In this document: positions 1-64,000 of the stretch, one piece after another
Layout of the letters: every line of letters starts with the position of its first letter
How positions within the stretch are numbered: position 1 is the stretch's first letter
Assembly: GCA_030583845.1 (NCBI GenBank)
Contig: CP129478.1
Span: forward strand, 651,686-715,685
Length of the DNA: 64,000 bases
Direction: 5' to 3'
Source of the DNA: Candidatus Dojkabacteria bacterium
GTDB lineage: Bacteria; Patescibacteriota; Dojkabacteria; SC72; JAHDCA01
Program-made: the position numbers and the translations under genes
Notes under the pieces: model-generated
Seen by the model: the letters and a program-made list of their open reading frames with translations, nothing else
Told to the model about the DNA's origin: nothing
Databases searched by the model: none

Positions 1-1119
1 ATCCAATAGGTTGCTGTTTAATGTCACTCGGACTGCGAATCGACTCAAGAATCGTGGCGTCATCCTAGAATTGTGTCGCTCGATATCAAGCTGCGAGCAG
101 CTGCACTGTAAAGCCGTATCCCCATTGGTCTCAAGCCCTTTGAGACCGCACTTACATAGATTCATGCTGCCTGCGAGTATAAATTTGGTCGGGATGCGGT
201 ACGGTCGATTGCAGATATATAGCTCGTGCTGTTGCCGGTCTAGGCACTCTTGAAATAGGCTGATGGCGCGATTGCTTAGGCTATTGATCTCATCGATTGC
301 GATTACACCTAAATTTGAGCGGTGCAAGATTCCGCTGCCAGGCTGGGATGGCTTCCCTATTAGGTCAGTCATATGGGTTAGTGGCGTGATCTGCGAGTAA
401 GGGAAATGGTACCCCTCTTCCTTGTATTCCATCATTCCTAGCTGATCCAGCTCATCATCAACTGGCTCAGGCAATATCTGACTCATCAGCTCCAGAAATT
501 TGCTTTTGCCTATCCCGTACGGTCCACGGATAAGGCAGTTGTGCCTACCACCGACAGTTATAAGAAGAACTCTGCGGATATAATCGTTCACGACGAGCCG
601 CGTCGAGCTGTTTGGTGATCTCTTGCCGATAAGCTCAATCTGTTTGCTTAAGGAAAGTGGAGCTGCTTTACTCGAAACAATTGCGCGGCAGGCATCAAGC
701 AGTGAGGAACAGTTTGTTGATTCTGCCTCTAAAGAAGTAGCAAAGCTGCGAAATTGCGGCATGCCAAAGCAGCCTTTCAATTCTCCTGCAAGAGTGAGTG
801 CACCGTATGCAGCTGTTTTTCCAGAGCTGCTTGGAAGAGCAGCCGATGCCATAAGAATCGATATGGCGACAGGCAGATCCAAGCCCTCGCATGATATAGG
901 AAAGCCTGACGGGGTGATAGAAACTCTTACTTTTTTTGAAGGAAATTTGTAGCCCGATGATTTGATAGCTGAGTAGACCCGCTCTTTAATATCCCTCGCG
1001 GACCTCTCTGGAATTCCGACAATCTTGAAAGAAGGAAGCCCGCTTAAAAGTTTGGCTTCTATCTTGATTGGCTCGTAGAGTGAGCCGATTGGCAAAATGC
1101 TGCTTACTGATGAATACAT
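1..1119 (-). CDS. comM: Mg-chelatase-related AAA+ protein ComM/YifB family (partial; C-terminus lies beyond window start)
   Basis: Manual reverse-strand translation from ATG (rc of 1117-1119) gives a stop-free reading frame to position 1. N-terminus ILPIGSLYEPIKIEAKLLSGLPSFKIVGIPERSARDIKERVYSAIKSSGYKFPSKKVRVSITPS...LDLPVAISILMAS aligns with the E. coli YifB N-terminal Lon-like domain. Walker A GPYGIGKS and Walker B-like VIAIDEIN are present. It is absent from the ORF track only because it runs off the window edge. Confidence 0.75.
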   Translation of the reverse strand, partial: MYSSVSSILPIGSLYEPIKIEAKLLSGLPSFKIVGIPERSARDIKERVYSAIKSSGYKFPSKKVRVSITPSGFPISCEGLDLPVAISILMASAALPSSSGKTAAYGALTLAGELKGCFGMPQFRSFATSLEAESTNCSSLLDACRAIVSSKAAPLSLSKQIELIGKRSPNSSTRLVVNDYIRRVLLITVGGRHNCLIRGPYGIGKSKFLELMSQILPEPVDDELDQLGMMEYKEEGYHFPYSQITPLTHMTDLIGKPSQPGSGILHRSNLGVIAIDEINSLSNRAISLFQECLDRQQHELYICNRPYRIPTKFILAGSMNLCKCGLKGLETNGDTALQCSCSQLDIERHNSRMTPRFLSRFAVRVTLNSNLLD

Positions 1120-1168
1120 ATCAGATTATGATATGTAAACATTAAAAATATCTGAAAAATCTAAAAGC

Positions 1169-2350
1169 CTATTTCGGGAAAGGAGAACTCTTTCGCTCTT
1201 TTATGCCTCTCCTGTAGTCGATCAGAAATTCGACCGAGTATATTCCGACCACTGAAAGTAGTGACGCCATCACGGTTGCCAAGCCAATATAAAGATATGA
1301 TCTGGCGATGTCGAGCACTACAGCAATAAATAGCGGTGAGGCGATCTCTTTAACTATAAAGATCTGGTCCTGTGGAACAATCTCAGACAAGTATATTTCG
1401 ATAAACTCTTCGTAGCTGCTGGTTATGATGATTGAAATAATTACAAGCAGGAATCCGCTCAAAGCCCACACGACAGCAGCAAGGTTGAATCCAAACCTAT
1501 GGTTAGGGGAGGTTGCAACAATTAGCAGAGAGATAAGTGAGCCAAGCAGCAGTAGTGCATAAGGACCATATTTCAGAGCCATAAAAACGAGCGGTGCATT
1601 TTCCTCGACGTCTGGTGGCAACATGACCATAGATGAGTCTAGCTTCGTATCAGCAAGGAATGCCTCATGCTCGGACATAGCCTGTGTAAACTCGTCGACT
1701 TTGCTGTGTGCCTCTTCGACTGTCATCCCGGGTGGTAAGCAGCTGTATGAGAAGGGGTCAAACTCATTATCTCCCAGTTCAAGCATCTCTGACTGGGTAC
1801 AAAGTGACGCCGCCTCAAATTTCCGCTTTAGCATCGTGTTGATCACATTAATAATTTCGGCCTTCCGGTCGGCTAGGTCGATTGTGAATTGTATGCTTTC
1901 AGTATCACCATTTAGCCAGCTATATAATGCATCTATGACAATCTCGACCTGTTCCTGTACCCACTCCGGCTCTAGCACTGAGCCCGCAAGCTCCTCGATC
2001 TCTTCCTCTGTCATAAAGATTTCATCTTCGAGGGTGCCCTCTCGAAGTCGATCCTCCAATACAAGCAGCCCGATTGGGACGAGATTCTCATATAAACCTG
2101 AGCTGCTAATCCACGATTTAACATCGTCAGCGTCAGTAATTTTTGAGGAGAGAACTAATACATTGAGGCTTAAAAAGGTAATGATAAGTAGCAGAGCTGA
2201 GAAAAGAACTGTCAGGAGCCACCTGAAGATATCTATAAATGTTTTCATGGCAGTTTGTTTAAATTCTCTCCATATTATGCTGTTTTCGTTTTGTTGTCTA
2301 ATCGCTATTTCTGTTATTCCTGAGGGAATAGTTGTATAATTACGTCGCAA
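1169..2350 (-). CDS. hypothetical membrane protein (N-terminal TM segments, acidic central region, C-terminal multi-TM)
   Basis: 393-aa ORF with several hydrophobic helices and no recognisable motif. It was preferred over the antisense 238-aa ORF at 1623..2339, which has no features. Confidence 0.4.
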   Translation of the reverse strand: MRRNYTTIPSGITEIAIRQQNENSIIWREFKQTAMKTFIDIFRWLLTVLFSALLLIITFLSLNVLVLSSKITDADDVKSWISSSGLYENLVPIGLLVLEDRLREGTLEDEIFMTEEEIEELAGSVLEPEWVQEQVEIVIDALYSWLNGDTESIQFTIDLADRKAEIINVINTMLKRKFEAASLCTQSEMLELGDNEFDPFSYSCLPPGMTVEEAHSKVDEFTQAMSEHEAFLADTKLDSSMVMLPPDVEENAPLVFMALKYGPYALLLLGSLISLLIVATSPNHRFGFNLAAVVWALSGFLLVIISIIITSSYEEFIEIYLSEIVPQDQIFIVKEIASPLFIAVVLDIARSYLYIGLATVMASLLSVVGIYSVEFLIDYRRGIKERKSSPFPK

Positions 2351-2783
2351 GTATCACAGACAGTCGCCCGACCATCCCGCTAACTTATAGTGCGAACCGC
2401 ACTATAAGTTAGCGGGATGGTCGGGAGGAAAGTCCGGACTTCATGTCGATCCCGAACATGTCGGGATGAGAGCCGGCAAGAGCTCTCCGAAGCTTCGTAA
2501 GAAGCGAGGGAGGGAAAGGAGCCGGGGGGAAGTGATTTCTCGGAGAAAAGGGCAACAGAAAGCAAACCGCCCTTCTTCGCTCGCAAGAGCTTTGAAGGGT
2601 AAGGGTGAAAAGGTATTCTCCTGCGTCCTTAGGGACTACGGAGAATGAGGCCTTCGGGCTTCAGTGTAAGAGACTACCGGCCTGAGCAGCAATGCTCCGG
2701 CGCGGGTAACCCCCTCTCGAAGCAACCCAAACGGGGCATAGATAGATGGCTGTCTAAACAGAATCCGGCTTATGTGATACTTG
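2349..2783 (+). ncRNA. rnpB: RNase P RNA (bacterial type A) with an unusually long perfect P3 hairpin
   Basis: Conserved blocks are visible: P1 5' strand CAAGTATCAC (2349-2358) pairs with GTGATACTTG (2774-2783). CAGACAGTCGCC is identical to the E. coli P2 region. Also present are GGAGGAAAGTCCGGAC (P4 5' strand), ACAGAAAGCAAACCGCC, GGGTAAGGGTGAAAAGGT and ACAGAATCCGGCTTAT (P4 3' strand). P3 is a perfect 27-bp-stem palindrome at 2367-2425. Confidence 0.85.
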
Positions 2784-2832
2784 TAACACATATGAAATAT
2801 GTGATACTTGTAATAAGTAGCGTATTGCTAAA

Positions 2833-3771
2833 CTATAAGTCTTGCCCGCGCACAAACTCTGCGGCGGACATACGGTTCTTCCCCTCGAGCTGAAGCTCAA
2901 GAATCTGTATCAATTTCAATGGATTTTTTGTCCCTACAAAAAGCCTCTCTTCCTTGGTGTAGAAATCTCCAGCTTCAATCTGCAGCTGTCCGTCGCTATT
3001 ATCAATCACCTCTACTTTGAAAATTTTCATCCGTCGTCCTTCTGTGAAGAAACTCCACGCCACCGGCCACGGCTGCATCGCGCGCACCATCTTCTCGATA
3101 TAGTCAGGCTCATGTTGGCTCCAATTTATCTGAGCTGCATCCTTCGAAATCTCTTTCTGCCAACAGAAGGTTGCTTTAGATTCATCTTGTGGGATCGGTT
3201 TAATCTCTCCTGCCACCCATTTCATTAAAATATCGCCGATTACCTTACTGCTTTTCTCTACAAGCCTCTCGCGCAAGGTTTGATTTGTATCCGTAGGCAA
3301 TATATCTTCTTCAAATGTCTCGAGCACCTCGCCGGCGTCGAGCTCTTTCACCATGCGCACAATTGATATGCCTGTTTTAGAATCGCCCTCTAAGATTGCT
3401 TTCTGAATCGGGATTGCTCCGCGATATTTTGGCAAGAGTGAGAAGTGGATATTAATAGCTTTATACTTAGGTGCCTCCAAGAAGAATTCAGGAATTATCT
3501 CGCCAAATGATTTGCACACAAGTAGCTCAGGCTTGAATGTATCGAGCGCCTCTTGGTATTTTGCCTCATCTTTCTCTGTATGGAATACGGGGATGTTGTT
3601 GTCTAAGCAGTACTGCTTAACCTCGGTTGGTAAGATCTCCTGCTTGCGGCCTGTGGGCTTGTCGGGCTGGGTGATTACGCCAACAATTTCAAAACGACTA
3701 TCTTGGTGCAATGTCTTTAATGTTGTGAGTGCTTCCCAATTGGAGCCGAGAAAGAGTGTCTTGATTGCCAT
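2833..3771 (-). CDS. fmt: methionyl-tRNA formyltransferase
   Basis: 312 aa. Formyltransferase N-domain with HFSLLPKYRG motif. Overall Fmt architecture with a C-terminal domain. Confidence 0.9.
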   Translation of the reverse strand: MAIKTLFLGSNWEALTTLKTLHQDSRFEIVGVITQPDKPTGRKQEILPTEVKQYCLDNNIPVFHTEKDEAKYQEALDTFKPELLVCKSFGEIIPEFFLEAPKYKAINIHFSLLPKYRGAIPIQKAILEGDSKTGISIVRMVKELDAGEVLETFEEDILPTDTNQTLRERLVEKSSKVIGDILMKWVAGEIKPIPQDESKATFCWQKEISKDAAQINWSQHEPDYIEKMVRAMQPWPVAWSFFTEGRRMKIFKVEVIDNSDGQLQIEAGDFYTKEERLFVGTKNPLKLIQILELQLEGKNRMSAAEFVRGQDL

Positions 3772-3829
3772 ACTGGATTATAGCACTAGGAGATGAGCTA
3801 GATAACACTTCTGCTGTATAATTATCCCC

Positions 3830-4918
3830 ATGCTTACGACAGATTTTGATTACAACTTGCCTTCAGAGCTAATCGCCGATTCACCACCAGCAGAGCGTGG
3901 GACGACACGGCTGATGGTTCTCGACAAAAATAGCTCAAAGCTCTCTCACAAAAACTACTCCGATATTCCTGATTATATTGAAGTGGGCGATGTGGTAGTA
4001 CTAAATCGCACACTTGTACAGAAAGCCCGGCTATATATGGAAAATTCATCAAACGGCAAAAGGGTTGAGGTGCTATTCCTTAATCGAGTGAATCTGAATG
4101 AGCAGGGAAATGAGAAGTGGTTCGCATTAATCGGTAGGGCCAAAAACGTGCAAGCGGGCGATCTGCTCAGGGTAGTAGATGCCTCGGAAGCACTTTTAAA
4201 AGTTCTGTCGAGAGGAGAGTCTGGCGAGGGTTTTCTCGTTGAAATATTAGATATCTCAGCTGAGCAGCTATTCTCTAAATATGGCAATGTCCCGCTCCCT
4301 GCATATATCAAGCGTGAAGCAACCGCTGAAGACGAGATCCGATACAACACAGTATTTGGAAGCGAGCCTGGCTCAGTGGCAGCACCAACAGCAAGCCTCA
4401 ACCTTACCGATGAGCTTATCGACCAGATAAAGGCCCGAGGTGCAGAAGTTGTCTTCGTGGAGCTCGATATAGGCTGGGGGACATTCGCTCCCGTTCGCAC
4501 CGAGAAGATAGAGGATTTTCAGATCCATACCGAGCGTTATCACTTGAGCGAAGAGACAGCCGCAGCAGTGAATAAAGCTATCAGCAGTGGCAAGAATGTG
4601 TGGGCGTTTGGCACAACTGCAACTAGAGTCCTGGAAAGCTGCGCATACCTGCGTGTTCGTAACGAAGATGCAGGCCTGGATGGCGTTCGGTATTTGGTAA
4701 AAGCCAGCAGCGGCGAGACGAATATTTATATCTATCCTGGTTACGAATGGAAAATTGTAAATCGGCTTGTGACAAACTTTCATGCGCCAAAATCAAGCCT
4801 AATAATGCTGGTTGCCTCTTTTGCCGGCTACGATCTAACAATGCGTGCATATCAAGAGGCTATTGATCAGGAATACAAGTTTCTTAGCTATGGAGACTCT
4901 ATGTTGATTTTGGGTTAA
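3830..4918 (+). CDS. queA: S-adenosylmethionine:tRNA ribosyltransferase-isomerase
   Basis: 362 aa. N-terminus MLTTDFDYNLPSELIA and C-terminal TNFHAPKSSLIMLVASFAGYD are characteristic of QueA. Confidence 0.9.
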   Translation: MLTTDFDYNLPSELIADSPPAERGTTRLMVLDKNSSKLSHKNYSDIPDYIEVGDVVVLNRTLVQKARLYMENSSNGKRVEVLFLNRVNLNEQGNEKWFALIGRAKNVQAGDLLRVVDASEALLKVLSRGESGEGFLVEILDISAEQLFSKYGNVPLPAYIKREATAEDEIRYNTVFGSEPGSVAAPTASLNLTDELIDQIKARGAEVVFVELDIGWGTFAPVRTEKIEDFQIHTERYHLSEETAAAVNKAISSGKNVWAFGTTATRVLESCAYLRVRNEDAGLDGVRYLVKASSGETNIYIYPGYEWKIVNRLVTNFHAPKSSLIMLVASFAGYDLTMRAYQEAIDQEYKFLSYGDSMLILG

Positions 4919-4967
4919 CCATGTGGCAGCCCTAAGTGGGTTAGACCCGCTCTGCTCAGAGTGGAAG

Positions 4968-4993
4968 TGCTCAGACCCGATCGGGTCTGAGCA
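4968..4993. repeat. 26-bp perfect palindrome TGCTCAGACCCGATCGGGTCTGAGCA (copy 1 of 4) with adjacent module TTAGACCCGCTCTGCTCAGAG (4941-4961)
   Basis: Read directly. Lies in the queA-tgt intergenic spacer. The same core recurs at 24162-24187, 57550-57591 and 58467-58498. Confidence 0.8.
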
Positions 4994-4995
4994 TT

Positions 4996-6108
4996 TTGCA
5001 AAAAACGCGGTATAATAACACCATGCACGATCTAAATAACATTAACTTCTTGCCAGATGCTACACGCGGAGCTGTCCGTTCAATCACCACGCAGCAGCTA
5101 AAATCCACAAACACAAAAGGCATCGTAGTAAACACCCTCCATCTACTTATCTCGCCCGGCCCTGAGCGGATCAAAGAGCTAGGTGGCATCCACAAATTTA
5201 TGAGCTGGGATGGACTTACCCTCTCGGATTCTGGAGGCTTTCAGGTATTCTCACTTCTACACTCAGGTAAGTGGGAAGGAAAGATCGACGAGAATGGAGC
5301 TATATTTAAGTCTCCACGAGATGGCAAAACACATGTGCTGACACCTGAGAAGTCGATAGATATTCAGATGATGCTGGGTACAGATATACTGGTGGTGCTT
5401 GATGATTGCAGGAAGGCAGTAACAACACGCGAGGAAGCTGAAGAGTCAGTAAATCGAACAATTGAATGGGCAAAGAGATGCAAAGAGCATTACCTAACCA
5501 GCTACAGCGACGCTGAAAGAGAGGGAAAGATGCTCTCAGCAGTAGTTCAAGGGGCGAATTTCAGCGACCTAAGAATCAAGTGTGCGGAAGCGCTGACAGA
5601 GATCGGCTTTGATGGCTACAATTTTGGTGGCTATGTACTGGATGATGAAGGGAAGCTTGTGCTAGACCAGATGAAGACAGTGGTGGACAACACTCCGGCC
5701 GATAAGTTCAAGTATGCGATGGGGGTAGGGAAGCCCGATGATATTTTCTACTCGGCTCAGGTAGGATACAAGCTTTTTGATACAGTGCTACCCACAAGGA
5801 ATGCAAGGCATGGCACACTTTACTCGGCGACCGCTACAAATGGCGAGATGCGCATACGAAATGCAGAATTCGCAACCGACACCGGTCCTATCGATGAGAG
5901 CTGCGACTGCGAGGCATGCACAAACCACTCAAAGGCCTATATTCATCAGATGATAAAGGTGGGCGAGATGACAGGAATGACTCTAGCAACAATCCACAAC
6001 ATCAGGTTTTATCAGCGGTTAATTGAGAAGATGAACGAGCTAGGTGAAGATGGTATAACATCTATAGAGTATAAAGATATTCTAAAACAATTAGCCGACG
6101 CATCATGA
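4996..6108 (+). CDS. tgt: queuine tRNA-ribosyltransferase (tRNA-guanine transglycosylase)
   Basis: 370 aa. Zinc site CDCEACTNHSKAYIHQM and MGVGKPDDIFYSAQVGYKLFDTVLPTRNARHG block. Confidence 0.9.
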   Translation: MQKTRYNNTMHDLNNINFLPDATRGAVRSITTQQLKSTNTKGIVVNTLHLLISPGPERIKELGGIHKFMSWDGLTLSDSGGFQVFSLLHSGKWEGKIDENGAIFKSPRDGKTHVLTPEKSIDIQMMLGTDILVVLDDCRKAVTTREEAEESVNRTIEWAKRCKEHYLTSYSDAEREGKMLSAVVQGANFSDLRIKCAEALTEIGFDGYNFGGYVLDDEGKLVLDQMKTVVDNTPADKFKYAMGVGKPDDIFYSAQVGYKLFDTVLPTRNARHGTLYSATATNGEMRIRNAEFATDTGPIDESCDCEACTNHSKAYIHQMIKVGEMTGMTLATIHNIRFYQRLIEKMNELGEDGITSIEYKDILKQLADAS

Positions 6109-6851
6109 AGAAATCTAACCAAAAAAGGAACAAAGCCGGCAAGCTATATCTAGTGCCGACACCTCTATCGCCATCGCAGCAGGAATTTCTCCTCCCGGGA
6201 GATGCCGAAAAGGTAAGAAAGCTGAAGAGGATATTTGCCGAAAATCCTAAAACCGCTAGAGCATTTCTAAAGCTGCTCAATCCTGAGACTCCGATCCAAG
6301 AGATTGAGATCTATACATTCGATGAGCATACGAGAGATAAAGCAGCGCACGAATTAATCAGGCTGCTCAGCGACGGAGTCGATACTGGGATGATGACAGA
6401 AGCTGGTGTGCCTGCTGTAGCAGACCCTGGGAGCAGGCTTGTGCGGCTAGCACATATGAAGAATATCGAGGTAGTCCCAATGATTGGTCCATCTTCGATA
6501 CTGCTTGCGCTGATGGCATCGGGCTTGAACGGCCAGAAGTTCTGCTTCGACGGTTATCTGCCTGTCGATCAGAATAAAAGAGAGGATGTGTTACGAGCTC
6601 TGGAAGCTGATTCTCTAAAAAGTGCGACGACACATATAATTATTGAGACGCCATATCGGAATCGCCACCTGTGGAATTCGATGCTAAATGTGTGCCACCC
6701 GAACTGTGAGCTCTCGATTGCTGTGAATCTTGGTGGCCAAGATCAGTACATAAAGACGGCCAAGGTCGGGGATTGGAAAAATATTAGGTGGCCGGATCTG
6801 GATCGGAAGCAGGCAGTGTTTCTACTAAATTCTAAAGCAACGATTAAATAA
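6105..6851 (+). CDS. RsmI/YraL-like tetrapyrrole-methylase-fold SAM methyltransferase
   Basis: LYLVPTPLSPS, TEAGVPAVADPGSRLV, VVPMIGPSSILLALMASGLNGQKFCFDGYLP and IIETPYRN blocks align block-by-block with E. coli RsmI. ATGA overlap with the tgt stop. Confidence 0.6.
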   Translation: MKKSNQKRNKAGKLYLVPTPLSPSQQEFLLPGDAEKVRKLKRIFAENPKTARAFLKLLNPETPIQEIEIYTFDEHTRDKAAHELIRLLSDGVDTGMMTEAGVPAVADPGSRLVRLAHMKNIEVVPMIGPSSILLALMASGLNGQKFCFDGYLPVDQNKREDVLRALEADSLKSATTHIIIETPYRNRHLWNSMLNVCHPNCELSIAVNLGGQDQYIKTAKVGDWKNIRWPDLDRKQAVFLLNSKATIK

Positions 6852-7084
6852 TGGAGCCAAAGATTAAATGTGGCGTGTATCGTCACTACAAGGGTAAGAA
6901 GTACCTCGTTCTGGGCATCGCATCACATAGTGAGACATTAGAGGAGATGGTTGTATATGTTCATCTGTACGAGAGCGAAGATGGTCATAACCATATGTGG
7001 GTCAGGCCACTTTCGATGTTCTTGGAGAATGTTGTAGTCGATGGGAAGGAAGTTCCGAGGTTTGAATTCCTCGGCATACACTAG
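6851..7084 (+). CDS. DUF1653-family small protein
   Basis: 77 aa. YRHYKGKKY...ASHSETLEEMVVY pattern typical of DUF1653. Start overlaps the upstream stop (TAATG). Confidence 0.55.
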   Translation: MEPKIKCGVYRHYKGKKYLVLGIASHSETLEEMVVYVHLYESEDGHNHMWVRPLSMFLENVVVDGKEVPRFEFLGIH

Positions 7085-7791
7085 TCTCTCTGCAAGAAGA
7101 ATGACACAGTAGTTGGTATCTCGTAGCCGTCGACCCCTAACTCCTTTGACTGAGTGCCGAGTCTTTCGATTACCCTCAATATTCTAAAGCCTGCGGCAGA
7201 GGCCGAGTTAATATACTCTTCGAAGGTGAATGTCGGATGTGTTACAAACATATCGCTTTTGCCCCCTGCGAGTGGGAAATCAACATCCTCCTTAACGTGA
7301 TATAGCTTACTTTTCTTCCTAAAGAGGCCTACGAGTGGGTGTACATCTCGGAATGCAAAGAAGCCGCCCGGATTAATTGCACTGTGGGTCTTCTGCATAA
7401 GTTTGGCAATGTCCCTTGTGTAGTGTATAGAGAATCGACCAAAGATCAGGTCATATGTCGCTGAACCGAAGCTATATTCGTCAAGGTCGGCCAACTCGAC
7501 TGTAGCCCTACCATCAGTTACATTACTACGGAATTCATGAAGCATACCCTCAGAATTATCTATACCTACATATTTGGAGATAAGTTCATGTTGAGATAGT
7601 AGGTACGCTGCATCACGACCAGATCCGCAACCGTACTCAAAGATGGAAATGGGCTTTCTGTCTAACCCAAGCAAATGAATGAAATCTTCCTCGGCGGTTC
7701 CAGCATGATCTAGCATGTATTTGTGGTACCTGGAGGCAATCTGGTCATATTGTGACATCAATTGAAGTGCATTAAGATTACGCCACTCCAT
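7081..7791 (-). CDS. class I SAM-dependent methyltransferase
   Basis: 236 aa. Motif I IFEYGCGSGRD. Confidence 0.7.
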   Translation of the reverse strand: MEWRNLNALQLMSQYDQIASRYHKYMLDHAGTAEEDFIHLLGLDRKPISIFEYGCGSGRDAAYLLSQHELISKYVGIDNSEGMLHEFRSNVTDGRATVELADLDEYSFGSATYDLIFGRFSIHYTRDIAKLMQKTHSAINPGGFFAFRDVHPLVGLFRKKSKLYHVKEDVDFPLAGGKSDMFVTHPTFTFEEYINSASAAGFRILRVIERLGTQSKELGVDGYEIPTTVSFFLQRD

Positions 7792-8081
7792 ATTACGTCA
7801 TTAAGTTGATTGGAACAAATTGGCAGCTGAGTCGTTTTCCCAATTCATCTTTAACCTCTTCCATGCTATAATCTCAAGATAGTGATAATGTGTTAGATTA
7901 GGGGTTTTTACCATAATCGCTAATAATTACTGAATTCTTGTGCTTGAAGCACTGACAGATTTATATATGGAAAGTTGTTTAGATTTGCAGAATTTAAGAA
8001 ACGACGAAAGCTGGGCGGCAAAGAGTGCGCCTGGAATATCCATCAATACTGACGAATAGGTAATTATTGCGCATCCCTTCT

Positions 8082-8102
8082 TTAACACTACTATAGTGTT
8101 AA
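8082..8102. promoter_or_regulatory. 9-bp inverted repeat TTAACACTA-n3-TAGTGTTAA immediately upstream of the rny start
   Basis: Perfect inverted repeat read directly, 7 nt before the ATG at 8109. Candidate operator or RNA hairpin. Confidence 0.3.
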
Positions 8103-8108
8103 ATTTTA

Positions 8109-9653
8109 ATGTTAAGTGAAATGGAAATTATCGCTGTAATAGTTGCTGCTTTGGTAGCAGCGGCTTTGGCAGCTGTGGTGACCTTCTTTGTCTTGAGATC
8201 AAAGATGGAGACCACCATAGTTGAGGAGATGCCAGAAGAGGAAATAGAGAGAATAGTTAAGAAGAGAGCCGCAGAGCAGATGCGCGAGGCAGAAGAGAAA
8301 GCCGAGCGTGTAGTACAGGAGTCTGAAGAGAGAATGCGCAAGCTTCGCAAGGAGCTAACCGAGCAGGAAGATCTGCTTGTCGCCCGAGAGAAATCATTAA
8401 ACGAGCGAAGCAAGATTCTAGACGGCAAATCAGAAGAGCTCGAGGCTGAACAGAATGGCGTAAAGCAGGCAAAGAAGGCTATTGAAGAAACTCGCCTCAA
8501 GCTTAAAACTGAGCTTGAAAAGATCTCAGGTCTTACCCGCGACGAGGCTAAGGAGAAGCTTCTCGCAGAGGTTGAGGAAGATATTAAGAACTTCCAGGCA
8601 AAGCTTATCCGCAAGGCCGAGAAGCGTGCCGAAGAGGTCGCTGATGAGAAGGCAAAGAAGATCCTTGTTGAGTCTATGCAGAGCATTGTCACTGATTATG
8701 TCGGTGAGACTACAACTTCAAGCGTGAAAGTAGAGGATGAAAAGGTTAAGGGTAGAATTATCGGTAAGGATGGACGAAATATCCGCGCTTTTGAGAAAGC
8801 TACCGGTGTGGATGTGATTGTTGACGAATCGCCAACATCAATTGGATTGTCATCATTTGATCCGCTCCGTAGAGAGATCGCCAGAGTTGCGATGGAGAAG
8901 CTGATCAAAGATGGACGTATCCACCCAGGCACGATTGAGGATGAGATCCGCAAAGCTAAGAATGAGATCGCTTCTGAGATCAAGAAGAATGGTCAGATTC
9001 TGGCCGATGAGGCTAATTGGCCAGGGATGGACCTCGGCTTGCTCAAGCTAGTTGGAAAGATGAAGTATCGAACCAGCTACGGCCAGACCTTGATGAAGCA
9101 CTCTATTGAAGTGGTTCGACTTGGCGCCGTAATCGCATCAGAGGTTGGGGCAGATGTAGATCTGGTAAAGAAGGCCTGCCTACTACACGATGTTGGTAAG
9201 GTGCTTACCCACAAGGTTGAGGGTGCTCACCATCATATTTCGGGTCAGATCGCACGCAAATATGGGCTGCCTGACAAGCTAGTGAACGCAATTGAGGCAC
9301 ACCACCTCGATATCGAACCACAGTCAATCGAGGCATGGATTGTCTACTTCGCGGACGCAATCTCAGGTGCACGACCTGGTGCTCGAAAAGACAGCTACGA
9401 GCAGTATATCAAGCGAGTAGAGGGTATTGAGAATATCGCAAAAGAGGTTGGTGGTCAGTCGATTGATGAAGTTTACGCAATACATGCAGGCCGTGAAGTG
9501 CGGGTGCTTGTAAAGCCAAACGAAACATCGGATGATGATATTACAATCATGGCAAAGGATATCGCTCAGAAGATTGAGGAGACTCAAACATATCCAGGTA
9601 CTGTGCAGGTCACAGTTATCCGTGAGAAGCGAGTCCAAGAGGTTGCCAAATAG
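8109..9653 (+). CDS. rny: ribonuclease Y
   Basis: 514 aa. N-terminal TM helix, charged coiled-coil, KH domain (KVKGRIIGKDGRNIRAFEKATGVDVIVD) and HD domain (LLHDVGKV). The true start may be the second Met at 8121. Confidence 0.9.
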   Translation: MLSEMEIIAVIVAALVAAALAAVVTFFVLRSKMETTIVEEMPEEEIERIVKKRAAEQMREAEEKAERVVQESEERMRKLRKELTEQEDLLVAREKSLNERSKILDGKSEELEAEQNGVKQAKKAIEETRLKLKTELEKISGLTRDEAKEKLLAEVEEDIKNFQAKLIRKAEKRAEEVADEKAKKILVESMQSIVTDYVGETTTSSVKVEDEKVKGRIIGKDGRNIRAFEKATGVDVIVDESPTSIGLSSFDPLRREIARVAMEKLIKDGRIHPGTIEDEIRKAKNEIASEIKKNGQILADEANWPGMDLGLLKLVGKMKYRTSYGQTLMKHSIEVVRLGAVIASEVGADVDLVKKACLLHDVGKVLTHKVEGAHHHISGQIARKYGLPDKLVNAIEAHHLDIEPQSIEAWIVYFADAISGARPGARKDSYEQYIKRVEGIENIAKEVGGQSIDEVYAIHAGREVRVLVKPNETSDDDITIMAKDIAQKIEETQTYPGTVQVTVIREKRVQEVAK

Positions 9654-9678
9654 TTAGCGGTAATTAGAGAGGGGAGAA

Positions 9679-10470
9679 ATGATTAGAGTATTAATAATGG
9701 GAGACATATGTGGGAAGCCAGGCCGTGAGGCCGTTTCCCGCATGGTCCCTAAGCTGAAAGAGAAGCACGATATCGATCTGGTTATGACCAATATCGAGAA
9801 TCTTGCTCATGGTAGAGGTGCGACTATTTCCACAGTAAACGAATTAATGGCTTCAGGAGTAGATTTCATGACGGCCGGCAATCATATCTGGCGCCACGAG
9901 GACTTTCATGAGCTGCTTGGCGGCGATTATCCAATCATTCGTCCGATAAATTACCCAGACGACCTCCCTGGCAAAGGGTTCGGTGAGATCGATCTAGGAG
10001 CTAAAGGCACGATTTTGGTGATCTCATTGATGGGAATTGCCTTTATGAATGAACGGACGCTTACAGAGCCGTTCAGAGCCTTGAAAGGCTATCTGAAGGA
10101 GGTCGAGTACGAGAAGTATGCAGGAATAATTGTCGATTTCCATGCAGAGGCGACCAGTGAAAAACTATCGGCTGGATTATACTTTGATGGGCAGATAAGC
10201 GCTCTAGTAGGCTCTCACACACATGTTCCAACTGCCGATGAAAGGGTGATGCCAGGTGGGACGGCGTACATAACCGACCTAGGCATGTGTGGCCCTCACG
10301 ACTCGGCCCTGTGGGTCAAAAAAGACATTATCTATCAGCAAAATATGTATCCCTACTCACCTCGGTATGAGATCGAGGAAGAGGGTCCAATTCGCTTTGA
10401 TGCAGTCATTATTGACATAGAATCCCCAACAAAGGCCGTCGCAATAAGGCGTATAAATGAAATCCTATAA
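9679..10470 (+). CDS. ymdB: YmdB-family metallophosphoesterase (2',3'-cyclic-nucleotide 2'-phosphodiesterase)
   Basis: 263 aa. MIRVLIMGDICGKPGREAV and GNHIW motifs. Canonical position directly downstream of rny. Confidence 0.85.
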   Translation: MIRVLIMGDICGKPGREAVSRMVPKLKEKHDIDLVMTNIENLAHGRGATISTVNELMASGVDFMTAGNHIWRHEDFHELLGGDYPIIRPINYPDDLPGKGFGEIDLGAKGTILVISLMGIAFMNERTLTEPFRALKGYLKEVEYEKYAGIIVDFHAEATSEKLSAGLYFDGQISALVGSHTHVPTADERVMPGGTAYITDLGMCGPHDSALWVKKDIIYQQNMYPYSPRYEIEEEGPIRFDAVIIDIESPTKAVAIRRINEIL

Positions 10471-10578
10471 CTAAAGGATTATTGACAAGCTTGTAAAAAT
10501 CTTTTATTTTTGGCTAATATGAAAGCCCTTATTAAGAGGATTTTTCATATTAACTCTTTGGAAAGGAGGCATACGCAA

Positions 10579-10851
10579 ATGTTGAAGAAAGATTTAGTAG
10601 AGGTAGTAGCTAATGAAGTTGGCTTAACAAAGAAGCAAGCTTCTGAAGCTCTTGATGCTATGCTCGACGCTGTAACAAAAGCTCTTGCAAAAGGTGATGC
10701 AGTACTTCTTACCGGTTTCGGTAAATTCGAAGTACGCCACAGAGCTGCAAGAATGGGTATCAACCCACAGAGCATGGAAAAGATCAAACTTGCTGCTTCT
10801 AACGTTCCTGCATTCAAGGCTGGTAAAGCTTTGAAGGAGGCCGTTAAGTAG
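10579..10851 (+). CDS. hup: DNA-binding protein HU
   Basis: 90 aa from ATG 10579 (RBS GAAAGGAGG at 10561-10569). GFGKFEVRHRAARMGINPQS arm motif. The ORF track's 10510 start is an upstream in-frame extension. Confidence 0.9.
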   Translation: MLKKDLVEVVANEVGLTKKQASEALDAMLDAVTKALAKGDAVLLTGFGKFEVRHRAARMGINPQSMEKIKLAASNVPAFKAGKALKEAVK

Positions 10852-10891
10852 TTAGTGCCGGTATTTCTCTGTTATATAAGAGAGAAAAGTT

Positions 10892-10926
10892 CGGGAGTCT
10901 GTATACAGGGCTCCCGATTCTTTTTT
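10892..10926 (+). terminator. Rho-independent terminator after hup
   Basis: Stem CGGGAG(10892-10897)...CTCCCG(10911-10916) followed by ATTCTTTTTT. Confidence 0.7.
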
Positions 10927-11025
10927 ATATGCTCTGCCTAATTTTCATGAAATTTAACGACAAACAGTGTCGTGCTCTGAGAAACTGCGATATAATCGTG
11001 TAGCAATACTTCCAGAGAGTACAAA

Positions 11026-12915
11026 ATGCCAGCCGAAAAACATGTAGATGCAATATTCACTAATTATCTAGAATCAGTATCACGCAAGTTCAAAAATGAG
11101 AGAACTTCTGAGATGGGCTATAGAGCTGAATTTGAGCAGCTATTAAAGAACGTATTTGAAGAGATAGGCGTCAAGGATATAGGTCATGATGAAAAGTCAT
11201 CTAAAGGGAATAAACCTGATTTTATAGTCTACAGCAAAGCTAGGGTCCCATTGCTTTACATTGAGGTGAAAGACATTGGGGTGTCGCTGGATAAGATAGA
11301 GCAATCTGAGCAAATTGCTAGATACTTCGGTTACGACAATCTTGTGCTGACAGATTATCTTGAGTTCCGGTTTTATAGGAATGGTCATAGGTATCAGGAT
11401 CCGGTAAAAATCGCCGTGTATGACAAGAAGGGACGCACGATTGAACCACAATCTCATAATTACCAAAATCTCGCGAAAACTCTACTCGATTTTACCAAAT
11501 CTCATAAAGAACCTATCAAATCAGGACTCCACCTTGCGAAGGTAATGGGCGGTAAAGCCAGAAGAATAAGAGACAATATTCTTGAGATTATTGAGCATCC
11601 GGACAAAGAGTCGGCTGATCTTGAGAAGGTATTCGATACAATCAAGACCTTGTTGGTACACGATCTCAAAATAGACGACTTCGCAGACATGTATGCCCAG
11701 ACTCTTGTGTATGGACTCTTCGTCGCAAGATTCTATGATGAATCAGAAGATAGCTTTAGCCGCGAGGAGGCTCGTGAGCTTATCCCTGCTTCTAATCCAT
11801 TTTTGAGGCACTTTTTCGATCATATTGCTGGACCAAATTTTAATGTTCGCCTTAAATACATCGTAGACGAGCTTTGTGAAGTGCTTAGCCATGCTGATAT
11901 TGAAAAACTGATGGATGATTATTACGGTAAGCAGTCAAAAGATCGTCGGAAGGCTCCTGATCCGGTTATCCATTTTTATGAAGACTTTCTCAAAGAGTAT
12001 GATCCGGTGTTGCGAAAAAAGATGGGAGCTTATTACACGCCTGTGCCAGTTGTGGATTTCATCGTACGATCTGTCGACCATATATTGAAAAAGGATTTCA
12101 GCCTACCGAAAGGATTGTCCGATACCAGTAAAGACCAGAAGGGTAATCACATTGTGCAGGTACTAGATCCAGCGGTAGGTACAGGAACTTTCTTCAGTGC
12201 TGTAATTAGGCATATATACGCACCATTCGCCAAGAATGAGAACCAAGGAGCTTGGCATAAGTACGTACACAACGAGCTTCTTCCAAGGCTTCATGGGTTT
12301 GAACTGATGATGGCTCCATACACGATAGCGCATCTACGTTTAACTGTCGCATTTAAGAAAACGGATTTTATCCACTTCAACAAAAGGTTGGGTATTTATC
12401 TCACGAACTCGCTTGATGACCTACAGGGTCAGGATGGACTATTCGCTTTCGGGTTTGCGGATAGTATTGCTCAGGAATCGGAAGCAGCAAGGAAGATAAA
12501 GCATGATACACCAGTTATGGTTGTTCTTGGCAATCCTCCCTACAGTGTCAGCTCTCAGAATAAAGGAGAATGGATCGAGAGTGAGGTGAAAGAGTACAAG
12601 AAAGATCTTAATGAAAGAAATATTCAACCGCTCTCTGATGATTACATTAAATTTATCCGTTTCGCAGAGCAACAGATCGAGAAAAATGGCTCAGGTATTG
12701 TGGCAATGATAACCAATAACTCTTTCCTCGATGGAATCATCCACAGGCAGATGCGTAAGCATCTCTTAGAAACGTTTGATGACATTTATGTAGTCGATTT
12801 GCATGGTAATTCGAAAAAGAAGGAGATGACTCCAGATGGTGGTAAAGATGAGAATGTATTTGACATTCAGCAAGGTGTCTCGATTAACTTTTTTGTTAAG
12901 AAGCCTCAAATATGA
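11026..12915 (+). CDS. MmeI-like type IIG restriction-modification enzyme, N-terminal fragment (PD-ExK nuclease + gamma-class N6-adenine methyltransferase)
   Basis: 629 aa. N-terminal PDFIVYSKARVPLLYIEVKD matches the MmeI-family D...E-x-K endonuclease core. MTase motif I VLDPAVGTGTFF and motif IV LGNPPYSV. The DLHGNSKKKE...DENVFDIQQGVSINFFVKK block, which normally leads into a specificity domain, is followed by a stop. Confidence 0.7.
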   Translation: MPAEKHVDAIFTNYLESVSRKFKNERTSEMGYRAEFEQLLKNVFEEIGVKDIGHDEKSSKGNKPDFIVYSKARVPLLYIEVKDIGVSLDKIEQSEQIARYFGYDNLVLTDYLEFRFYRNGHRYQDPVKIAVYDKKGRTIEPQSHNYQNLAKTLLDFTKSHKEPIKSGLHLAKVMGGKARRIRDNILEIIEHPDKESADLEKVFDTIKTLLVHDLKIDDFADMYAQTLVYGLFVARFYDESEDSFSREEARELIPASNPFLRHFFDHIAGPNFNVRLKYIVDELCEVLSHADIEKLMDDYYGKQSKDRRKAPDPVIHFYEDFLKEYDPVLRKKMGAYYTPVPVVDFIVRSVDHILKKDFSLPKGLSDTSKDQKGNHIVQVLDPAVGTGTFFSAVIRHIYAPFAKNENQGAWHKYVHNELLPRLHGFELMMAPYTIAHLRLTVAFKKTDFIHFNKRLGIYLTNSLDDLQGQDGLFAFGFADSIAQESEAARKIKHDTPVMVVLGNPPYSVSSQNKGEWIESEVKEYKKDLNERNIQPLSDDYIKFIRFAEQQIEKNGSGIVAMITNNSFLDGIIHRQMRKHLLETFDDIYVVDLHGNSKKKEMTPDGGKDENVFDIQQGVSINFFVKKPQI

Positions 12916-13442
12916 GCAAGAAAGGAAACTACGCTTTCATAGACAGTCAGAACTTGAACCTAGGTATGCGATCCTTGGGCTGGAGGATAGACTACCAGAA
13001 ATTTAGACTGTACCTGAAAAATAAATATAATGTGCAAAAGGCCTATCTATTTATTGGATTGGTTCCAAACAACCAACAATTGTATAGTGATCTACAATCT
13101 GCTGGCTTCATACTGGTATTTAAGCCGACAGTGAGATATTTTGTCCGTGGTAAGGAGACCGTCAAAGGTAATGTAGACGCAGAATTGGTTCTGCATGCTT
13201 CTGCAATCGAGTACAGCAAGTATGACAAGGCAATTATAGTAAGCGGTGATGGTGATTTTTCGTGTTTAATTCAGTTTCTGGTGAAAAGGAAAAAATTGTT
13301 GGCACTGTTAACTCCTAACTCCAAGTACTCGCAGCTACTAAAGCCGTACTCGCCATATATTACGAGAATTGATCAAATTATTAAGTCTTTTGGGTATAGG
13401 AAGAAAAGAAAAACCAGCATCAGCGTTCGGTCGAAACCTTAG
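12912..13442 (+). CDS. NYN/LabA-like (PIN-fold) nuclease-domain protein inserted between the two RM fragments
   Basis: 176 aa. AFIDSQNL, KGNVDAELVLHA and IIVSGDGDF motifs of the NYN domain. The ATG overlaps the TGA stop of the upstream fragment (ATGA). Confidence 0.7.
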   Translation: MSKKGNYAFIDSQNLNLGMRSLGWRIDYQKFRLYLKNKYNVQKAYLFIGLVPNNQQLYSDLQSAGFILVFKPTVRYFVRGKETVKGNVDAELVLHASAIEYSKYDKAIIVSGDGDFSCLIQFLVKRKKLLALLTPNSKYSQLLKPYSPYITRIDQIIKSFGYRKKRKTSISVRSKP

Positions 13443-13501
13443 GCCTATCTGGTTATGGTGATAGGAAATTCTATCACAAATAGATAAGTAGATCAATCAA
13501 C

Positions 13502-14719
13502 ATGAATAACAAAAACACTAAAAAGAAATTAGCAAGAGTTCATCATATTGACTTGTTTGGAAAGCGTGAGGATAAGTTTAAATTCCTAGAGGAGAACTCT
13601 GTGGCGAGTATTAGTTGGCAAAAGCTTAATTACATTCAGCCTTCGTTTTATTTTGTGCCAAAGGACTTTGGATCAATTGTGGAGTATGAAAGCGGGTTTA
13701 GGGTAGATGAGTTACTTACATTTAATGCAAGTGGGACAAAGTTTCGAAAAGATAACCTATTGGTAAGAAATCACTTCACACGATACGATGTAGAAAAAAT
13801 GTTAGAGGATATAAACACACTCTCTAAAGAAGATTTTCTTAATAAATATAACTTTAATGAAACTAAAGATTGGGTATTAAAGGAAAAGGTGCAGTATTTC
13901 GAGACCGATTACAATAATATTAGGAAGGTTCTTTATTCACCATTCGATACAAGATTCACGTATTATCCTGTTGAGAGAATCTCGAACATTATTCCAAGAG
14001 GTGATTCAAGGAAGCAAATGATGAAAAATTTCTTTGAACCAAACGTGGGACTTCTACTAATGCGGAAGCTTGTAAATACACAAAATTTTTCGACAATCAG
14101 TGTGTGTAATTGTATGGTCGATATTAACTATTACGGTTTTCAAACATATGTATTCCCGCTCTATCTGTACGCAGCCGATGGCTCAAAAACTTCAAATGTA
14201 AACGATGAAATCGCCGACAAGATAAAGCAATTAAATGGCACATTCACACCAGAAGAACTATTTGACTACATATACGCAGTGCTACACTCCCCAAACTACC
14301 GCGAAAAGTATAAGGAATTCCTCAAAATAGATTTCCCAAGAGTGCCATACCCGAAGGATCGCGAAACATTCGACAAATTTGTAAAACTGGGAAAACAGCT
14401 TAGAGAGCTCCACCTTATGGAATCTCCAAAGATCTCAGAGGCCAGTTTACCATTCCCCATAGAGGGTAGCGATTTAGTTGAGAGAGTTAAATATGAGGAC
14501 AGTAAAGTATTTATAAACAGCACTCAATATTTTGACAATGTACCTGAGATCGCATGGAATTTCTATATTGGTGGGTATCAACCAGCTCAGAAGTGGCTTA
14601 AGGATCGTAAGGGTCGGGAGCTATCGTATGAAGACATGGAGCATTATCAGAGGATTATTTTTGTACTTTTGGAGACTGATAAACTGATGAAAGAAATCGA
14701 TACTGTGATAAAGTTTTAG
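13502..14719 (+). CDS. type-ISP/MmeI-family C-terminal specificity (target-recognition) domain, C-terminal fragment of the split RM gene
   Basis: 405 aa. Opens with KKLARVHHIDLFGKREDKFKFLEENS, which normally follows the FFVKK block in single-chain enzymes. C-terminal WNFYIGGYQPAQKWLKDRKGRELSYEDMEHYQRII is the hallmark of the ISP/PglX C-terminal specificity domain. Confidence 0.65.
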   Translation: MNNKNTKKKLARVHHIDLFGKREDKFKFLEENSVASISWQKLNYIQPSFYFVPKDFGSIVEYESGFRVDELLTFNASGTKFRKDNLLVRNHFTRYDVEKMLEDINTLSKEDFLNKYNFNETKDWVLKEKVQYFETDYNNIRKVLYSPFDTRFTYYPVERISNIIPRGDSRKQMMKNFFEPNVGLLLMRKLVNTQNFSTISVCNCMVDINYYGFQTYVFPLYLYAADGSKTSNVNDEIADKIKQLNGTFTPEELFDYIYAVLHSPNYREKYKEFLKIDFPRVPYPKDRETFDKFVKLGKQLRELHLMESPKISEASLPFPIEGSDLVERVKYEDSKVFINSTQYFDNVPEIAWNFYIGGYQPAQKWLKDRKGRELSYEDMEHYQRIIFVLLETDKLMKEIDTVIKF

Positions 14720-14903
14720 TAATTAGAAGTAAATGGCATTATTGTTCAAATTGGGATAGCGCTCTGTTTGATTTATTTGGAAAGCCATTTACAGTGGTAA
14801 GATTCTCTATGAATAGGCTTACGTTTTGGGTTTACTAAAGAATTTAAATCTAATACACTGTACTAAGCAAAATTGTGAAATAAATCTTTGTAAACTGCCG
14901 TAA

Positions 14904-16346
14904 ATGCTGCGAAGGCTATTCATACCAACGACGAAAAACAAGTTCAGACCCTATCTGCTGCGCAAGCCAGCGCTTGTCATCTATACTCTGTTCTTGGTCA
15001 CATTTAATGTTGGTTATCCAGCATTTTTCCCTGAATCAGCAAGCCAGGTAATCGCAAGCTCTATAACGGCAGGCACACTAATCTCACTTACAAATGCTGA
15101 GCGGCAAAACCTTGGCCTGACGACCTTAACGACCGATTCGAGGCTGACAAATGCAGCATATGCAAAGGCCAACGATATGCTTACGAAGGATTATTGGAAC
15201 CATTTTGGGCCTAACGGTGAGACTCCGTGGCAATTTATCACCTCTGCGGGCTACACCTATGTATATGCTGGCGAGAATCTAGCCAAAGGCTTCTCAACCT
15301 CTGAGGGTGTGCACCAGGCCTGGATGGCTAGCCCAACCCACCGCGCAAACATTGTGAATGGTAACTATCGTGATATCGGAATCGCTGTGGTTGAGGGCGA
15401 GCTACTTGGCGAGCAGACTACGCTTGTGGTACAGATGTTTGGCGCACAATCAGGTTCTACTACCTCTACACCTTCTTCGCAGCCATCGACTCCACAGCCG
15501 AGCTCACAGCCACGAGAAGAGAGTGGCGAGATCAAGAGCATCAGCATTGTAAAGCCAGCTGATGGTGAGACTGTAAAGGATCCATCTCAAGCCATAGAAG
15601 GTACGATTGATGTGGTTGAGCGGGTTGTAGGGTCATATAAGGTGCGTGTAACTGAAGAAGAGGTTGTGATTGGCGAAAGTGATTCAGCAGAAACCGATTG
15701 GAGCGTAGGAAACAGCCAGGGCTGGGAAGATGGAGAGCATGAGATAACCGCGAGGGTTGAGCAGGATGATAAAAAATTTGAGGATAGCGTGAAGTTTACT
15801 TTGGACAGTACGCCTCCGGCATTCGAAGAGGATGATCTGGTGATTGAGTTTAACGATGAGCAGAAAGAGTGGGAGCTAACCCTCTACGGCTCAGAGGTTG
15901 AGATGGTCGCGACAGTGCAGGTTGGCTCAAAGCCATTTCCGATGGAGTTCACTGAAGATGGGGTATGGTTCCTCAGCATCTCAGACTCTGAAGTAGCAAA
16001 TCATATATCTGTGAAGCTACTTCTGGCGGATGCTATAGGAAACGTGGGTGAGCATGAGATCCTCAGTCGGTTTATCAAGCCGGTGCAGGATGTTGAATCT
16101 GTAAGCTCGATCCTCCCGAAAGATGATATAGGTAGCTTTACAGGGTTTTTGCAAGGGATTCCGTTGAAGAGTGAAGTGAATGTCGTATTTGGAATGGCGA
16201 TCTTAGGATTGATTTCGCTGCAGGTTTATCACTATTATAAATTAGGGAAACTTAGCGAGCGTGGTGGCTACCTTCTTACGACTGCGATCTGGGTCTTCCT
16301 GTTACTAGCGGGAACATTTGTTGGAACTTTTGGCTCGGTGGTTTAA
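14904..16346 (+). CDS. secreted CAP/SCP/PR1-like (YkwD-type) domain protein with Ser/Pro linker, Ig-like middle region and C-terminal TM anchor
   Basis: 480 aa. N-terminal signal/TM. CAP domain blocks ERQNLGL...AYAKANDM...WNHFGPNGETPW...GENLAKGF...HQAWMASPTHRANI. STPSSQPSTPQPSSQP linker. C-terminal hydrophobic helices. Confidence 0.75.
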   Translation: MLRRLFIPTTKNKFRPYLLRKPALVIYTLFLVTFNVGYPAFFPESASQVIASSITAGTLISLTNAERQNLGLTTLTTDSRLTNAAYAKANDMLTKDYWNHFGPNGETPWQFITSAGYTYVYAGENLAKGFSTSEGVHQAWMASPTHRANIVNGNYRDIGIAVVEGELLGEQTTLVVQMFGAQSGSTTSTPSSQPSTPQPSSQPREESGEIKSISIVKPADGETVKDPSQAIEGTIDVVERVVGSYKVRVTEEEVVIGESDSAETDWSVGNSQGWEDGEHEITARVEQDDKKFEDSVKFTLDSTPPAFEEDDLVIEFNDEQKEWELTLYGSEVEMVATVQVGSKPFPMEFTEDGVWFLSISDSEVANHISVKLLLADAIGNVGEHEILSRFIKPVQDVESVSSILPKDDIGSFTGFLQGIPLKSEVNVVFGMAILGLISLQVYHYYKLGKLSERGGYLLTTAIWVFLLLAGTFVGTFGSVV

Positions 16347-16386
16347 GCGGCGGTTTGTCGCATGAATTAAATTATGTGATGTCTCG

Positions 16387-17181
16387 ATGGGCTTAATTAG
16401 CAGGTATAAAAGAGAGTTTGTGTATGCAGTGATACTCTTCATCATATGGGAGATATCACAGGTACCTGAGATTATTGGCGTGGGGCAGGTCTATTTCTTT
16501 TTCAGCTTTATTGGGTTGCTGCTTGTTGTGACCTGGATCTTCACCACATACTTCAGGCTTTCGTATAAGAAGGTGTCTGATAATTCTGATGCGCTGATCA
16601 AAATTCGGAATCATGAGAGATTTTTCATTAACTTCATCCTGCCATTGCTTTTTTACTGTCTTGTGAGCTATTTCCTCTATGTTAGCGTAAACTTGGTTCT
16701 CACCCAGCTACTTATAATCCTAAGCTCGATGCTATTTTTCGTAATCTTTGTGAATATCAAAAACTCATATACCAAGGTTTTCACAATCGAGCGTGATACA
16801 CGGACAATTCTAAGCTTCTTGGATATCATAGTTTTCTTTCTTGCTGTAACATTGCTTACATATTTCGGTGACTCATTCGCCGTAAGAGTGCTGGGCGTGA
16901 GCGTGGCAGCATTTATACTGCTTGGCCATCAGCTGCTGATAAATAAACAGCAGAATTGGGCCGGCTTTGCTGTTCTCGTGGCTTCGACAATATTCTTAGG
17001 GGCAGTAGCATACTTCTTCATGGATAGCGGGAGCTATCTATTCCCACTGGTTATGAGCATACTTTTCTATCTTGTAGTCGCACTTTGGACCGTAAAATTG
17101 AGTGGTACAAGCAAGCTGAGCGATTACCTGCCGCCTCTGCTTTTTGCTTTGATGGCATTTATTATAGTTACAAGTTTCTAA
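16387..17181 (+). CDS. hypothetical polytopic membrane protein
   Basis: 264 aa, about 8 predicted TM helices, no motif recognised. Confidence 0.4.
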   Translation: MGLISRYKREFVYAVILFIIWEISQVPEIIGVGQVYFFFSFIGLLLVVTWIFTTYFRLSYKKVSDNSDALIKIRNHERFFINFILPLLFYCLVSYFLYVSVNLVLTQLLIILSSMLFFVIFVNIKNSYTKVFTIERDTRTILSFLDIIVFFLAVTLLTYFGDSFAVRVLGVSVAAFILLGHQLLINKQQNWAGFAVLVASTIFLGAVAYFFMDSGSYLFPLVMSILFYLVVALWTVKLSGTSKLSDYLPPLLFALMAFIIVTSF

Positions 17182-17198
17182 TTTAAAAATCTAAACAG

Positions 17199-17912
17199 TT
17201 GGAGAAATCAATAGTAATAAAACTAGGTGGCTCGCTGATCTACGACCTCAACTTGGGCATAAACAAGGAGCTGATGAAGAAGCTTCATAGCTGGTATGTC
17301 GCGCACGGTCCTGAGTACAATTTCATCGTGTTTGTCGTCGGTGGAGGGAAGATTTCGAGGCATCTGGTGAGTCAGGTTGAAGATCTCGCCAAAGATGAGC
17401 TGTCCAAGCACCGGATCGGTATGGAAGCAACACGGACAAACGCAGCAATACTCGCATCTGTTTTAGGCAGCAGTGCAGGTGAGATACTGCTGCCGACTAG
17501 TTTTGGAGAGCTGCTTGAATTTATTGTTACCAATAAGCGAGGCACGATTATTACTGGTGGTTTCAAAGCTGGATGGAGCTCGGATATGAATGCCGCAATA
17601 GTTGCAGATATAATCGGGCAGAATAAAGTTTACAAGCTCTCAGATATTGACCATGTGTACACCGCAGATCCGAAGAGTAACCCAGACGCCACGCCTATAC
17701 AGGATCTAACATGGAGTGACTATTTCAAGATGTTCAACCTCTCAATGGAAAATGCTCACGATGCGCCAGGACTGCATGTGCCGGTTGGTACTCATGCGGC
17801 ACAGTTCTCTGTGAGGAAAGGTTTATCTTTCTTCGTATCAGGTGGAAAAAATCTTGAGAGCCAGGCTGATCTGGCTGCGGTATTTGAATCGGGGACATAT
17901 CTCCACCCGTAA
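17199..17912 (+). CDS. pyrH: amino-acid-kinase family protein, uridylate kinase-like
   Basis: 237 aa. IKLGGS and VVGGG glycine loops. C-terminal GGFKAGWSSDMNAAIVADIIG...DHVYTADPKSNPDA resembles the PyrH TTD...DGVYDADPKKNPDA block. Confidence 0.6.
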   Translation: MEKSIVIKLGGSLIYDLNLGINKELMKKLHSWYVAHGPEYNFIVFVVGGGKISRHLVSQVEDLAKDELSKHRIGMEATRTNAAILASVLGSSAGEILLPTSFGELLEFIVTNKRGTIITGGFKAGWSSDMNAAIVADIIGQNKVYKLSDIDHVYTADPKSNPDATPIQDLTWSDYFKMFNLSMENAHDAPGLHVPVGTHAAQFSVRKGLSFFVSGGKNLESQADLAAVFESGTYLHP

Positions 17913-18033
17913 CCCCGCTAACTTATAGTGCGGTAGTTGTTAAATCTGTGGAGTAAGATTTTCAAAAGATGTAGCGTTACTTAGATAAGTGCATTCTCGT
18001 CGCTATCGGAAAACGCACTATAAGTTAGCGGGG
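17913..18033. repeat. 121-bp MITE-like element with 20-bp terminal inverted repeats CCCCGCTAACTTATAGTGCG / CGCACTATAAGTTAGCGGGG, identical to the rnpB P3 stem sequence
   Basis: Read directly. Fills the whole spacer between the pyrH-like stop (17910-17912) and the greA stop (18034-18036), where the two genes converge. Confidence 0.7.
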
Positions 18034-18498
18034 TTACTTTACGCTCAGGATCTTGTATTCAAGCTTCTTTCGAGGAAGCTCTACGACTACTTTTGCGCCA
18101 GCCTTCTTGCCGGCTATTGCCATGCCGATAGGTGACTTGAGGGTAATTTTGTTGTTAAGCGGGTCAGACTCAGACTCACCAACTATGAAGTAAACAACCT
18201 TGCTGCCATCAACATCCACCTCTACTTCTGCTCCAAGCTCTACGACGCCACTATCTCCGCCTTTTGAATCATTAACAATATCTGCGGTATCAAGTATTAC
18301 CTGTATATCCGCAATTCGTTTCTCATTCACCTGGTACTGCTCCAATGAAAGCGTATAGCCTTCATTCTCAGATACATCGCCTCGTGCACGCATCTCTTCT
18401 ACAATGCCCTTGAGCTCGTCTCTTTTGACAGTAAGTTTCTGCAGGTCCTTTTTCAATTTTTCGTATCCCTTCTGTGTCAGTTGAACTTTCTCGTTCAT
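18034..18498 (-). CDS. greA: transcription elongation factor GreA
   Basis: 154 aa. Canonical coiled-coil tip RARGDVSENEGY and C-terminal FKBP-like domain. Confidence 0.9.
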   Translation of the reverse strand: MNEKVQLTQKGYEKLKKDLQKLTVKRDELKGIVEEMRARGDVSENEGYTLSLEQYQVNEKRIADIQVILDTADIVNDSKGGDSGVVELGAEVEVDVDGSKVVYFIVGESESDPLNNKITLKSPIGMAIAGKKAGAKVVVELPRKKLEYKILSVK

Positions 18499-18774
18499 GA
18501 TTGCGTGACTAAAATATTAGCTTATGTCATTGGGTAGTTGACGGGAAAACCGATCCAAATTCTATACTGAACCGAAATATTATGCAACATACATGCTGAC
18601 CTGTTGCTTGTCCAGGTGGCTTCTTTTACTAAGTATATTGCAGAGTTAAGGTGCCAATTGTCCAAGCAAAAGGTCAGCAAGTATAACTTATATGTATGTA
18701 AATCATAGCTTTTTAGCAATTAACAGTTCATTAAGTCTATGGTAAAATACTTTCCTGAGATCTGTTTTAGCTAC

Positions 18775-18849
18775 GCCGCCATCGTCTAACGGCTAGGACA
18801 CTAGGTTCTCATCCTAGCAATCGGGGTTCGATTCCCCGTGGCGGTACCA
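18775..18849 (+). tRNA. tRNA-Glu (anticodon CUC), CCA encoded
   Basis: Manual cloverleaf. Acceptor GCCGCCA/TGGCGGT. Anticodon stem CTAGG/CCTAG with loop TTCTCAT. T-arm GGGGTTCGATTCCCC. Aligns with the E. coli tRNA-Glu D-arm UCGUCUA. Confidence 0.8.
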
Positions 18850-18877
18850 AATATAGAGAAATAACAATATCCCAAAC

Positions 18878-19546
18878 ATGTTGAAAGTCGATGTAATAAC
18901 AATCTTTCCAGAGCAGATTGAAAATTTCATGCAGTTCGGCCTTTTCAGGATCGCTAAAGAGTCCGGCGCTTTGGAATGCAAAGCTCATGACCTCCGCAAA
19001 TGGACAACTGATAATCATAAAAGTGTAGACGATCGGCCATATGGCGGCGGTGCAGGCATGGTCATGAAAATTGAGCCAATATACCGCGCGCTTGAAGAGC
19101 TACGCCAGAAAGATAGCGTGGTAGTTGCTTTAACACCAAAAGGCCATCTGCTTAAGCAGAAAATATTGAGGGAGATTGTTGCAAAGAATACTGAGCATAT
19201 GATACTAATCGCTGGCCATTATGAAGGCTTTGATCAGAGGATCCTTGATAATCTGGTGGATATGCGAATATCGGTAGGCGAGTATGTCCTATCAGGTGGT
19301 GAGTTGCCAGCTTTGACTCTGCTTGATGGAGTTGTGAGGTTGCTTCCTGGCGTTCTGGGCAATGAGCACTCTTCTACCGATGAGTCTCATGAAAACAATT
19401 TGCTAGAATATGCACAATATACACGCCCGGAGGAGTTTAATGGCTGGAAAGTGCCGGATGTGTTGCTTTCTGGAAACCATAAAGAAATCACCGAATGGCG
19501 TAAAGAGTCGTCGAAAAAGATGACCGACCAGTTTAAAGCCAGGTAA
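18878..19546 (+). CDS. trmD: tRNA (guanine37-N1)-methyltransferase
   Basis: 222 aa. MLKVDVITIFPE start, DDRPYGGGAGMVM motif, SPOUT fold. Confidence 0.9.
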   Translation: MLKVDVITIFPEQIENFMQFGLFRIAKESGALECKAHDLRKWTTDNHKSVDDRPYGGGAGMVMKIEPIYRALEELRQKDSVVVALTPKGHLLKQKILREIVAKNTEHMILIAGHYEGFDQRILDNLVDMRISVGEYVLSGGELPALTLLDGVVRLLPGVLGNEHSSTDESHENNLLEYAQYTRPEEFNGWKVPDVLLSGNHKEITEWRKESSKKMTDQFKAR

Positions 19547-19588
19547 AATCCTCTATCCTATAGGCAATTACTTATACCTATTTATGCT

Positions 19589-19616
19589 TTGAGTGCGCGC
19601 CAATTCGTTGTATAAT
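19589..19616 (+). promoter_or_regulatory. sigma70-like promoter for the greA-like gene
   Basis: -35 TTGAGT (19589-19594), 14-nt spacer, then extended -10 TGTATAAT (19609-19616), 32 nt upstream of the start. Confidence 0.4.
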
Positions 19617-19647
19617 GACCGCAGGGATTAAATGTATTTAGTGCCGG

Positions 19648-20124
19648 TTGAAAGGACTGTACGTGGGACGCAAGAAATATTTCTTGACCAAGCAAAAGGT
19701 CAAGGAGCTCAAAAAAGAGCTGAGTATACTCGAAACCAAAGGTAGGCAGGAGATCGCAGATAGCTTAAACTGGCTGCGAGACTTGCCGAATAGCCAGGAG
19801 GACGACGAATTCTCAGATGTGTTGGATAATAAAAGATACCTCGAGAAAAGGATCGTAGAGATCAAAGATATTCTCTCCAATTTTGAGATTGTGAAGCATT
19901 CGCTCAAGGATACTGTTTCCGTCGGAACCACCGTAAAGGTGGGTTTTGAGGGATATGTGGAGAAATTCATGATAGTCTCAGCTTTGGAGGCAGATCCGCT
20001 TAATAATAAGATATCCGACGAATCTCCTGTTGGCAGGTCGCTTGTGGGTGCGAAAGTCGGTGACAAAGTCTTGGTGGATATGGGGGGCATCAAGAAAGCA
20101 TTCAGAATACTAGGTATTGAGTAA
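19648..20124 (+). CDS. GreA/GreB-family paralog with non-canonical coiled-coil tip
   Basis: 158 aa (TTG start; GTG at 19663 is an alternative). C-terminal Gre FKBP-like domain (SALEADPLNNKISDESPVGRSLVGAKVGDKV). The tip reads LPNSQEDDEFSD instead of the DxSENxEY motif. Confidence 0.7.
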   Translation: MKGLYVGRKKYFLTKQKVKELKKELSILETKGRQEIADSLNWLRDLPNSQEDDEFSDVLDNKRYLEKRIVEIKDILSNFEIVKHSLKDTVSVGTTVKVGFEGYVEKFMIVSALEADPLNNKISDESPVGRSLVGAKVGDKVLVDMGGIKKAFRILGIE

Positions 20125-20154
20125 CTCATATAAATTAAACCATTCTAAGCAGGA

Positions 20155-21486
20155 ATGATTGAACCAAAGATCTTAGATGCCGACCTGTCGCATCTATCTA
20201 AGTCAGAGCTTGATGCCATTGAGCGGCTCAAGGTAGTGGGAGAAATTGTACATAAGATGTGGCTGGCTCAAGTGGATCCCGGGAAAGGTATGGTCAACGT
20301 CTACCCGGATGGCGTTACGAAGAAAGAGGTATTGCTGGCGGCTAAGAAAGACTCCGCAATAACATCCCCATATACATTTGTAGAAGAGAGCAACGGCAGA
20401 CTGAAGGCGGTCCACTACAGAGATAAATTCGATTCAGAAATTGATGAAGTTGTAAAAATACTTAAAGAATGCGCCGATATTCTTGAAGATTCTGAAACGA
20501 AAAGCTACTTCACGAAGCTAGCAAAGGCATGGGATAAAGGTGATTTCGACGAGGCATTAAATGTATACCTTAAAAATGGCCACACTCGAATTGAAGTGCT
20601 CATGGGTCCACTCGAGACATATGAAGATAAGCTCCTCGGCTACAAGAAATCGTTCCAATTCAACCTGCGCGTCTTACGAGAGAAAGAAACAGAGGATAGT
20701 GACAAATTTATCCAGCTGTTCAAGACAGCCGATATCCTAAATCCGACCTCAATGGCTTCAAAAGAGATTCAAAGGCGCAAAGTCACATTTAGAGTAGACG
20801 ATGTATTGATGTTCTCAGGAAGGCAATCAAACACCCAATCAACCGGGACTAATCTGCCAAATGAAACCGATCTTGCGGAAAAGATGGGCACGAAGATTCT
20901 GGTGTATCGAAATGCGCTCGAGTACAAGTTTAGGAACAACCTCTCCTGGCTGATGGACCGCATCGATATAAAAGGTAAAGATGTAAAGCTTGAAGATGCA
21001 ATGGAAGGTGAGCTCTATTCATTAGCATTTCATGAAATAACAGAAGGTCTTGTCAAATTCGACGGTTATGAAGAAAGGCTACAAAATTACTCAAATGCTA
21101 TTCGCGAACTAAATGCGACGCTTCTTGGTATGAAGAGCGCGAAGTATCATTTTCTCAAGGGTGTTTTCACCCAAGAAGAGATGGAAGATATGCTGGTCGC
21201 GACACTGATCTATAGTGTTGATGTTTGTCTTCGGCATGAGGAGAGCTCCTCGATCGATGAGTACGCAAAGGGTTTTGCGTTACTGTTTAATTATGCCTCA
21301 AGGATTGGAGCTGTTGAGTTCTCAACTGACAAGGTCTCGGTAGACTTAGCAAGGCTATCTGAGGCGATAGATATAATGGGAGGCATTACTCTGCAGATTT
21401 TTGAGTTTGGAGATGCTGACGACGCAGAGAGGCTGTTCAACGAGTATGGCAGCTACGAGATATTCAAGAAGCTTCCTCAGAAGTAA
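20155..21486 (+). CDS. hypothetical cytosolic protein (weak resemblance to M49/DPP-III-like fold, catalytic motif not intact)
   Basis: 443 aa. Contains AFHEITEG where M49 enzymes have HELLGH, so the second His is missing. No other motif. Confidence 0.3.
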   Translation: MIEPKILDADLSHLSKSELDAIERLKVVGEIVHKMWLAQVDPGKGMVNVYPDGVTKKEVLLAAKKDSAITSPYTFVEESNGRLKAVHYRDKFDSEIDEVVKILKECADILEDSETKSYFTKLAKAWDKGDFDEALNVYLKNGHTRIEVLMGPLETYEDKLLGYKKSFQFNLRVLREKETEDSDKFIQLFKTADILNPTSMASKEIQRRKVTFRVDDVLMFSGRQSNTQSTGTNLPNETDLAEKMGTKILVYRNALEYKFRNNLSWLMDRIDIKGKDVKLEDAMEGELYSLAFHEITEGLVKFDGYEERLQNYSNAIRELNATLLGMKSAKYHFLKGVFTQEEMEDMLVATLIYSVDVCLRHEESSSIDEYAKGFALLFNYASRIGAVEFSTDKVSVDLARLSEAIDIMGGITLQIFEFGDADDAERLFNEYGSYEIFKKLPQK

Positions 21487-21591
21487 CGATCACTTAGTCC
21501 TGATTGGTCGAAAATTGCCTCTCTAGGAGGCTTTGGGGGTTTAAGCATTTAGCTAGTTTACTGACGCTGAGTGGTCGGGTAAAATTCAGGT

Positions 21592-21957
21592 ATGGAGTCA
21601 TTCAAAGATTTACTGAAGGATAAAGAGAAATATAAAGAGACCCTCATCGCTAAGAACAAATACGTCAGCAAAGAATTTCAGGATTACGGCTATCGGTTGG
21701 CGATGAAGCTCGGGGAAGAGAAAAATGTCTCGCTCTATATTCGGCTTGCCAAAGAGAAGCCGAGGGCATGGCTTGAGCAAGCACTATCTTTTGCAGTAGA
21801 TTATCCGAACGCCAAAAATAAAGCGAGGCTTTTCATGTGGAAGCTGAAGCAGCTAGAGACCGAGTACTTCGACGCAAAAGATAAAAAAGCTGAAATGAGT
21901 GATAAGGCTGCTGAATCCAAGGCACCGAAACAGAAAAAATCATCAAAGGCAAAATGA
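21592..21957 (+). CDS. hypothetical small protein with Lys-rich C-terminal tail
   Basis: 121 aa, ends KAAESKAPKQKKSSKAK. ATGA overlap with the next gene. Confidence 0.35.
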   Translation: MESFKDLLKDKEKYKETLIAKNKYVSKEFQDYGYRLAMKLGEEKNVSLYIRLAKEKPRAWLEQALSFAVDYPNAKNKARLFMWKLKQLETEYFDAKDKKAEMSDKAAESKAPKQKKSSKAK

Positions 21958-22757
21958 TGCATTGGTTGAAACCATCATATGCTGCCCTCAAGTTAGAAAT
22001 CTCCCACGATCTATCATATCGATTAAAGATATTCAGCTGGATGCTGGCTGATATCTTGCAGCCGCTTATCTTCGCATATCTCTGGAGCTCGGTAGCGCGT
22101 TACCAAGGTAATGTGGATCAGGCAGTAGAGGTATTTAGCTACTTCTTCTTTTTTATGATTGTAACGCGTATAGCTCAAGATTGGAGCATATTTTCAGTGA
22201 CAGATTCGATCATGAACGGCGAGTTTGGGCAGCATCTTTTGCGCCCGGTCAATTATATGTTTATGTATGGTGGACGCTCAGCGGGGCTTAAGCTATTCAG
22301 GCTAGCTATATTTCTGCCTGTGGCTTTGGCAATCAGCTTCGCGTGGAGAGATAGGCTGATAGTTGACATGAATCTTGAGCGCGCGATCGGTCTTTTATTT
22401 GCAATAGTGATAGCCATCGGGGCGAATTATATGATTGGGCATATCTTCGCTCTGGCGGCATTCTATATGGAAAATGTCCGTGGTATTAGGACGATGTTTG
22501 TGAATACACTTAGCTTGGTGACAGGTGAGTATATTCCAATTGCTCTGCTTGTAAGTGGGGTGTTGCTGTTGATTTGGGAATATCTCCCGTTTAGATATAT
22601 CTACTCTTTCCCGGTCGAGATACTTATTGGGAATGTAGATAGAGATGGAATATTCAGAGGCCTGCTAATCGGAGGGGCATATCTCTCATTCAGTGTGGTT
22701 TTTTACAAAATTTTCATTAAAAAAGCGTTAAGCAGATATGAAACGGAGGGCGGATAG
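21954..22757 (+). CDS. ABC-2-family-like permease / polytopic membrane protein (paralog 1)
   Basis: 267 aa, 6 predicted TM helices, similar topology to the next ORF. Confidence 0.45.
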   Translation: MMHWLKPSYAALKLEISHDLSYRLKIFSWMLADILQPLIFAYLWSSVARYQGNVDQAVEVFSYFFFFMIVTRIAQDWSIFSVTDSIMNGEFGQHLLRPVNYMFMYGGRSAGLKLFRLAIFLPVALAISFAWRDRLIVDMNLERAIGLLFAIVIAIGANYMIGHIFALAAFYMENVRGIRTMFVNTLSLVTGEYIPIALLVSGVLLLIWEYLPFRYIYSFPVEILIGNVDRDGIFRGLLIGGAYLSFSVVFYKIFIKKALSRYETEGG

Positions 22758-23543
22758 ATGAAATACTATATGAGGCTATGGCTTCTAGTTGTGAAAAGAA
22801 GCTTGAACCGAGACATGGTTCACAGACCAGACTTTTTAACTAAAGTCTTCCGTGCATTTTTCGTAGTTGCGACCCAGCTGCTGATTGTATGGGGATTGTT
22901 TGGTGAAAGCGGTGAAGTAGCTGGATGGAGCCGAAACCAGTTTATCTTGCTACTTGGTTACTATAATCTGGTGAACTATCTAGGGTGGGGGATATTTAAT
23001 GTGAATTTATGGCGGCTTGAAGAGCGCGTGATGAAGGGTGAGTTCGACTATTTTATGCTTTCACCTGCAGGCTCACTCTTCCAGGCATCATTTGGCGAAT
23101 TCTTTATCGATGATGCTATTACCTCGCTTTCTGGTGCTGTGATGGTGATCTACTATTTTGTCGCTGAGTCGGAGAGCCTGAGCCTTTGGACGATCCCGCT
23201 AGCAATATTAATGCTGATTATCGCCTTGGTAATTTGGTACGGCTTACATTTAGTGGTGGCAAGCATCAGTTTGTGGAAAGTTGAAACCGGTTTTATGGAT
23301 CTGATGAAGGGTATCACCAGGATCGGCGCCTTTCCTACAGATATCTATCCAGCGGCTGTACAGCTGATACTTTATACTCTTTTTCCAGTAGCGTTTATAG
23401 CGACTGTGCCGGCAGAGATACTGATTGGGGAAAGTGCTATCTGGATGGTGGGCGTAGCTGCCTCTATAGCTGTGCTATTTCTCATTGTCGGGATAGGAAT
23501 GTGGAGATTGATGCTTAATCGTTATAGCAGTGCAGGGAGCTAA
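22758..23543 (+). CDS. ABC-2-family-like permease / polytopic membrane protein (paralog 2)
   Basis: 261 aa, 6 predicted TM helices. Start abuts the previous stop. Confidence 0.45.
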   Translation: MKYYMRLWLLVVKRSLNRDMVHRPDFLTKVFRAFFVVATQLLIVWGLFGESGEVAGWSRNQFILLLGYYNLVNYLGWGIFNVNLWRLEERVMKGEFDYFMLSPAGSLFQASFGEFFIDDAITSLSGAVMVIYYFVAESESLSLWTIPLAILMLIIALVIWYGLHLVVASISLWKVETGFMDLMKGITRIGAFPTDIYPAAVQLILYTLFPVAFIATVPAEILIGESAIWMVGVAASIAVLFLIVGIGMWRLMLNRYSSAGS

Positions 23544-24136
23544 TCCTTCAAGAAATCAGGAATGTCGTACTGCTTATATTCTGGTAGTAGGTTTTGCCCG
23601 TAGATTATCCGTGACATCGCTTCCGCGGTGAGCTTTGCGTCTTCGAGTGCGTTGTGAATTTTGCGGTTATCCTCCATCCCGACAAATTCCAATGTACCCC
23701 TAAGTCCAAGCTTGCTCTTGCCATCGACCACATATGGCTTGCCATTTAGCTTGAGATATTTGACATAAGCAAGTGCGTGGAGGTCTACCACTCTGTAGGA
23801 GAAAGGTGTGCCAAAACCCCATCTTTGGGCTTCGTTCTCCAATAAAAACGCATCGAATCCGACGGAAGATCCTCCATGTGTTCTATCTTCAAATTGCTGT
23901 GTCCATTCTATATATTTACCTAACAACTCTTTTACAGTAGGCTTGTTTGGATCTTGCATCGCCTCGATCGAGAAGCCGGTAATTTCTGGAACCTCTTCAT
24001 TTATAATTGCTCCTTCCCATATGCGGCATTCACCGTAAAAGGTTTTTTCGGGCTCCTCTAGGCAGATTGCTCCAATACTCAGCAGCGAGCACTCGGTCAC
24101 ATTTAGTCCTGTTGCTTCTACATCTACAATTATCAT
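23540..24136 (-). CDS. DEDDh 3'-5' exonuclease (DnaQ/oligoribonuclease-like)
   Basis: Exo I motif MIIVDVEATGL directly at the ATG (rc of 24134-24136). Exo III HNALEDAKLTAE. The ORF track's longer form uses a TTG at 24160. Confidence 0.75.
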   Translation of the reverse strand: MIIVDVEATGLNVTECSLLSIGAICLEEPEKTFYGECRIWEGAIINEEVPEITGFSIEAMQDPNKPTVKELLGKYIEWTQQFEDRTHGGSSVGFDAFLLENEAQRWGFGTPFSYRVVDLHALAYVKYLKLNGKPYVVDGKSKLGLRGTLEFVGMEDNRKIHNALEDAKLTAEAMSRIIYGQNLLPEYKQYDIPDFLKD

Positions 24137-24161
24137 ACGTGTATATCGGTCAGACCCCAAG

Positions 24162-24187
24162 TGCTCAGACCCGATCGGGTCTGAGCA
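24162..24187. repeat. 26-bp palindrome TGCTCAGACCCGATCGGGTCTGAGCA (copy 2) with adjacent module CTCTGAGCAGAGTGGGTCTAA (24194-24214)
   Basis: Read directly. Inverted orientation relative to copy 1. Lies in the divergent promoter region between the exonuclease and HD genes. Confidence 0.8.
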
Positions 24188-24284
24188 ATTCTACTCTGAG
24201 CAGAGTGGGTCTAAACAACCTAGGTCTAACCTCTTTATTAATTAAGTAGCTATGGGATATAATAGCACAGATCATTAAAATCGC

Positions 24285-24848
24285 GTGATACAGAACATGG
24301 ATAGAGAAGGTGCAATGGCACTTGTAAAGCAGTACACCAAGAATGAAAATTTAATTAAACATATGCTTGCGGTTGAGGCAGCTATGCGTGCTTATGCGCA
24401 AAAGTATGGCGAAGATGTCGAAGAATGGGGAGTATGCGGACTTGTGCATGATTTTGATTATGAGAAAATGGGATCTGAGCATCCATCTGAGTGGGGATAT
24501 CAAACATTGAGAGAAAATGGGGCTAGCGAAGATATAATTATAGCGATCGAAGGGCACGCCGATGGAGGTAATCCAGGCTCCCGCCCATCCCATATGTCCA
24601 AGGCTCTTTTTGCAGTAGATGAAATGACCGGCTTTATCGTTGCATGCTCTCTCCCAAGGCCTGACCAGCTCTCAGGTCTGGAGGTGAAATCGGTAAAGAA
24701 GAAGATGAAGGATAAGGCTTTTGCTAAAGGGGTTCACCGCGAGCATCTGACTCAGGGTTGTGAAGAGCTAGGCGAAGACTTTGATACGCATGTGCAATTT
24801 GTGATTGATGCGATGCGTGGAATCAAAGATGAGCTCGGTCTGAAATAG
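24285..24848 (+). CDS. HD-domain phosphohydrolase
   Basis: 187 aa. H...HD motif (LVHDFDYE), YfbR/HDIG-like size. Confidence 0.7.
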   Translation: MIQNMDREGAMALVKQYTKNENLIKHMLAVEAAMRAYAQKYGEDVEEWGVCGLVHDFDYEKMGSEHPSEWGYQTLRENGASEDIIIAIEGHADGGNPGSRPSHMSKALFAVDEMTGFIVACSLPRPDQLSGLEVKSVKKKMKDKAFAKGVHREHLTQGCEELGEDFDTHVQFVIDAMRGIKDELGLK

Positions 24849-24906
24849 TAGCAGCAAACGATAAACTATTGCTGATTTGTGAAATTAATCTTTATTAAAA
24901 ATTTCG

Positions 24907-26238
24907 ATGACAGACATTAAAAGAATAGTAGAAAACCCAGAGCTCTATAAGGAGTTGGTAAAGCAGAAAAATATCAACCTAGATATCGATGAGCTACTTA
25001 AGCTTTACGAAGAACGTAAGGCTCTTACAACCGAAGTTGAGCAGCTCAGGAAAGAGAGAAACGACAACGTGGACGAGATTAAGAAAGTAAGCGGCAAACC
25101 GCCAGCAGATCTAGTTGAGAAAGGGAAAAGTATCAAAGCCAAGATTACGGAAGCCGAAGCAAAACTCGCAGAGATTGAAGCTAAATATGACGAGCTTATC
25201 TGGTACACCCCTATGTTTATTTCTGAGGATACCCCAGTCGGCAAAGATGACTCTGAGAATGTCGAGCTACGCAGGTGGTCGCCTGAGGGAGGAGAAGGTG
25301 GAGATCCCGCTAAGCCAAGTTTTGAGCAGAGAGATCATATTCAACTTGGTGAAGAGCTAAATCTGCTCGACTTGGAGCGAGGAGTGAAAACTGGTGGTTT
25401 TAGAGGCTACTATCTGAAGAATGAGGGTGCATTAATGCACATGGGCTTGATGATGTATGGCTTGAAGCTTATGCAATCGAAAGGCTTTGAGACATTTGTG
25501 CCGCCGACGATTGTAAAGCAGGATGCACTGTACGGCAGCGGTCATATGCCATTTGATTTGGCTAACATCTATGTAGTCGATAGTTTGGGTCACGTGAAAG
25601 AGGAAGAAGGAAGAGAGGATAAGGATAAGAAGTATCTAATTGGTACTGCTGAGCCGTCACTGCTTAATTACCACCGCGATGAGGTATTGAGCGAAGATCA
25701 GCTCCCAGTGAAATATGCAGGCTTCTCGCAGTGCTATAGGAGTGAGATAGGAAGCTACGGTAAAGATACACGAGGAATATACCGAATTCATGAATTTATG
25801 AAGATTGAGCAGGTAGTAATCTGCAAGAACGACATAGAAGAATCAACCAAGATGCATGATATGATGGTGAGCTACTCGGAGGAGCTACTGCAGGCATTGA
25901 AGCTGCCTTATCGAGTGTTGCAGATCTGTACGGGTGATATGGGTGCTGGCAAATACAGAATGTTTGACCTCGAGACATGGATGCCATCGAGAAACGGATA
26001 TGGCGAGACACATAGCGCTTCAAACCTGCTAGATTGGCAGACTCGTCGACTGAACCTACGAGTCAAAGGAAAAGATGGCAAGAACTACTATCCGTATGCA
26101 CTAAACAACACAGTTGTCGCATCGCCTCGAATTTTGATCGCAATCTGGGAAAACTATCAGAATGAGGATGGATCGATCACAGTACCAGAGGTTCTGCGAG
26201 AGTATGTGGGGAAAGATAAGATTGAACCACGTGCATAG
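24907..26238 (+). CDS. serS: seryl-tRNA synthetase
   Basis: 443 aa. N-terminal coiled-coil arm and class II core with FSQCYRSE (motif 2) and GTAEPSLL. Confidence 0.9.
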   Translation: MTDIKRIVENPELYKELVKQKNINLDIDELLKLYEERKALTTEVEQLRKERNDNVDEIKKVSGKPPADLVEKGKSIKAKITEAEAKLAEIEAKYDELIWYTPMFISEDTPVGKDDSENVELRRWSPEGGEGGDPAKPSFEQRDHIQLGEELNLLDLERGVKTGGFRGYYLKNEGALMHMGLMMYGLKLMQSKGFETFVPPTIVKQDALYGSGHMPFDLANIYVVDSLGHVKEEEGREDKDKKYLIGTAEPSLLNYHRDEVLSEDQLPVKYAGFSQCYRSEIGSYGKDTRGIYRIHEFMKIEQVVICKNDIEESTKMHDMMVSYSEELLQALKLPYRVLQICTGDMGAGKYRMFDLETWMPSRNGYGETHSASNLLDWQTRRLNLRVKGKDGKNYYPYALNNTVVASPRILIAIWENYQNEDGSITVPEVLREYVGKDKIEPRA

Positions 26239-26241
26239 CTA

Positions 26242-26808
26242 ATGAACTATTTTCTCGGGATCTTCCCGGATGAGATAGAGAAGGGGAGGATGGCTCAGAT
26301 CCTCCCCCAATATGCTTCTATATTCGACTCGCAAGATATCCCCGTCTACTATCCAGAAGCAGCTAAATATCATCTAACTTTGCTTTACCTCGGCGAGCGG
26401 TTGAGTCCGTTGATGAGGGTGAAGGTTGGGCGCGCGTTGAAAGGCTTCAAATATAAGCCTTTCAACGCCCGCATCAACAGCGTACGGCTCGGATTTTCCC
26501 AGTCACGCAATCCCGGCTTGCTCCATTTCACAGTCACTGATGAGAACAATGAGCTGCGCAACATAGTGTCGCAATTAAGCAGCATAATAGGTACGAAGAG
26601 AGAGAAAGCTTTCATCCCACACATCACGATCGGTCGTGTTCGTAATGAGATCTCGGCTGTCGAGTACCGAAATCTCTCAGATGCAGTTACTGCTCTGAAC
26701 CAAAGTGTATTTGCTGGGAAAGAGATCTCGTTCACCCCAGGTGCGATCTCGCTAGTGAAATCAACAGGCTCGCAATACAAAATCCTGAAAAAGTACCCGA
26801 TCAATTAG
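26242..26808 (+). CDS. 2H phosphoesterase family protein (2'-5' RNA ligase LigT/ThpR-like)
   Basis: 188 aa. Two H-x-T/S-x motifs: HLTLLYLG and HITIGRV. Confidence 0.7.
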   Translation: MNYFLGIFPDEIEKGRMAQILPQYASIFDSQDIPVYYPEAAKYHLTLLYLGERLSPLMRVKVGRALKGFKYKPFNARINSVRLGFSQSRNPGLLHFTVTDENNELRNIVSQLSSIIGTKREKAFIPHITIGRVRNEISAVEYRNLSDAVTALNQSVFAGKEISFTPGAISLVKSTGSQYKILKKYPIN

Positions 26809-26834
26809 CCCGACCACCCGACCACTTGCCCGAC

Positions 26835-27752
26835 TCACTTGCGAAGCAGGTAGTCGGGCTCAACGACTCGGATAGCCTCTTCCGAATTCTTTATCTTTAC
26901 CGCATCTGTATGCCTTCTAAACCAGGTCCGCTGCCTTTTCGCATACTGGCGAGTGTGAAGATTTATATCTGCCTCAACCTCTTCGAGGGTTTTCTCTCCT
27001 TCAAAGTAGCCTGCAAACTCTTTATATCCGATTGTATTCAGCCCACGAGTTTTCTCATACTGATAGCCACTCTCAATTAGCTTCTTATTCTCTTCGACTA
27101 AGCCATTTTCGATCATCAACCTCGTGCGTTCCTTAATATTTTCAGCGATTACTTCCTTGTCTCGATCCACTACCAGATAGATATGAGCTCTCGCATCGTT
27201 CGCGCTTGGAGCATCCCTGCCCTCGAGTATTCTGATAAGCCTACGCTTATTGCCTCTATCGCTCTCATTTAATTGCGCGACTGCTTCCTCTCCAGCTAGC
27301 TCGCATAGCTGCTCGACATTCATCCTATCCCATTCTTGTCGCCTAGCTTCATCGACGCTTTCTTCATGGATGTCATAGTTGTAAATAAAGCTGTCAATAT
27401 ACAGCCCAGAGCCACCAACTAGCACTGGCACATGCGTTGGATCCATATTCGATATAACTCGCTCAGCTTCATCTCGAAACAGCGCTATGTTATACCCCAC
27501 CGCAGGGTCTAAAAAATTGTATAGATGATGTGGAACTCCTTTCACCAAAAAACACTTATCACTTAGATGCTTTTCTGGAATTGGTGACGAGGTTCCAATT
27601 ACCATGTCTTGATAAGCTTGGCGCGAGTCGGCATTGATAATTTCACCATTAATCGCACGTGCCACTTCTAGCGCTATCTCAGACTTGCCAGAAGCTGTCT
27701 GGCCGGCAATAACTACAATCGGGTGTTGTGCAATGCTAGAGTGGTCGCTCAC
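26835..27752 (-). CDS. miaA: tRNA dimethylallyltransferase
   Basis: 305 aa. P-loop GQTASGKS and DSRQAYQDMVIGTS motif. Confidence 0.9.
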   Translation of the reverse strand: MSDHSSIAQHPIVVIAGQTASGKSEIALEVARAINGEIINADSRQAYQDMVIGTSSPIPEKHLSDKCFLVKGVPHHLYNFLDPAVGYNIALFRDEAERVISNMDPTHVPVLVGGSGLYIDSFIYNYDIHEESVDEARRQEWDRMNVEQLCELAGEEAVAQLNESDRGNKRRLIRILEGRDAPSANDARAHIYLVVDRDKEVIAENIKERTRLMIENGLVEENKKLIESGYQYEKTRGLNTIGYKEFAGYFEGEKTLEEVEADINLHTRQYAKRQRTWFRRHTDAVKIKNSEEAIRVVEPDYLLRK

Positions 27753-28260
27753 GCAGAAGTGCTCTCACCATAAGATGATTGACTGCAAGGGTTGCAAGGA
27801 TTGTCAGCAATGAGACAACCATAGTAACCTTCAGTGGAGATGGCAAGAAAATTGTTACAGCCATCACCATAATGAAAGTTACGGCCGCTGTATTTAGGCT
27901 TGATGCGAAATGGTCGCGGCTTACATGGTCGATATCAAATTTCTTGTCTCCAACCTCTTTGGCATATTTCGAAACCAGCACTGAGAGATTTAAGAGGTTC
28001 ACAAACGATGCGAAGAGAAATCCTAGTCTAAGCGAGTCTTCTGCAGTGAGGTCAAACGCTCTGTCTATGATGTAAACAGATAGCACCGGCACAACAAGCA
28101 GCGGCACGATGCTCACGGCTACAATTAATAGAAGCCTTGCATCTCGGATTAGAAACCAGCCGTAGGCAGCCATAAATACCAGTGGAGTCACAATCAGCAG
28201 CAACGTGAGCAGCAGCTCATATACAGTAGTTATTCCAACAAGCTCTAATATTTCGTTCAT
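27736..28260 (-). CDS. hypothetical membrane protein (5-6 TM)
   Basis: 174 aa, overlaps the upstream gene by 4 nt. Possibly the C-terminal half of a two-part membrane complex with 28257..29729. Confidence 0.4.
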   Translation of the reverse strand: MNEILELVGITTVYELLLTLLLIVTPLVFMAAYGWFLIRDARLLLIVAVSIVPLLVVPVLSVYIIDRAFDLTAEDSLRLGFLFASFVNLLNLSVLVSKYAKEVGDKKFDIDHVSRDHFASSLNTAAVTFIMVMAVTIFLPSPLKVTMVVSLLTILATLAVNHLMVRALLRERPL

Positions 28261-29729
28261 TTCATTAAAAGATTTTTCATCTTATTAATATATGTGTCTA
28301 GCACCGGAACCATCAGCATCATGGCAAATGCGATCACTGTCATATGCATGCCATAGATACCAGTGTATCCACTTCCATAGAAAGATAGCAGTGCAAAGAA
28401 CATTATCACTGGCAGGTCGATCAGCAGAACGCTTCTCGTCCTGTATGCCAGCACCTTCGCCAGTAATATTATACTCAATCCTTCGAGGAGCAGTATAGGT
28501 AGGTCGATCGGTAGCGATAAGATCTTCAACACCGCCACATAGAAAGCAAATGCTGCAACAGAAGTAAGCATAAATAGTAGGCTTCTTCCTTTATCACCGC
28601 GGTTGCGGAAATAGCTGTATGCCATTATTACAATTACAGACAGGATAAATGCTGCGCTGACTTCGATATAGTCGATCTCATATGTTTTAACCTCTGCATC
28701 TTCGTTGCTGATGATGGAATATTCAACTGGGATCACCCCTGAGTTGTACAGTATGTCTAATATCTGAGCTTCTGCAGGGTCTTGAGTAACGCCTGGTGCA
28801 AAGATAGGGTTCTGCTGCGGGTTCTTCAGATCTGGGTCAAACTCAATTGGAACGGGATAGGGTGTTACAAAGCCATCGATTGCAATACCGATTGTCTTTC
28901 CCGCGTTGTCTCCGAGGAAGTCTCTCCATGCGAGCGCATTATGCGGCCATGATTTGTAGATGGCGAAAAATGCATCTTCTCCTTCGGTTGTGGTTGAGAG
29001 CTGCTTAATCTCAATGTTCCTAAAGGAGCGACGTGTAAACTGTGTTCGGTCATAATTCTCCGGTAGGTAAGCGGCAAGCTGGTCCTCGCTGTTTAGTGCT
29101 GCAGGAGTGGTAGTCATGATCTTCAGGTAGTGTCTGCTTCCAATAAGCCTAGTTATACTGGCCTGGTCTCGGGAGCTTGTAGCAGAGACCTCGATATAAA
29201 CCTTGATATCCTCTTCCGCCTTTTCATTATCGCCGCTATCCTCTGCTCCTTGGACATCTTCCTGCTCCTCTATCTGGTTTACAATATCTTCAACGGTCTC
29301 TTCTGCCGATGTTGGCTCGTAATCATGAAGCGTCTTGATCGAAACCTGCTCTACATCGTAGCGGTCAAGCCTTCTTTGAATAATCCCCTTGGTGACCTCA
29401 ACCTTTTCTGTTGTATCACCTTCATCTTCTTTTTTCACAGTGAGCTCAAGTACAAACCGCTTGGCCCAATACTTATCATCTTTTACATTTAGGTCGAATC
29501 TATTATCAGGGGTAAACCGCTCAGTCTTTGGCATCGCAATTAAAGCCGCGCTGATGAGCATTGAGGTTACAAGAATTGTGAAAAGCAACCCGAATATAGT
29601 GGCGCTTAAGTTTCGTCGACTATTTGACGAAACATTTCTCTTTGCTTTTGAGACTCCGCCTTTTCCTTTTGTATTAGAGGTAGCTTTTTTCTTGCCCTTT
29701 GAAGGGAGAGATAGTTTAGGGATTTTCAT
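28257..29729 (-). CDS. hypothetical membrane protein with Lys-rich N-tail, one TM, large acidic extracytoplasmic domain and C-terminal TM bundle
   Basis: 490 aa. Topology is reminiscent of SecD/SecF-like proteins, but no signature motif was seen. Confidence 0.35.
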   Translation of the reverse strand: MKIPKLSLPSKGKKKATSNTKGKGGVSKAKRNVSSNSRRNLSATIFGLLFTILVTSMLISAALIAMPKTERFTPDNRFDLNVKDDKYWAKRFVLELTVKKEDEGDTTEKVEVTKGIIQRRLDRYDVEQVSIKTLHDYEPTSAEETVEDIVNQIEEQEDVQGAEDSGDNEKAEEDIKVYIEVSATSSRDQASITRLIGSRHYLKIMTTTPAALNSEDQLAAYLPENYDRTQFTRRSFRNIEIKQLSTTTEGEDAFFAIYKSWPHNALAWRDFLGDNAGKTIGIAIDGFVTPYPVPIEFDPDLKNPQQNPIFAPGVTQDPAEAQILDILYNSGVIPVEYSIISNEDAEVKTYEIDYIEVSAAFILSVIVIMAYSYFRNRGDKGRSLLFMLTSVAAFAFYVAVLKILSLPIDLPILLLEGLSIILLAKVLAYRTRSVLLIDLPVIMFFALLSFYGSGYTGIYGMHMTVIAFAMMLMVPVLDTYINKMKNLLMK

Positions 29730-29742
29730 AGTTTCGGTTGCT

Positions 29743-30315
29743 TTAGTATAAGTCTTTTTCTGATCCGATGAGCATAATTCTATCTTTCCTCAATACGTTA
29801 AGCAAGAAAGCATCTCGTTTTTTGTGCTGAAATTCCAGATCCTCCGGCGTAAACAGCGTCATCCTGAACTCTCGCTCAAGCTCTTTTTCCAGCTTCTTCA
29901 TCTCTGTTGTAAATTTATCGACGCTGACTTTGCCAAGCACAAACAGGTCGATATCGTACTCAGCATCATGCGAGTTATTAATATAGTTCTCGGTTAAAAA
30001 TGCTGCTTTGATACCTTCAATTGTGAGGAGTGCAGCTGCAACCTTCTGTACATCTGCTCGATCTTTATAGATTAGAGCTCTAAGATCGGCAACGATAATA
30101 TTTTCGGGTGTTAGCTTATAGTAAAGTTTATTTCCTCTTCGCTGGGAGTGGAGGAGTTTGCATCTCTCAAGATTCTGAAGTTCCCTACGTACGGCGTTTA
30201 TCTCTTCGTCGAGCAGCCTAACGAGGCCACGGACATGGTACTCTTCACTTGGATTACTTAAGAAATGGTCAAGCATTTTGATCCTGACCTTAGAGATAAA
30301 CAGGTTCTCTATCAT
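29743..30315 (-). CDS. winged-helix DNA-binding protein with C-terminal nucleotidyltransferase-like domain
   Basis: 190 aa. N-terminal wHTH pattern (VRIKMLDHFLSNPSEEYHVRGLVRLL). The C-terminal domain call is tentative. Confidence 0.4.
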   Translation of the reverse strand: MIENLFISKVRIKMLDHFLSNPSEEYHVRGLVRLLDEEINAVRRELQNLERCKLLHSQRRGNKLYYKLTPENIIVADLRALIYKDRADVQKVAAALLTIEGIKAAFLTENYINNSHDAEYDIDLFVLGKVSVDKFTTEMKKLEKELEREFRMTLFTPEDLEFQHKKRDAFLLNVLRKDRIMLIGSEKDLY

Positions 30316-30333
30316 CTGATAGGGTGGATAATT

Positions 30334-31641
30334 TTATTGTGCTATTATATCAAAACCACCCCAGCCGTCAGGAATTGCCATGATCCAGATTAACCCTCTG
30401 TTAAGCTCCACCTCATTTCCCGCGTTGTCATAATATTTTGTTCTATCGGTCTCTTCATTTTTCCTCCATCGGACTGCCTGTGCTTTTCCATCTTGGAAGA
30501 TCGTCGCATCTCCCTCACCTGTAGTATCGATAATCAGATGTCCTTTAGAATCGCCAGATTGTATGCCATCCACGGTTTGTACGATCACAACTTTGGCTGT
30601 CAATGGCTGATCTGTCTCTTGATCCTCATGAACCGAACCACCAGTCGATCTTACAAACAGATTTCTCTCTCTGTCGTAGTCCCATCTAGCATCGTACCTA
30701 TAGCCATTATGTGCACCAAGCCTGTCTAGAAATGTCGCAGTAAATGCAGTCATATCCCCTCGTAATTCTAGACTCGAGTCTCGTTTAAATTTCCATGCGG
30801 GGATAGTTGTGGGAAATCCTCCCCATCCTAGCTCGTCAGCTCTTTCTACAGCCCCTTCGACAGATGTGTATTCATTGTGTGGGGCTACACGTCCTCCAGA
30901 GTTGTCTCGCCATGCTCCATATGTGGTCAATGTTTTGATTCTTTGTCTATACAGGTTGCCACAAGCATCGACTCGCAGATCGCCACCTAGATCGGCTGAA
31001 GCGCATCCATCGTGAAGGTATATGGCATCATATTCGCGCACCCAATCTATGAAGTATTGACGTGCGCTTCTTATTGGGCCTACTTTATCAGGTGTTTTGC
31101 TCCAGTAAAGCGGCATAAGTCGAGTAATTCCGCCTTCAGCTAATGTCTCATATACTATGTCTGCCTGCTGCAGGTTTGATTGCGGTCGCGCTTCTAAGTG
31201 GTTGTTGACCATAACCGCAACAGCCCGTCGCTCCATCATCTCTTCGAGCTCTTCTGTCGTGAGCAGCTTGCCGTTGAGAGGGCTTGTCTCGGTTCTCGGG
31301 ACATCCGGGGCGTCGAGGGCAGGGAGGGTTGTAATTACTAACTCCTGGGCTGCTAAATACTGCTTTGTATGCTTAATTATCTGTGGTGGATCTTTCGGTA
31401 AGTAGCGGGTGATCTGGTAGATCGAGAATAACGATACCAGGATTAATACCGAGCTTATGGCAATGACTGTAAATAAAGGACGGTTTTCCTCGATGATTTT
31501 TGGTAGCTTGCTCTTTGACTTCGATTTTGGAGTGCTATCACGGTGCTCACTAACAGTTGCGGCACTGTACATTTCTGCGCTTTGCGTGCCTTTTGGAGTG
31601 TCATCATGTATGTCGCTTATGTTTATTTTCTTTGCTTTCAT
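30334..31641 (-). CDS. DUF3048 (YerB-like) membrane-anchored protein
   Basis: 435 aa. N-terminal TM. AVAVMVNNHLEARPQSNLQQADIVYETLAEGGITRLMPLY matches the DUF3048 N-domain core. Confidence 0.6.
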   Translation of the reverse strand: MKAKKINISDIHDDTPKGTQSAEMYSAATVSEHRDSTPKSKSKSKLPKIIEENRPLFTVIAISSVLILVSLFSIYQITRYLPKDPPQIIKHTKQYLAAQELVITTLPALDAPDVPRTETSPLNGKLLTTEELEEMMERRAVAVMVNNHLEARPQSNLQQADIVYETLAEGGITRLMPLYWSKTPDKVGPIRSARQYFIDWVREYDAIYLHDGCASADLGGDLRVDACGNLYRQRIKTLTTYGAWRDNSGGRVAPHNEYTSVEGAVERADELGWGGFPTTIPAWKFKRDSSLELRGDMTAFTATFLDRLGAHNGYRYDARWDYDRERNLFVRSTGGSVHEDQETDQPLTAKVVIVQTVDGIQSGDSKGHLIIDTTGEGDATIFQDGKAQAVRWRKNEETDRTKYYDNAGNEVELNRGLIWIMAIPDGWGGFDIIAQ

Positions 31642-31819
31642 GATCCTTCTGTTTAGCAGTTTTATTGATTAGTTAAATATAGTTCTAATTATGATCTAAG
31701 TCTACCAAATAGATACGTCGAGCTATTTCTTAAATAACAGCGAGTCTCGCCTCTAGCTGTTGCATCGGACCGTTATATTTGTATACTATAAATGATAGAT
31801 AAGATTTATAAATACCTAA

Positions 31820-32434
31820 ATGTCAAACGCATTGAAGTGGATCATAATTATTTTGCTACTTGGTGGTGGCGCCTTCCTAGCCTACAGATATGTTATGCAA
31901 GAGCCTACAGAGGATACCACGACAGAAGAAGATGCTGATGATGATTCAGAAATAATTGTAGATATTGACAATGAAGATACAGAAGAAGATGTGACTGAAG
32001 AAGAGACAGTCGTAGAGGAACCAGATACAACTCCAGAAGAAGAGGCTCCGGTAGAGGAAGATGAAGATGTTGTAGTTGGCGACACTTTAGAAGGTGCAAC
32101 AGCAGCCGAAAATGCATCAATCCAGTCATATACTTGTGGAACAGCAAGCGGGGTATTTACATTTGAGTGGACAACAAGCAGTAGCAGCGGTGAAACACCA
32201 GCAGCGTCAGCAGGTACATCTGGCACAGATATCGTGGTTACATTTGATAGTCTTGCTTCAGACCGCGTAGCCGTCTTAGCAAATGCAAGCAGCCTATGTG
32301 GTACACGTCCAGTGGTAAGTGCAACTCAAGATGGTCAGAAGAGCATGTACTACTTCAAGGAGTACTCATCTAAGCAGTTTGAATTAAGCTCGGATGCCGC
32401 CAATAATAAGGTGTACTTGAAAATCACTCTGTAA
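31820..32434 (+). CDS. secreted/membrane-anchored acidic low-complexity protein
   Basis: 204 aa. N-terminal hydrophobic helix, then a long D/E/T-rich region. Confidence 0.4.
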   Translation: MSNALKWIIIILLLGGGAFLAYRYVMQEPTEDTTTEEDADDDSEIIVDIDNEDTEEDVTEEETVVEEPDTTPEEEAPVEEDEDVVVGDTLEGATAAENASIQSYTCGTASGVFTFEWTTSSSSGETPAASAGTSGTDIVVTFDSLASDRVAVLANASSLCGTRPVVSATQDGQKSMYYFKEYSSKQFELSSDAANNKVYLKITL

Positions 32435-32558
32435 TAAGTTACTTTAGAGTACGAAAGAGCCTCACGTAAAACTGCCCGGGGCTCTTTTTCTTTTTCAATT
32501 TGCATATGTCGCCAATTTGCCATGTTTTGTGGCATAATTCGATAGTGGTGTGTCCTCT

Positions 32559-32632
32559 CGGGGATTCGTACAGATGGCTAGTATGCACGGCTGGGGGTCG
32601 TGAGGTCGCCGGTTCGAGTCCGGCATCCCCGA
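32559..32632 (+). tRNA. tRNA-Pro (anticodon GGG), no encoded CCA
   Basis: Manual cloverleaf. Acceptor CGGGGAT/ATCCCCG. Anticodon stem CACGG/TCGTG with loop CTGGGGG (G37 present). T-arm GCCGGTTCGAGTCCGGC. Confidence 0.8.
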
Positions 32633-32751
32633 TTATGTCTATAGAGAGCTGTGAAGGGGAGTCGCGTCCGAATGCAGATGTAAAGTATATTTGACATTAT
32701 GTCATCCATGGGCTACACTTAGCTAATAAGTTAAATTATTAGCTAAAAGCT

Positions 32752-33258
32752 ATGTCATATCAGGAGATCAAAAACCTCGTAAGCATACTGGCAGGATTTA
32801 TTATCTTAGCCGCTTACATACTCTATCTTAACTCACAATATAGCAGCGGAGCGGCATCAACCGACGATCTGCTTTTTGCAGCTCAGACAATGTTACGATT
32901 TATAGCTATTGGTGTAGGCGTCGCCATACTACTTCAGATACTCTTTCATATACTGTACTCGGTTGGGTTTGCCGCCAAGGAATATATCCAAGCAGAGGCT
33001 AAAGATACCAAGGTAGACGATAAGGCATTTGATCGCAAAATAAGCGGCGAGATGAAGGAGGATGAGCGAGACAGGCTTGTTGGACTAAGAGCCTCCAGTG
33101 TTAGCTATGTGCTTGTCGGCGTTGGTTTCTTAGCCGGTCTCTTGGTAATCGTTATGGACTACTCAGTCGTGGTTATGCTTAACATCTTTTTCTTAAGCTT
33201 CTTGATTGCTTCGATCGTTGAGGGTTTTGTGCAGATCTATCTTTATAGGAGAAATTAG
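32752..33258 (+). CDS. hypothetical membrane protein (4 TM)
   Basis: 168 aa, hydrophobic helices and a charged loop. Confidence 0.4.
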   Translation: MSYQEIKNLVSILAGFIILAAYILYLNSQYSSGAASTDDLLFAAQTMLRFIAIGVGVAILLQILFHILYSVGFAAKEYIQAEAKDTKVDDKAFDRKISGEMKEDERDRLVGLRASSVSYVLVGVGFLAGLLVIVMDYSVVVMLNIFFLSFLIASIVEGFVQIYLYRRN

Positions 33259-33261
33259 GAA

Positions 33262-33486
33262 GTGCAAATCAAAGTCACAAATAAAATTCGCGAGCTGAGG
33301 TTCTTTGCTAATGAGATGACTCAGCTCGAGCTTGCCGAGAAGGCAGGTGTATCAAGGCAGACTATCAACGCTATCGAGGCTGGAAAATATCTGCCATCTC
33401 TGGAGCTTGCCTTCAAGATTGCGGCTGCACTGGAGAAGCCGATAAGCGAGGTCTTTATCTGTGAAATTCCGACGCCCGATGTATAA
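33262..33486 (+). CDS. XRE-family helix-turn-helix transcriptional regulator
   Basis: 74 aa (GTG start). LTQLELAEKAGVSRQTINAIEAGKYLPSLELAFKIAAAL HTH_3 pattern. Confidence 0.8.
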   Translation: MQIKVTNKIRELRFFANEMTQLELAEKAGVSRQTINAIEAGKYLPSLELAFKIAAALEKPISEVFICEIPTPDV

Positions 33487-33542
33487 TGAGTATGTAACTG
33501 CCAAGTAGTATGAAGCACGACTAACCTTCTAGCTATAGAAAC

Positions 33543-34634
33543 TTGTCATCAACAACTGGCGTACCTGATAGAACAGAACAAGATAGATCACTCGAATTCG
33601 AGTCCCAGTTTGACGATTTCGAAATTCATTCCCCCTTGGAATTTCTCACCTGGCTTACAGATAATATCGAGGGCGCGCAATCGTGCATCCACCTCAATTT
33701 TATGGAGGTATGGCTGCATGAGGAGATACTCGATCCTTTCTATGATGCGCTTTATAGAAAGAAGAGCGAAAACCCACTGATACCGGTTACTATTGCGATA
33801 TCAAGAGCCTCAGCAGCCAATCCAGTCGCAGCAGTTAGATTCCGAGAGCTCCAGAGTCTTGGAGTAAATGTCATATGGACAAATGAAGATCTGCTTACGA
33901 AATACCAAGGTAATAACCACCGAAAGCTGGTTGTAATTGACGATAAGTGTGCGATAGGTGGAGTAAATCTGCACGATGATTTACTGAATGCGTTAGATTA
34001 TATGGTGGTATTTAATAATGCCCCAGCTCTAAGAGAAACTATTCTGAATAGCATTATGAATGCCTCAGCCTCCGATACAAGCTCTACACCATACGACATT
34101 TTCGATCTGTCGGACGAACACACAGACTTCAAGCTTATACTTGAAAATGGTCACGCTGACAGGAAATCTGAAATCATAGAGCAAGCGATCGGACTTATTA
34201 ATGATGCTAAGGAAAGCGTACTGATCTGTGGACAGTGGCTTCCCGATGATCGAGTGCTATTTGCGGTTATAAATGCAGCAAAACGAGGAGTTAAGATTGA
34301 GCTCTTCGCCAATTCATATGTTACTGTCGGTGGGAAACTGTATAGCTTCGCGGCCTGGTTCAATCAATTTACTGTCAAGAGCTGGCTTCGTGGAGTAAAT
34401 ATTGATTTTACAGACCCAGATAGTCCGGTGAAAGTGACAATCCTCCCCAAAAGAATTCACTCAAAGCTATTAATCGTTGATGAGAGCAGCATGATATTAG
34501 GCTCAGATAACTTCGTGCGAAGTGGGGCGATGTTCCAGACAAGAGAATCATCTATTCTTGTAAGGTCGGCAAAGCTAGTGGGGGCAATCCTAAAACGATT
34601 CAGACTAGATATAGAAAGATCAACAGCTCCTTGA
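33543..34634 (+). CDS. phospholipase D-family protein with two HKD motifs (soluble, ClsB/Nuc-like)
   Basis: 363 aa. HKD-1 HRKLVVIDDKCAIGGVN and HKD-2 HSKLLIVDESSMILGSDN. No TM. Confidence 0.75.
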   Translation: MSSTTGVPDRTEQDRSLEFESQFDDFEIHSPLEFLTWLTDNIEGAQSCIHLNFMEVWLHEEILDPFYDALYRKKSENPLIPVTIAISRASAANPVAAVRFRELQSLGVNVIWTNEDLLTKYQGNNHRKLVVIDDKCAIGGVNLHDDLLNALDYMVVFNNAPALRETILNSIMNASASDTSSTPYDIFDLSDEHTDFKLILENGHADRKSEIIEQAIGLINDAKESVLICGQWLPDDRVLFAVINAAKRGVKIELFANSYVTVGGKLYSFAAWFNQFTVKSWLRGVNIDFTDPDSPVKVTILPKRIHSKLLIVDESSMILGSDNFVRSGAMFQTRESSILVRSAKLVGAILKRFRLDIERSTAP

Positions 34635-34639
34635 TATAA

Positions 34640-35176
34640 CTACTCCTTCAGCCCACTCTTTATTTTCTTCAACCCTCGGTAAATCGCTGAATATACCCCC
34701 TTCTCTGTTAAGCCAGTAACCTGAGCTATCTCGGAAACTGCAAAATTGTCAAAAAATCTACATTCAATAACTATTCGCTCATTCTCTGGCAGATTTCGGA
34801 CAGCATCTCTCAACATAATATACTCTTCATCCATTAGCTCTCCGAGCTCCAAATCGATAGATCTGTCAGGGATCTCATGGTCAACAGCCATGAATCTCCT
34901 GAACTGCCATTTTCTTTTTCGATTCCAATCTGTCGATGTATTGCGTGTGATGTTAAAAATCCATGTTTTGAGCGTTGCTTTCTTTGGATCAAATTTCCTA
35001 AGATTCTTATAGACTTTGATGAATGTCTCTGAGACTACATCATCTACATTCGCCGGATCAAATATTGCATACACACTATACTTGTAGACGCTAGCGAAGT
35101 ATTTGTCGTATATCAGGCGAAAATTTTCTCTGTTTCGTAGCGCCATCTCAACAAGCTGGGAGTCTGAATATTCCAT
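34640..35176 (-). CDS. RNA polymerase ECF-type sigma-70 factor
   Basis: 178 aa. Region 2 (ETFIKVYKNL...TWIFNITRN) and region 4 (FAVSEIAQVTGLTEKGVYSAIYRGLKKI). Confidence 0.85.
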   Translation of the reverse strand: MEYSDSQLVEMALRNRENFRLIYDKYFASVYKYSVYAIFDPANVDDVVSETFIKVYKNLRKFDPKKATLKTWIFNITRNTSTDWNRKRKWQFRRFMAVDHEIPDRSIDLELGELMDEEYIMLRDAVRNLPENERIVIECRFFDNFAVSEIAQVTGLTEKGVYSAIYRGLKKIKSGLKE

Positions 35177-35178
35177 TG

Positions 35179-36009
35179 TTATTCGATCACTTTCGATTCA
35201 ATTAATAATACTCCATCTCGATCATAGGCTTGATAGGTCCCATCTGGATGCCAGATATGCATAACGCCATCATCGCTGTACTCTACGCGAGTATTTTTAT
35301 ACGATACCCCTGTTCTACAATCATGACCTTCTATCTCACTAAACTCTTTGTTTTGTATCTTCTCCTCAACTGCAAGATATTCCTGCTCCAGATACTCCAT
35401 TGAGCTCTCTGCCTCAATGTTAGTCCATTGGTAGAGATCACCATCCGCTGTCCAAAGTTGATGGGAGCTCTGCAGCTCGTCAAAATATAGAGTATTCCCA
35501 TTTTTCTCATATACTAAATCATATACTTTCCGTTCCTTGCTCCATGAACATACCATGTCTTCCTTTCCGACCCTTATGATCTCTTCTACGGTACCGTGAA
35601 GAAACTCAAGGATATCAGAATCACTTATATCTCTGCCTTCTTTGCCAAATGAGCCGACCTTAATATAGGTCCCATTAGCTGAGTAGAAGCCTACATCTGC
35701 GGTACAATAATTTCGAAAAGGGAAGCAATAAACAAAACCATCATACCTGTCGCCGGACTGCACTCCTGGTGCTGAAATAACTATCACCGCTGTGAGCAAG
35801 GTAAACATTAGCCCAAAGGTTATGAAAAGTGGTCTTTTCGTGGTAAACCCATCGAGGAAGTTTCTGCGACCAATAGTATTCTCTATCCTTTCCCTATAAA
35901 TTTTGTCGGAGTCTCCCTTCCTCTTAGCGGTTGTACCAAGGGTTGTGATGTAACCGCTAAAGGCTTCGGACTGCTTTCCTTTTAATAGATCGTCGAATGA
36001 CTTATCCAT
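35179..36009 (-). CDS. single-pass membrane protein, possible anti-sigma factor partner of the ECF sigma
   Basis: 276 aa. Cytoplasmic N-domain, one TM (LFITFGLMFTLLTAVIVISAP), extracytoplasmic C-domain. The gene abuts the sigma factor gene. Confidence 0.3.
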   Translation of the reverse strand: MDKSFDDLLKGKQSEAFSGYITTLGTTAKRKGDSDKIYRERIENTIGRRNFLDGFTTKRPLFITFGLMFTLLTAVIVISAPGVQSGDRYDGFVYCFPFRNYCTADVGFYSANGTYIKVGSFGKEGRDISDSDILEFLHGTVEEIIRVGKEDMVCSWSKERKVYDLVYEKNGNTLYFDELQSSHQLWTADGDLYQWTNIEAESSMEYLEQEYLAVEEKIQNKEFSEIEGHDCRTGVSYKNTRVEYSDDGVMHIWHPDGTYQAYDRDGVLLIESKVIE

Positions 36010-36092
36010 ACAAATTTCTTACTAAGATTATCTACCCTTATATACGTATGGATAAGACAATCTTCCTTTAGCATTGTATGGATTCTTCTAGC

Positions 36093-38711
36093 TTACTCCA
36101 ATTCCATCAGCTCCTCCGCTGGAATCCCCTCATCCCAATACTCCTCGAATGTCTCCTGATAATCTTTGATCGCCTCATCATTTGATGTGCTCAAAGAATA
36201 CTCAGTCAACCCACTCTTGCCCCATGCACTGTAGTGCATATTTTGACTGCCGATTATCAACAATTCATCGTCGATAAGGGTAGACTTCGCATGCATCTTC
36301 CCACTATAAAATTTGATCTCCACATTGTCCTCAACACCTCGACGCTTCAGCTCATCGTAAAATGCTTTTAATCCAATCTTGTTCTCCATCCCGTTCATCG
36401 CACTCTTTTCGACTATTATTCTCACCTTCACATCTTCCTCATCAATGGACTCGACCAATGATTCCATCCATGGCAGGGCATTATCGAAATCACAGAAATC
36501 TTTTAGCACTATCCCAACGTCGCAGATAACCTCAAGGGAGAAATTTACATGGAAAATATCAACGCTCTCTTCAGCAGCACCTAATGCGGCAGCCACAGCA
36601 TGGTCTGCCTCTTTATACTCTTTATTTCTGAATAGTGAGAAAGAGGTTTCATCATCTTCTGTTACAGCAAATCGCTTCACCTCCTCGATGTGTCTCACCT
36701 CCGCAGGAGCGAAGTCGCATGTGTACTCCCAATAGATAGGTAGCTCTTCTCTGTAATGCGGGCAATCGATCTGAGAGGAGCCGTCCCATAGGTCGTCATA
36801 TACAACCATAGCATTTTGGGCAACCGGTCCGGTCATGTGGAGACCCATGTCTGCCATCCCTAGTCCTTTGAGTGATGGATGATTGATGGCTAGGTGCAGG
36901 TAGCTGTAGTTGAAGCCAGATGCGATCACCTCTTTGCCGTCGACTACGATAAACTTGGTGTGTCCGTGTGGCCAGGTACCATCAAAGTTGGCTACCTCAA
37001 GATTCCATCCGATCTCAGGATCGCTAAATGTGTACAGACCGGCATTATGCAGGTCTTCCAATACATTAAATATCTGTTGACCCCACTCCCGATTGTTTAC
37101 TTCTGGATAGTTGCCGAGCAAGATCTTCACATCCATCCCTTTCGGGTACTGCTCAGGATTCTCTTTCACACTATTGTAAAGGTCGGCTATGGCAGCGGCA
37201 TATACAGCTCCGGGGCTAAGCCCTTCATCGTCGGCTACCCATTCCATTGTTGTAAAGAGAACTTCATACTTTGCCTCTCTGGTTAATTTTGCCATCTCGT
37301 CATAGCTACCGTTGAGCGAGATCTGCTGCTTGCTATCTCGTGATACAGGGTTTGGGAGATAAACAATAGAATTGTAGCTGTTGCCACAGTACGGAATGAA
37401 CGAGTCAATTGTATAGAAATTCTTTTCGGTGATGGCATTGTAAAGCACCTTATCAAGTCGCGAGAGATTTCCACTATCACAGGCATAGACAGGCTGGAAA
37501 GCCCATGAAGTGGTGCCTTCTTCAACCCAACTAAGCCAGAGCCCATCTGAGTATGTGAGTTTTAGCTCCGAGATCTCATCAGCCGCGTACACCACCATCT
37601 GGTCACTCCAGGTGCCGTTGAAGGTCGCTTCATAAATAATATCTGTCCCTTCTGTGAAATTGGTACCTTCTACATCTTGTGAAATCCAAACTATGTGAAC
37701 TCCACCAGCCTCTTCATCGTACTGTGGTGTCGAAAGACAGCTTGAGTAATCGCTCTCTTCTCCATTGATAAATATAGCACCATCTATGCATTCAACATTC
37801 ATCACTGTTGGTAAACCAGGCTCGCTTCTAGTCGCCAGCGGTTCGACATCAAATTGCCAAGCAGCAAATTTTGTATCAATCTGAAGAGTCTCAGATAGAT
37901 GTGCATCCTTAATTATCAAGAATGTTGAGACTTTTGCCAGGTTTAGCACCGTGATAAGTAGCACAACAGTAATCAATACCCCAAGTGCTATCTTGCTATA
38001 GAGGGGGCGGATGATTGGTGTATTTTCTTTCTCAGAGACCATCGCGCCGCGTGAGAGAAAAATTCCACCTATTGTATAGAATACAAAAAGTGCTGCCGCG
38101 ACCAAGGCTGCCTCTGCAAGTTGCATCGACTCTCGATATGCTGCCATGGTTGCCGCCCAGAGCAACACTCCAGCCAGTCCGCCCGCGAGCAGGAACCCAC
38201 CGGTTGCATTCAAGAAGAAGCGCATCTTTTTCACCTGTCTTGAGTGGAATAGTATAAACAGGATCGAAAAAATCAGCCCATACACGCCACCCAGTAGAGC
38301 AAAGATAAAGCCCAATCGGATAGGGGTAAAGACCTCGTTGTAGTAGCCGAATGTAAGGAATAGTATTAGGAGTGGGAAAGCAGAAATTGCATTTGTGAGA
38401 GCCATAACGAGCCCAAGCTTCATTCCAGTATCCTGACCACGCAGCCTTTTATTCAGGTCGTTCAATGAATCGCCGCCAACTACTCCGATCACCAAGCCCA
38501 TCGCTCCAAACGCAAGCAGTAAGAAGATTATCCCAAACAGAAGCTTCAGAAATAGCTGCTCATCTGGGATTAGGCCTCGCAACCCGGTGAATATTCGACC
38601 CTCGACCAAAACATAGAGCAATACAACCGCAAATATTGATGCGACGCCGAAACGAATGCCGGCATACAGATATGTAGGTATGGTTAAGGCTGGTTTGTTA
38701 ATGGATTTCAA
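36093..38711 (-). CDS. polytopic membrane protein with large extracytoplasmic phospholipase D (double HKD) domain
   Basis: 872 aa. About 9 N-terminal TM helices. HKD-1 HTKFIVVDGKEVIASGFN and HKD-2 HAKSTLIDDELLIIGSQN. Confidence 0.7.
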   Translation of the reverse strand: MKSINKPALTIPTYLYAGIRFGVASIFAVVLLYVLVEGRIFTGLRGLIPDEQLFLKLLFGIIFLLLAFGAMGLVIGVVGGDSLNDLNKRLRGQDTGMKLGLVMALTNAISAFPLLILFLTFGYYNEVFTPIRLGFIFALLGGVYGLIFSILFILFHSRQVKKMRFFLNATGGFLLAGGLAGVLLWAATMAAYRESMQLAEAALVAAALFVFYTIGGIFLSRGAMVSEKENTPIIRPLYSKIALGVLITVVLLITVLNLAKVSTFLIIKDAHLSETLQIDTKFAAWQFDVEPLATRSEPGLPTVMNVECIDGAIFINGEESDYSSCLSTPQYDEEAGGVHIVWISQDVEGTNFTEGTDIIYEATFNGTWSDQMVVYAADEISELKLTYSDGLWLSWVEEGTTSWAFQPVYACDSGNLSRLDKVLYNAITEKNFYTIDSFIPYCGNSYNSIVYLPNPVSRDSKQQISLNGSYDEMAKLTREAKYEVLFTTMEWVADDEGLSPGAVYAAAIADLYNSVKENPEQYPKGMDVKILLGNYPEVNNREWGQQIFNVLEDLHNAGLYTFSDPEIGWNLEVANFDGTWPHGHTKFIVVDGKEVIASGFNYSYLHLAINHPSLKGLGMADMGLHMTGPVAQNAMVVYDDLWDGSSQIDCPHYREELPIYWEYTCDFAPAEVRHIEEVKRFAVTEDDETSFSLFRNKEYKEADHAVAAALGAAEESVDIFHVNFSLEVICDVGIVLKDFCDFDNALPWMESLVESIDEEDVKVRIIVEKSAMNGMENKIGLKAFYDELKRRGVEDNVEIKFYSGKMHAKSTLIDDELLIIGSQNMHYSAWGKSGLTEYSLSTSNDEAIKDYQETFEEYWDEGIPAEELMELE

Positions 38712-38941
38712 AATAGTGCTTTAGTTAGAAATAATTTACCCAATTATACTCCGAACGATCTTGCTATTGAACTAGTGGCATGGCTGTCAGCTACAAAACG
38801 GCGGGACTTTTGCGATGGGCTAAGCCTATAGATATAGCTCTTTTATGTGGTCACAAGCTGTTGTGATGTGTACTTTCGCTAGTTTGCTGCTATAATCAAG
38901 GTAATTTCAAATATTTATTTAACTTATCAAAACATAATCCA

Positions 38942-39565
38942 ATGACCTTGTGGAGTATTTTTCTAGGCATTCTCCTCGTCTTCGGAGGGGTGTTTTATGC
39001 CTACTTCGGGATAAGAGTATTTAAGCTCTTTCTCCCTATACTTGCCCTTTTTGCCGGAATCCAGATGGGTATGTATCTGGGTGATGAAGCCGGATTCGGG
39101 TCGGTATTTCAGTTTATCTTGGCAGCTGTTCTAGGATTGGGGCTCGCGCTCGCCTGTTTCTTCATATGGAAGGCAGCAGTTGTAATCGCATTCCTGATCT
39201 TGGGCTACTCGATAGCTATATTCCTCCTTAGCTTGCTCGGGTGGAACACACCTGTGTTATTTATGGTGTTAGCAATTGCATCAGCCGTAGTATTCGGCGC
39301 TTTTGCGATCATGGGAAATCTATGGAACTATCTAGTCGTTGTGGTGACGGCATTTCAAGGAGCGGCGTTGGCTGTGCTTGGAGTATTGGCAATCTTTGAC
39401 AAGGATTTCTTGGTTTATCTACCACACCTCATCCCGAGGGATATTTTCAGCGATATGAACCCTATTGTTACGATCTTGTTAGTCGTGGCACTCGCGGTTA
39501 TTGCGATGACTGGGATGCTATTCCAGGTTCAGGCAAACCCTGAGTTTGAGAGAATGGAATATTAA
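38942..39565 (+). CDS. hypothetical membrane protein (6 TM)
   Basis: 207 aa. Followed by a perfect 12-bp hairpin GAAATCCTCTCA/TGAGAGGATTTC at 39612-39640. Confidence 0.4.
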   Translation: MTLWSIFLGILLVFGGVFYAYFGIRVFKLFLPILALFAGIQMGMYLGDEAGFGSVFQFILAAVLGLGLALACFFIWKAAVVIAFLILGYSIAIFLLSLLGWNTPVLFMVLAIASAVVFGAFAIMGNLWNYLVVVVTAFQGAALAVLGVLAIFDKDFLVYLPHLIPRDIFSDMNPIVTILLVVALAVIAMTGMLFQVQANPEFERMEY

Positions 39566-39751
39566 TCCATATACCTCATAAGGTTACAATCTATCTATTA
39601 AGATTGATCGGAAATCCTCTCATCAACTGAGAGGATTTCCTCTTATAGAATACAGTCCAATGTGCGATGCTATCTTATAGCTCCATGATCGCAATGAATC
39701 GGATATAATTTCCGATTAAATAGTGAAATAACTTAATGAAAAATTTAATAA

Positions 39752-40780
39752 ATGGCCTCCGCTAACAGCCTCACGCTTCTCAACAAGCTCGAGAAATCTT
39801 CAGACCGATTACATCATATTCATGATGCCGCACATCCTGCATTTGTCCCAAGGTACGCAGTCGATAAGATTGACCAGCTAAGATCGATGCAGATATTGCC
39901 ACAGGACGGCCAGTTTGTAATTGTAAATACACATGGAGAGTTGGCGATCGAGATCTCTCCACAGAGCGAACAGGAGTTCATTAATCTTGTAGATATAGTC
40001 TTTGACAATGGCCTCGCTCTTCGCGACGGGAAGAAAATTGTCAAAGAAGATGAGATCGAGACAATTGATTTCTATGTCCTAAATAGTGAGCTGCAGATTT
40101 CTGAGAGACTTAGATGCTATTTCCAGAATGGGAAGTATTCTGCCAATCGTATAATAGTCGCCGACCTTGGCGATCGGGATAATATCTCTTGGACCAGTGA
40201 GAACTACCAAGTCACAGTCCGATCAGAGTGTGTATTTGTTCTGCGCGAATCGAGCACAGGGGATAAATTGAAAAGCTTTGAGAAAAATTGGAAAGAGTTC
40301 TTTGGTCGCAATCGTGAAATTACCCATGTTGTGTACAAAAAATTGAACCGTGGAAATTTCGGAGAGTCGTTCATCTGGGATCACCGAAATGCCTACAGCA
40401 AGAGCGGAGATATGAAAGTTGATCTCACTAGCTCTCGCAATATATTGGGAATGGGAGACTTTATCTCATTCTCGGGTCAGAGAGTGTTAAAGCATCATTT
40501 CCCAATGAAGATGGCGTATGAACAGTTTGCAGACTTGGGCGAGGTGTTGAAAAGATCAAGTATATCTCCACTTAAGTTTTATCAGTACCTCTCAAAAGAG
40601 GATAGAAATCAAACTTTTAGGATTGAGGTAGAGGCCAGGGGAAGGCGCGCGAGACTGGAGACAGCACATATTGCTAAACAGCTACTGGATAATGAGGGGA
40701 TGCTGCGGAATGCAAACATCGACTTCACAGTAACTAAAGACAGAAAGATCAGCTCTAGGCAGTTTGGAGCAGAGGGCTAA
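39752..40780 (+). CDS. hypothetical cytosolic protein
   Basis: 342 aa, no recognisable motif. Confidence 0.3.
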   Translation: MASANSLTLLNKLEKSSDRLHHIHDAAHPAFVPRYAVDKIDQLRSMQILPQDGQFVIVNTHGELAIEISPQSEQEFINLVDIVFDNGLALRDGKKIVKEDEIETIDFYVLNSELQISERLRCYFQNGKYSANRIIVADLGDRDNISWTSENYQVTVRSECVFVLRESSTGDKLKSFEKNWKEFFGRNREITHVVYKKLNRGNFGESFIWDHRNAYSKSGDMKVDLTSSRNILGMGDFISFSGQRVLKHHFPMKMAYEQFADLGEVLKRSSISPLKFYQYLSKEDRNQTFRIEVEARGRRARLETAHIAKQLLDNEGMLRNANIDFTVTKDRKISSRQFGAEG

Positions 40781-40794
40781 TTTCTAGGGCTATG

Positions 40795-41226
40795 CTAGCC
40801 CGAGTTATCCGAAGTCGCTTCGACCACAACGAGGTTGATCGAGGCATTGGGAGACGCCACAAAATCCTCTTTATAGGTGACATCCTGAATTACCTGTACG
40901 CAGGCGATCTCGTTTTCCGGTGGCAGTATCTCAACTTGGATTGTCACCTGTTCTGGGTAGCTCTCGGCGATAAGCTCTGTAACCGTAAAGCTGTGGCATG
41001 GGTCGGGTAGATAGCCAGTTAATGTGTACTCCCATTTATCTTCGATATATCTTGCCTCGAGAGCAAACTGATCGTCCTCGTCGGTAAAGACCTTCACTTC
41101 GCTATCACTATTTCCATTTACATCATTGGCACTGTCGGTGGTAATGACAAAGAGAGTCAGCCCGCCAACGGCGGTAAAGAGAAGTATAAGGATCAGACCT
41201 AGTAGATACCTTGGTCGCATACTCAA
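40795..41226 (-). CDS. small secreted/membrane-anchored protein
   Basis: 143 aa, N-terminal TM/signal helix, acidic mature part. Confidence 0.35.
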   Translation of the reverse strand: MSMRPRYLLGLILILLFTAVGGLTLFVITTDSANDVNGNSDSEVKVFTDEDDQFALEARYIEDKWEYTLTGYLPDPCHSFTVTELIAESYPEQVTIQVEILPPENEIACVQVIQDVTYKEDFVASPNASINLVVVEATSDNSG

Positions 41227-41397
41227 AGATAGCTGAATTTAATCCCTTTGTCCCCACTTAATATATTAATCGAATTTCTATCTAATTCATAACAGTGTGT
41301 TATCGGCCTGTAACTGAAACTATCTGAGCTAGGCAATTTGGGGCAGTGAAGCTACTGTATATGTTATATTGTAGGTATAAGTTGAAAGCCTTGTCAA

Positions 41398-42708
41398 ATG
41401 AAGAAACCGTTCTATCGCAACACACTGCTAGCCAAATGTCTTGTAATATTTATTGCCTCATTCCCTGCAATTGTATTTCTGATAACCCAGCCCTGGATCT
41501 GGGAGGTGAAATCGGCATACGTGTATGTTGGAAATATTGGCAAACTGTTTGGACTTATGGGTATCGGATTTTTTGCGACGAATTTATTGCTTTCAGGCAG
41601 ATATAGGTTTATGGATACAATTTTTGATGGCTTAGATAAGCTGTATCTTTTCCATCGAAAGGTCGGAGAAACAGCTTTTCTGCTGCTTTCGGCGCATGTA
41701 CTTTTCATAACCAGCCGCAATATCTTTATTTCTCAGCAATTTTATCTTTCCGAGCTTATGAATCTCTCCGATATTCCTCAAAATATCGGGAAGCTTACTT
41801 ATACAGGCTTATTAATAATCATTGGCCTCACACTTTTCTGGAAAGGCAAGTATGAAATCGTGAAAACCGTTCATAAGTTCTTGGGTTTTTTGCTCTTCTT
41901 CGGAGGACTTCATGCATTTACAATGAAAACCGATGTTTATACTAACCCTTACCTGCAATTTACTGTATTTACACTGGTAACAGTTGCATTGATAAGCTAT
42001 ATATTCAGGACTCTCTTAGAGCGCTTCTTCGTCAAGAAGTATAAAGGCGAGGTAGTGGCAGTAGATCCTGTTGGGCAGACGGTTAATCAGGTCTCGGTTA
42101 AATTGAATGGCAAGAAATTTGACCATATGCCAGGCCAATTCTCCTGGATTCGGTTTGTTGGCTCGAATCTGCCCGATGAGAAGCATCCATTTACTATCTC
42201 TTCGGGGAATAATGAAGAGCTGCTCAGATACTCGATCAAGCAATCTGGAGACTTCACTGGTGAGGTTGGAGGGCTCAATGTAGGCTCGCAGATAGTCGTA
42301 GAAGGGCCTTACGGTGGGTTTACCAATTTCTATGATAGTGGTAATCAGGTGTGGGTGGCTGGTGGCATTGGGATCACGCCATTTATGAGCATGATTCGGA
42401 GTATTGATCAGGCAGGTGGAGATTTCCTAGGGAAGATTAAGCTGTTGTTCACCTACCGAGGTGAGGAAGATAAGGTCTTTATCGACGAGCTGTCCGGGTA
42501 TGCAAATAAATATGACTGGTTTGAGGTAGTTCTCTGCGACACTGAAGAGCGTGAGCGTCTTAAGATAGAGGAGATTTATCTTGATTCAAACCGCAACTAT
42601 TACATATGCGGCCCCTCTAAGATGATCAAAGGGATCGCCCGAGAGCTGAAGGCGAAAGGTGTAAAGCAATCCAACATTCATTATGAGCTGTTCATTCTGT
42701 ATCGGTAG
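41398..42708 (+). CDS. ferric-reductase/NOX-like transmembrane flavoprotein (heme-binding TM domain + FAD + NAD(P)H domains)
   Basis: 436 aa. 6 TM with paired His in helices. HPFTISS (FAD-binding) and GGIGITPF (NAD-binding). C-terminal CGPSKM. Confidence 0.75.
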   Translation: MKKPFYRNTLLAKCLVIFIASFPAIVFLITQPWIWEVKSAYVYVGNIGKLFGLMGIGFFATNLLLSGRYRFMDTIFDGLDKLYLFHRKVGETAFLLLSAHVLFITSRNIFISQQFYLSELMNLSDIPQNIGKLTYTGLLIIIGLTLFWKGKYEIVKTVHKFLGFLLFFGGLHAFTMKTDVYTNPYLQFTVFTLVTVALISYIFRTLLERFFVKKYKGEVVAVDPVGQTVNQVSVKLNGKKFDHMPGQFSWIRFVGSNLPDEKHPFTISSGNNEELLRYSIKQSGDFTGEVGGLNVGSQIVVEGPYGGFTNFYDSGNQVWVAGGIGITPFMSMIRSIDQAGGDFLGKIKLLFTYRGEEDKVFIDELSGYANKYDWFEVVLCDTEERERLKIEEIYLDSNRNYYICGPSKMIKGIARELKAKGVKQSNIHYELFILYR

Positions 42709-42912
42709 TTAGATTTATACTAATTTCCATCGCTAAATGGTTTTGAACTCCGCCTATAGTGTCGATAATAATGCTGTGTCAACTATAAAATGCCTTAGCC
42801 AAAGCAAAACCTTGTGGAAATATTTGGCGACAACTCCCGACACAGCCCTTGACATTACGGATTGGTTAAGTGTAATTTGTATTAATTAATCTAAGTATAT
42901 ATTTAACCCTAT

Positions 42913-43356
42913 ATGGTTTCAGCAAAGAAATATGAAGGTTTCACATTGATTGAAATCCTCGTAGTCGTAGGTCTTATCGCGATCTTGGCAGCGATCACAT
43001 TCATCGCTATCAACCCTGGTAAGAACTTCGCAGATACACGAAATACGACAAGGCAGTCTGATGCCACAGCAATCCTAAACGCTGTAACTCAGTATACATC
43101 TGAGGAAGGTAATCAGCTTTCTGACCTTGGTACAATTCCTCTTTGTACTGCAACACCTTCACCTATTGGAGATGGTACCGGTAACGTAGACCTCGCAGCT
43201 ACATTGGTTGATGAGTACATCGTAGGTATTCCTGTAGACCCACAGACAGGTGATGATGCAGATACTGGTTACACAATCTGCCAGACAACTGGTGGTCGTG
43301 TACAGATCGATGCTCCTGATGCTGAGAACGGAAAAGTAATCAGCGTAAAGAGATAA
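42913..43356 (+). CDS. type IV pilin (major pilin candidate)
   Basis: 147 aa. Prepilin leader KKYEG|FTLIEILVVVGLIAILAA, C-terminal Cys pair. A strong terminator follows. Confidence 0.85.
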   Translation: MVSAKKYEGFTLIEILVVVGLIAILAAITFIAINPGKNFADTRNTTRQSDATAILNAVTQYTSEEGNQLSDLGTIPLCTATPSPIGDGTGNVDLAATLVDEYIVGIPVDPQTGDDADTGYTICQTTGGRVQIDAPDAENGKVISVKR

Positions 43357-43381
43357 AAGGTTTACATTCGTAAGCTAATAA

Positions 43382-43428
43382 CCCCGCCCTCCTTCGCTCT
43401 ACGAGCTACGGAGGGCGGGTTCTATTTA
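43382..43428 (+). terminator. Rho-independent terminator after the pilin gene
   Basis: Stem CCCGCCCTCC(43382-43391)...GGAGGGCGGG(43409-43418) then TTCTATTT. Confidence 0.7.
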
Positions 43429-43487
43429 ATTGGCGGATCTCTTTATAGGACAAGCACTAATCAACTTGAGTTATGGTACACTGAAGC

Positions 43488-45140
43488 ATGGCTAATACCG
43501 ATCAGAGCCAAACACAACCTGCCCAAACGGCTGTTCCTCAGCCGCAAACCGATCCAGCAGCTACTCAAGCCGATCAAGTCGTTGATCAAAGCGCAGTTGC
43601 TACTTCAGTCGTTCCAGAGCCCTCAGCTGCTACATTGCCATCGACCGATACGAGCGAAGAAGAAGCCGTTATCAGTGCCGAAGTAGCTGCACAGCCAGTG
43701 GCCGAACTCTCAGCGCCTGCAGAACCGATCGCTATAGCAGCAGATCCAGCCCCGGATCAGGCGGCAGCACCTGCGGCATCAACTCCTCCAGCCCCGACAC
43801 CAGAGCCACAGCCAACTGATGAGCCTGCGGCAACGACAACCGATACAGCAGCCCAAGCTACTCAAGCCACTCCTGCATCTGGACAAGCCCCAATGCCACC
43901 AAGCGACAATCGTAAGTATGACGAAGTTATCGATCACCTCGTCGATACAGATGGTGGATTAGATGTAGGAACGCTCTTAGAGCAGATCGTTAAGAAAGCT
44001 CTCGAAGAAAAATCATCGGACATCCATATCGAGCCGCGTGAAGATGATGTTGTAGTTCGATTCCGCGTTGATGGTCTGCTTAGAGAGGTAATGACGATTG
44101 ATAAAAAGCTAGAGCAGGCATTGGTGTTCAAGATTAAAGTGGCATCGAGGCTGAGAACCGACGAGCATTTCGCACCTCAAGACGGTAAGATCCGCTTCCT
44201 TTTTGAGGATCTGAAGGTCGACACCCGTGTATCTATTCTTCCTACAACAAAAGGCGAGAAGGTTGTGTTTCGTCTGCTTACCCAGCAAGGGAAGGCGTTC
44301 GGACTTGAGGATCTTGGCGTCGTTGGCCGGGATCTTGAGCTGGTTCAGAAAAGCTTTACCAAGCCTTACGGCATGATCATCGCGGCTGGGCCTACCGGAT
44401 CAGGCAAGACGACCACACTGTATAGCATCTTGAAGATCCTCAACGATCCGGAGATCAATATCACAACGATTGAAGATCCGGTTGAGTATGACATCGATGG
44501 AATCAACCATGTGCAGGTCAACAGCAAGGCAAATATGACTTTCGCCACGGGATTGAGGTCTCTCCTGAGGCAAGACCCTGATGTGCTTATGATCGGTGAG
44601 ATCCGTGACGGTGAGACAGCCCGTATTGCGATAAACTCAGCTATGACAGGTCACTTAGTGCTCTCTACGATTCACACCAATGACGCTATCACCACAGTAC
44701 CGCGTCTGGTGGATATGGGAATTGAGCCATATCTGGTGGCATCAACAATAAATGTTGTGATTGCGCAAAGGTTGGCTCGTAAGTTGTGCGAATCATGTAG
44801 AGCGCAGACAACTATGTCTCCAGAAGAGCATGCCGAGTTGGCCAAGATCCGACCCGATATTGCCGCATTGATAAAGCCCGGTGAGCCTCATTTCAAGGCG
44901 GGGTCGTGCGCTGCGTGCGGTGGAGTAGGCTATAAAGGCCGTATCGGTCTGTACGAAATATTGGAAATGAATAAGCCAGTGCGTGACCAGGTGAACAGCG
45001 GCGCGTCGGCCGATGAGATATTCAAAACCGCGAGAGAATCAGGCTTGACGTTGATTGTAGAAGATGGGATAAAGAAGGTGAAACTCGGGATTATTAGCAT
45101 TGATGAGTTGCAACGTGTGACCGCAATACGAGAGGAGTAG
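43488..45140 (+). CDS. pilB: type IV pilus assembly ATPase PilB (GspE family) with ~135-aa Pro/Ala/Thr-rich disordered N-terminal extension
   Basis: 550 aa. Walker A GPTGSGKTTT, Asp box, His box, tetracysteine CESC...CAAC. Confidence 0.9.
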   Translation: MANTDQSQTQPAQTAVPQPQTDPAATQADQVVDQSAVATSVVPEPSAATLPSTDTSEEEAVISAEVAAQPVAELSAPAEPIAIAADPAPDQAAAPAASTPPAPTPEPQPTDEPAATTTDTAAQATQATPASGQAPMPPSDNRKYDEVIDHLVDTDGGLDVGTLLEQIVKKALEEKSSDIHIEPREDDVVVRFRVDGLLREVMTIDKKLEQALVFKIKVASRLRTDEHFAPQDGKIRFLFEDLKVDTRVSILPTTKGEKVVFRLLTQQGKAFGLEDLGVVGRDLELVQKSFTKPYGMIIAAGPTGSGKTTTLYSILKILNDPEINITTIEDPVEYDIDGINHVQVNSKANMTFATGLRSLLRQDPDVLMIGEIRDGETARIAINSAMTGHLVLSTIHTNDAITTVPRLVDMGIEPYLVASTINVVIAQRLARKLCESCRAQTTMSPEEHAELAKIRPDIAALIKPGEPHFKAGSCAACGGVGYKGRIGLYEILEMNKPVRDQVNSGASADEIFKTARESGLTLIVEDGIKKVKLGIISIDELQRVTAIREE

Positions 45141-45214
45141 TGACAGCTCTCCGAATATTCGATAGTTGAATCCAAAGGCTTTCCCGAGCAGATTAAAATC
45201 ACTGTCCATTCCGA

Positions 45215-46351
45215 ATGCCTGAAAAGGTAGCTCAAAGTGCAAATCCGAAAAGTAGCAATGCGCCAAGCACTCAGGAAAAGAAACAAGGAAAACCATCGAC
45301 TAAGCCGATCGGTAGGGTAAATCCTCTTGATGTAGCGCTTTCAATTAGACATATCTCGATCATGCTCAAGTCTGGTATGTCGCTTTCAGAAGCACTCAAT
45401 GTTGTTGCGTCACAGACCGCCAATCCGAAGCTTAAGCGTGCTTATGAGCTCGTCCTTGCCGACGTACAGGGTGGTATGACCGTCGCAGATGCGATGAAGA
45501 AGCACCCAAAAGCCTTTTCACACATCGTCGTGTCGGTAATTAGCGTAGGCGAAGAGGGTGGTACATTGGAGCAGAACCTGATCTTCCTCGCAGACTTCTT
45601 GAAGAAAAATCACGACCTTAACAAGAAGGTTAAAGGCGCTCTAGTGTATCCGGTCATCGTTTTCGCCATTACTGTGATAGAGATGGTAGGTGTGATGTTT
45701 TTCATCTTGCCTAAGCTTGAAGAGCTATTTGAGTCATTCACCGGAATCCCGCCATTTACACTCTTTATCCTAAACATGTCGAAGTTTATTCGAGAAAATA
45801 TCTTCCTGATTATAGGGGTAACTGTTGTTGTCGTAGTGGCCAGTGTGCTTCTGCTTAGAACCAAGGCGGGAATCCGCTTCAAGGATCGATTTATGTTGAA
45901 ATTTCCAATTATCAAGGAGCTCAACAAGAAGCATATAATCACCAACTTCTCGCGTACCCTAGGCATCTTGCTCCACAGCGGTATACCTATCTCTTCGGCT
46001 TTGGAGATTGCTTCAAGGACTGTCGAGAATAGCGTTTACACAGGGATGCTTGTGCAGGTACACCAGTCGGTGAAGTCTGGAAACACTCTCTCCTCCTCTT
46101 TAGAAAAATTCCCAGTATATTTCCCGAGTACTTTCACTAAGATGATCCAGATAGGTGAGGAGACCGGCACCCTTGAAGACAACTTGAATTATCTTTACGA
46201 CTTCTATGCTGAAGAGGTGACTGACATGAGCAACAACCTTGCAACCCTGCTTGAGCCGCTTCTCCTAGTATTTATCGGGATAATGATCGGCGTGCTTGCA
46301 ATCATGATTGTAGGTCCGATCTATCAGCTGACGGGAAGTATCAATAATTAA
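45215..46351 (+). CDS. pilC: type IV pilus platform protein PilC (GspF family)
   Basis: 378 aa. Two GspF repeats, 3 TM. Confidence 0.85.
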   Translation: MPEKVAQSANPKSSNAPSTQEKKQGKPSTKPIGRVNPLDVALSIRHISIMLKSGMSLSEALNVVASQTANPKLKRAYELVLADVQGGMTVADAMKKHPKAFSHIVVSVISVGEEGGTLEQNLIFLADFLKKNHDLNKKVKGALVYPVIVFAITVIEMVGVMFFILPKLEELFESFTGIPPFTLFILNMSKFIRENIFLIIGVTVVVVVASVLLLRTKAGIRFKDRFMLKFPIIKELNKKHIITNFSRTLGILLHSGIPISSALEIASRTVENSVYTGMLVQVHQSVKSGNTLSSSLEKFPVYFPSTFTKMIQIGEETGTLEDNLNYLYDFYAEEVTDMSNNLATLLEPLLLVFIGIMIGVLAIMIVGPIYQLTGSINN

Positions 46352-46401
46352 TGATTTTTTGATGTCTGTGGGGATCACGCATAAATTTATAAGGCAGATC
46401 C

Positions 46402-46854
46402 ATGGGGAGCAAGTATAAGGGATTCACACTGATTGAGATAGTAGTAGTAATCGGGATAATGATCGCAGCATTTGCTGTCGTTTTTCCACTAACTGTCAGT
46501 CAGATTCGTGAGAATAAGCTGATAAGCACAGCCGAAGAGGTCGCTGGTGCCATTTTCGAAGCCCAGCAGTATGCATATAATAAGAAGAATGGGCTTGGCT
46601 ACGGGATTAAGTTTAATTCGGACTCGTACGAGTATATATCTGGAGCAAACTATAATGAAGCAGTTGCAGACGACCTCTTTACAATCGAATCAGGTGTTGA
46701 TGTTACCGAATCGCTTTTCGGTACTAAAACAGATATCTTCTTCCAGCCCGGCTCTGTGAGGCCCGACGATCCAGGAGAGATAACAATCTCAGATGGTGCG
46801 CTGACAGTCACCGTAAGCATAAACTCAGAGGGTGCAATATTTATAAATGACTAG
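46402..46854 (+). CDS. prepilin-type pseudopilin / minor pilin
   Basis: 150 aa. N-terminal YKGFTLIEIVVVIGIMIAA. Confidence 0.7.
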   Translation: MGSKYKGFTLIEIVVVIGIMIAAFAVVFPLTVSQIRENKLISTAEEVAGAIFEAQQYAYNKKNGLGYGIKFNSDSYEYISGANYNEAVADDLFTIESGVDVTESLFGTKTDIFFQPGSVRPDDPGEITISDGALTVTVSINSEGAIFIND

Positions 46855-48835
46855 ACTCAGCAAAGCCAAAAATCGAGAGAATTATCGATATAGCGGCCTT
46901 AGCCTTGTTGAGATCCTCATCGTAGTCGGAATTCTTGGTACGATAATTGGTGTGATGTCATTCTTCTCAATCGACACCATGCGCTTCCACCAAAATAGCC
47001 GCAATAAGACCTTAGCCGCCGTGAAGATTGAGGAGCTAACCAGAGCTTTGGAGACAGTAAAAGGCAGCAACTGGTCGCAGCTCTACTCGTCGCTTGACGA
47101 TGGGGCAATGCATCTGCAATTCAGCGGCAACCAGTACTCGATAGTCGCTGGCGCCTCTACCGACGACAATATGAACCTAAGCTTTAGCACAGAACGTGTT
47201 TATAGAGACGCTTCGCGCAATATTGTCAGCAGCGGAGGCACTGAAGATATACACACGCTGAAGCTGAATGTGCAAGTCACATGGAATGATTTCCTTGGCG
47301 CATCACAGAACCTCAACACTACTATGTATGTTAATAACTGGGAAATTCAGAAATTTGACGACACGACCGAAGCGAATTTTGATGCTGGCACACTCTCAGA
47401 TACGTACGTCGAAAATGACGAGGGCGGAGAAATCTGGCTTGGCACAGTCTTTTATCCCGATTGGTGCAATCCTTCGCTCTCTATCAACCAGTACGATATC
47501 CCGGGATCTGCTACTGCGACTACAGTATTTGCCCGCCCTGGGTATGCCTATCTCGGCACAGCAGGCTCTTCTTCTGGTATATCTGTCACCAAGCTATCGA
47601 TAAATGGTGTCGATCCACCAGTGGTAGCGGTTGATCATGAGTATGACAACTATCTGGTTAATAATATTTTCGTATTAGGCAACTATGCCTACCTTGCAAC
47701 CACCGACGATAACAAAGAGGTAGTGATACTCGATATCTCGGTCACACCTTTTGTCGAAGTTGGGCATTATAATGGCTCGGGCACAAACAACGGATATAGC
47801 GTCTGGGTAGATGGTAGAGGGGTTGGTTATCTTGCTCAAGGCCGTAAGGTAGACACATTTGATGTTGGCTATACTGCGGGCAATCCTGGAACCGCCGCAG
47901 CCAACACAGGTGCAAGGACAAGTCTAGATGAGCTAAACCTGGTGTGGCTATTTGGGACTGTGAGCCAGGTAATCGTTATCGGTGACTATTTGTATGCCTC
48001 TCTCAACAATGACTGGTACGAGCTAGGTATTGTAAACGTCGCGGCTCCAAATAACATCTCAGTAACTTCTCAAACCACTGTAAATAACCAACAGGTGCAA
48101 GATATCTATATGTCTGCTGACGGCAGTCGTGCCTATTTTGGTACTAATAGCTCCTCTAGCGAGCGTGAGTTCTTCATACTCGACACGACTACGAAAACTG
48201 GTTCTCGACCCATTGTGGGTAGCTATGACACGAACGGTATGTCTGTGCGTGGTCTTGCACTACTCGAGGAGGATGACCGAGTTGTGCTCGTCGGAACAAG
48301 CGCAGAAGAGTATCAGGGGCTTGATATTAGCAATGAGAACTCACCAACAAAGTGTGGCGGTATGCAGATAAACAATGGAATCTACGATATCGATACAGTG
48401 GTCGACGGAGATGGAAATGCTTTCTCATACCTGATGACAGGTGACACTACAAGCGAGTTTAAGATCTTGCGTGGCGGTCCCGGCGGTGGTGGTGCAAACG
48501 GATATGGCTATGTGCCCGAAGGGTACTTTACTTCGAGAGTCTTCGATACAACTAGCGCAACTCCGACCTACTACAATTTCGCATGGAACGGTGACCTACC
48601 CACTAATACAAATGTGCAGGTTCAGCTGCGGAGCGGTGATACAGCTAACTTGAGCGGACAGCCTTGGCGTGGCCCAGATGGCACCGCTTCGACATACTTC
48701 ACAGGATTCACTACAAATACGCTGCCATCACAGCTTCAGAATCATCGATATATTCAGTACAGATTACGCTTAACTAGTGGAGATATCGCTGAATCTCCAG
48801 TATTTAAGGATATTTCACTTTTTTATTCGGAATAA
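46847..48835 (+). CDS. giant pseudopilin with prepilin N-terminus and beta-propeller-like (LVIVD-repeat-like) domain, candidate pilus-tip adhesin
   Basis: 662 aa. N-terminal YSGLSLVEILIVVGILG. Repeated blocks GNYAYLATTDDNKEVVILDIS, IGDYLYASLNNDWYELGIVNV and ADGSRAYFGTN. Confidence 0.6.
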   Translation: MTRLSKAKNRENYRYSGLSLVEILIVVGILGTIIGVMSFFSIDTMRFHQNSRNKTLAAVKIEELTRALETVKGSNWSQLYSSLDDGAMHLQFSGNQYSIVAGASTDDNMNLSFSTERVYRDASRNIVSSGGTEDIHTLKLNVQVTWNDFLGASQNLNTTMYVNNWEIQKFDDTTEANFDAGTLSDTYVENDEGGEIWLGTVFYPDWCNPSLSINQYDIPGSATATTVFARPGYAYLGTAGSSSGISVTKLSINGVDPPVVAVDHEYDNYLVNNIFVLGNYAYLATTDDNKEVVILDISVTPFVEVGHYNGSGTNNGYSVWVDGRGVGYLAQGRKVDTFDVGYTAGNPGTAAANTGARTSLDELNLVWLFGTVSQVIVIGDYLYASLNNDWYELGIVNVAAPNNISVTSQTTVNNQQVQDIYMSADGSRAYFGTNSSSSEREFFILDTTTKTGSRPIVGSYDTNGMSVRGLALLEEDDRVVLVGTSAEEYQGLDISNENSPTKCGGMQINNGIYDIDTVVDGDGNAFSYLMTGDTTSEFKILRGGPGGGGANGYGYVPEGYFTSRVFDTTSATPTYYNFAWNGDLPTNTNVQVQLRSGDTANLSGQPWRGPDGTASTYFTGFTTNTLPSQLQNHRYIQYRLRLTSGDIAESPVFKDISLFYSE

Positions 48836-49333
48836 ATGAGCAAAGCAATCAAAAAATACAGCGGGATCACATTAATTGAGGTGCTGGTATATATGGCACT
48901 GTTCGGGGTAGTGTTTGCGCTAGTAGTGGGTGTGCTTATCCAGACACGCGAGCAGAATAGACGAGCACGTGACTCGATAAAGATCGAGCAGAACATGATG
49001 TTTATCGATGAGCATATAAACATGGTTTTTAACGATGTCGACTCTATAAATGCAGCTGGCTCTGTTTTCGATAATGACACCGGGACTTTGCAACTAACTT
49101 TGAACGATGCCTCGACTGTCGAATATGAACGAGTGGGTGGTACACTCAATTTCACAAGGGATTCAACAACATCCCCGCTAAGCAATAATGCCGTGACGGT
49201 ATCACAGTTTAGGATCGAACAGGTGCTAGATGAGGATAGCAATCTTATAGGAGTGCGTGTGAGCTGCGAGGTAAATTCTCAGTTTGATTCAGATAACTCG
49301 AAATCTTGGAGTAATCTTTATTACATTCAATAA
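48836..49333 (+). CDS. prepilin-type pseudopilin / minor pilin
   Basis: 165 aa. N-terminal YSGITLIEVLVYMALFGVV. Start abuts the upstream stop. Confidence 0.65.
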   Translation: MSKAIKKYSGITLIEVLVYMALFGVVFALVVGVLIQTREQNRRARDSIKIEQNMMFIDEHINMVFNDVDSINAAGSVFDNDTGTLQLTLNDASTVEYERVGGTLNFTRDSTTSPLSNNAVTVSQFRIEQVLDEDSNLIGVRVSCEVNSQFDSDNSKSWSNLYYIQ

Positions 49334-49335
49334 TT

Positions 49336-49725
49336 ATGGCTAATGCTCAATCAACAGCAAAATATGAAGGAGCCATCGCCCTAACAACAATGCTCGTAGT
49401 TATGGCAGTTCTTACTGCTTCTGGAATCGCACTGGTCTTAACCAGCATCAACCTGCGGAATTCAACTCGAGCTTATTACAATGCTAAGGTTGCCGCAGCA
49501 TATGTCACTAACTGCCTTGAGGAGAGCGTAGATCGATTAAAAATTGATAAATCATACACCGGCACAATGGAGATAACTTTGGATGGAGGGGACTGCACTG
49601 TAGTCGTTAGCAATGCCGCACAGCAGGACATTAAAGTGATCGATGTTACTAGCACAGCAGACCAATACGAGGTAGATAGGCAGTTTAGACTTGATACCTC
49701 AGATTATCCATACACATTGGAGTGA
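49336..49725 (+). CDS. PilX-like minor pilin candidate
   Basis: 129 aa. Hydrophobic N-terminal helix without a canonical G|FTLIE leader. Confidence 0.4.
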   Translation: MANAQSTAKYEGAIALTTMLVVMAVLTASGIALVLTSINLRNSTRAYYNAKVAAAYVTNCLEESVDRLKIDKSYTGTMEITLDGGDCTVVVSNAAQQDIKVIDVTSTADQYEVDRQFRLDTSDYPYTLE

Positions 49726-49757
49726 TTTGCAACGGATAGAGCGACACATATGTTAGC

Positions 49758-52700
49758 TTATGGCTTGAACCCGACCTCTTGCTTGATTGCCTCTCGGTCG
49801 TTTGAGAACACAGCTCGTGCGATCTCGTAGTAGCGCGTATCGTGGTGTAGCACATATGTAGGGTATGTGGCGTTATTTGCTAATCGCAATGTCCTATCCA
49901 TTTCGATAGATTTGCCATTCTCACTTGTACCGAAAGCCAAGAGACTACCGCGGACTTTGAGTCCATCTCTTATAGGTTGTCCCAGATCAACCTCGGGGAT
50001 ATCGATCTTCCCATCGGCGATTATAAATGTGTTTAAAGTATCATATTTAGGATATGCGGATCCGCTTGAACGATACAGGCCATCATTGATTGTCACATTG
50101 CCTGACACGACAAATATGCAGCCGTTTCGGTTATTGTCATTCACTATATCTTGATCGATTGTGAGCGATGGTAGGAAAAATACAGCGGGAACATTGCATG
50201 TAAATGGTTGTGCCCCCCCGATCACTGCGGCTGCATTGCTAATTACAATGCAAGGGTTGCCGTTAGTTGTCGTACATCCTGTAACCCCTGAAGCATATGT
50301 TGGCATTGCTCCACCTGCGAATGTACCTACATTCACATCGGCAGGTGAGGACTGAATAGTTTTCTGTGCAGATTCTAATAGATCTTCATACCAGCTCCTG
50401 TTGTTATTGTCGGCATAGTTAGGTGATCTAAATAGGAAGTTATTCGCGCTATTTTTAAAGATAGCTTGGGGAATAGTGCTGCTACCTGCTCCGATCCATT
50501 CAGTTGTGATGTCAATTGTGTCTGTAGCGAAGTTGAATGGGTATGTGGTAAATGTGGTACATCCAGGCACGCTAAGGCATAAGTTTGGATGGTCTGGGTC
50601 GTACTCTCTCACAGTGACGGTATCAGTTATTTCATCTGTGTAAACAAGACCTGCACGTGTGACCATCCATGGTCTGAAGATATCCTCGAATATTGTACTC
50701 GATGGGTTGTTGTTCATGTTGCAGGCTCGATCTACTGCATATCCGTCGAATACCAACGAGCCAGAATCATTATCACCGATATTGATCCACTCTGTCTCAT
50801 TTTGGGTCTGAGGTGCTCCAGTTATATCTAGCTCGCGAAGGTATTGTGACTCAGGTCTATCATCATTGTAGTCACCATCAGGGTTATTTGGATTGTCAGC
50901 TGGCCATGGGTTGTACCAAGCGACAGGCTGACCTGGGAAGTTGTTGTTTGAAGCAATAGGAGCAATTGTTGGACCACCATCCTGCAGTAAACCTTCCATA
51001 TAGTAGTTATCCAGTCCAGTAGCACCAGTATGCTGATCTTGAGCGCTCCAAGGTACTGCTATAACCTCTGCGTTTACGATCGAAGCAGTATCTAACGTGA
51101 CTGTTGGGCGAACTAAGTCAATGGTCGTAGTGCCTCGGTTGTGCATTACATGTCCAGATGTATAGTTCACGATGCTCTCGCCAGGTAGGTTTGCTGTGTC
51201 GTCCATTTTGCCCATCTCATCCTTTGTCAGCCACAAGTTGTGGTATGTGCCGCTCCACGAGCCTGTGCCTTCGCCGTTGAACTGTACTTGGAAGTTTGCA
51301 ATAGCGTTGTTACCGTTCTGCTGATAGAGCACATATGTACCTGTGTTCCAGTTTCCTCCAGTGGCCCCTTTAAGTGTTGCGCTATAACCGTTACCGTGAA
51401 TTGTCAGGTCACCCTGCAGGTACCACACATTGTATTGAACACCCCCAACGGTCGCAGTAGTCGCGACACCATCTGACCATGAGTGGCTGTCTTCCGCGTA
51501 ACACCATACATTCCGATCTGAAGATGTCCTCGCAGTCAATGTGTTGGCAACATTGTTCGGATCTGTGAAGTTAGGTGACCAACCGCTGTTGGCTGTGGTG
51601 AGTGGGAAATCGGTCTGGTTTGACCTGATGCATCGCTGCGTCCCTGACCCATCAACCCTAGAGTCACGTATAAAGAAGGTGTTTGCGGCAAACGCCTGAT
51701 AGCCAGGGAGTGTCAGCTTCTTAGAGAAAATAATGCTCAATGGCAGATACTTCTGATTGTCCCCGCCAAGCATAGCAGGTGTAGCAAGAGAGAATTCCAT
51801 GCGATCGATATCGGCAGATCCGTCAGGATCGTTCACAGTCATGCTGTAGTTTGTCGGATTATTATCAACACAGGCTGGGCCATTGTCGTTATCTGTAGCC
51901 GTACCTACAATTGGATTGTCGTCATGATCCGGCGTAGTGGCGGTAATTGAAGGGGCCTGATTTTGGAATCTCAGGAGACAATCTCCACCATCACAGGTGC
52001 CTCCTACCGGCTGGTACATATCCCAACCGTTACAGAAGTTCTGGGTTACATTGTCATATACATTTGTAGTCGTCCAGAAGCCTTGAGTATCGATATCATT
52101 ATAGTAAGGGTTCCCGACAAATTGAGCCTTCATCTGGTCGATTGAAGAGGTGAAGACTCCACTGTTTTGTCCACTAGCTATATATGGACACACCCACTGT
52201 GCCCCAGGGTCGGGATCGGTGGCAATCTTGTAGCAGAATCGGAGGTGTCGTGGATTACCGTATGGGTCGGTCTCTCCTGCTGTTACATCTATACTGAACT
52301 GGTTTTGACCATAGTTGGCATATCTTCCTCCTAAAATTCGCCCTGCCCCAGGATTGAAAGTAAAGGCGTCACAGAATGGGGGGAGGTTCGGTGCCCATTG
52401 GAACGATCTAGTAGTTGATGTCTCTCCACATAGGTTGTAAGCCCTTATCTCGATTGTGCGAGTCGTGCCTGGCCACGAAGGGTCAACAGATGTAATAGTG
52501 CATTGTGTGCCAGTAAGGTATGCGTTTTGTCCACTCCCTGTGTGACCGGAGCACCTTTCTGTAATGTTTGCGCCATCCATATATAGACGGAAGGTTCCAA
52601 CACCAGAGTGGCTTTGATATTGGCATTGGTTATTGCTACATGCTGAGGAATTTGTATCAGCGCCCCAACTTCCGAGAGTCCATGTAAGTGTTGTACCTGT

Positions 52701-53249
52701 GTGTATTGTGGATCCGGCGGCCGGTGCGGTGTAGTTTAAGCCTGATGGTGGGGTACAGGTGGGTGAACAGCTGCAAGGTGGGGGTGGGGGAGGGGGATTG
52801 CAGGTACAACTACTAGAACATCCATTCGAACAATTTCCTAGACTCCCGTCACATTCTTCTCCTGGGTCGAGCACACCGTTTCCGCAGTTTGGAGGTGGTT
52901 CTGAGGGTGGGATACAGCCGTTGCAATAATCGCCGGCGGGCAAGCTTCGTGGGCTTGTAATGCAGTTTTCCACTCCACAATAATCCAACCCCATGTAGTC
53001 CAGCCCTTGATGAAAACATCGAGGTGTTCCAGAATGTCCAGCAGGGCATTGCGGAAACTCTCGTTCACACTCAACTGTTACCCATTCATCTCCCTCGCAA
53101 CCCTGTTCCGTCACTTCGCAAGTTGTCCAGCTCCATACACCACAAGTAAAGGCTAAAGCCTTGTCAGCGAGAACAAAATGAAAAGTAAATAGCAGTGCTA
53201 CGACTAATCCTAGTACAGATATGTTTCTACCTAGAGCTCCATTATTCAT
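49758..53249 (-). CDS. very large Cys-rich secreted protein with poly-Pro hinge, candidate surface adhesin
   Basis: 1163 aa. Signal peptide MNNGALGRNISVLGLVVALLFTFHFVLADKALA. About 30 Cys in the first 150 aa. CNPPPPPPPCSCSPTCTPP hinge. Rest is Gly/Thr/Asn-rich beta-type sequence. Confidence 0.5.
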   Translation of the reverse strand: MNNGALGRNISVLGLVVALLFTFHFVLADKALAFTCGVWSWTTCEVTEQGCEGDEWVTVECEREFPQCPAGHSGTPRCFHQGLDYMGLDYCGVENCITSPRSLPAGDYCNGCIPPSEPPPNCGNGVLDPGEECDGSLGNCSNGCSSSCTCNPPPPPPPCSCSPTCTPPSGLNYTAPAAGSTIHTGTTLTWTLGSWGADTNSSACSNNQCQYQSHSGVGTFRLYMDGANITERCSGHTGSGQNAYLTGTQCTITSVDPSWPGTTRTIEIRAYNLCGETSTTRSFQWAPNLPPFCDAFTFNPGAGRILGGRYANYGQNQFSIDVTAGETDPYGNPRHLRFCYKIATDPDPGAQWVCPYIASGQNSGVFTSSIDQMKAQFVGNPYYNDIDTQGFWTTTNVYDNVTQNFCNGWDMYQPVGGTCDGGDCLLRFQNQAPSITATTPDHDDNPIVGTATDNDNGPACVDNNPTNYSMTVNDPDGSADIDRMEFSLATPAMLGGDNQKYLPLSIIFSKKLTLPGYQAFAANTFFIRDSRVDGSGTQRCIRSNQTDFPLTTANSGWSPNFTDPNNVANTLTARTSSDRNVWCYAEDSHSWSDGVATTATVGGVQYNVWYLQGDLTIHGNGYSATLKGATGGNWNTGTYVLYQQNGNNAIANFQVQFNGEGTGSWSGTYHNLWLTKDEMGKMDDTANLPGESIVNYTSGHVMHNRGTTTIDLVRPTVTLDTASIVNAEVIAVPWSAQDQHTGATGLDNYYMEGLLQDGGPTIAPIASNNNFPGQPVAWYNPWPADNPNNPDGDYNDDRPESQYLRELDITGAPQTQNETEWINIGDNDSGSLVFDGYAVDRACNMNNNPSSTIFEDIFRPWMVTRAGLVYTDEITDTVTVREYDPDHPNLCLSVPGCTTFTTYPFNFATDTIDITTEWIGAGSSTIPQAIFKNSANNFLFRSPNYADNNNRSWYEDLLESAQKTIQSSPADVNVGTFAGGAMPTYASGVTGCTTTNGNPCIVISNAAAVIGGAQPFTCNVPAVFFLPSLTIDQDIVNDNNRNGCIFVVSGNVTINDGLYRSSGSAYPKYDTLNTFIIADGKIDIPEVDLGQPIRDGLKVRGSLLAFGTSENGKSIEMDRTLRLANNATYPTYVLHHDTRYYEIARAVFSNDREAIKQEVGFKP

Positions 53250-53910
53250 AACTAATAATCCTCAAATCATAGTTGAAATTTGCGCCATATATTACGGGGT
53301 ACAGATCTATGTTGCCAGGGCCAAGCTCTTCAATTGTTTCATAGCGCAGGTAATCATTATGTAGCCTCTGCAATGCACAGTAATATTCGGACTTATTCCC
53401 TGACTGTGAGCAGAACTCATCGGTTAGCTGAGAACTGTCTGGGGCAGCAGCTAAGTATTTTATGTTAATTTGCTCACCAATCTTGATACCTTCTCTAAAT
53501 CCTTCAATTCCCTTCTTGTCCCGCCCAGCGTAATTAAGTGTAAAATCATTTGTAAATCCAGACTTATCATCAATCGGTAAATCTCCAGTTATGATAAATT
53601 TCACCTTCACACAGTTATTATTTATGTCAGGTAGCTTGCCCACTAAATATTGAATGTCATTTTCTTCAATCACCTCTTCAACTACTGGCTGGACACTGTA
53701 TAGCTTCCAGATACTACCTACTGAAACCGTAACATCACCATCTTCACCGCCATAATAGTAAAGTGAATCATCCATTTGGCACTTTTCTACAGTCTCGTCT
53801 GGTGAATCGCTCTCTCTCCGAAGAATAAACAAAGAGCCCATAACTACGGGAATAAGAACGACCAATATTGCTATTGCATAGAGATAACTCTTGCGGAGTG
53901 TAACCTTCAT
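53242..53910 (-). CDS. membrane-anchored hypothetical protein
   Basis: 222 aa, N-terminal TM. Overlaps the downstream gene start by 8 nt. Confidence 0.4.
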   Translation of the reverse strand: MKVTLRKSYLYAIAILVVLIPVVMGSLFILRRESDSPDETVEKCQMDDSLYYYGGEDGDVTVSVGSIWKLYSVQPVVEEVIEENDIQYLVGKLPDINNNCVKVKFIITGDLPIDDKSGFTNDFTLNYAGRDKKGIEGFREGIKIGEQINIKYLAAAPDSSQLTDEFCSQSGNKSEYYCALQRLHNDYLRYETIEELGPGNIDLYPVIYGANFNYDLRIISYE

Positions 53911-53999
53911 GTCTTGGTTAGGTGTTTAATTTTCACACCTAAGCGTAATAGTAGGGAACATTGTTGTCAAGCAGGGATTAGAGGATGCGTAATCTCTAG

Positions 54000-55712
54000 T
54001 TAGTATCCAGCGTCGGCTTCTTCCAATTGACTTGGCTCATCTTCTTGTGGTTGCTGCATAAGCTCATGCTGCCACTCCGCTAACTTTTCACCCCACCCTG
54101 GTATCGTCGGCAAGAGTCTTAATTCTAGCTGATCACCATTATTTACGACCTCATAGACTGAGTAACTTTGTACAGACCTGTGAGTAACTAATACTAACTG
54201 CCCCTCTGTAAGCCATGATAAAATGTTTTCATCTGTTATTTGAGCAGTACCTAGTAACGGGGAGCTATCCTCGTTTATCACCCGGAATTCGAAAGGATCA
54301 TCCACGTTCCATTGGTGAGCACTCACATTGCCCGGAGACCTTTCAACTCCGAAATATGTGTCGCCGTTGCTATCTTGGATTGGGCCTGTTGGCTTCCATG
54401 CAATGGCTAATGGCCCTAATGCCATAATCAAAGTATTTTCATCAAGGAAGGGCAGAAGGTCAGAAGCGGCTACATAGTATTCCATATACTGCCCAGCCTC
54501 GTTTTTAACTACAAGCCTGAGATAAGGGGTATAAGCAATCTCACCATTCTCCGCTTCAATAACTCTTACATGTGAACCGTTAAGATACACGCAAGTATCT
54601 TGATCAAAAACAAGTGGCACTCCAGCATGCTCGGCGGGAGCCTCTCCATTCGTTCTAAAATTTATAGGAGCGGTTCTATCTTGTCCGTTTGTCATATTTA
54701 TACTGACCCTATAGGTCACACCATCAACGCGATATTCCGGGATAAAATAACGATTTATCTCTGTACCTTGCGGTATCATTATCTCTGGACCACTTATGCC
54801 TCTTACACCGTCTACCTCGCATGTGTTAGCTACTGGGGGCAACCAGGTCGGTGTGAAGGTTGGAGTCGGTGTATTCGTTGTGGTTTGTGTTGGAGTTGAA
54901 GTAGGGGTATGAGTGTTGGTAGCTGTAGCTGTAGCGGTCGGGGTTGATGTGCTTGTAGGAGTCTGGGTGTTCGTAGCTGTTTGACTAGCCACTTTATCGT
55001 GCGTTAATGCAGGTGCAGGAGTCCTGGTTGGTATTGATGCCTCTTTACTGTATAAATTTCCCCCTGCGCTTACCTGAGCACCACATGCAGTAAGAAATCC
55101 CGCTAAAAGGACGAGTAATGCCGCCCCTCGACGTCCCACTCGGAATCTGCTAATTGGTTCACCAGCCTGCACTCGCCTAGTAGCATCACCAAGGAACATG
55201 CCTATGAAGAGTGCATGCGCTTTTATATATGAATCCACATTGCTATCTACCCTGTCAGTCATTATAGCACTCCTTGCTTCCTGTAAAGCAAGCCATGCTT
55301 CGTACTGCTGTGGCATAAGTCTTTCGATCTCGCTGACCTCCATACTACTGAATAGTGTATCGGCTGATTTAGAAATAGCCGTTGCCATCCTGACAATGTC
55401 TACAATTCTTTGGCGTGTAAAGTCTTGTATAACTTCTGATCCTAATCCTTCTGTAGTGCAGGAATAGTTGTTTTTAATGTATGTTTCGAGCCCAACTGTG
55501 TTGGTCAAAAACAGTGGATATTCATCTTTTTCGCCAGTTAGGAGGTATGCAGGGACTGTGTATTTATTCTCAATTACTTCACGCATTAATAAGTTTGCTG
55601 CTGTAGCGCTAGGATCTATCCCATCATCATGGATCTCAGGGATATGTTCTTCGGGACGCCGATCTGTCTGATGTGTATCCACGTCAGATTGCTTTCTAGA
55701 CCAAAAGCTCAT
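54000..55712 (-). CDS. bitopic hypothetical protein: cytoplasmic N-domain, TM, Thr/Pro-rich linker, extracytoplasmic C-domain
   Basis: 570 aa. TM AALLVLLAGFLTACGA. 45-aa TPTSTSTPTATATATNTHTPTSTPTQTTTNTPTPTFTPT linker. Confidence 0.4.
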   Translation of the reverse strand: MSFWSRKQSDVDTHQTDRRPEEHIPEIHDDGIDPSATAANLLMREVIENKYTVPAYLLTGEKDEYPLFLTNTVGLETYIKNNYSCTTEGLGSEVIQDFTRQRIVDIVRMATAISKSADTLFSSMEVSEIERLMPQQYEAWLALQEARSAIMTDRVDSNVDSYIKAHALFIGMFLGDATRRVQAGEPISRFRVGRRGAALLVLLAGFLTACGAQVSAGGNLYSKEASIPTRTPAPALTHDKVASQTATNTQTPTSTSTPTATATATNTHTPTSTPTQTTTNTPTPTFTPTWLPPVANTCEVDGVRGISGPEIMIPQGTEINRYFIPEYRVDGVTYRVSINMTNGQDRTAPINFRTNGEAPAEHAGVPLVFDQDTCVYLNGSHVRVIEAENGEIAYTPYLRLVVKNEAGQYMEYYVAASDLLPFLDENTLIMALGPLAIAWKPTGPIQDSNGDTYFGVERSPGNVSAHQWNVDDPFEFRVINEDSSPLLGTAQITDENILSWLTEGQLVLVTHRSVQSYSVYEVVNNGDQLELRLLPTIPGWGEKLAEWQHELMQQPQEDEPSQLEEADAGY

Positions 55713-55969
55713 TGATCCGATGTAATAATTTTATGGCCAATTATACTATAATTCACCCTATAGTTCAATCTGTGAAGCTGGCGACTATGGGCGTGACTTG
55801 GTGTAATTACACTGGCAATATCTCACTGCGTAAAGCAATAAATTGGCACTTTCAAGCACCAATGTCGTGATACGACAATCTCAGCACCTAGCTATGGGTT
55901 GGCAATGAGGTTTGTAAAAGATTAAGGAAGAATTTAACTTCTTAGCCCAATACAAAGATATCTCAAACG

Positions 55970-57517
55970 CTACTCTTTATTAGGAGCATCTGGTTCATCT
56001 TGAGAGGGTTTATCCTCCGACGGTTTAACATCCTGCACTATTCTGTGCGCCTGAGTTCCCTTCTCATTATAAAACCGAATCGCGGTCGCCAACTCAATAT
56101 CATTTCCCTCCTTATCCTTAACAGCCTCTTCCAATGTTTTTCCATCTTGCCATGCACGGAATGCCTCCATTACAGCTTTCATGCCTGCGGTGGTTTTCAT
56201 CGGATGCGAGTGAACACCTGCTCCCATGGTGATTATGAAGTCGATCGTACCAACAGCATTAATATAGTCGGCTAAAAGCACAGGATTCATACCTCCAGAT
56301 GCGATAGGGGTACATCTGTTAACTGTGCGCCAGTCGGCCTTCGCAGTGACTGCATGTATATCATTCTTGTTAATTTCCCTTCTCATCCTACTTACCTCGA
56401 GTGGCCCGACGTTCCATAGATTTTCTTCTGCTTTAATCATCGTCTGTACATCTGAGTCTGTTTCTGGGACCTTGCTCCAGACCTGCTTGAAATGGTGCCC
56501 TTGTGCCTCAACTTTTAGGCACTGGTGTACTGCTACTACATCCTCACTCAATCCTACTGCACCTGCATCCATCTTCCCAACACCAGCTGTACCACAGTGG
56601 ATACCTGATGCACCAGCCAGTCGTGCGAACTTTGTAAGAACTGGCACCGAGAATCCAAAAGCGTTCTCTTTGCGGGTGAATGCAGCATGTCCAGCGCGGT
56701 GGAAGTGAAGGAAAACATCTGGATATCTTCTGCGCACTGTCTGAATTGCCATCCAACCAGCAGTGATCCCATCAACCAGGAATGAGTAGCTGCCTGGCTT
56801 CATCACTTGTCGTACATGATCCGCTCTCTGAATCATTGTGTCGAAATCTGGCGCAGATATGTTGAACGAGTGTACCTTGGTCCTGCCCGTTTTGTCCTCT
56901 GCCATGTCCATAGCATGTCTGACTGCGACAACCTCTTTGTCGAATGGTGCGAAATCTTGATTTGCTTGTGGCTCATCGTTTTTGACGAAATCACCGCCTC
57001 CGATCCAGAAGTCGTAGCACAGCTCGGCATACTCGGTCGTGGTGAGTCCAATCTTTGGCTTGATGATCGTACCAAGAATTGGGCGGTCATACACTTGGAG
57101 GTACTCGCGTAGGTCTTCGAGTGATACGCTTGGGCCGTCATACATCGACATCATCTGCGACGGGAAATAGACATCCTCCATCTTGCATGCCTTCAGGTTG
57201 CCCATACCGAAAAGGTTGCCGGCGATGAAGGTAAGGATATTTTGGATATTTCCGCCCTGGTCGAACATCCTCCAAGGGTAGGCGATATATGCGAAGCCTT
57301 TCTCTTCATCGACTTCATATACTAGCGCGTCGAGTCCCTTTGAGAATCCTGTCGCTGAGCCAACTGTGAGGTTGGAGCCTGTCGAGGACTCTGATGCCAT
57401 CTCTGACGCAGCTTCGAGAATTGACTGCCCACCATATGTTTCTACGCGATATGCTGCGAGTAGGTACTCGCCGTTGTATACGTCTTTGTTTCCGAGTGAG
57501 ATGTATTGTTTCTGCAT
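55970..57517 (-). CDS. rbcL: ribulose-1,5-bisphosphate carboxylase/oxygenase large subunit, form II/III-like
   Basis: 515 aa. GTIIKPKIGL (K175), GGDFVKNDEP (carbamylated Lys KxDE), LHFHRAGHAAF (His294/His327 region), ASGGMNP and GAGVHSHP phosphate-binding loops. The catalytic set appears complete, so it is not a form IV RLP. Confidence 0.85.
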   Translation of the reverse strand: MQKQYISLGNKDVYNGEYLLAAYRVETYGGQSILEAASEMASESSTGSNLTVGSATGFSKGLDALVYEVDEEKGFAYIAYPWRMFDQGGNIQNILTFIAGNLFGMGNLKACKMEDVYFPSQMMSMYDGPSVSLEDLREYLQVYDRPILGTIIKPKIGLTTTEYAELCYDFWIGGGDFVKNDEPQANQDFAPFDKEVVAVRHAMDMAEDKTGRTKVHSFNISAPDFDTMIQRADHVRQVMKPGSYSFLVDGITAGWMAIQTVRRRYPDVFLHFHRAGHAAFTRKENAFGFSVPVLTKFARLAGASGIHCGTAGVGKMDAGAVGLSEDVVAVHQCLKVEAQGHHFKQVWSKVPETDSDVQTMIKAEENLWNVGPLEVSRMRREINKNDIHAVTAKADWRTVNRCTPIASGGMNPVLLADYINAVGTIDFIITMGAGVHSHPMKTTAGMKAVMEAFRAWQDGKTLEEAVKDKEGNDIELATAIRFYNEKGTQAHRIVQDVKPSEDKPSQDEPDAPNKE

Positions 57518-57549
57518 TTTGTGTTGGTTTAATAACTTATTCGACTCCG

Positions 57550-57591
57550 ACCTTAAGTGCTCAGACCCGATCGGGTCTGAGCACTTAAGGT
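57550..57591. repeat. 42-bp perfect palindrome ACCTTAAGTGCTCAGACCCGATCGGGTCTGAGCACTTAAGGT (copy 3 of the 24-bp core)
   Basis: Read directly. Lies between the HAD-hydrolase stop and the RuBisCO start (both minus strand). Confidence 0.8.
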
Positions 57592-57626
57592 GCGACCCGG
57601 TTGGGTTAGCCCACTAGTAGGCTGAC

Positions 57627-58361
57627 TCAATTGCTGGTTTCGAGGAACTCAATAATATCCCGTACTTTTGCAAGCGAGTCAACAGTGTAGCGTGGTTTGA
57701 ACATTCCTTCCCTTGTCGCGGTCTGGCCCAATTTTGTCAGGTTTGCTTCTACAGTTACCATACCAAGCATATTTGCTCCATATATATCTAGCTTCAGACT
57801 ATTCCCAATCACAAAAAGCTCGCTTGGCGACATTTTTAATTTGTGCATCGCAAGCATATACGAATTAGGTGCGGGCTTATTGCTTCCAGACTCTTCTGAC
57901 GTAACAAGTAAGTCGACATATCGGCCTATCCCAAGCTCGTGGATCTGTTCTAATTTCATCTTGACCGTGCCGTCAGAGATAATTGCAACTTTTCGGCCAC
58001 TTTCTTTTAGCCACTGGAGGAATTCCTCCGCATCATCGTAAAGTCGGAGATTTTTGAGCATATACTTATAGTAAGAGTCCTGCAGTCGGTATAGTAGCTC
58101 GAATCTGTCTGATCTGATATCGGCATTCTCGACCATGTGCTGAAGGTAAAGTGCTGTATCGTAGGCAGCAGCGTCGCTGGTTGTCGCATTGTTGATATAT
58201 TCACGCGATGATGAGAGCATTTTCTCAGAGTCTGATTCCGAGTATTTGCCTTCGGTCAGGTCTGAGAAAAGCTTGGCGGTCTCTTTTAACGCGTCGCGCT
58301 CAACATCGGAGGTATTACAAATTGTGTCGTTTAGATCGACTAGGGCAGCTTTAATTTTCAT
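57627..58361 (-). CDS. HAD-superfamily hydrolase
   Basis: 244 aa. N-terminal VDLNDT (motif I-like), ISDGT (motif II) and K...GNSLKLD (motifs III/IV). Confidence 0.65.
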   Translation of the reverse strand: MKIKAALVDLNDTICNTSDVERDALKETAKLFSDLTEGKYSESDSEKMLSSSREYINNATTSDAAAYDTALYLQHMVENADIRSDRFELLYRLQDSYYKYMLKNLRLYDDAEEFLQWLKESGRKVAIISDGTVKMKLEQIHELGIGRYVDLLVTSEESGSNKPAPNSYMLAMHKLKMSPSELFVIGNSLKLDIYGANMLGMVTVEANLTKLGQTATREGMFKPRYTVDSLAKVRDIIEFLETSN

Positions 58362-58466
58362 CTCTCTATATTATCAGCTTTCTGCGAACTCGCCCAGTAT
58401 AGGGCAGGGGTAGTGAGAGTTAATGTGGTGATTTTGAAAATTATGCTGTACTGAAAGCGTTTATAA

Positions 58467-58498
58467 AATTGCTCAGACCCGATCGGGTCTGAGCAATT
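58467..58498. repeat. 32-bp palindrome AATTGCTCAGACCCGATCGGGTCTGAGCAATT (copy 4)
   Basis: Read directly. Lies in the divergent region between the HAD gene start and the dsbA-like gene. Confidence 0.8.
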
Positions 58499-58646
58499 CG
58501 GGTCTGACCTCTGCTGGGCTGCCCGCTTAAGAAAGATTTAAGAATCGCCAGCCCCTAACAAGCAAAAAGTGGCGCGGCAAAATTTTATCTGATACACTCA
58601 TCCATGAATCATTGCTCAGATTTAATATTTTTTATCTATTTTTTAC

Positions 58647-59540
58647 ATGGCAGAACAAAGCAATGCCCCAGTGAAGGGCCAGCCAGCGCAGAGTGCCTCG
58701 CAATCGAAGCAGACTAAGCAATCACACACGGCAGGAGAAGAAAATGTCGTCTCGATTGATGTGCAGCAGCTCCTGACGCCTGTAGCAATCTTGCTCGCAG
58801 GGATGATGGTGAGCGGCACACTTTACTTTAGCTTAAATGACAGTACAGGTAGCTCATCGAAGACCTTGGGTGCTACAGACAAGACCACCACTACAACTAC
58901 AGGTACAACTGTAGAAGTTGACTCAGATGTAAGCGTTACACTCTCCGGCTATGCCGAAGAGATTGGTGTAGACATGGATGAGTATGACAAATGTGTCGCA
59001 GCCAACGATACTTCAGAGGTTGATGCAGACACTGCCGCTGGTACTAGCGCAGGTGTTAGCGGAACCCCAGGATTCATCATTGGAAAGCTTTCAGATGATG
59101 GGACGGTTGAAGGCTATAGAATTTCAGGAGCCTACCCATATGGCGACTTCCAGACAATTTTGTCGGCATTGGAAAGCGGTGATACTCCAGCTCCAAAGTA
59201 TGACTTCAACCAGGACGGTACACTTGATGCATGGCCAACAGGTAAGACATCTCTCGATGATGATGCATATAAAGGCAACAAGGATGATGCACAGTATGCG
59301 ATTGTTGAGTTCTCAGATTTTGAGTGTCCATTTTGTCAGCGACATTACCAGCAGACCTACAGTTCTATCATTGATGGATATGTAGACAATGGTAAGGCAG
59401 TTTACGCATTTAGAGATTTCCCACTAAGCTTCCATCCAAAGGCAGTACCAGCAGCTGTTGCGGCTAACTGTGTAATGGATCAGAAGGGTGCTGAGGGATA
59501 CTTCCAGATGCATGACAAGATTTTCGGGAACGGAATCTAG
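58647..59540 (+). CDS. DsbA-like thiol:disulfide oxidoreductase (membrane-anchored, long disordered stalk)
   Basis: 297 aa. TM near N-terminus. Thioredoxin-fold CPFC active site (FSDFECPFCQRHY). Confidence 0.75.
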   Translation: MAEQSNAPVKGQPAQSASQSKQTKQSHTAGEENVVSIDVQQLLTPVAILLAGMMVSGTLYFSLNDSTGSSSKTLGATDKTTTTTTGTTVEVDSDVSVTLSGYAEEIGVDMDEYDKCVAANDTSEVDADTAAGTSAGVSGTPGFIIGKLSDDGTVEGYRISGAYPYGDFQTILSALESGDTPAPKYDFNQDGTLDAWPTGKTSLDDDAYKGNKDDAQYAIVEFSDFECPFCQRHYQQTYSSIIDGYVDNGKAVYAFRDFPLSFHPKAVPAAVAANCVMDQKGAEGYFQMHDKIFGNGI

Positions 59541-59598
59541 GCCGAACGAGGCAGAAATCGTTTAAGACTTTAGTTACGGCACGTTTATAGCTGTACTT

Positions 59599-60039
59599 AT
59601 GGGAAGCAAGAAAGATCTTAGATCTACAACGAATTTGATAATCCTCCTGCTGGCAGCAGCAGGGGGATTGCTTTCTCTATATCTGTGGAACAGCACGCTT
59701 CAAGGCTCAGTCGACTTTTGCACGACAAACTGCGAGGCGGTATTAACAAGCCCATACTCCAAGATACTTGGAATTCCTGTCGCCGCACTAGGGTTTGTTT
59801 ATTACGCCGGCATGGCGACGTTATGCTTCCAGAGGATACACATTAAGCATATTCTCCTAGATCGGATGCTCGCGATTGCGATATTGGCCGGCATCCTATT
59901 CACGATTTATCTCAGATATCTTGAATTTGGAGTTATAGAAGAGATATGCATGTGGTGCTGGGGTAGTGTTGTCACGATGCTAGCGATCACAATTACCTAT
60001 GTATATTGGGTGATCAAAGATAAGGTGAAGCTCGCTTAA
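59599..60039 (+). CDS. vitamin K epoxide reductase (VKOR) family protein
   Basis: 146 aa, 4 TM. Loop Cys pair CTTNC followed by TSPYSKILGIPVAALG. TM4 CMWC redox motif. Confidence 0.7.
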   Translation: MGSKKDLRSTTNLIILLLAAAGGLLSLYLWNSTLQGSVDFCTTNCEAVLTSPYSKILGIPVAALGFVYYAGMATLCFQRIHIKHILLDRMLAIAILAGILFTIYLRYLEFGVIEEICMWCWGSVVTMLAITITYVYWVIKDKVKLA

Positions 60040-60124
60040 ATTATCCCTCTAATAGCGAAGTTCAGACGAACGGGATTCTATGGTAAGATATTCCTGATTT
60101 AACTTTTCTACCCGAATCGATAGC

Positions 60125-60898
60125 TTGTTGAACAGCTCGCTAACACATAAACTCGACCTGCTCTATGTACTCCTGCGTACCGGTTTCCGCCTGCGGTACA
60201 ATGATTCGCTATTGGGTGTACTTTGGGTCGTTATAAGACCGCTTATCAACTTCGTAGTACTCTACCTAGTGTTCTCATTCTTTGTTAATCGTGAGATTGA
60301 GAATTTCCAAGTGTATCTATTTTCCGGTTTGATCATTTATAACTACTTTAGCGAGAGTGTTTTGAGTGGAGCCGGCAGCTTGCTGGGCATGGCACATATA
60401 ATACTGAAGGTTCAATTCCCGAAAGAGATTGCTGTATTAAGCACACAAGGCTTGGCTGTAATAAGCTTGGTCATCAATTTGGGGATTCTGTCAGTCTTTG
60501 CATATGTGAGTGGTGTAAATACAAATCCTATGGCGATCCTCTACTTCTTATTTATCATGGTCGTGCTGACGACAATTACATATGGGATCTCTCTGTTTAC
60601 AAGTGTAATGTCGGTGCGGTTGAGAGATGTCAAAAATCTGATCGAGGTATTTCTGCAGATAGGCTTCTATCTTTCACCTATTATCTATCCGCTTGATATA
60701 GTGCCGCTGCCATTCAGGACGGTTATTCAATACAATCCTATGACGATAATTATTCAAGCCGCTCGCGATGCAATTGCAAATGGAAATATCATATATGTTA
60801 ATCATATGATGGTGTTGTTAGGCTTGGGGATATTCATGATAGGTGCAGGTACGCTTTTCTTCAATAAGATGGTGAAGAAAGTAGCGGAGTATTATTAA
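60125..60898 (+). CDS. ABC-2 type polysaccharide/teichoic-acid exporter permease (Wzm/TagG-like)
   Basis: 257 aa, 6 TM, ABC2_membrane pattern. Immediately upstream of the ATPase. Confidence 0.7.
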   Translation: MLNSSLTHKLDLLYVLLRTGFRLRYNDSLLGVLWVVIRPLINFVVLYLVFSFFVNREIENFQVYLFSGLIIYNYFSESVLSGAGSLLGMAHIILKVQFPKEIAVLSTQGLAVISLVINLGILSVFAYVSGVNTNPMAILYFLFIMVVLTTITYGISLFTSVMSVRLRDVKNLIEVFLQIGFYLSPIIYPLDIVPLPFRTVIQYNPMTIIIQAARDAIANGNIIYVNHMMVLLGLGIFMIGAGTLFFNKMVKKVAEYY

Positions 60899-60933
60899 AA
60901 TGATATCAGCCATATAGGGAGTATTAGAAAATT

Positions 60934-61698
60934 ATGAAGCTAAGAAAAGAGAAAAGAGAAAATTTACCGCTGATTGAGATCCAAGACGTTACGAAGAAGT
61001 TCAAGATCTACAAGGAGCGCACCGATACAGTTAAGGAGTCATTCATGGGGATCTTCCGCAAGGGAGAGGCGCATGAATTTTACGCGCTCGATGATGTGAG
61101 CTTCGATGTCCCTCCTGGTGAATTTCTAGGCATTATTGGAAGGAATGGTAGCGGTAAATCAACCCTCCTGAAGACATTGGTAGGGGTATACCAGCAAGAT
61201 TCTGGCAAGATAACAGTCCGTGGCTCGATTATTCCGTTCTTGGAGCTTGGAGTAGGCTTTAATCCCGACCTGACAGCGCGAGAGAATATCTTCCTAAACG
61301 GCATAATTCTCGGTATGAATCGTAGGTTTGTGCGCCGCAAGTTTGACGAGATTGTAGAATTTGCAGAAATTGGCGAGTTCCTCGATACGCCGGTGAAGAA
61401 TTTCTCGTCAGGTATGATGGTGCGATTGGCTTTTGCTATTGCGATCCAGATTGAGGCTGACATCTATATCTTGGATGAGGTGCTTGCAGTGGGTGATGTA
61501 GCGTTTCAGCAGAAGTGTGTTGCGCGGTTGAAAGAGTTGATCGCGAAGGGGAAGACGATTATTTATGTGAGTCACTCGATGGATACGATTAAGTTGTACT
61601 GTGATAGGGTGGTGTGGATGGAGCATGGGAAGGTGAGGGAGATTGGAGAGCCGGAGGGTGTTGTGGGGAGGTATTTAGAGGAGGTCAGTAATTTGTGA
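60934..61698 (+). CDS. ABC transporter ATP-binding protein (Wzt/TagH-like)
   Basis: 254 aa. Walker A GRNGSGKST, signature FSSGMMVRLAFAIA, Walker B IYILDE. Confidence 0.85.
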   Translation: MKLRKEKRENLPLIEIQDVTKKFKIYKERTDTVKESFMGIFRKGEAHEFYALDDVSFDVPPGEFLGIIGRNGSGKSTLLKTLVGVYQQDSGKITVRGSIIPFLELGVGFNPDLTARENIFLNGIILGMNRRFVRRKFDEIVEFAEIGEFLDTPVKNFSSGMMVRLAFAIAIQIEADIYILDEVLAVGDVAFQQKCVARLKELIAKGKTIIYVSHSMDTIKLYCDRVVWMEHGKVREIGEPEGVVGRYLEEVSNL

Positions 61699-61707
61699 TA
61701 AATCAGC

Positions 61708-63672
61708 ATGGCGAAGCTTAAAGTAGATATAGTAATACCTGCCTACTTCGGACTGGGTATCACGACAAGGTCGGTCTATTCTGTCCTAAATCAGTGCGAT
61801 TTTGATAAGTATGATCTGAAGTTGATACTCGTTGATGATAGCGGTGACCCTGAGTATGGAGAGCTTCTAAGCAAGCAGGTGGCAGACTTTGGATCGCCTG
61901 AAAAGATTGCGGTTCTAAAGCACGGTAAAAACAAAGGATTTATTGAGGCTTGTTACACCGGGGTCGAATATAGGGATAGCGATTATAAGCTTCTCCTCAA
62001 CAGCGATACTCTGATGTTGTCTGATTCGTTAGACAAGATGATCGCTACTGCTGAAAGCGAAGATGAAATTGCTATAGTTAACCCCGTCACAAATCAGATA
62101 GCCGTTATCAACGCGGAAATGCCAGCCGGATTCAATATTTACGACATGCAGGAGGCTGCAGGAAATTTCCCTAAGTCGAAGAGTGATTTCATTGATTTGG
62201 TGACATCTGTTGGGTTTTGTATGCTGATAAAATCGAAGTATATTGAAAAGCTCGGCTTTTTCGATCGAATATTTGGCTATGGATATGGTGAAGATACAGA
62301 TCTTCATTTCCGGTATGTCGACAATGGCTTACGGGCCGTAATAGCAACTGATAGCTTCGTATATCACAGGGGTGAAGGATCTTTTAGCGATAGGGACGAG
62401 AAAGTACTGTTTGCAAGGAAGGTAGTATTCGAGAGATACCAGGAGCTATATGACAAAACTTTTCCAGAATTCGCACAGAAAACCATAGTCAACAAGATAA
62501 AGTCGCATGTAAACGAGTATGGTAGGTATCTGACGAAGGTTTTATTTTTGACACACAGTAATTCACTCGCAGATCCAGAGCATAGATATGCACATGTATT
62601 GGCTAACACACTGCTTGAATTTGGCATCCCGGCAAATGTAGCATACAAGCATCGCACAACAGAGTTAAGTTTCGCTGACGATAGGCTATATACACCAATT
62701 GAGATATCCGAGATTAAAAATAAGTATATGCCTCTAGAGCTTATTGTTGTTACCGATAGATTGCTCTACCGATCTGCTTTAGACTATGCATCTGCGTTGC
62801 ACTTAGCTTATGGTACTTCCCCTAAGATTGTATTTGGTTCTTCGTACTATTCTAAATTGAAAGATGCATTGTCCAAAGGGGTGTACGATGAGTACATACG
62901 CGAGGTTGATCAGCAGCCACTGATTGCGCCAGAAGTGGCGGATATTTTATCCAACATTGGCTACAAGAAGAATGGGAAAACTGGGTATACAAAGATAATG
63001 TTCTCATCCGACACTTCTTACGATAGAATGATTGAGCTGGCTAGGACAGCTTCGAATTTGGCTGGGAGCTATCACTTCTATAAGTTCGGCGATAAGCAGA
63101 AGACAGAAATTGTCGGTAGTCATGAGGTTTCAATCTTTAAATGGCCCGGGACAGAGAAACTTTATGAGTTGCTCAAGGATACCTCGGTTTACATTAACCT
63201 TTCAGACCAGATCTCAACAAGCGAGCTACAGCTCGTTGCGTATGCGAATGTTACGCTTTTACTTCTGGATAAACATAAGGCTGAGGTAGAACTAATGGAG
63301 AAATTCGATGTGGAATATACCAACGATATTGACGATATCTCTCTTGTGGAGAAACTAGGGTCAATACTTGTTAGGGAAAGAGGTATTAATATTGAGAAGT
63401 TGTATTACTCCTTCTCGTCGTACGATCATAAAGAGGCGATAGTAGCTGTTTTCAATGGGCTTCTTGAGAGTAAAGTGGCTCAAGACAATCTGTTCATGGA
63501 GAAAATCTCTGAATATATAAGTGGTGAAGCTGTGGATGAATTGAAAGACCTTCTTGAGGCTGAGGAGTCATCGCCAGTTGAAAATCCCCGATCGTTCAGG
63601 TCCGATATAATCAGTGTAATCCCTCCAAGAGTGAAGAGTCTATTACGTCGTGTTAGATCTAAGTTGAGATAG
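61708..63672 (+). CDS. family-2 glycosyltransferase with large C-terminal extension
   Basis: 654 aa. N-terminal GT-A fold (VDIVIPAYF...LILVDDSGD..., DTD/ED motifs). Confidence 0.65.
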   Translation: MAKLKVDIVIPAYFGLGITTRSVYSVLNQCDFDKYDLKLILVDDSGDPEYGELLSKQVADFGSPEKIAVLKHGKNKGFIEACYTGVEYRDSDYKLLLNSDTLMLSDSLDKMIATAESEDEIAIVNPVTNQIAVINAEMPAGFNIYDMQEAAGNFPKSKSDFIDLVTSVGFCMLIKSKYIEKLGFFDRIFGYGYGEDTDLHFRYVDNGLRAVIATDSFVYHRGEGSFSDRDEKVLFARKVVFERYQELYDKTFPEFAQKTIVNKIKSHVNEYGRYLTKVLFLTHSNSLADPEHRYAHVLANTLLEFGIPANVAYKHRTTELSFADDRLYTPIEISEIKNKYMPLELIVVTDRLLYRSALDYASALHLAYGTSPKIVFGSSYYSKLKDALSKGVYDEYIREVDQQPLIAPEVADILSNIGYKKNGKTGYTKIMFSSDTSYDRMIELARTASNLAGSYHFYKFGDKQKTEIVGSHEVSIFKWPGTEKLYELLKDTSVYINLSDQISTSELQLVAYANVTLLLLDKHKAEVELMEKFDVEYTNDIDDISLVEKLGSILVRERGINIEKLYYSFSSYDHKEAIVAVFNGLLESKVAQDNLFMEKISEYISGEAVDELKDLLEAEESSPVENPRSFRSDIISVIPPRVKSLLRRVRSKLR

Positions 63673-63679
63673 TGAAATT

Positions 63680-64000
63680 ATGAAAGACCTCCTTATTATA
63701 TGCGGCCGCCTGTCATCGCAAGATAGAGAGCGCTATCTAGCATCTTTAAGTGATAGGTTGAGCGCAGCAGATCTTGCATATGATGTCATACAATCATCTG
63801 ACTTAAGAGTTGGGTTGCTGAACTACTATCATGGGTTTGTCTTTGTAAACATCGGAAGTTCGGATAGGGTAAGCAGATTTGTAAGCAAAGGGAGGATTTT
63901 CAATAAGACCTTCTTCCAGATGGGTGGAAAGTTTACTAAAGGCGGTACGAAGAATACCATCTTGCTAGCTGATCTGGTAGACATAACCTTCGCATACAAA
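63680..64000 (+). CDS. hypothetical protein (partial, continues beyond window end)
   Basis: Open frame from ATG 63680 to the window edge (MKDLLIICGRLSSQDRERYLASL...), no motif recognised. Confidence 0.3.
   Translation, partial: MKDLLIICGRLSSQDRERYLASLSDRLSAADLAYDVIQSSDLRVGLLNYYHGFVFVNIGSSDRVSRFVSKGRIFNKTFFQMGGKFTKGGTKNTILLADLVDITFAYK

Follow-up and report, generated by a model that had tools for sequence, protein, structure and literature searches.

The P3 helix of the RNase P RNA encoded in this stretch of Dojkabacteria DNA is built almost wholly of two inverted copies of a 20-base repeat. The helix is an inverted doublet of a repeat box of about 20 nt, with the core CCGCTAACYTATAG. This box is a member of a dispersed repeat family whose units form hairpins, and pairs of it occupy the peripheral helices P3 and P12 repeatedly in related lineages. 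The DNA is part of a MAG of Candidatus Dojkabacteria (WS6, CPR), and Fmt and the proteins encoded beside it match NCBI entries under this name. Below, the window is the whole stretch of 64,000 nucleotides that was analysed, and positions are those of the window unless another contig is named.

Anatomy of the P3 helix

The covariance model for bacterial type A RNase P RNA (RF00010) matches the rnpB gene of the window over its full length (cmscan: 129.1 bits, E = 3e-39, model positions 1-367), above the gathering score of 100. Both conserved P4 strands (GGAGGAAAGUCCGG and ACAGAAnCCGGCUUA) are present and aligned, and a TATAAT hexamer (2335-2340) lies 7 nt 5' of the gene, a distance that relatives keep. 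The features of the gene are:

2348-2787, + strand: rnpB, bacterial type A RNase P RNA, 440 nt (cmscan, RF00010)
2367-2425, + strand: P3 helix, a perfect 59-nt palindrome (inverted-repeat search, cmscan and MFE fold)
2368-2373, + strand: non-repeat 6-bp base of P3, CCGACC pairing with GGTCGG at 2419-2424 (rnpB alignment)
2375-2394, + strand: left repeat box TCCCGCTAACTTATAGTGCG, the 5' strand of P3 (repeat searches)
2398-2417, - strand: right repeat box, an inverted copy, the 3' strand of P3 (repeat searches)

The two arms of the palindrome (2367-2394 and 2398-2425) are 28 nt each and 100% complementary, with AAC (2395-2397) as the loop. The original prediction had recognised a perfect 59-nt palindrome here, but had divided it into 27 bp and a 4-nt loop where there are 28 bp and 3 nt, and its transcription of the sequence has one extra C. 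Its placement in P3 agrees with the covariance model: the palindrome lies exactly at P3, between CAGACAGUCGC (P2) and GGAGGAAAGUCCGG (P4), and fills the P3 columns, the outer CCCGACCAU/AUGGUCGGG being aligned as P3 pairs and everything between them as inserted P3-loop sequence. The 28-bp hairpin is kept in the MFE fold of the whole rnpB RNA; folded as single-stranded DNA, the palindrome reaches -35.9 kcal/mol (z = -14.9).

An artefact of assembly or amplification, in the form of a chimeric inverted duplication, could be suspected, since perfect palindromes are a known artefact class and one Logan contig (L012, from run DRR779146) breaks off within this one. Such an origin is vanishingly improbable, however. 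The deposited 1.04-Mb contig and the Logan assemblies of two other runs (DRR779145 and SRR24881069) agree exactly on the palindrome, and this agreement of three independent assemblies argues against an assembly error. In addition, the palindrome lies exactly at P3 with the correct P2 and P4 on either side, and independent lineages carry related box pairs in the same helix (see below).

The box is not confined to rnpB. With up to three mismatches allowed, the 18-mer CCGCTAACTTATAGTGCG occurs at four sites in the 64-kb window (2377, 2398, 17915 and 18014), which are exact and correspond to both arms of P3 and both ends of an element of 121 nt. The expected number is 0.06, and four sites are reached in none of 100 shuffles, which rules out a chance repeat.

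A second copy between convergent genes

The second copy in the window is:

17913-18033, no strand assigned: 121-nt element, the whole spacer between an AA_kinase-family gene and greA (inverted-repeat search)

This element lies between the convergent stop codons of the kinase gene (17199-17912, + strand) and greA (18034-18498, - strand). Its ends are 20-nt inverted boxes, CCCCGCTAACTTATAGTGCG, at 17913-17932 and 18014-18033, around an interior of 81 nt. The ends can be extended to perfect inverted repeats of 24 nt (17909-17932 and 18014-18037), the outer 4 nt of which are the two stop codons plus one base. The identity with the P3 core that had been pointed out from the sequence is confirmed: 19-21 nt are shared with the P3 arms at 100% identity. 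As RNA, the element folds to -57.7 kcal/mol (z = -7.5).

The element is also present in two assemblies of the same strain (L016 and L017). In L020, which comes from a run with an 83% identical Fmt, the spacer between the kinase gene and greA is 12 nt, and in L018 and L019 it consists of 52 nt of unrelated sequence. Because the spacers of relatives are either this short or unrelated, the 121-nt element is an insertion.

Box pairs in P3 and P12 of seven lineages

We compared rnpB in seven Dojkabacteria lineages in which the gene lies beside fmt. The comparison is without run SRR23332755, the closest relative (Fmt 83% identical), whose contig ends 41 nt after fmt. The two helices of interest are as follows:

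L024: P3 of 21 nt, an ordinary hairpin without the box; P12 short and native
L025: P3 of 23 nt, an ordinary hairpin without the box; P12 short and native
L015: P3 of 30 nt, an ordinary hairpin without the box; P12 native
L014 (lineage B): P3 of 52 nt, entirely a box pair; P12 a near-perfect box palindrome of 43 nt
L021 (lineage B): P3 of 52 nt, entirely a box pair; P12 native
Window: P3 of 59 nt, a 6-bp non-repeat base and a box doublet; P12 native
L022/L023 (GCA_054683635.1): P3 of 141 nt with diverged arms; P12 a 117-nt element

A box pair is present in P3 in four of the seven genes, with arm spacings of 3, 22, 22 and about 100 nt, and in P12 in two (L014 and L022). Of particular interest is lineage B, whose Fmt is 77% identical to that of the window and whose P3 is composed of ATCCGCTAACCTATA, 22 nt and TATAGGTTAGCGGAT. 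The CCGACC/GGTCGG base, which in the window lies outside the repeat box, is missing in lineage B, where P2 and P4 directly adjoin the box pair; no native P3 stem is left, and P3 consists of the repeat only. The P3 arms of L022 are TCCCGCTAATCTACTCGCA and TGCGAGCAGGTTAGCGGGA, and its P3 and P12 both have mismatches within their arms. Its P12 arm TCCCGCTAACTTATAGTGCG is identical to the window box over 20 nt, though Fmt is only 65% identical between the two. A native P12 is common to L021, the window and L015, and since L021 is a near relative of L014, the box P12 of L014 is a recent replacement.

Between the window and lineage B, the P3 arms differ by a T-A versus C-G pair, a compensatory difference. 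The same variant is found in the intergenic doublets of lineage B, and the difference may therefore mark the identity of a subfamily rather than selection on the RNA. Two variants of the box, CTT and CCT, are present at several lineage B loci.

The presence and absence of the box among relatives, together with its placement in P3, bear out the central claim of the original prediction, that a catalytic RNA has a structural helix composed of repeat-family sequence. A short P3 is found in the more distant Dojkabacteria (21-30 nt) but not in lineages B and C, which also have the box. This box P3 in lineages B and C, and the occurrence of the 19-mer at only two loci in the 72.8 kb read, speak against a mobile repeat; the evidence for mobility outweighs them.

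Distribution of the box within and beyond the Dojkabacteria

The two loci described above are the only ones in the 72.8 kb that were read of the 1.04-Mb genome; the 8.8 kb added by L027, from the strain of the window, contain no extra copy. L021 has four box loci within 21 kb. Doublets, which can be described by the degenerate pattern CCGCTAACYTATAG-N(3-130)-CTATARGTTAGCGG, are found in the window (P3 and 17.9 kb), in L014 and L022 (P3 and P12 of each) and in L021 (2457, 9795 and 20148), and solo boxes in L021 (3756), L018 (4471) and L001-L006.

Intergenic copies decay. The L021 doublet at 2457-2499 lies between genes for HU and a CAP-domain protein, and its ortholog in L018 (at about 584) has one degraded arm. 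The S5-L15 spacer of L021 is 77 nt long and contains a decayed box pair, and the same spacer is 2 nt in the strain of the window (L027). The ymdB-rny spacer of L021 contains the solo box at 3756, which a CATAC/GTATG stem encloses in its loop. L018 has two boxes 5' of tRNA-Glu (4471 and 4617), one at a distance of 3 nt from the mature 5' end; neither of the two tRNA genes of the window, tRNA-Glu included, adjoins a box. Filled and empty versions of orthologous sites are found at four places: the kinase-greA spacer, the S5-L15 spacer, upstream of tRNA-Glu and P12 of rnpB.

In public collections, the exact 18-mer has two genome matches and seven metagenome matches, and the exact 20-mer TCCCGCTAACTTATAGTGCG is found in L022 P12, L001 and L002. 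L001 is a Saccharibacteria MAG that has the box and, directly 3' of both tRNA-Ala genes, shorter versions of it; in L002, a Nomurabacteria MAG, the box overlaps the 3' end of tRNA-Gly(CCC). In several unassigned contigs the TAA or TAG of the box is the stop codon of the upstream ORF (L003 and L006). The C before the 18-mer is kept in six of eight independent matches and the T before that in five of six, which is unlikely by chance (about 5e-5 by our binomial estimate). This conservation indicates that the matches are homologous rather than coincidental. Two of them are attributed to chance: the match in L007 lies inside the coding region of an IS1595 transposase, where it encodes HYKLAD, and lacks the upstream TC, so that a link with IS1595 is rejected, and the match in L009 lies in an ORF of 57% GC and also lacks the upstream TC. 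A tRNA-derived origin was considered: the CCCGCT of the box coincides with the 3' end of tRNA-Gly in L002, but the register differs after the tRNA-Ala genes of L001. About half of all copies touch rnpB or tRNA genes.

This distribution could be read as that of a functional module, in which the box would be a site for a conserved CPR protein acting in the processing, termination or structure of stable RNAs, and would be kept in P3 for the use of RNase P. The exact 20-mer is common to Dojkabacteria, Saccharibacteria and Nomurabacteria, the upstream C and T are conserved as well, roughly half of the copies are at stable-RNA genes, and the box is retained in P3 of four lineages. Judged from these sequences, such a role is nonetheless distinctly unlikely. 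rnpB is free of the box in three Dojkabacteria lineages, as are the two tRNA genes of the window; the box is found in either orientation and in P3 or P12, leaders, trailers, mRNA ends and between convergent genes; paired boxes are spaced anywhere from 3 to about 100 nt apart, and orthologous copies decay.

The distribution also bears on the direction of transfer, for which the original prediction had offered insertion of an element into rnpB or derivation of the repeat family from the rnpB hairpin. Insertion is favoured, because the box is also found in P12 of other lineages, in intergenic spacers and beside tRNAs in other CPR phyla. Were rnpB the source, a long P3 would be ancestral, and the other copies would be recombination products or retro-copies of an abundant RNA. 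That four lineages have the box in P3 and that the intergenic copy of the window matches the P3 arms without a single difference for 19-21 nt is consistent with such a history, as is the TAGAGCGA shared by the short P3 loop of L015 and a lineage B box variant, but this last match is of 8 nt and weak. The boxes of Saccharibacteria and Nomurabacteria lie beside tRNAs with no rnpB nearby, the P12 box is a recent replacement, and lineage B has its two box variants at several loci. An origin in rnpB is for these reasons very improbable. The further proposal that the inserted element collapsed to its terminal repeats is possible; the short doublets may instead be the basic unit.

The nature of the repeat

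A single box forms a weak imperfect hairpin, CGC-TA-ACT-TAT-AGT-GCG (-2.1 to -3.8 kcal/mol as single-stranded DNA, z about -2.5), and solo copies carry extra flanking stems; two inverted boxes form a long hairpin. The element of 121 nt had been called MITE-like, and its terminal repeats and its filled and empty sites agree with this description, but several other hallmarks are not found. No target-site duplication is seen: the flanks (AT/AT, AA/TT, AC/GT and CA/TG) are always inverted-complementary, with no unambiguous direct repeat, and therefore belong to the palindrome. The interiors of different copies align locally no better than shuffles do, apart from the orthologous P3 pair of L014 and L021 and one short match between L022 P12 and L018, which suggests that there is no defined element that moves as a whole. 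The 58 ORFs scanned in the window include no transposase of any kind. The missing target-site duplication and shared interior count against a classical MITE of the DDE-transposase kind, and, with no transposase found in the 72.8 kb of this genome, the family looks more like REP/REPIN doublets.

A possible lead to the responsible machinery comes from L025, where fmt and rnpB are separated by a gene for a 152-aa Y1 transposase that has inverted repeats of its own, of 21 nt, on either side. The gene matches PF01797 and NF047646 (E = 1.3e-16, 60.8 bits, which is below the curated NF047646 cut-off of 80). It appears most similar to the REP-associated tyrosine transposases and would place such systems in the phylum and beside rnpB, which is a lead and not proof. 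A GTAG-type tetranucleotide is absent beside the box; what is conserved in its flank is a T or an A and then CC(C)GC.

Other assignments were tried and rejected. Scans of viral contigs with the 17-mer and paired-box patterns gave no match, which disfavours a phage origin. At gathering thresholds Rfam reports only rnpB and the two tRNAs in the window and nothing in L003-L009, so that neither the box nor the 121-nt element is placed in a known RNA family. Consensus scans for a promoter or terminator were empty at both loci. The box contains TATAGT/TATAAG, at inconsistent distances from downstream genes.

A model for helix growth by a tolerated repeat

Taken together, the sequences suggest that the box is probably a selfish or neutral (recombining) hairpin repeat that is tolerated in peripheral helices of the ribozyme. 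The doublets would spread as DNA, through some enzyme or by recombination, and would land or survive mainly where a hairpin is harmless, namely in short spacers at gene ends, in tRNA leaders and trailers, and at the solvent-exposed ends of P3 and P12 in rnpB. P3 and P12 of type A RNase P point outwards from the catalytic core. A doublet at the tip of either helix should for this reason simply lengthen it, extending the helix outwards and leaving the catalytic core undisturbed, and such an insertion would be close to neutral. The native distal helix could then be lost, after which the repeat would be the sole source of P3 pairing, under selection to stay paired, and the hairpin would presumably be kept in the mature RNA.

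Several observations weigh against a selfish repeat. Neither a transposase among the 58 ORFs of the window nor a further copy in the 8.8 kb of L027 is found; target-site duplications are absent, the copies have unrelated interiors and the copy density is low (two in 72.8 kb). The P3 box pair in four lineages is explicable by one ancestral event followed by vertical descent, and a function of the box in RNA could account for the unchanged 20 nt in different CPR phyla and for the tendency of copies to cluster at stable-RNA genes.

A different fate of the RNA would follow if the doublet behaved like the intervening sequences (IVSs) of rRNA. By analogy with these, an enzyme of the RNase III type might excise the duplex, so that the mature RNase P RNA would be split in two, or in three in L014 and L022, with the pieces held together by P1, P2 and P4; the copies in tRNA and operon spacers would then be processing sites. 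Bacterial RNase III generally needs about two helical turns, and the mismatch-free duplex of 28 bp exceeds this need. The copies abut tRNA 5' and 3' ends, and they share conserved inverted ends, unrelated interiors and a sporadic occurrence among relatives with the rRNA IVSs (PMC4990558). We regard excision as unlikely all the same: no RNase III gene is seen in the window, which covers about 6% of the genome, the arms of some rnpB copies (P3 and P12 of L022) contain mismatches, solo boxes are unable to form long dsRNA, and cleavage is not required, as other bacteria tolerate P3 extensions. Since it concerns the fate of the RNA, excision is compatible with a selfish origin of the DNA.

The two ideas of a function and of excision can be combined, the box being a protein-recognised module found CPR-wide at stable-RNA genes whose duplex would be excised to leave a split ribozyme of two or three pieces. 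This combination is quite improbable; if true, a natural split RNase P would be the counterpart of fragmented rRNA.

Relation to known systems

Small non-coding elements of the MITE class, such as Correia/NEMIS and Nezha, are known in bacteria. The 121-nt copy resembles these in being small and non-coding, in its perfect terminal inverted repeats of 20 nt, and in being filled in one lineage at a site that is empty in relatives. Unlike MITEs, the copies have no target-site duplication and no conserved interior, many are bare doublets of 43-59 nt, and no autonomous partner with the same ends is found among the ORFs of the window.

REP/REPIN doublets are mobilised by RAYT (Y1/HUH) transposases (PMC3116915, PMC3337134). 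As in these systems, the box is a short imperfect palindrome with solo units as apparent remnants (PMC3116915, PMC3337134); copies are flush with gene ends, often between convergent genes, without target-site duplication; and a RAYT-like gene with flanking inverted repeats is present in a relative, L025. REPIN-RAYT systems are described as vertically inherited (PMC3116915, PMC3337134), whereas this box is common to several phyla. The box also differs in that no cognate RAYT for it is found among the ORFs of the window, the 21-nt repeat of the L025 gene being another sequence, and in its lack of a GTAG-type 5' tetranucleotide, its low copy density and its unrelated doublet spacers. In addition, copies are not restricted to extragenic regions of mRNAs, since some lie within a ribozyme gene and others beside tRNAs.

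Our full-text literature searches brought up neither this box nor any palindromic repeats in P3 or P12 of rnpB. A related case is that of the STRR heptanucleotide repeats, which Vioque reportedly described in 1997 (Nucleic Acids Res, cited in PMC2858038) in helix P12 of rnpB from heterocyst-forming cyanobacteria. In both cases a repeat that is dispersed in the genome lengthens a peripheral helix of RNase P RNA and varies between relatives. STRRs, however, are short tandem repeats reported only in P12, whereas here inverted boxes of 20 nt form palindromic doublets that form or replace P3 and, in relatives, also P12.

The IVSs of 23S rRNA, found in helices 25 and 45, offer another comparison; those of helix 45 have been called selfish and are cut by RNase III (PMC4990558). 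Like the box doublet, they are selfish-looking insertions that occupy the tip of a peripheral helix in an essential stable RNA, with a long closing stem and a sporadic occurrence (PMC4990558). RNase III takes the rRNA IVSs out and leaves the rRNA in fragments (PMC4990558); should the box duplex be processed too, a naturally fragmented RNase P RNA would result. Unlike the box, IVSs are not known to form a repeat family dispersed in the genome, and the host RNA here is a ribozyme of 440 nt.

The growth of helices in structured RNAs is usually inferred from comparisons that are ancient and blurred, whereas in this case the donor can still be recognised. One and the same box of 20 nt is found in intergenic spacers and in P3 of the ribozyme, sister lineages have it in P3 or P12, and other relatives keep short ancestral helices. 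This suggests a testable route for helix growth, in which a hairpin repeat is inserted at the tip, the native stem is lost and the repeat becomes the helix. The repeat box is conserved across CPR phyla and concentrated at stable-RNA genes. In CPR bacteria, rnpB is described as having large extensions or losses of peripheral helices, for which manual refolding is needed (Lui et al. 2021, PMC8172020). In the portions of that study that we cite, the extensions are not tied to a dispersed repeat family (PMC8172020), whereas here they are traced to a specific box, which explains part of the unusual and hard-to-detect RNase P RNAs of the CPR.

Box-related sequences at other genes

In CPR phyla other than Dojkabacteria, the core of the box, the dispersed repeat of about 20 nt whose inverted pair forms P3 of the window's rnpB, is associated with the 3' ends of tRNAs. 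In a Saccharibacteria MAG contig (L001), TATAGCTAACTTATAGTG (at 1-16 and 99-117) lies directly 3' of both tRNA-Ala genes, and in a Nomurabacteria MAG contig (L002) the box at 3475-3493 overlaps the final 6 nt of tRNA-Gly(CCC). In addition, the queA coding region of lineage B, a Dojkabacteria relative sampled at loci L014 and L021, contains an antisense 14-mer that is identical to the box variant of that lineage:

L014 2095-2108, antisense: CCGCTAACCTATAG in queA
L021 7532-7545, antisense: CCGCTAACCTATAG in queA

The site encodes ...GYRLAAG..., and no match to the 14-mer is found in the window's queA. The lineage B site could be box-derived coding sequence or a chance occurrence.

Variation within and beside rnpB

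The rnpB helices of this clade are generally fluid. In its P13 region the window's gene has an additional helical extension of some 48 nt (about 2606-2653), which consists of two hairpins (ATTCTCC...GGAGAAT and GAGGCC-TTCG-GGCTTC) and is common to the window and L021, being absent from L014 and from the short rnpB genes. Adjacent to rnpB, the Dojkabacteria relative L025 has a Y1 transposase insertion placed exactly between the rnpB 3' end and the fmt stop codon:

L025 4941-5562 (also in L026): Y1 transposase gene, 152 aa, PF01797

The top NCBIfam match of this transposase is the REP-associated tyrosine transposase, at a score below the cut-off, and 21-nt inverted repeats (AGGCCTTGCCTAYATATCCTA) lie on both sides of the gene.

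Other features of the window

Three genes occupy a low-GC patch (0.39-0.42) at 11026-14719:

N6 DNA methylase / Eco57I-like gene, 629 aa
NYN-domain gene, 176 aa
Type ISP C-terminal specificity domain gene, 405 aa

The patch looks like a type ISP/IIG restriction-modification gene split by the NYN gene; it is flanked by HU and CAP-domain genes, which are neighbours of each other in lineage B. Elsewhere, two GreA/GreB-family paralogues lie less than 2 kb apart, on either side of tRNA-Glu and trmD, and a pilus-like cluster combines genes for a T2SSE ATPase and a T2SSF platform protein with three pilin-like genes of the N-terminal-methylation type:

18034-18498 (-): GreA/GreB-family paralogue
19648-20124 (+): GreA/GreB-family paralogue
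42913-49725: type IV pilus / T2SS-like cluster

Another palindromic repeat family, with the core GCTCAGACCCGATCGGGTCTGAGC and unrelated to the rnpB box, has four intergenic copies in the window and was not found in the relatives' loci compared:

4956-4996: GCTCAGACCCGATCGGGTCTGAGC repeat
24148-24227: GCTCAGACCCGATCGGGTCTGAGC repeat
57533-57608: GCTCAGACCCGATCGGGTCTGAGC repeat
58458-58520: GCTCAGACCCGATCGGGTCTGAGC repeat

The sites of this family include the queA-tgt spacer, and one copy lies on each side of the HAD hydrolase gene that adjoins RuBisCO. The RuBisCO gene itself, at 55970-57517 (-), encodes a 515-aa homologue of the large subunit with PF00016 and PF02788 domains. The occurrence of RuBisCO in CPR bacteria, Dojkabacteria among them, is already known (PMC6389311).

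Follow-up and report, generated by a model that had tools for sequence, protein, structure and literature searches.

The enzyme family concerned here, type IIG/IIL restriction–modification (RM), normally carries its nuclease, N6A-methyltransferase and Type_ISP_C specificity domains on one chain. The locus described below has the domain order of type IIL DrdV, shared by LlaBIII and LlaGI in their MTase-TRD module, namely a PD-(D/E)xK nuclease, a gamma-class N6A methyltransferase and a specificity domain of the Type_ISP_C kind; all three are single polypeptides, and Type ISP enzymes additionally possess a helicase-like motor. A nuclease-methylase subunit with a separately encoded DNA-recognition subunit is found in BsaXI, an (RM)2S enzyme (PMC11997821), and in the BcgI-like Hpy99XXII (PMC3936762); enzymes of this BcgI-like/type IIB kind are ancestrally encoded by two genes, and their S subunit is HsdS-like. 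Small nuclease or toxin genes nested between restriction-system components have also been described, such as prrC within ecoprrI, a Type IC locus (PMC12707154), and the candidates of the 'guilt by embedding' preprint (10.1101/2024.01.29.577857), which include the NYN protein HEC-09 in Hma systems. These embedded genes fall between individual genes of a Hma, BREX, DISARM or Type I system, and the term 'Type IIG' is absent from the preprint's main text. The locus analysed here differs from each of these. Its chain is cut after the MTase domain, with a foreign cassette in the gap. Its two-gene form, which we propose to be BcgI-like in organisation, is a secondary split, with single-chain nearest relatives and a Type_ISP_C domain in the S subunit. 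Finally, the nested gene sits inside a normally single gene and thereby creates the split, and unlike the described embedded genes its cassette occurs mostly outside defence loci.

The window is the whole 64,000-nt stretch analysed, in which three ORFs, each in a different reading frame of the forward strand, encode proteins exactly matching annotated products of a 1.04-Mb Candidatus Dojkabacteria MAG contig. ORF1 (11026..12915; 629 aa), the RM half by ORF call, Pfam and PADLOC, has a PD-(D/E)xK nuclease (D-x14-EVK) at its N-terminus, which a helical spacer links to a gamma-class N6-adenine methyltransferase with the motifs VLDPAVGTGTFF and NPPY, and ends three codons beyond the last MTase strand. 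It scored above the cutoff for Pfam N6_Mtase (50 bits) and Eco57I (39.8 bits), slightly below it for MmeI_Mtase (26.7 against 27), and matched the PADLOC profile REase_MTase_IIG PDLC03610 with an E-value of 2e-177. The TGA of ORF1 overlaps the ATG (ATGA) of a 176-aa NYN (PIN-like, LabA/DUF88) nuclease gene (12912..13442, forward strand), recognised by Pfam PF01936 (57.5 bits) and PDB 2qip (E = 9e-9). The ATG of ORF3 (13502..14719, forward strand; 405 aa), the specificity (S) half by ORF call, Pfam and PADLOC, follows 59 nt past the NYN stop; its protein begins with a conserved module of ~70 residues (KLARVHHIDLFGKREDKFKFL...) and continues into a complete Type_ISP_C target-recognition domain (PF18135; 249 bits, E = 7.6e-74, profile positions 2-341 of 342). 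The RM locus forms a low-GC island (0.33-0.44 vs 0.45-0.51 in its flanks) bounded on the left by the intrinsic terminator of the upstream HU gene, hup (10891..10917, forward strand; terminator scan and GC profile), and on the right by a hairpin downstream of ORF3 that lacks a U-run (14729..14793, forward strand; fold energy -17.4 kcal/mol). A sequence-only reading of this DNA had given the same three ORFs with their overlap and gap, the same domain assignments, the lower GC, the hup terminator and the downstream hairpin, all of which the ORF listing, Pfam, GC profile, scans and folding bear out. The motifs it quoted are present, apart from a nuclease spacing miscounted as D-x12-EVK. Its label 'MmeI-like' is a loose one: among solved structures, DrdV (PDB 7lo5) and the Type ISP enzymes LlaBIII and LlaGI (4xqk and 5ffj) are the closest relatives, matching the intact homolog P0125 best in both sequence and fold, and MmeI itself was not among the top matches.

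Judged by alignment, ORF1 and ORF3 are consecutive pieces of one type IIG/IIL enzyme. ORF1 is 67-72% identical to intact homologs of ~1000 aa, ORF3 aligns with their C-terminal portion, and both halves fall on the same 1096-position profile, PDLC03610 (ORF1 from position 3 on, with its best stretch at 3-495; ORF3 at 651-1075). Where the intact homologs read ..QGVSINIFIRK-TEEKAGLGKIHHFDLYG..., ORF1 ends in ..QGVSINFFVKK|PQI* and ORF3 starts with MNN|KNTKKKLARVHHIDLFG..., so that the junction is seamless, no residue is lost, and the earlier proposal of a single-chain-type RM gene split precisely by a NYN nuclease gene holds. The split site is a short loop of variable length after the last methyltransferase strand. 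In the AlphaFold model of P0125, it corresponds to a 9-residue coil (620-628, pLDDT ~82) flanked by strands E613-619 and E629-634, and the sequence homology to the DrdV MTase stops at residue 624.

The NYN gene does not stand in the gap as a lone ORF. It belongs to a unit of ~590 bp (12912..13497, forward strand), delimited by DNA conservation across unrelated loci that extends from the YAFIDSQN codons to the -35 box of an antisense promoter, which forms the right edge; a block of ~60 nt across the NYN stop codon is likewise conserved at the DNA level. The cassette occurs in more than 100 copies whose surroundings are unrelated and for the most part housekeeping (e.g., pheS|NYN|pheT, ABC-2 permease|NYN|ABC ATPase and RadC|NYN|HsdM), and a census of 128 cassette neighbours was diverse. 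A type IIG gene serves as host only in the window and in one other lineage (L001); not one of 25 genome loci or 65 metagenome NYN loci had type IIG flanks. The NYN protein itself keeps its acidic active-site residues D11, D89, D113 and D115 at least 97% conserved among 142 homologs, and its homologs, in more than 8000 clusters, are all stand-alone proteins of 162-225 aa. These results reshape several earlier suggestions. Of three options first offered, a selfish NYN gene that homed into an RM gene comes closest, with the correction that the inserted part is a larger conserved cassette with its own antisense RNA gene and promoter. The idea of NYN as the enzyme's dedicated partner does not fit the mostly housekeeping neighbours, with no type IIG host among the other cassettes, L001 apart. 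The ATGA overlap, formerly read as a sign of co-translated design, says little, since 39 of 58 cassettes start with ATGA whatever gene stands upstream; it is largely a built-in cassette feature. Neither inverted or terminal repeats, nor convincing target-site duplications, nor mobility machinery were found for the cassette, and the missing inverted repeats and target-site duplications leave no proof of a transposon.

Convergently to NYN, the cassette is predicted to encode a structured cis-antisense RNA of ~56 nt (13407..13462, reverse strand; covariance model and RNAalifold) that is complementary to the 3' end of the NYN mRNA, where the last 11-12 codons of NYN overlap its gene. A promoter scan places a near-consensus sigma-70-type promoter (TTGATC-N17-TG-n-TAGAAT; 13468..13496, reverse strand) so that it fires toward the NYN 3' end, with its -35 box ending 5 nt from the start codon of ORF3. 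Among 96 cassette copies, 68 have an equivalent promoter that reaches 10/12 or more, compared with a single one of 96 shuffled controls, and a T-run starts 47-58 nt past it in 88 of 96. The RNA consists of a 5' tail, AUCACCAU, and three nested helices, P1, P2 and P3; P3 is capped by an invariant UUCG loop, and P1 is followed by a U-tract and thus doubles as a terminator. Compensatory changes occur in 9 of the 12 consensus pairs, 95.6% of cells are paired, and 65 double-change cells contrast with 18.9 in shuffles (none of 500 reaching the observed value); sliding the pairs along the alignment collapses the paired cells to 17-54%. Against a covariance model built without the window, the window RNA scored 77.4 bits over its full length (E = 2.8e-20) and was the sole copy in the 64 kb. 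Of 27 NYN loci picked by protein similarity alone, 26 contained the RNA, some cassette loci holding 2-3 tandem copies, and it was found in none of nine non-NYN split or decayed type IIG loci. The covariation supports the fold strongly, and an Rfam search returned no matching family for this undescribed RNA. The hairpin may instead act as single-stranded DNA, e.g. as a recombination site, which would be compatible with the covariation; G-U exceeds A-C on the proposed RNA strand by only 13 to 6. The arrangement is reminiscent of type I toxin systems, in which a cis-encoded antisense RNA over the 3' end of a protein-coding mRNA promotes its RNase III-dependent decay, but the known toxins of such systems are small hydrophobic peptides, and the window NYN is a 176-aa soluble PIN-like nuclease. 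A further difference from type I systems is that the loops and internal bulges of the RNA are almost invariant, beyond the needs of pure antisense pairing, which hints that it might bind protein, as in type III systems.

The second type IIG host, L001, has the same intact three-part layout. Its NYN is 57% identical to that of the window (rank 139 of 141 in similarity), its RNA belongs to another subtype, with 4 extra nucleotides inserted, and the two host genes are not sisters (bootstrap 0% for the RM half, 34% for the S half, 9% for the concatenation). Host gene, NYN protein and RNA subtype each indicate two independent insertions into the same loop. Other cargo occupies this loop in relatives, always at P0125 residues ~618-629: DUF1016/YhcG, SLFN_AlbA_2/HATPase_c_4, SLFN and DUF1016 together, and at L031 an 82-aa homolog of PDC-S05, a PADLOC phage-defence candidate family. 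In the same slot, a 93-aa ORF (L165) and a PDDEXK_3 gene (L166) lie upstream of the same S half, and all members of one divergent clade in this sample are two-gene forms whose halves are intact and whose cargo changes. The earlier reading knew of no described NYN-interrupted type IIG architecture; the interruption recurs in L001, and the split layout is not specific to NYN. The loop is used as a cargo slot, an arrangement that resembles the genes 'embedded' in multi-gene defence systems. As side observations, a GIY-YIG gene lies directly upstream of a stand-alone S half at L030, and at L033 a stretch of 85 bp at this loop is duplicated exactly, in tandem.

The account that we favour, with moderate confidence, is that a horizontally acquired type IIG/IIL gene was made into two genes, RM half and S half, when the autonomous NYN-antisense-RNA cassette inserted into the short surface loop that follows the last methyltransferase strand. 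The NYN genes of the cassette copies compared share no conserved promoter; NYN expression would come from read-through and translational coupling from any upstream gene, here the RM half. The cassette would act as a selfish addiction or abortive-infection module, assuming NYN to be toxic. The two halves may come together again non-covalently, in the manner of Type I and BcgI/BsaXI-type enzymes, and this would make the loop one of few insertion-tolerant places, so that cargo accumulates there.

Should the insertion instead have killed the RM gene, the halves would look intact merely because the event was recent, with the locus heading to decay. We regard this as unlikely, even though related copies are in decay (L004 carries a frameshift and an in-frame stop, and L036 retains only a 123-aa remnant of the specificity domain), and even though ORF3 shows neither a promoter nor a ribosome-binding site that could be recognised and is opposed by a convergent promoter, 5 nt from its start, that could impede transcription into it. 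The missing Shine-Dalgarno motif is not evidence against translation, since this genome barely uses such motifs. Invariant positions are compatible with recent inactivation: mismatches affect 6 of 208 columns in the RM half (leave-one-out mean 1.9, maximum 11) and 1 of 43 in the S half. All six RM-half substitutions are conservative, however, and because the clearly decayed L004 and L036 score just as well, such retention cannot separate live from dead halves. Against inactivation stand the full length of ORF1 and ORF3 with all catalytic motifs and the complete Type_ISP_C domain, the clean ATG that starts ORF3 exactly at the loop, the intact L001 as an independent lineage, and the two-gene-only clade, hard to explain if splitting were lethal to function; enzymes with separate S subunits are known to work (Hpy99XXII, PMC3936762; BsaXI (RM)2S, PMC11997821).

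Still less probable is a dedicated PrrC-style three-part defence unit, with NYN as an RNase guardian or effector that stays silent until phage anti-restriction proteins disturb the enzyme. The arrival of two different NYN cassette lineages at the same loop in two distinct type IIG genes, the translational coupling to the RM half and other cassettes that abut RM methylases (HsdM at L011, MmeI-like at L017 and L018; N6_Mtase in 4 of 128 neighbours overall) would agree with such a unit, as would the precedents of prrC (PMC12707154) and of HEC-09 in Hma (10.1101/2024.01.29.577857) together with weak matches of the window NYN to the PADLOC NYN and HEC-09 profiles. Yet by far the most cassettes are found among housekeeping genes, away from any RM gene, the antisense RNA supplies a regulator of their own so that an RM partner is not needed, and the closest relative of the window NYN (P0002, 73% identical) is encoded between MFS transporter and peptidase genes. 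HEC-09, a different NYN candidate, gave no phage protection in published assays (10.1101/2024.01.29.577857), a result that also weighs against the NYN toxicity assumed in the favoured account.

A homing-type invasion, in which the NYN protein or the hairpin DNA site targets the linker and copies the cassette into empty alleles, is highly improbable: the same loop hit twice, the clean split with intact halves, the GIY-YIG gene and the 85-bp duplication, a hint at DNA breakage and repair, speak for it, but insertion contexts are highly diverse with no conserved target sequence common to cassette flanks, no clear target-site duplication was found, the PIN-like fold is best known from RNases, and selection for an insertion-tolerant loop, as the unrelated cargo suggests, explains the recurrence equally well. 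GIY-YIG is a classic homing-endonuclease family, and free-standing homing endonucleases create 'genes in pieces'; NYN, to our knowledge, is not such a family. Friedrich and colleagues reportedly described in PNAS in 2007 how mobE splits nrdA of Aeromonas phage Aeh1 into functional pieces. As in that case, the split type IIG gene holds a small nuclease gene within a conserved enzyme gene, two ORFs jointly covering the original protein without loss; any target specificity or mobility of NYN would be hypothetical, and its cassette adds an antisense RNA gene.

The locus holds three open reading frames (ORFs), each in a frame of its own, whose proteins are identical to products annotated on a Candidatus Dojkabacteria contig of 1.04 Mb. 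ORF1 (11026–12915, 629 aa) forms the restriction-modification (RM) half: it matches the Pfam families N6_Mtase (50 bits; cutoff 20.4) and Eco57I (39.8 bits; cutoff 25.3), displays the gamma-class N6-adenine methyltransferase features VLDPAVGTGTFF and NPPY, and bears at its N-terminus the PD-(D/E)xK endonuclease motif KPD-x14-EVK. At the matching nuclease sites of 50 intact homologs, E73 and K75 never vary and D59 hardly varies; the family HSDR_N_2 matches weakly (E 1.2e-3), under its cutoff. The NYN gene (12912–13442, 176 aa), whose ATG overlaps the TGA of ORF1, matches Pfam NYN (PF01936) with 57.5 bits (cutoff 24.2) and the NYN-fold structure PDB 2qip (E 9e-9), and conservation of its acidic active-site residues D11, D89, D113 and D115 is 97% or higher. 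ORF3 (13502–14719, 405 aa), the specificity (S) half, begins 59 nt after the NYN stop codon and matches Type_ISP_C at nearly full length (E 7.6e-74). A sequence-only reading had placed all three ORFs exactly, and the motifs it listed are present, with the correction that the nuclease motif is D-x14-EVK and not D-x12. The low-GC locus that it described between the hup terminator and a hairpin is also borne out: GC is 0.33–0.44, compared with 0.45–0.51 in the flanks, and the borders are the HU-gene terminator on one side and a modest hairpin on the other.

The two outer ORFs are the halves of one enzyme, split seamlessly where the methyltransferase domain ends. Among the homologs listed, the relatives of ORF1 are mostly single chains of ~1000 aa that end in Type_ISP_C, and in an alignment with seven intact homologs ORF1 and ORF3 adjoin without loss or duplication, within a short loop of variable length. 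Where the intact homologs read QGVSINIFIRK followed by TEEKAGLGKIHHFDLYG, the window reads QGVSINFFVKK, then PQI and the stop codon, and resumes in ORF3 with MNN followed by KNTKKKLARVHHIDLFG. Both ORFs align to one PADLOC type IIG profile, ORF1 from its position 3 on and ORF3 over positions 651–1075. In the AlphaFold model of P0125, an intact single-chain homolog (mean pLDDT 72.5), the split site falls in a 9-residue coil (620–628; pLDDT ~82) between two strands, and in a sequence comparison the DrdV methyltransferase homology ends at residue 624. Counted from NPPY, which comes after strand E490–496, E613–619 would close the methyltransferase fold as its seventh strand, and the cut would therefore, judging from strand order, mark the true end of this domain. 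Alignment, profile and model thus confirm the earlier claim that the two fragments are continuous at their junction. UGA serves as a sense codon in some lineages of the candidate phyla radiation (CPR); here, stop-codon reassignment cannot rejoin the halves, because read-through past the TGA of ORF1 gains only 8 codons before a TAG. An intron, an intein or a translational bypass was rejected as well, given the three frames and the presence of the same cassette between separate genes elsewhere; with 59 nt of non-ORF sequence 3' of NYN and none 5' of it, a group I or group II intron core cannot fit.

Fold and sequence searches with the intact homolog gave DrdV (type IIL) and the Type ISP enzymes LlaBIII and LlaGI as the best solved matches over the whole chain, and MmeI was absent from the top matches of both searches. 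In the Pfam search of the ORFs, MmeI_Mtase reached 26.7 bits on ORF1, just under its cutoff of 27, and neither MmeI_N nor the MmeI target recognition domain (TRD) was matched. With that single sub-cutoff match, and with DrdV, LlaBIII and LlaGI coming first, the designation 'MmeI-like' is a loose one. In the single-chain type IIG/IIL family (DrdV/Type_ISP_C-TRD) the specificity domain is part of the nuclease/methyltransferase chain, whereas in the window Type_ISP_C lies on its own ORF, 590 nt downstream of ORF1 and in another frame.

The NYN gene, previously seen as a lone ORF, belongs to a conserved cassette that also contains a predicted antisense RNA. A comparison of NYN loci in unrelated genomes shows that a DNA block of ~60 nt, running across the stop codon of NYN, is far better conserved than the NYN coding sequence 5' of it. 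The complementary strand of this block looks like a small RNA gene, with promoter, fold and T-run. A near-consensus TTGACA-N17-TATAAT promoter (score of at least 10/12) is found in 68 of 96 unique copies, compared with one of 96 shuffled controls, and a T-run starts 47–58 nt downstream in 88 of the 96. The consensus fold obtained with RNAalifold comprises three nested helices, the innermost capped by an invariant UUCG loop, with compensatory changes in 9 of 12 pairs; 95.6% of the cells are paired, double-change cells number 65 against 18.9 in shuffles (none of 500 shuffles scored as high), and pairing falls to 17–54% when the RNA pairs are slid. A covariance model from which the window copy had been left out locates the element at 13462–13407 on the minus strand (77.4 bits, E 2.8e-20) as the sole copy in the 64 kb, and a promoter scan separately picked up its promoter, TTGATC-N17-TAGAAT with TG. 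Among 27 loci gathered by protein similarity alone, 26 have the RNA beside NYN, and it was not found in nine split or decayed type IIG loci without NYN. Conversely, NYN homology lies directly upstream of 84 of 109 RNA cores; the remaining 25 comprise 10 that are truncated at contig ends and 15 orphans. No Rfam 15 family matched the element at E ≤1 in the window and three other loci.

Several RNA copies depart from this arrangement. For about 15 copies with a promoter (among them those in L039, L058, L086, L102, L110, L131, L142 and the viral contig L160), the 700 nt upstream show no homology to NYN; these copies may be orphan RNA genes, or RNAs partnered with another protein. At one locus (L022) the RNA lies 3' of NYN on the same strand, the orientation opposite to that of all other copies. 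Two to three tandem copies follow NYN at L023 (1386–1707), L024 (6489–6591) and L025 (4235–4399), recalling the repeat arrays of type III antitoxins, and the 16-mer core occurs twice, 46–48 nt apart, in three further contigs (L046, L060 and L062). A metagenome scan additionally returned ~40 matches to the 16-mer motif without NYN; these are without the extended motif and, in a database of that size, probably arose by chance.

NYN and its antisense RNA form a self-contained cassette of ~590 bp (12912–13497 in the window). Most cassettes lie in housekeeping contexts, and the type IIG insertions are two independent ones; no type IIG sequence was found beside NYN in any of 25 genome loci or 65 metagenome NYN loci. 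The gene orders observed include pheS, NYN, pheT; ABC-2 permease, NYN, ABC ATPase; and RadC, NYN, HsdM; at another locus an M20 peptidase gene adjoins NYN. The 128 immediate neighbours are diverse, with PheS, YchF and N6_Mtase occurring four times each, which suggests that any affinity of the cassette for methylase loci is mild at most. An ATGA opens 39 of 58 cassettes, and in seven of the cassettes with this start its TGA ends an upstream ORF of at least 96 aa. The overlap of stop and start codons seen in the window can thus be put down largely to the 5' end of the cassette itself, and it says little for the organised, co-translated design that the sequence-only reading had read into it. At one locus (L017), an FMN riboswitch (5781–5902, minus strand, 99 bits) lies directly upstream of the NYN cassette, which is followed by a 1010-aa MmeI-like type IIG gene.

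A second lineage (L001/L002) also carries NYN inside a type IIG gene, in the order 628-aa RM half, NYN, 425-aa S half, with a 4-nt overlap between the RM half and NYN in L001, as in the window, and in an unrelated neighbourhood. A single ancestral insertion common to both was considered and rejected. The NYN of the window is 57% identical to that of L001 and 73% identical to NYNs elsewhere; L001 ranks 139th of 141 NYNs in similarity to it, and the nearest relative of the window NYN is located outside any RM gene. The RNA subtypes of the two loci are a 4-nt insertion apart. The host genes do not group as sisters, a pairing for which bootstrap values are 0% (RM half), 34% (S half) and 9% (concatenated), and each is nested among intact single-chain enzymes. 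Taken together, NYN divergence, RNA subtypes and host-gene bootstraps therefore point to two independent insertions, or to cassette replacements.

The loop between methyltransferase and specificity part is recurrently used as a cargo site. Other relatives are split at the matching place (P0125 residues ~618–629) with differing contents: a DUF1016/YhcG nuclease gene on the contig of homolog P0249, an 82-aa homolog of the phage-defence candidate PDC-S05 (L031), a SLFN_AlbA_2/HATPase_c_4 gene (L037), and SLFN_AlbA_2 together with DUF1016 (L163). A 93-aa ORF in L165 and a PDDEXK_3 gene in L166 each lie 5' of an identical S half, and in L030 a GIY-YIG gene lies 5' of a stand-alone S half. L033 (4963–5132) contains no insert and instead shows an exact 85-bp tandem duplication at the methyltransferase–specificity loop; L004 and L036 are decayed copies. 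The split forms without NYN group in a divergent clade made up, in this sample, of two-gene forms only.

Some of these loci show further peculiarities. The L033 duplication frameshifts a type IIG homolog on a 1.2-Mb contig into overlapping ORFs of 647 and 412 aa, and could be a repair footprint at a loop hotspot or an assembly artefact. In L163 (1–6305), the upstream protein already possesses Type_ISP_C, with a DUF559 domain inserted within, and is followed by SLFN_AlbA_2, DUF1016 and, on an ORF of its own, a second Type_ISP_C, perhaps a spare specificity module or an alternative one; Type_ISP_C and DUF559 are also combined in P0322, P0338 and P0346 from the ORF3 search. A tyrosine integrase gene (L037, 6614–7846) directly 3' of the split locus with SLFN/AlbA_2 cargo suggests that this whole unit resides on a mobile island. 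Directly 5' of the split type IIG locus in L165, YoeB/ParE-like and PIN_3 toxin genes (1351–2355) are a further case of toxin-type genes clustering around split type IIG enzymes.

The overall picture that we consider fairly probable is an RM gene split by the cassette, with an NYN nuclease restrained by RNA and enzyme halves that reassemble. NYN, seemingly without a conserved promoter of its own, would depend for its expression on read-through and coupling from the gene before it, in the window the RM half, and would be held down by the strongly promoted antisense RNA. This RNA might pair with the 3' end of the NYN mRNA, as antisense RNAs do in type I toxin–antitoxin pairs of B. subtilis (PMC6562991). 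The cassette resembles type I systems in its predicted cis-antisense RNA, which overlaps the 3' end of NYN (with promoter, U-tract terminator and covarying fold); the type I toxin, however, is a small and usually membrane-bound peptide whose production the RNA blocks, whereas NYN is a 176-aa soluble nuclease-fold protein. Alternatively, the RNA might bind the NYN protein, a route suggested by the near-invariant RNA loops and by the tandem RNA copies at some loci. The RM and S halves would reassemble as in restriction enzymes with separate specificity subunits (PMC11997821, PMC3936762), which would explain why the loop tolerates insertions.

That the split simply inactivated the RM gene is, in our estimate, unlikely. 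Two measures carry no weight for either side: the retention of invariant residues, as a test for relaxed selection, has no power to tell an active split enzyme from a dead one, because copies in evident decay do as well as the window, and the missing Shine–Dalgarno (SD) motif before ORF3 says nothing about its translation, because this genome hardly uses such motifs. The median predicted SD pairing energy is −0.8 kcal/mol for the 54 window ORFs of at least 150 aa, no better than the −2.35 of random 18-mers.

A bolder and distinctly less probable version of the favoured picture would make the cassette a new RNA-controlled class of nuclease toxin or abortive-infection system, abundant in Patescibacteria, whose repeated capture by the loop was selected, not accidental, and yielded a three-part defence unit with a PrrC-like guardian. 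If so, the split restriction enzyme and the RNA-restrained RNase would back each other up within one former gene, the loop would act as a slot dedicated to cargo, and 'embedded defence' would reach single-gene systems. Precedents for nesting are prrC inside ecoprrI (PMC12707154) and genes nested in multi-gene defence systems (preprint 10.1101/2024.01.29.577857), and the position of NYN between RM and S halves in both the window and L001 is shared with such RM-embedded genes; the NYN candidate HEC-09 gave no phage protection in published assays (same preprint). An arrangement dedicated to PrrC-like guarding appears doubtful to us. Homing-type targeting of the loop is the most improbable explanation: neither a conserved target nor convincing target-site duplications or terminal repeats were found around the cassettes, where 7–9-nt repeats show a weak and unconvincing excess, and NYN belongs, to our knowledge, to no recognised homing-endonuclease family. 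Nuclease genes that divide a host gene into working pieces are nevertheless known, reportedly with mobE in nrdA as an example.

Our literature search found no description of an NYN-interrupted type IIG gene or of an NYN–antisense-RNA module. Two aspects appear to be new: the nesting of varied cargo, at one fixed loop, within a type IIG/IIL gene that ordinarily encodes a single chain, and the cassette itself, whose family is large, looks mobile and includes a structured RNA not described before. The interest lies mostly in the cassette and the cargo-slot pattern, and less in the single locus. If these interpretations are correct, an NYN family of more than 8000 protein clusters in CPR bacteria travels with an undescribed structured antisense RNA, adding a new RNA family and a candidate RNA-regulated toxin module where regulation is little understood. 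The search for defence genes by nesting would extend to single-chain restriction enzymes, in which nesting splits the gene at a predictable loop. The natural split sites would further indicate the points at which type IIG/IIL enzymes can be divided into RM and exchangeable specificity modules, which would be useful for engineering new enzyme specificities.

Upstream of ORF1 (10918–11025), a TATAAT box ~30 nt before the ATG is accompanied by the inverted repeat CGACAAACAGTGTCG; the two may constitute the promoter and operator of the RM island.

Follow-up and report, generated by a model that had tools for sequence, protein, structure and literature searches.

Form II/III RuBisCO in Dojkabacteria was published in 2016 (PMC5113843), with an insertion of 48 aa reported for Dojkabacteria WS6-1 and of 29 aa for the archaeal/SR1 type. 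In the same work (Wrighton 2016, PMC5113843), a two-gene AMP pathway feeding RuBisCO was inferred in a closed WS6 genome and a CPR form II/III enzyme, a Peregrinibacteria homologue, was shown to be active; the WS6 proteins that failed the assays were III-like forms. AMP phosphorylase and RuBisCO have been described as conserved in Dojkabacteria (Jaffe 2020), and close clustering of the partner genes with RuBisCO was found mainly for form III-c (Jaffe et al., PMC6389311). Here, we analysed a RuBisCO gene and its surroundings in a stretch of 64,000 nucleotides from Candidatus Dojkabacteria (hereafter, the window). That this phylum has a II/III RuBisCO is published, as are the long insertion, the role in salvage and the dispersal of the partner genes, and NCBI already holds an annotated entry for this very protein. 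The new lead is a conserved HAD gene that sits directly beside RuBisCO across a whole subclade. Taken as a whole, we consider it very likely that the window encodes a functional Dojkabacteria form II/III RuBisCO of nucleoside salvage, paired with a HAD enzyme that most plausibly acts on a phosphorylated metabolite linked to RuBisCO.

The RuBisCO large subunit is encoded by an ATG-started open reading frame of 515 aa at 55970..57517 on the minus strand, exactly where the first-pass annotation had placed it, and all the sequence blocks quoted there were found. Pfam matched RuBisCO_large_N (1e-26) and RuBisCO_large (5e-81), and the NCBIfam equivalog for ribulose-bisphosphate carboxylase (NF010002) passed its cutoff of 489 with 507.8 bits. 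By comparison, the rubisco_III model reached 317 bits (cutoff 497) and the form IV models MtnW and OiaX only 90-144 bits (cutoffs 409-700). The best solved relatives are likewise form II/III enzymes, namely 9DYP (61% identity, 651 bits, 1e-194) and that of M. burtonii, 5MAC (57% identity, 580 bits, 4e-173), followed by form II of R. rubrum (43% identity, 309 bits, 5e-91) and form III of T. kodakarensis (204 bits, 4e-59). The closest match among GTDB representatives is at 62%. An NCBI protein deposited as Candidatus Dojkabacteria (P0001) is 100% identical to the window RuBisCO, which, together with a bacterial RNase P RNA in the window, bears out the earlier guess of a CPR host. In a neighbor-joining tree of II/III sequences with R. 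rubrum form II as the root, the protein was nested among those of Dojkabacteria/CPR and Methanosarcinales; the exclusion of forms I, III and IV rests on the HMM and PDB scores.

The motifs lie at ESSTGSN 43-49, N101, IKPK 152-155, GGDFVKNDE 174-182 and HFHRAGH 271-277, and in the C-terminal half at GIHCGTAGVGK 305-315, SGGMN 407-411 and MGAGVHSH 431-438. The first-pass annotation had allowed for a substitution at the equivalents of Lys201, Asp203 and Glu204. None occurs, as the carbamylatable Lys and the Mg2+ ligands K179/D181/E182 align with K201/D203/E204 of spinach and K191/D193/E194 of R. rubrum. Residues E43, N101, K153, K155, H273, R274, H277, H307 and K315 match E60, N123, K175, K177, H294, R295, H298, H327 and K334 of spinach, and S407, G408 and G409 match S379, G380 and G381. 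The spinach T65 position is taken by S48, a conservative change that is also seen in 9DYP, and the G403/G404 region corresponds to G432-A433-G434, again as in 9DYP. A form IV RuBisCO-like protein was rejected, since every catalytic residue is kept and the corresponding models fall far under their cutoffs. The view that the protein is a carboxylase-type form II/III enzyme rather than a form IV homologue thus holds, and at the sequence level the gene is confirmed to encode a genuine large subunit of form II/III, complete in its catalytic and ligand residues.

The protein carries the long variant of the form II/III-specific insertion (residues ~349-394; 56336..56473, minus strand), placed between the equivalents of K334 and S379, as indicated by alignments and motif spacing. 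When aligned with R. rubrum form II, query residues ~349-394 find no counterpart. The insertion is ~46-50 aa long, and 9DYP and 5MAC are ~20-23 aa shorter in this region. From GKM to SGG the spacing is 90, which falls within the 80-95 of most relatives and exceeds the 67 of the 29-aa type. Past the conserved fold, an acidic, Pro- and Lys-rich C-terminal tail follows (residues ~490-515; 55973..56050, minus strand); alignments to 9DYP, 5MAC and 8VGS stop at query residues 483-485, and the length after the SGG motif varies among relatives. A terminator-like hairpin with a T-rich tail was picked up by consensus scan ~107 nt downstream of the stop codon (55842..55863, minus strand), a weak signal because the number of such sites is not above the shuffled background.

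The first-pass annotation had remarked on the lack of AMP phosphorylase and R15P isomerase in the window and asked where these partners are encoded. Their absence from the window stands: Pfam detected neither Glycos_transf_3 nor IF-2B domains in nearly all open reading frames of at least 150 aa, and a motif scan of the six-frame translations recovered no motif of either enzyme. As an anomaly, it does not stand, since a motif scan of ~0.91 Mb of RuBisCO flanks from 58 related loci gave no partner signature and clustering is mainly a feature of form III-c. In other Dojkabacteria, RuBisCO is neighboured by infB/nusA/dnaJ/pnp/groEL/recA. The conserved genes of 517, 387 and 365 aa upstream of RuBisCO in those genomes, which we considered as partner candidates, are IF-2, NusA and DnaJ. 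Because its form is published for Dojkabacteria and missing adjacent partners are the norm, the window RuBisCO itself is ordinary. As in most form II/III cases, the two partner enzymes are presumably encoded at other sites of the ~1-Mb genome. RuBP would derive from the ribose of scavenged nucleotides or nucleosides through AMP phosphorylase and R15P isomerase, and RuBisCO would most likely carboxylate it within the AMP/pentose-bisphosphate pathway to give two 3-phosphoglycerate, which could enter lower glycolysis and yield ATP by substrate-level phosphorylation. Alternatively, the enzyme might serve autotrophy, in a CBB-like or reductive hexulose-phosphate cycle that includes phosphoribulokinase (PRK). 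A CPR form II/III enzyme did complement autotrophic growth of a RuBisCO-less host (PMC5113843), and PRK is encoded in some CPR genomes, but those carry form III-c (PMC6389311). Neither PRK nor pentose-phosphate genes were found in the 64-kb window, which argues against an autotrophic cycle, and we regard it as highly improbable.

Directly upstream of RuBisCO lies a HAD-IA phosphatase-like gene of 244 aa (57627..58361, minus strand; Pfam HAD_2 and Hydrolase). An exhaustive search of 1.84 billion sequences showed that the clade to which it belongs is sharply bounded, with eight representatives at E <= 1e-30; members score at least 258 bits and the next match 133 bits. Word-indexed searches recovered few members, such that the family is visible only by exhaustive search. 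A reciprocal search of metagenomes by means of the HAD alignment was uninformative, as its two hits were remote HADs (21-23% identity) outside the clade type. The clade is nearly confined to contigs with RuBisCO, and its members are found directly beside RuBisCO in nine of the ten known contexts, one of which is rearranged and convergent. In the window and seven related contexts (L050, L051, L052, L056, L058, L059 and the contig of P0014), the HAD gene is a same-strand neighbour of RuBisCO with gaps of 17-109 nt, the upper end being the window (109 nt, as against 17-56 nt in the relatives). On the RuBisCO tree, HAD-positive states span from the base to the tips of a 24-member clade, and the pairing is ancestral to this subclade. 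The HAD gene, as the upstream member, would be transcribed together with RuBisCO.

We also considered that the adjacency is inherited synteny without functional coupling, the HAD being a generic housekeeping phosphatase. Several observations are consistent with this explanation. HAD is absent beside two RuBisCOs of the subclade, and no clade-type HAD occurs within 10 kb in 48 of the 49 other II/III loci. The basal clade member, P0277, adjoins a cytidine/dCMP deaminase and an HhH-GPD glycosylase rather than RuBisCO, which also weakens the linkage. Moreover, the linked cases are not independent, because most share a block formed by a DsbA-like gene (58647-59540) and a VKOR gene (59599-60039), which in the window lies divergent from the HAD-RuBisCO pair (58647..60039, plus strand; Pfam) and is syntenic with it in most subclade members (L050, L051, L052, L056 and L058). 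We treat these two genes as genomic context and draw no functional link. Against synteny alone, however, the adjacency survives in L060 with inverted orientation (convergent with RuBisCO, 4-nt overlap) and entirely different neighbours, and in L059 it is kept though the upstream genes changed. The same-strand gaps of the relatives are short, and the clade is tiny and almost restricted to RuBisCO-bearing contigs. Uncoupled inheritance is, in our view, improbable, and a functional pairing of the HAD with RuBisCO is the reading we retain.

A feature peculiar to the window is a REP-like perfect palindrome (57552..57589, core 57559-57582) in the 109-nt spacer between HAD and RuBisCO, where it forms a 19-bp hairpin. 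For the spacer, the folding energy is -51.8 kcal/mol (z = -7.6), and a strong hairpin between the two genes speaks for inherited synteny and against the HAD link. The 24-nt palindrome has four exact copies in the window (57559-57582, 58471-58494 and two elsewhere), with none expected by chance, and it is absent from the HAD-RuBisCO spacers of the relatives and from all 62 loci. Lacking a U-tract, the palindrome is unlikely to act as an intrinsic terminator. The second copy lies in the divergent intergenic region between the HAD and DsbA-like genes (58362..58646), together with promoter-like hexamers for a putative HAD-RuBisCO unit, although the consensus matches there are not above background. 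The neighbours listed in the first-pass annotation, i.e., a HAD hydrolase, DsbA, VKOR and two palindrome copies, are thus all in place.

What might the HAD do? Its motif I reads DLNDT, against DLDDT in L051/L058-type relatives, and its motif IV GNxxxxD; the clade is marked by S[DN]G at motif II and GNxxxxD at motif IV. Of the HAD-IA (C1 cap) motifs I (DxDxT), II (S/T), III (K) and IV (DxxxxD), residues D9, S129, K162 and D192 are present. The first motif IV residue is an asparagine (Asn187) clade-wide. At the Asp+2 position, that of the general acid/base, the window protein has Asn11, a replacement shared only with L050 among 155 homologues, and it has lost a cap Arg that is otherwise conserved in the clade. 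The gene is under purifying selection (pN 0.19, pS 0.78; reported in place of dN/dS because synonymous sites are saturated). An AF2 model of high confidence (pLDDT 91.5) confirms the predicted fold as a Rossmannoid core with a helical cap, with NANP, PH1655 and YfnB as structural neighbours (Foldseek, TM 0.76-0.80). We consider three activities possible: that of a phosphatase of pentose bisphosphates, of a nucleotidase, or of a phosphatase of phosphoglycolate.

The best curated NCBIfam family is RuBP 5-phosphatase (NF053830), to which the window HAD aligns over its full length (3-237 against 2-234 of 234). The same model is the top family in eight of the ten closest HAD relatives and takes second place in the remaining two, with scores of 120-250 bits for close relatives. 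The HAD would most plausibly hydrolyse a phosphorylated compound connected with the RuBisCO reaction, and a pentose bisphosphate is the favoured candidate, such as RuBP or the inhibitory XuBP, its epimer; in that case the enzyme would be a flux valve or serve metabolite repair. The suggestion of the first-pass annotation that the neighbouring HAD could act on a phosphorylated pentose gains support from the conserved adjacency and the similarity to RuBP phosphatase. Nevertheless, the score of the window protein (129.6 bits) is far below the cutoff of 330, and CTE7 (113 bits) and the YjjG nucleotidase model (87 bits) come nearly as high. The RuBisCO-linked HADs form a clade of their own, separate from the RuBP-phosphatase-like one. 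In favour of a RuBP phosphatase, a neighbouring clade includes fusions of HAD and class II aldolase; no Aldolase_II domain (FucA-type Ru1P aldolase) was found by Pfam in the window or linked loci. Co-expressed with RuBisCO, a RuBP phosphatase would compete for RuBP, and the Asp+2 and cap Arg positions of the window copy also argue against this reading. We put forward only tentatively that the clade may be an unrecognised auxiliary enzyme of CPR salvage RuBisCO, a pentose-bisphosphate phosphatase related to haloarchaeal RuBP 5-phosphatase that evolved independently of CbbY and clears inhibitors such as XuBP or acts as a RuBP overflow valve, with the Asp+2-to-Asn change and the loss of the cap Arg marking a further shift in substrate or mechanism in the lineage of the window.

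A YjjG-like 5'-nucleotidase would instead convert NMPs to nucleosides, feeding or regulating a branch from nucleoside phosphorylase through R1P kinase to R15P that ends at RuBisCO. Clade members reach 87-139 bits on the YjjG/YfnB model, and YfnB ranks with the best structural neighbours. The basal member lies beside the deaminase and glycosylase, and an IMPDH and a Ham1 NTP pyrophosphatase are encoded in the L060 neighbourhood. A form of the pathway that runs through nucleoside phosphorylase has been described (Aono 2015, as cited in PMC5113843). However, every YjjG score is under the cutoff of 159.9 bits, the RuBP-phosphatase model outranks YjjG in each clade member tested, and neither the window nor the linked loci showed a nucleoside phosphorylase or an R1P kinase. 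We regard a nucleotidase as rather unlikely.

Form II/III enzymes have poor CO2/O2 specificity, and HAD-type 2-phosphoglycolate (2-PG) phosphatases accompany RuBisCO in cbb operons. The window HAD might be a functional analogue of CbbZ or TK1734 that clears the toxic oxygenase product during transient O2 exposure. Yet TK1734, the physiologically relevant archaeal enzyme, resembles plant 2-PG phosphatase and not the nearest families of the window HAD. The 2-PG phosphatase models match weakly (30-47 bits), far below their own cutoffs (180-466 bits) and much under the scores of RuBP phosphatase, CTE7 and YjjG. Removal of 2-PG does matter also under anaerobic life, in an organism whose RuBisCO serves nucleoside salvage (PMC11032457). 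On balance, we find a 2-PG phosphatase decidedly doubtful, and a pentose bisphosphate is still the substrate we favour.

The metabolic repertoires of Dojkabacteria rank among the smallest known, and a gene kept beside RuBisCO through rearrangements therefore probably serves the RuBisCO pathway. Should the HAD prove to hydrolyse a sugar bisphosphate or 2-PG, then repair of metabolites or control of flux around RuBisCO would reach beyond autotrophs to heterotrophic salvage. The pair would also offer a simple two-gene module for CPR enzyme biochemistry.

Among described systems, a close counterpart of the window RuBisCO is the form II/III enzyme of Dojkabacteria WS6_GWF2_39_15 (PMC5113843), with which it shares the phylum, the form, the insertion site and the non-adjacency of partner genes. 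The insertions are of like length and both are much longer than the archaeal/SR1 type, and the inferred role, AMP/nucleoside salvage feeding lower glycolysis, is common to the two. The genomes differ, the source of the window having a GC content of ~45% and a contig of 1.04 Mb against 38.7% and 0.896 Mb for WS6_GWF2_39_15, and the likeness is drawn from the published description; the WS6 paper (PMC5113843) makes no mention of a HAD neighbour of RuBisCO. The M. burtonii enzyme 5MAC and the structures 9DYP/8VGS are similar to the window RuBisCO in full-length identity (57-61%), in their identical catalytic residues and in the position of the insertion. Unlike them, the window protein has the extra ~20-23 insertion residues and an acidic C-terminal tail of ~30 aa, and unlike M. 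burtonii (5MAC), its host is bacterial.

For the HAD, the closest parallels in gene arrangement are CbbY (XuBP phosphatase) and CbbZ (2-PG phosphatase) of cbb operons (PMC10212915), which also place a HAD gene beside and co-oriented with RuBisCO and which may share with the window HAD the role of removing a by-product or inhibitor of RuBisCO. The window HAD is not their orthologue, and it belongs to a CPR bacterium that is not autotrophic and whose RuBisCO is of the salvage type. Orthology with CbbY was rejected, as RsCbbY (4UAT/4UAU) is not among the 52 PDB sequence matches at E <= 1e-3; by fold, CbbY ranks 44th in Foldseek (TM 0.60, TMq; 16% identity). The haloarchaeal RuBP 5-phosphatase (Halxa_2271/VNG_1202C; Sato et al. 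2022, PMC9700705), which defines the family closest to the window HAD, acts on the substrate of RuBisCO, and the class II aldolase fusions among the relatives of the window HAD mirror the haloarchaeal hadhlase-fucA operon. The window HAD differs from it in its sub-cutoff score, separate clade, GNxxxxD motif IV and Asn at Asp+2. Finally, the two differ in context: the haloarchaeal enzyme replaces RuBisCO, whereas the window HAD is paired with it.

The RuBisCO large-subunit gene (55970-57517, minus strand) begins with ATG and forms a 515-aa open reading frame in which a Pfam scan matched both large-subunit domains. The start codon is right, since in a PDB sequence comparison the N-terminus (MQKQYISLGN) pairs with that of 9DYP (MQKEYIQIGN), a solved form II/III structure, from the first residue onward. 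Every signature catalytic and ligand-binding block quoted in the first-pass annotation was found in the protein. The ESSTGSN block supplies E43, S48 and N49 of the canonical catalytic set; N101, K153 and K155 are further members, and H273, R274, H277, H307, K315, S407, G408, G409 and G432-A433-G434 match canonical catalytic positions. Residue mapping places the carbamylated Lys equivalent at K179 and the Mg ligands at D181 and E182, all unsubstituted. The set departs from the form I/II consensus at just two points, Ser for Thr65 and GAG for GGG, and 9DYP shares both. With this set complete, the NCBIfam equivalog NF010002 'ribulose-bisphosphate carboxylase' above its cutoff (507.8 vs 489 bits) and the RuBisCO-like (form IV) models MtnW and OiaX far below theirs (90-144 bits vs 409-700), the earlier reading of a carboxylase rather than a form IV protein holds. 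The type III model also failed (317 bits, cutoff 497).

Among all PDB sequences, the best matches were 9DYP (E 1e-194), Methanococcoides burtonii 5MAC (4e-173) and 8VGS (3e-172), with form II R. rubrum (~5e-91), form III T. kodakarensis (4e-59) and form I (~1e-50) far behind; identity by alignment was 61% to 9DYP, 57% to 5MAC and 43% to R. rubrum. Relative to form II, the protein carries an insertion at residues ~349-394, at the same site as the known 29-aa II/III insert but ~20-23 aa longer. Such a long variant is usual in its relatives: of 108 scorable hits, most show a GKM-to-SGG spacing of 80-95 and 14 show one of 67. The window also contains a bacterial class A RNase P RNA. An identical protein, encoded on a 1,036,382-bp contig, is present in NCBI nr ('MAG: ribulose-bisphosphate carboxylase [Candidatus Dojkabacteria bacterium]'). 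Wrighton et al. 2016 (PMC5113843) had described form II/III RuBisCO from Dojkabacteria before; in the closed genome WS6-1 the insertion measures 48 aa. The enzyme thus adds a sequence to a kind already described, and it is already annotated. We propose with high confidence that it would be an active form II/III enzyme of heterotrophic nucleotide-ribose salvage, converting RuBP, CO2 and H2O into two 3-PGA, with AMP phosphorylase and R15P isomerase presumably encoded elsewhere in the genome.

Pfam searches covering almost every window ORF of 150 aa or more detected no Glycos_transf_3 (AMP phosphorylase), IF-2B (R15P isomerase), PRK or class II aldolase, confirming that both partners are absent from the window; the ORFs comprise housekeeping, restriction-modification, pilus, ABC transporter and cell-surface genes. 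A restriction-modification-like cluster (11026-14719, plus strand) encodes a 629-aa methyltransferase of the N6_Mtase/Eco57I/MmeI type, a 176-aa protein with a NYN domain and, as a distinct product of 405 aa, a protein that matches the Type ISP C-terminal specificity domain. The lack of flanking partners noted in the first-pass annotation is not unusual, since a signature scan found neither enzyme in 0.91 Mb of RuBisCO-flanking DNA from 58 related loci. In seven other Dojkabacteria loci, RuBisCO adjoins infB, nusA, dnaJ, pnp, groEL or rsmB. Jaffe et al. (PMC6389311) reported that AMP-pathway genes lie near form III-c more often, and closer to it, than is the case for the other forms, and that RuBisCO, like AMP phosphorylase, is conserved in Dojkabacteria. 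Absence of partner genes nearby is thus normal for form II/III. At 49758-55712 (minus strand), three successive large ORFs (1163, 222 and 570 aa) lack Pfam matches. Their N-termini resemble signal peptides, and they contain stretches rich in Cys or in Pro as well as a Thr/Pro-rich linker. They separate RuBisCO from an LVIVD/T2SSF/T2SSE pilus cluster (43488-48835) that lies directly downstream of RuBisCO in relatives L056 and L058, and are probably a block of surface-protein genes whose insertion is lineage-specific.

Upstream of RuBisCO on the same strand lies a 244-aa HAD gene (57627-58361, minus strand). A homologue occurs directly upstream on the same strand, with gaps of 17-56 nt, at seven related loci (L050, L051, L052, L056, the P0014 contig, L058 and L059), whose RuBisCOs are 86, 70, 69, 67, 66, 64 and 63% identical to the window's, respectively; L053 and L057 have none beside RuBisCO. 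In a neighbour-joining tree, HAD-positive loci run from base to tips of a 24-member RuBisCO clade, with two nested losses. That the adjacency carries no function, the third-ranked reading, appears unlikely. At L060 (GCA_034680565.1), whose RuBisCO is 57% identical, the pair is kept in convergent orientation with a 4-nt overlap (HAD P0123, 7533-8270, minus; RuBisCO, 6001-7536, plus) amid entirely different neighbours (LysW, ATP-grasp, NIF3, IMPDH, Ham1). No other result points so strongly to selection for the pairing, as opposed to inherited synteny. We found no earlier report of the pair in the searchable literature, making it a modest, apparently unreported lead. Our confidence that this HAD, co-oriented with RuBisCO, serves the pathway as an accessory is moderate to low.

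The window's copy of the HAD has several peculiarities. Motif I reads DLNDT in the window and L050, placing Asn at Asp+2, the general acid/base of HAD phosphatases; of 155 homologues, 145 have Asp at this position, and none but these two has Asn. Since their Asn codons differ (AAC and AAT, respectively), the substitution is real and retained. Both also have a clade-conserved cap Arg replaced (HNR to DT), as well as the Arg after motif II. Because the gene is still constrained (pN 0.19 vs saturated pS 0.78, similar to DsbA), these changes suggest a functional shift rather than decay. The HAD-RuBisCO spacer is enlarged to 109 nt by an inserted perfect palindrome with a 19-bp stem and no U-tract, the region folding at -51.8 kcal/mol (z = -7.6); this palindrome, one of four copies in the window, could modulate expression of HAD relative to RuBisCO. 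The two palindromic-repeat copies noted earlier near RuBisCO are exact: the 24-nt perfect palindrome GCTCAGACCCGATCGGGTCTGAGC occurs at 4969-4992, 24163-24186, 57559-57582 and 58471-58494, always intergenic, with partly similar flanks (GGTCTGA/GCTCAGA sub-repeats) and a chance expectation of none, and the last two copies bracket the HAD gene. Absent from 62 related loci, the closest relative included, it is a genome-specific REP-like dispersed element. The nearby DsbA-like protein (58647-59540, plus strand) looks permuted or composite: residues 99-147 match positions 125-174 of the 191 in the Pfam DSBA profile, towards the profile's C-terminus, and residues 213-294, at the protein's extreme C-terminus, match positions 11-88 of the 165 in Thioredoxin_4, the N-terminal portion with CPFC. 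Similar-sized proteins stand beside VKOR in relatives.

The top NCBIfam model for the HAD protein, aligned over its full length, is NF053830, the haloarchaeal RuBP 5-phosphatase of Sato et al. 2022 (PMC9700705), at 129.6 bits (cutoff 330), with CTE7 (113 bits) and the YjjG nucleotidase (87 bits) close behind. A pentose-bisphosphate (RuBP/XuBP-type) phosphatase is our first-ranked, if tentative, reading. A simple 'RuBP phosphatase' call is disfavoured because the linked HADs form a clade of their own, because the basal member P0277 adjoins a cytidine/dCMP deaminase away from RuBisCO, because only one of 49 species-representative II/III loci (L002) has a clade-like HAD, 8 kb from RuBisCO, and because the AlphaFold model (pLDDT 91.5) is nearest to NANP/HDHD4, PH1655, YfnB and TON_0338, with CbbY only 44th. 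A nucleotidase, in keeping with the YjjG score, ranks second as a somewhat less probable function, and a 2-PG phosphatase, fourth, is improbable. When 1.84 billion cluster representatives were searched exhaustively with phmmer, only 8 hits reached E<=1e-30, and a clade profile splits members (at least 258 bits) from all others (at most 133 bits); the clade's ~15 representatives share motif II S[DN]G and motif IV GNxxxxD. In a larger neighbouring group (TDL...GD), proteins reach 250 bits on the RuBP-phosphatase model. There, P0132, P0151 and P0181 (433-443 aa) and P0238 (616 aa) join a HAD to a FucA-type class II aldolase, and the HAD domain of P0132, the one fusion scanned, best matches RuBP 5-phosphatase (243 bits). 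These proteins look like fused RuBP phosphatase/Ru1P aldolase enzymes, echoing the haloarchaeal RuBP phosphatase/Ru1P aldolase operon.
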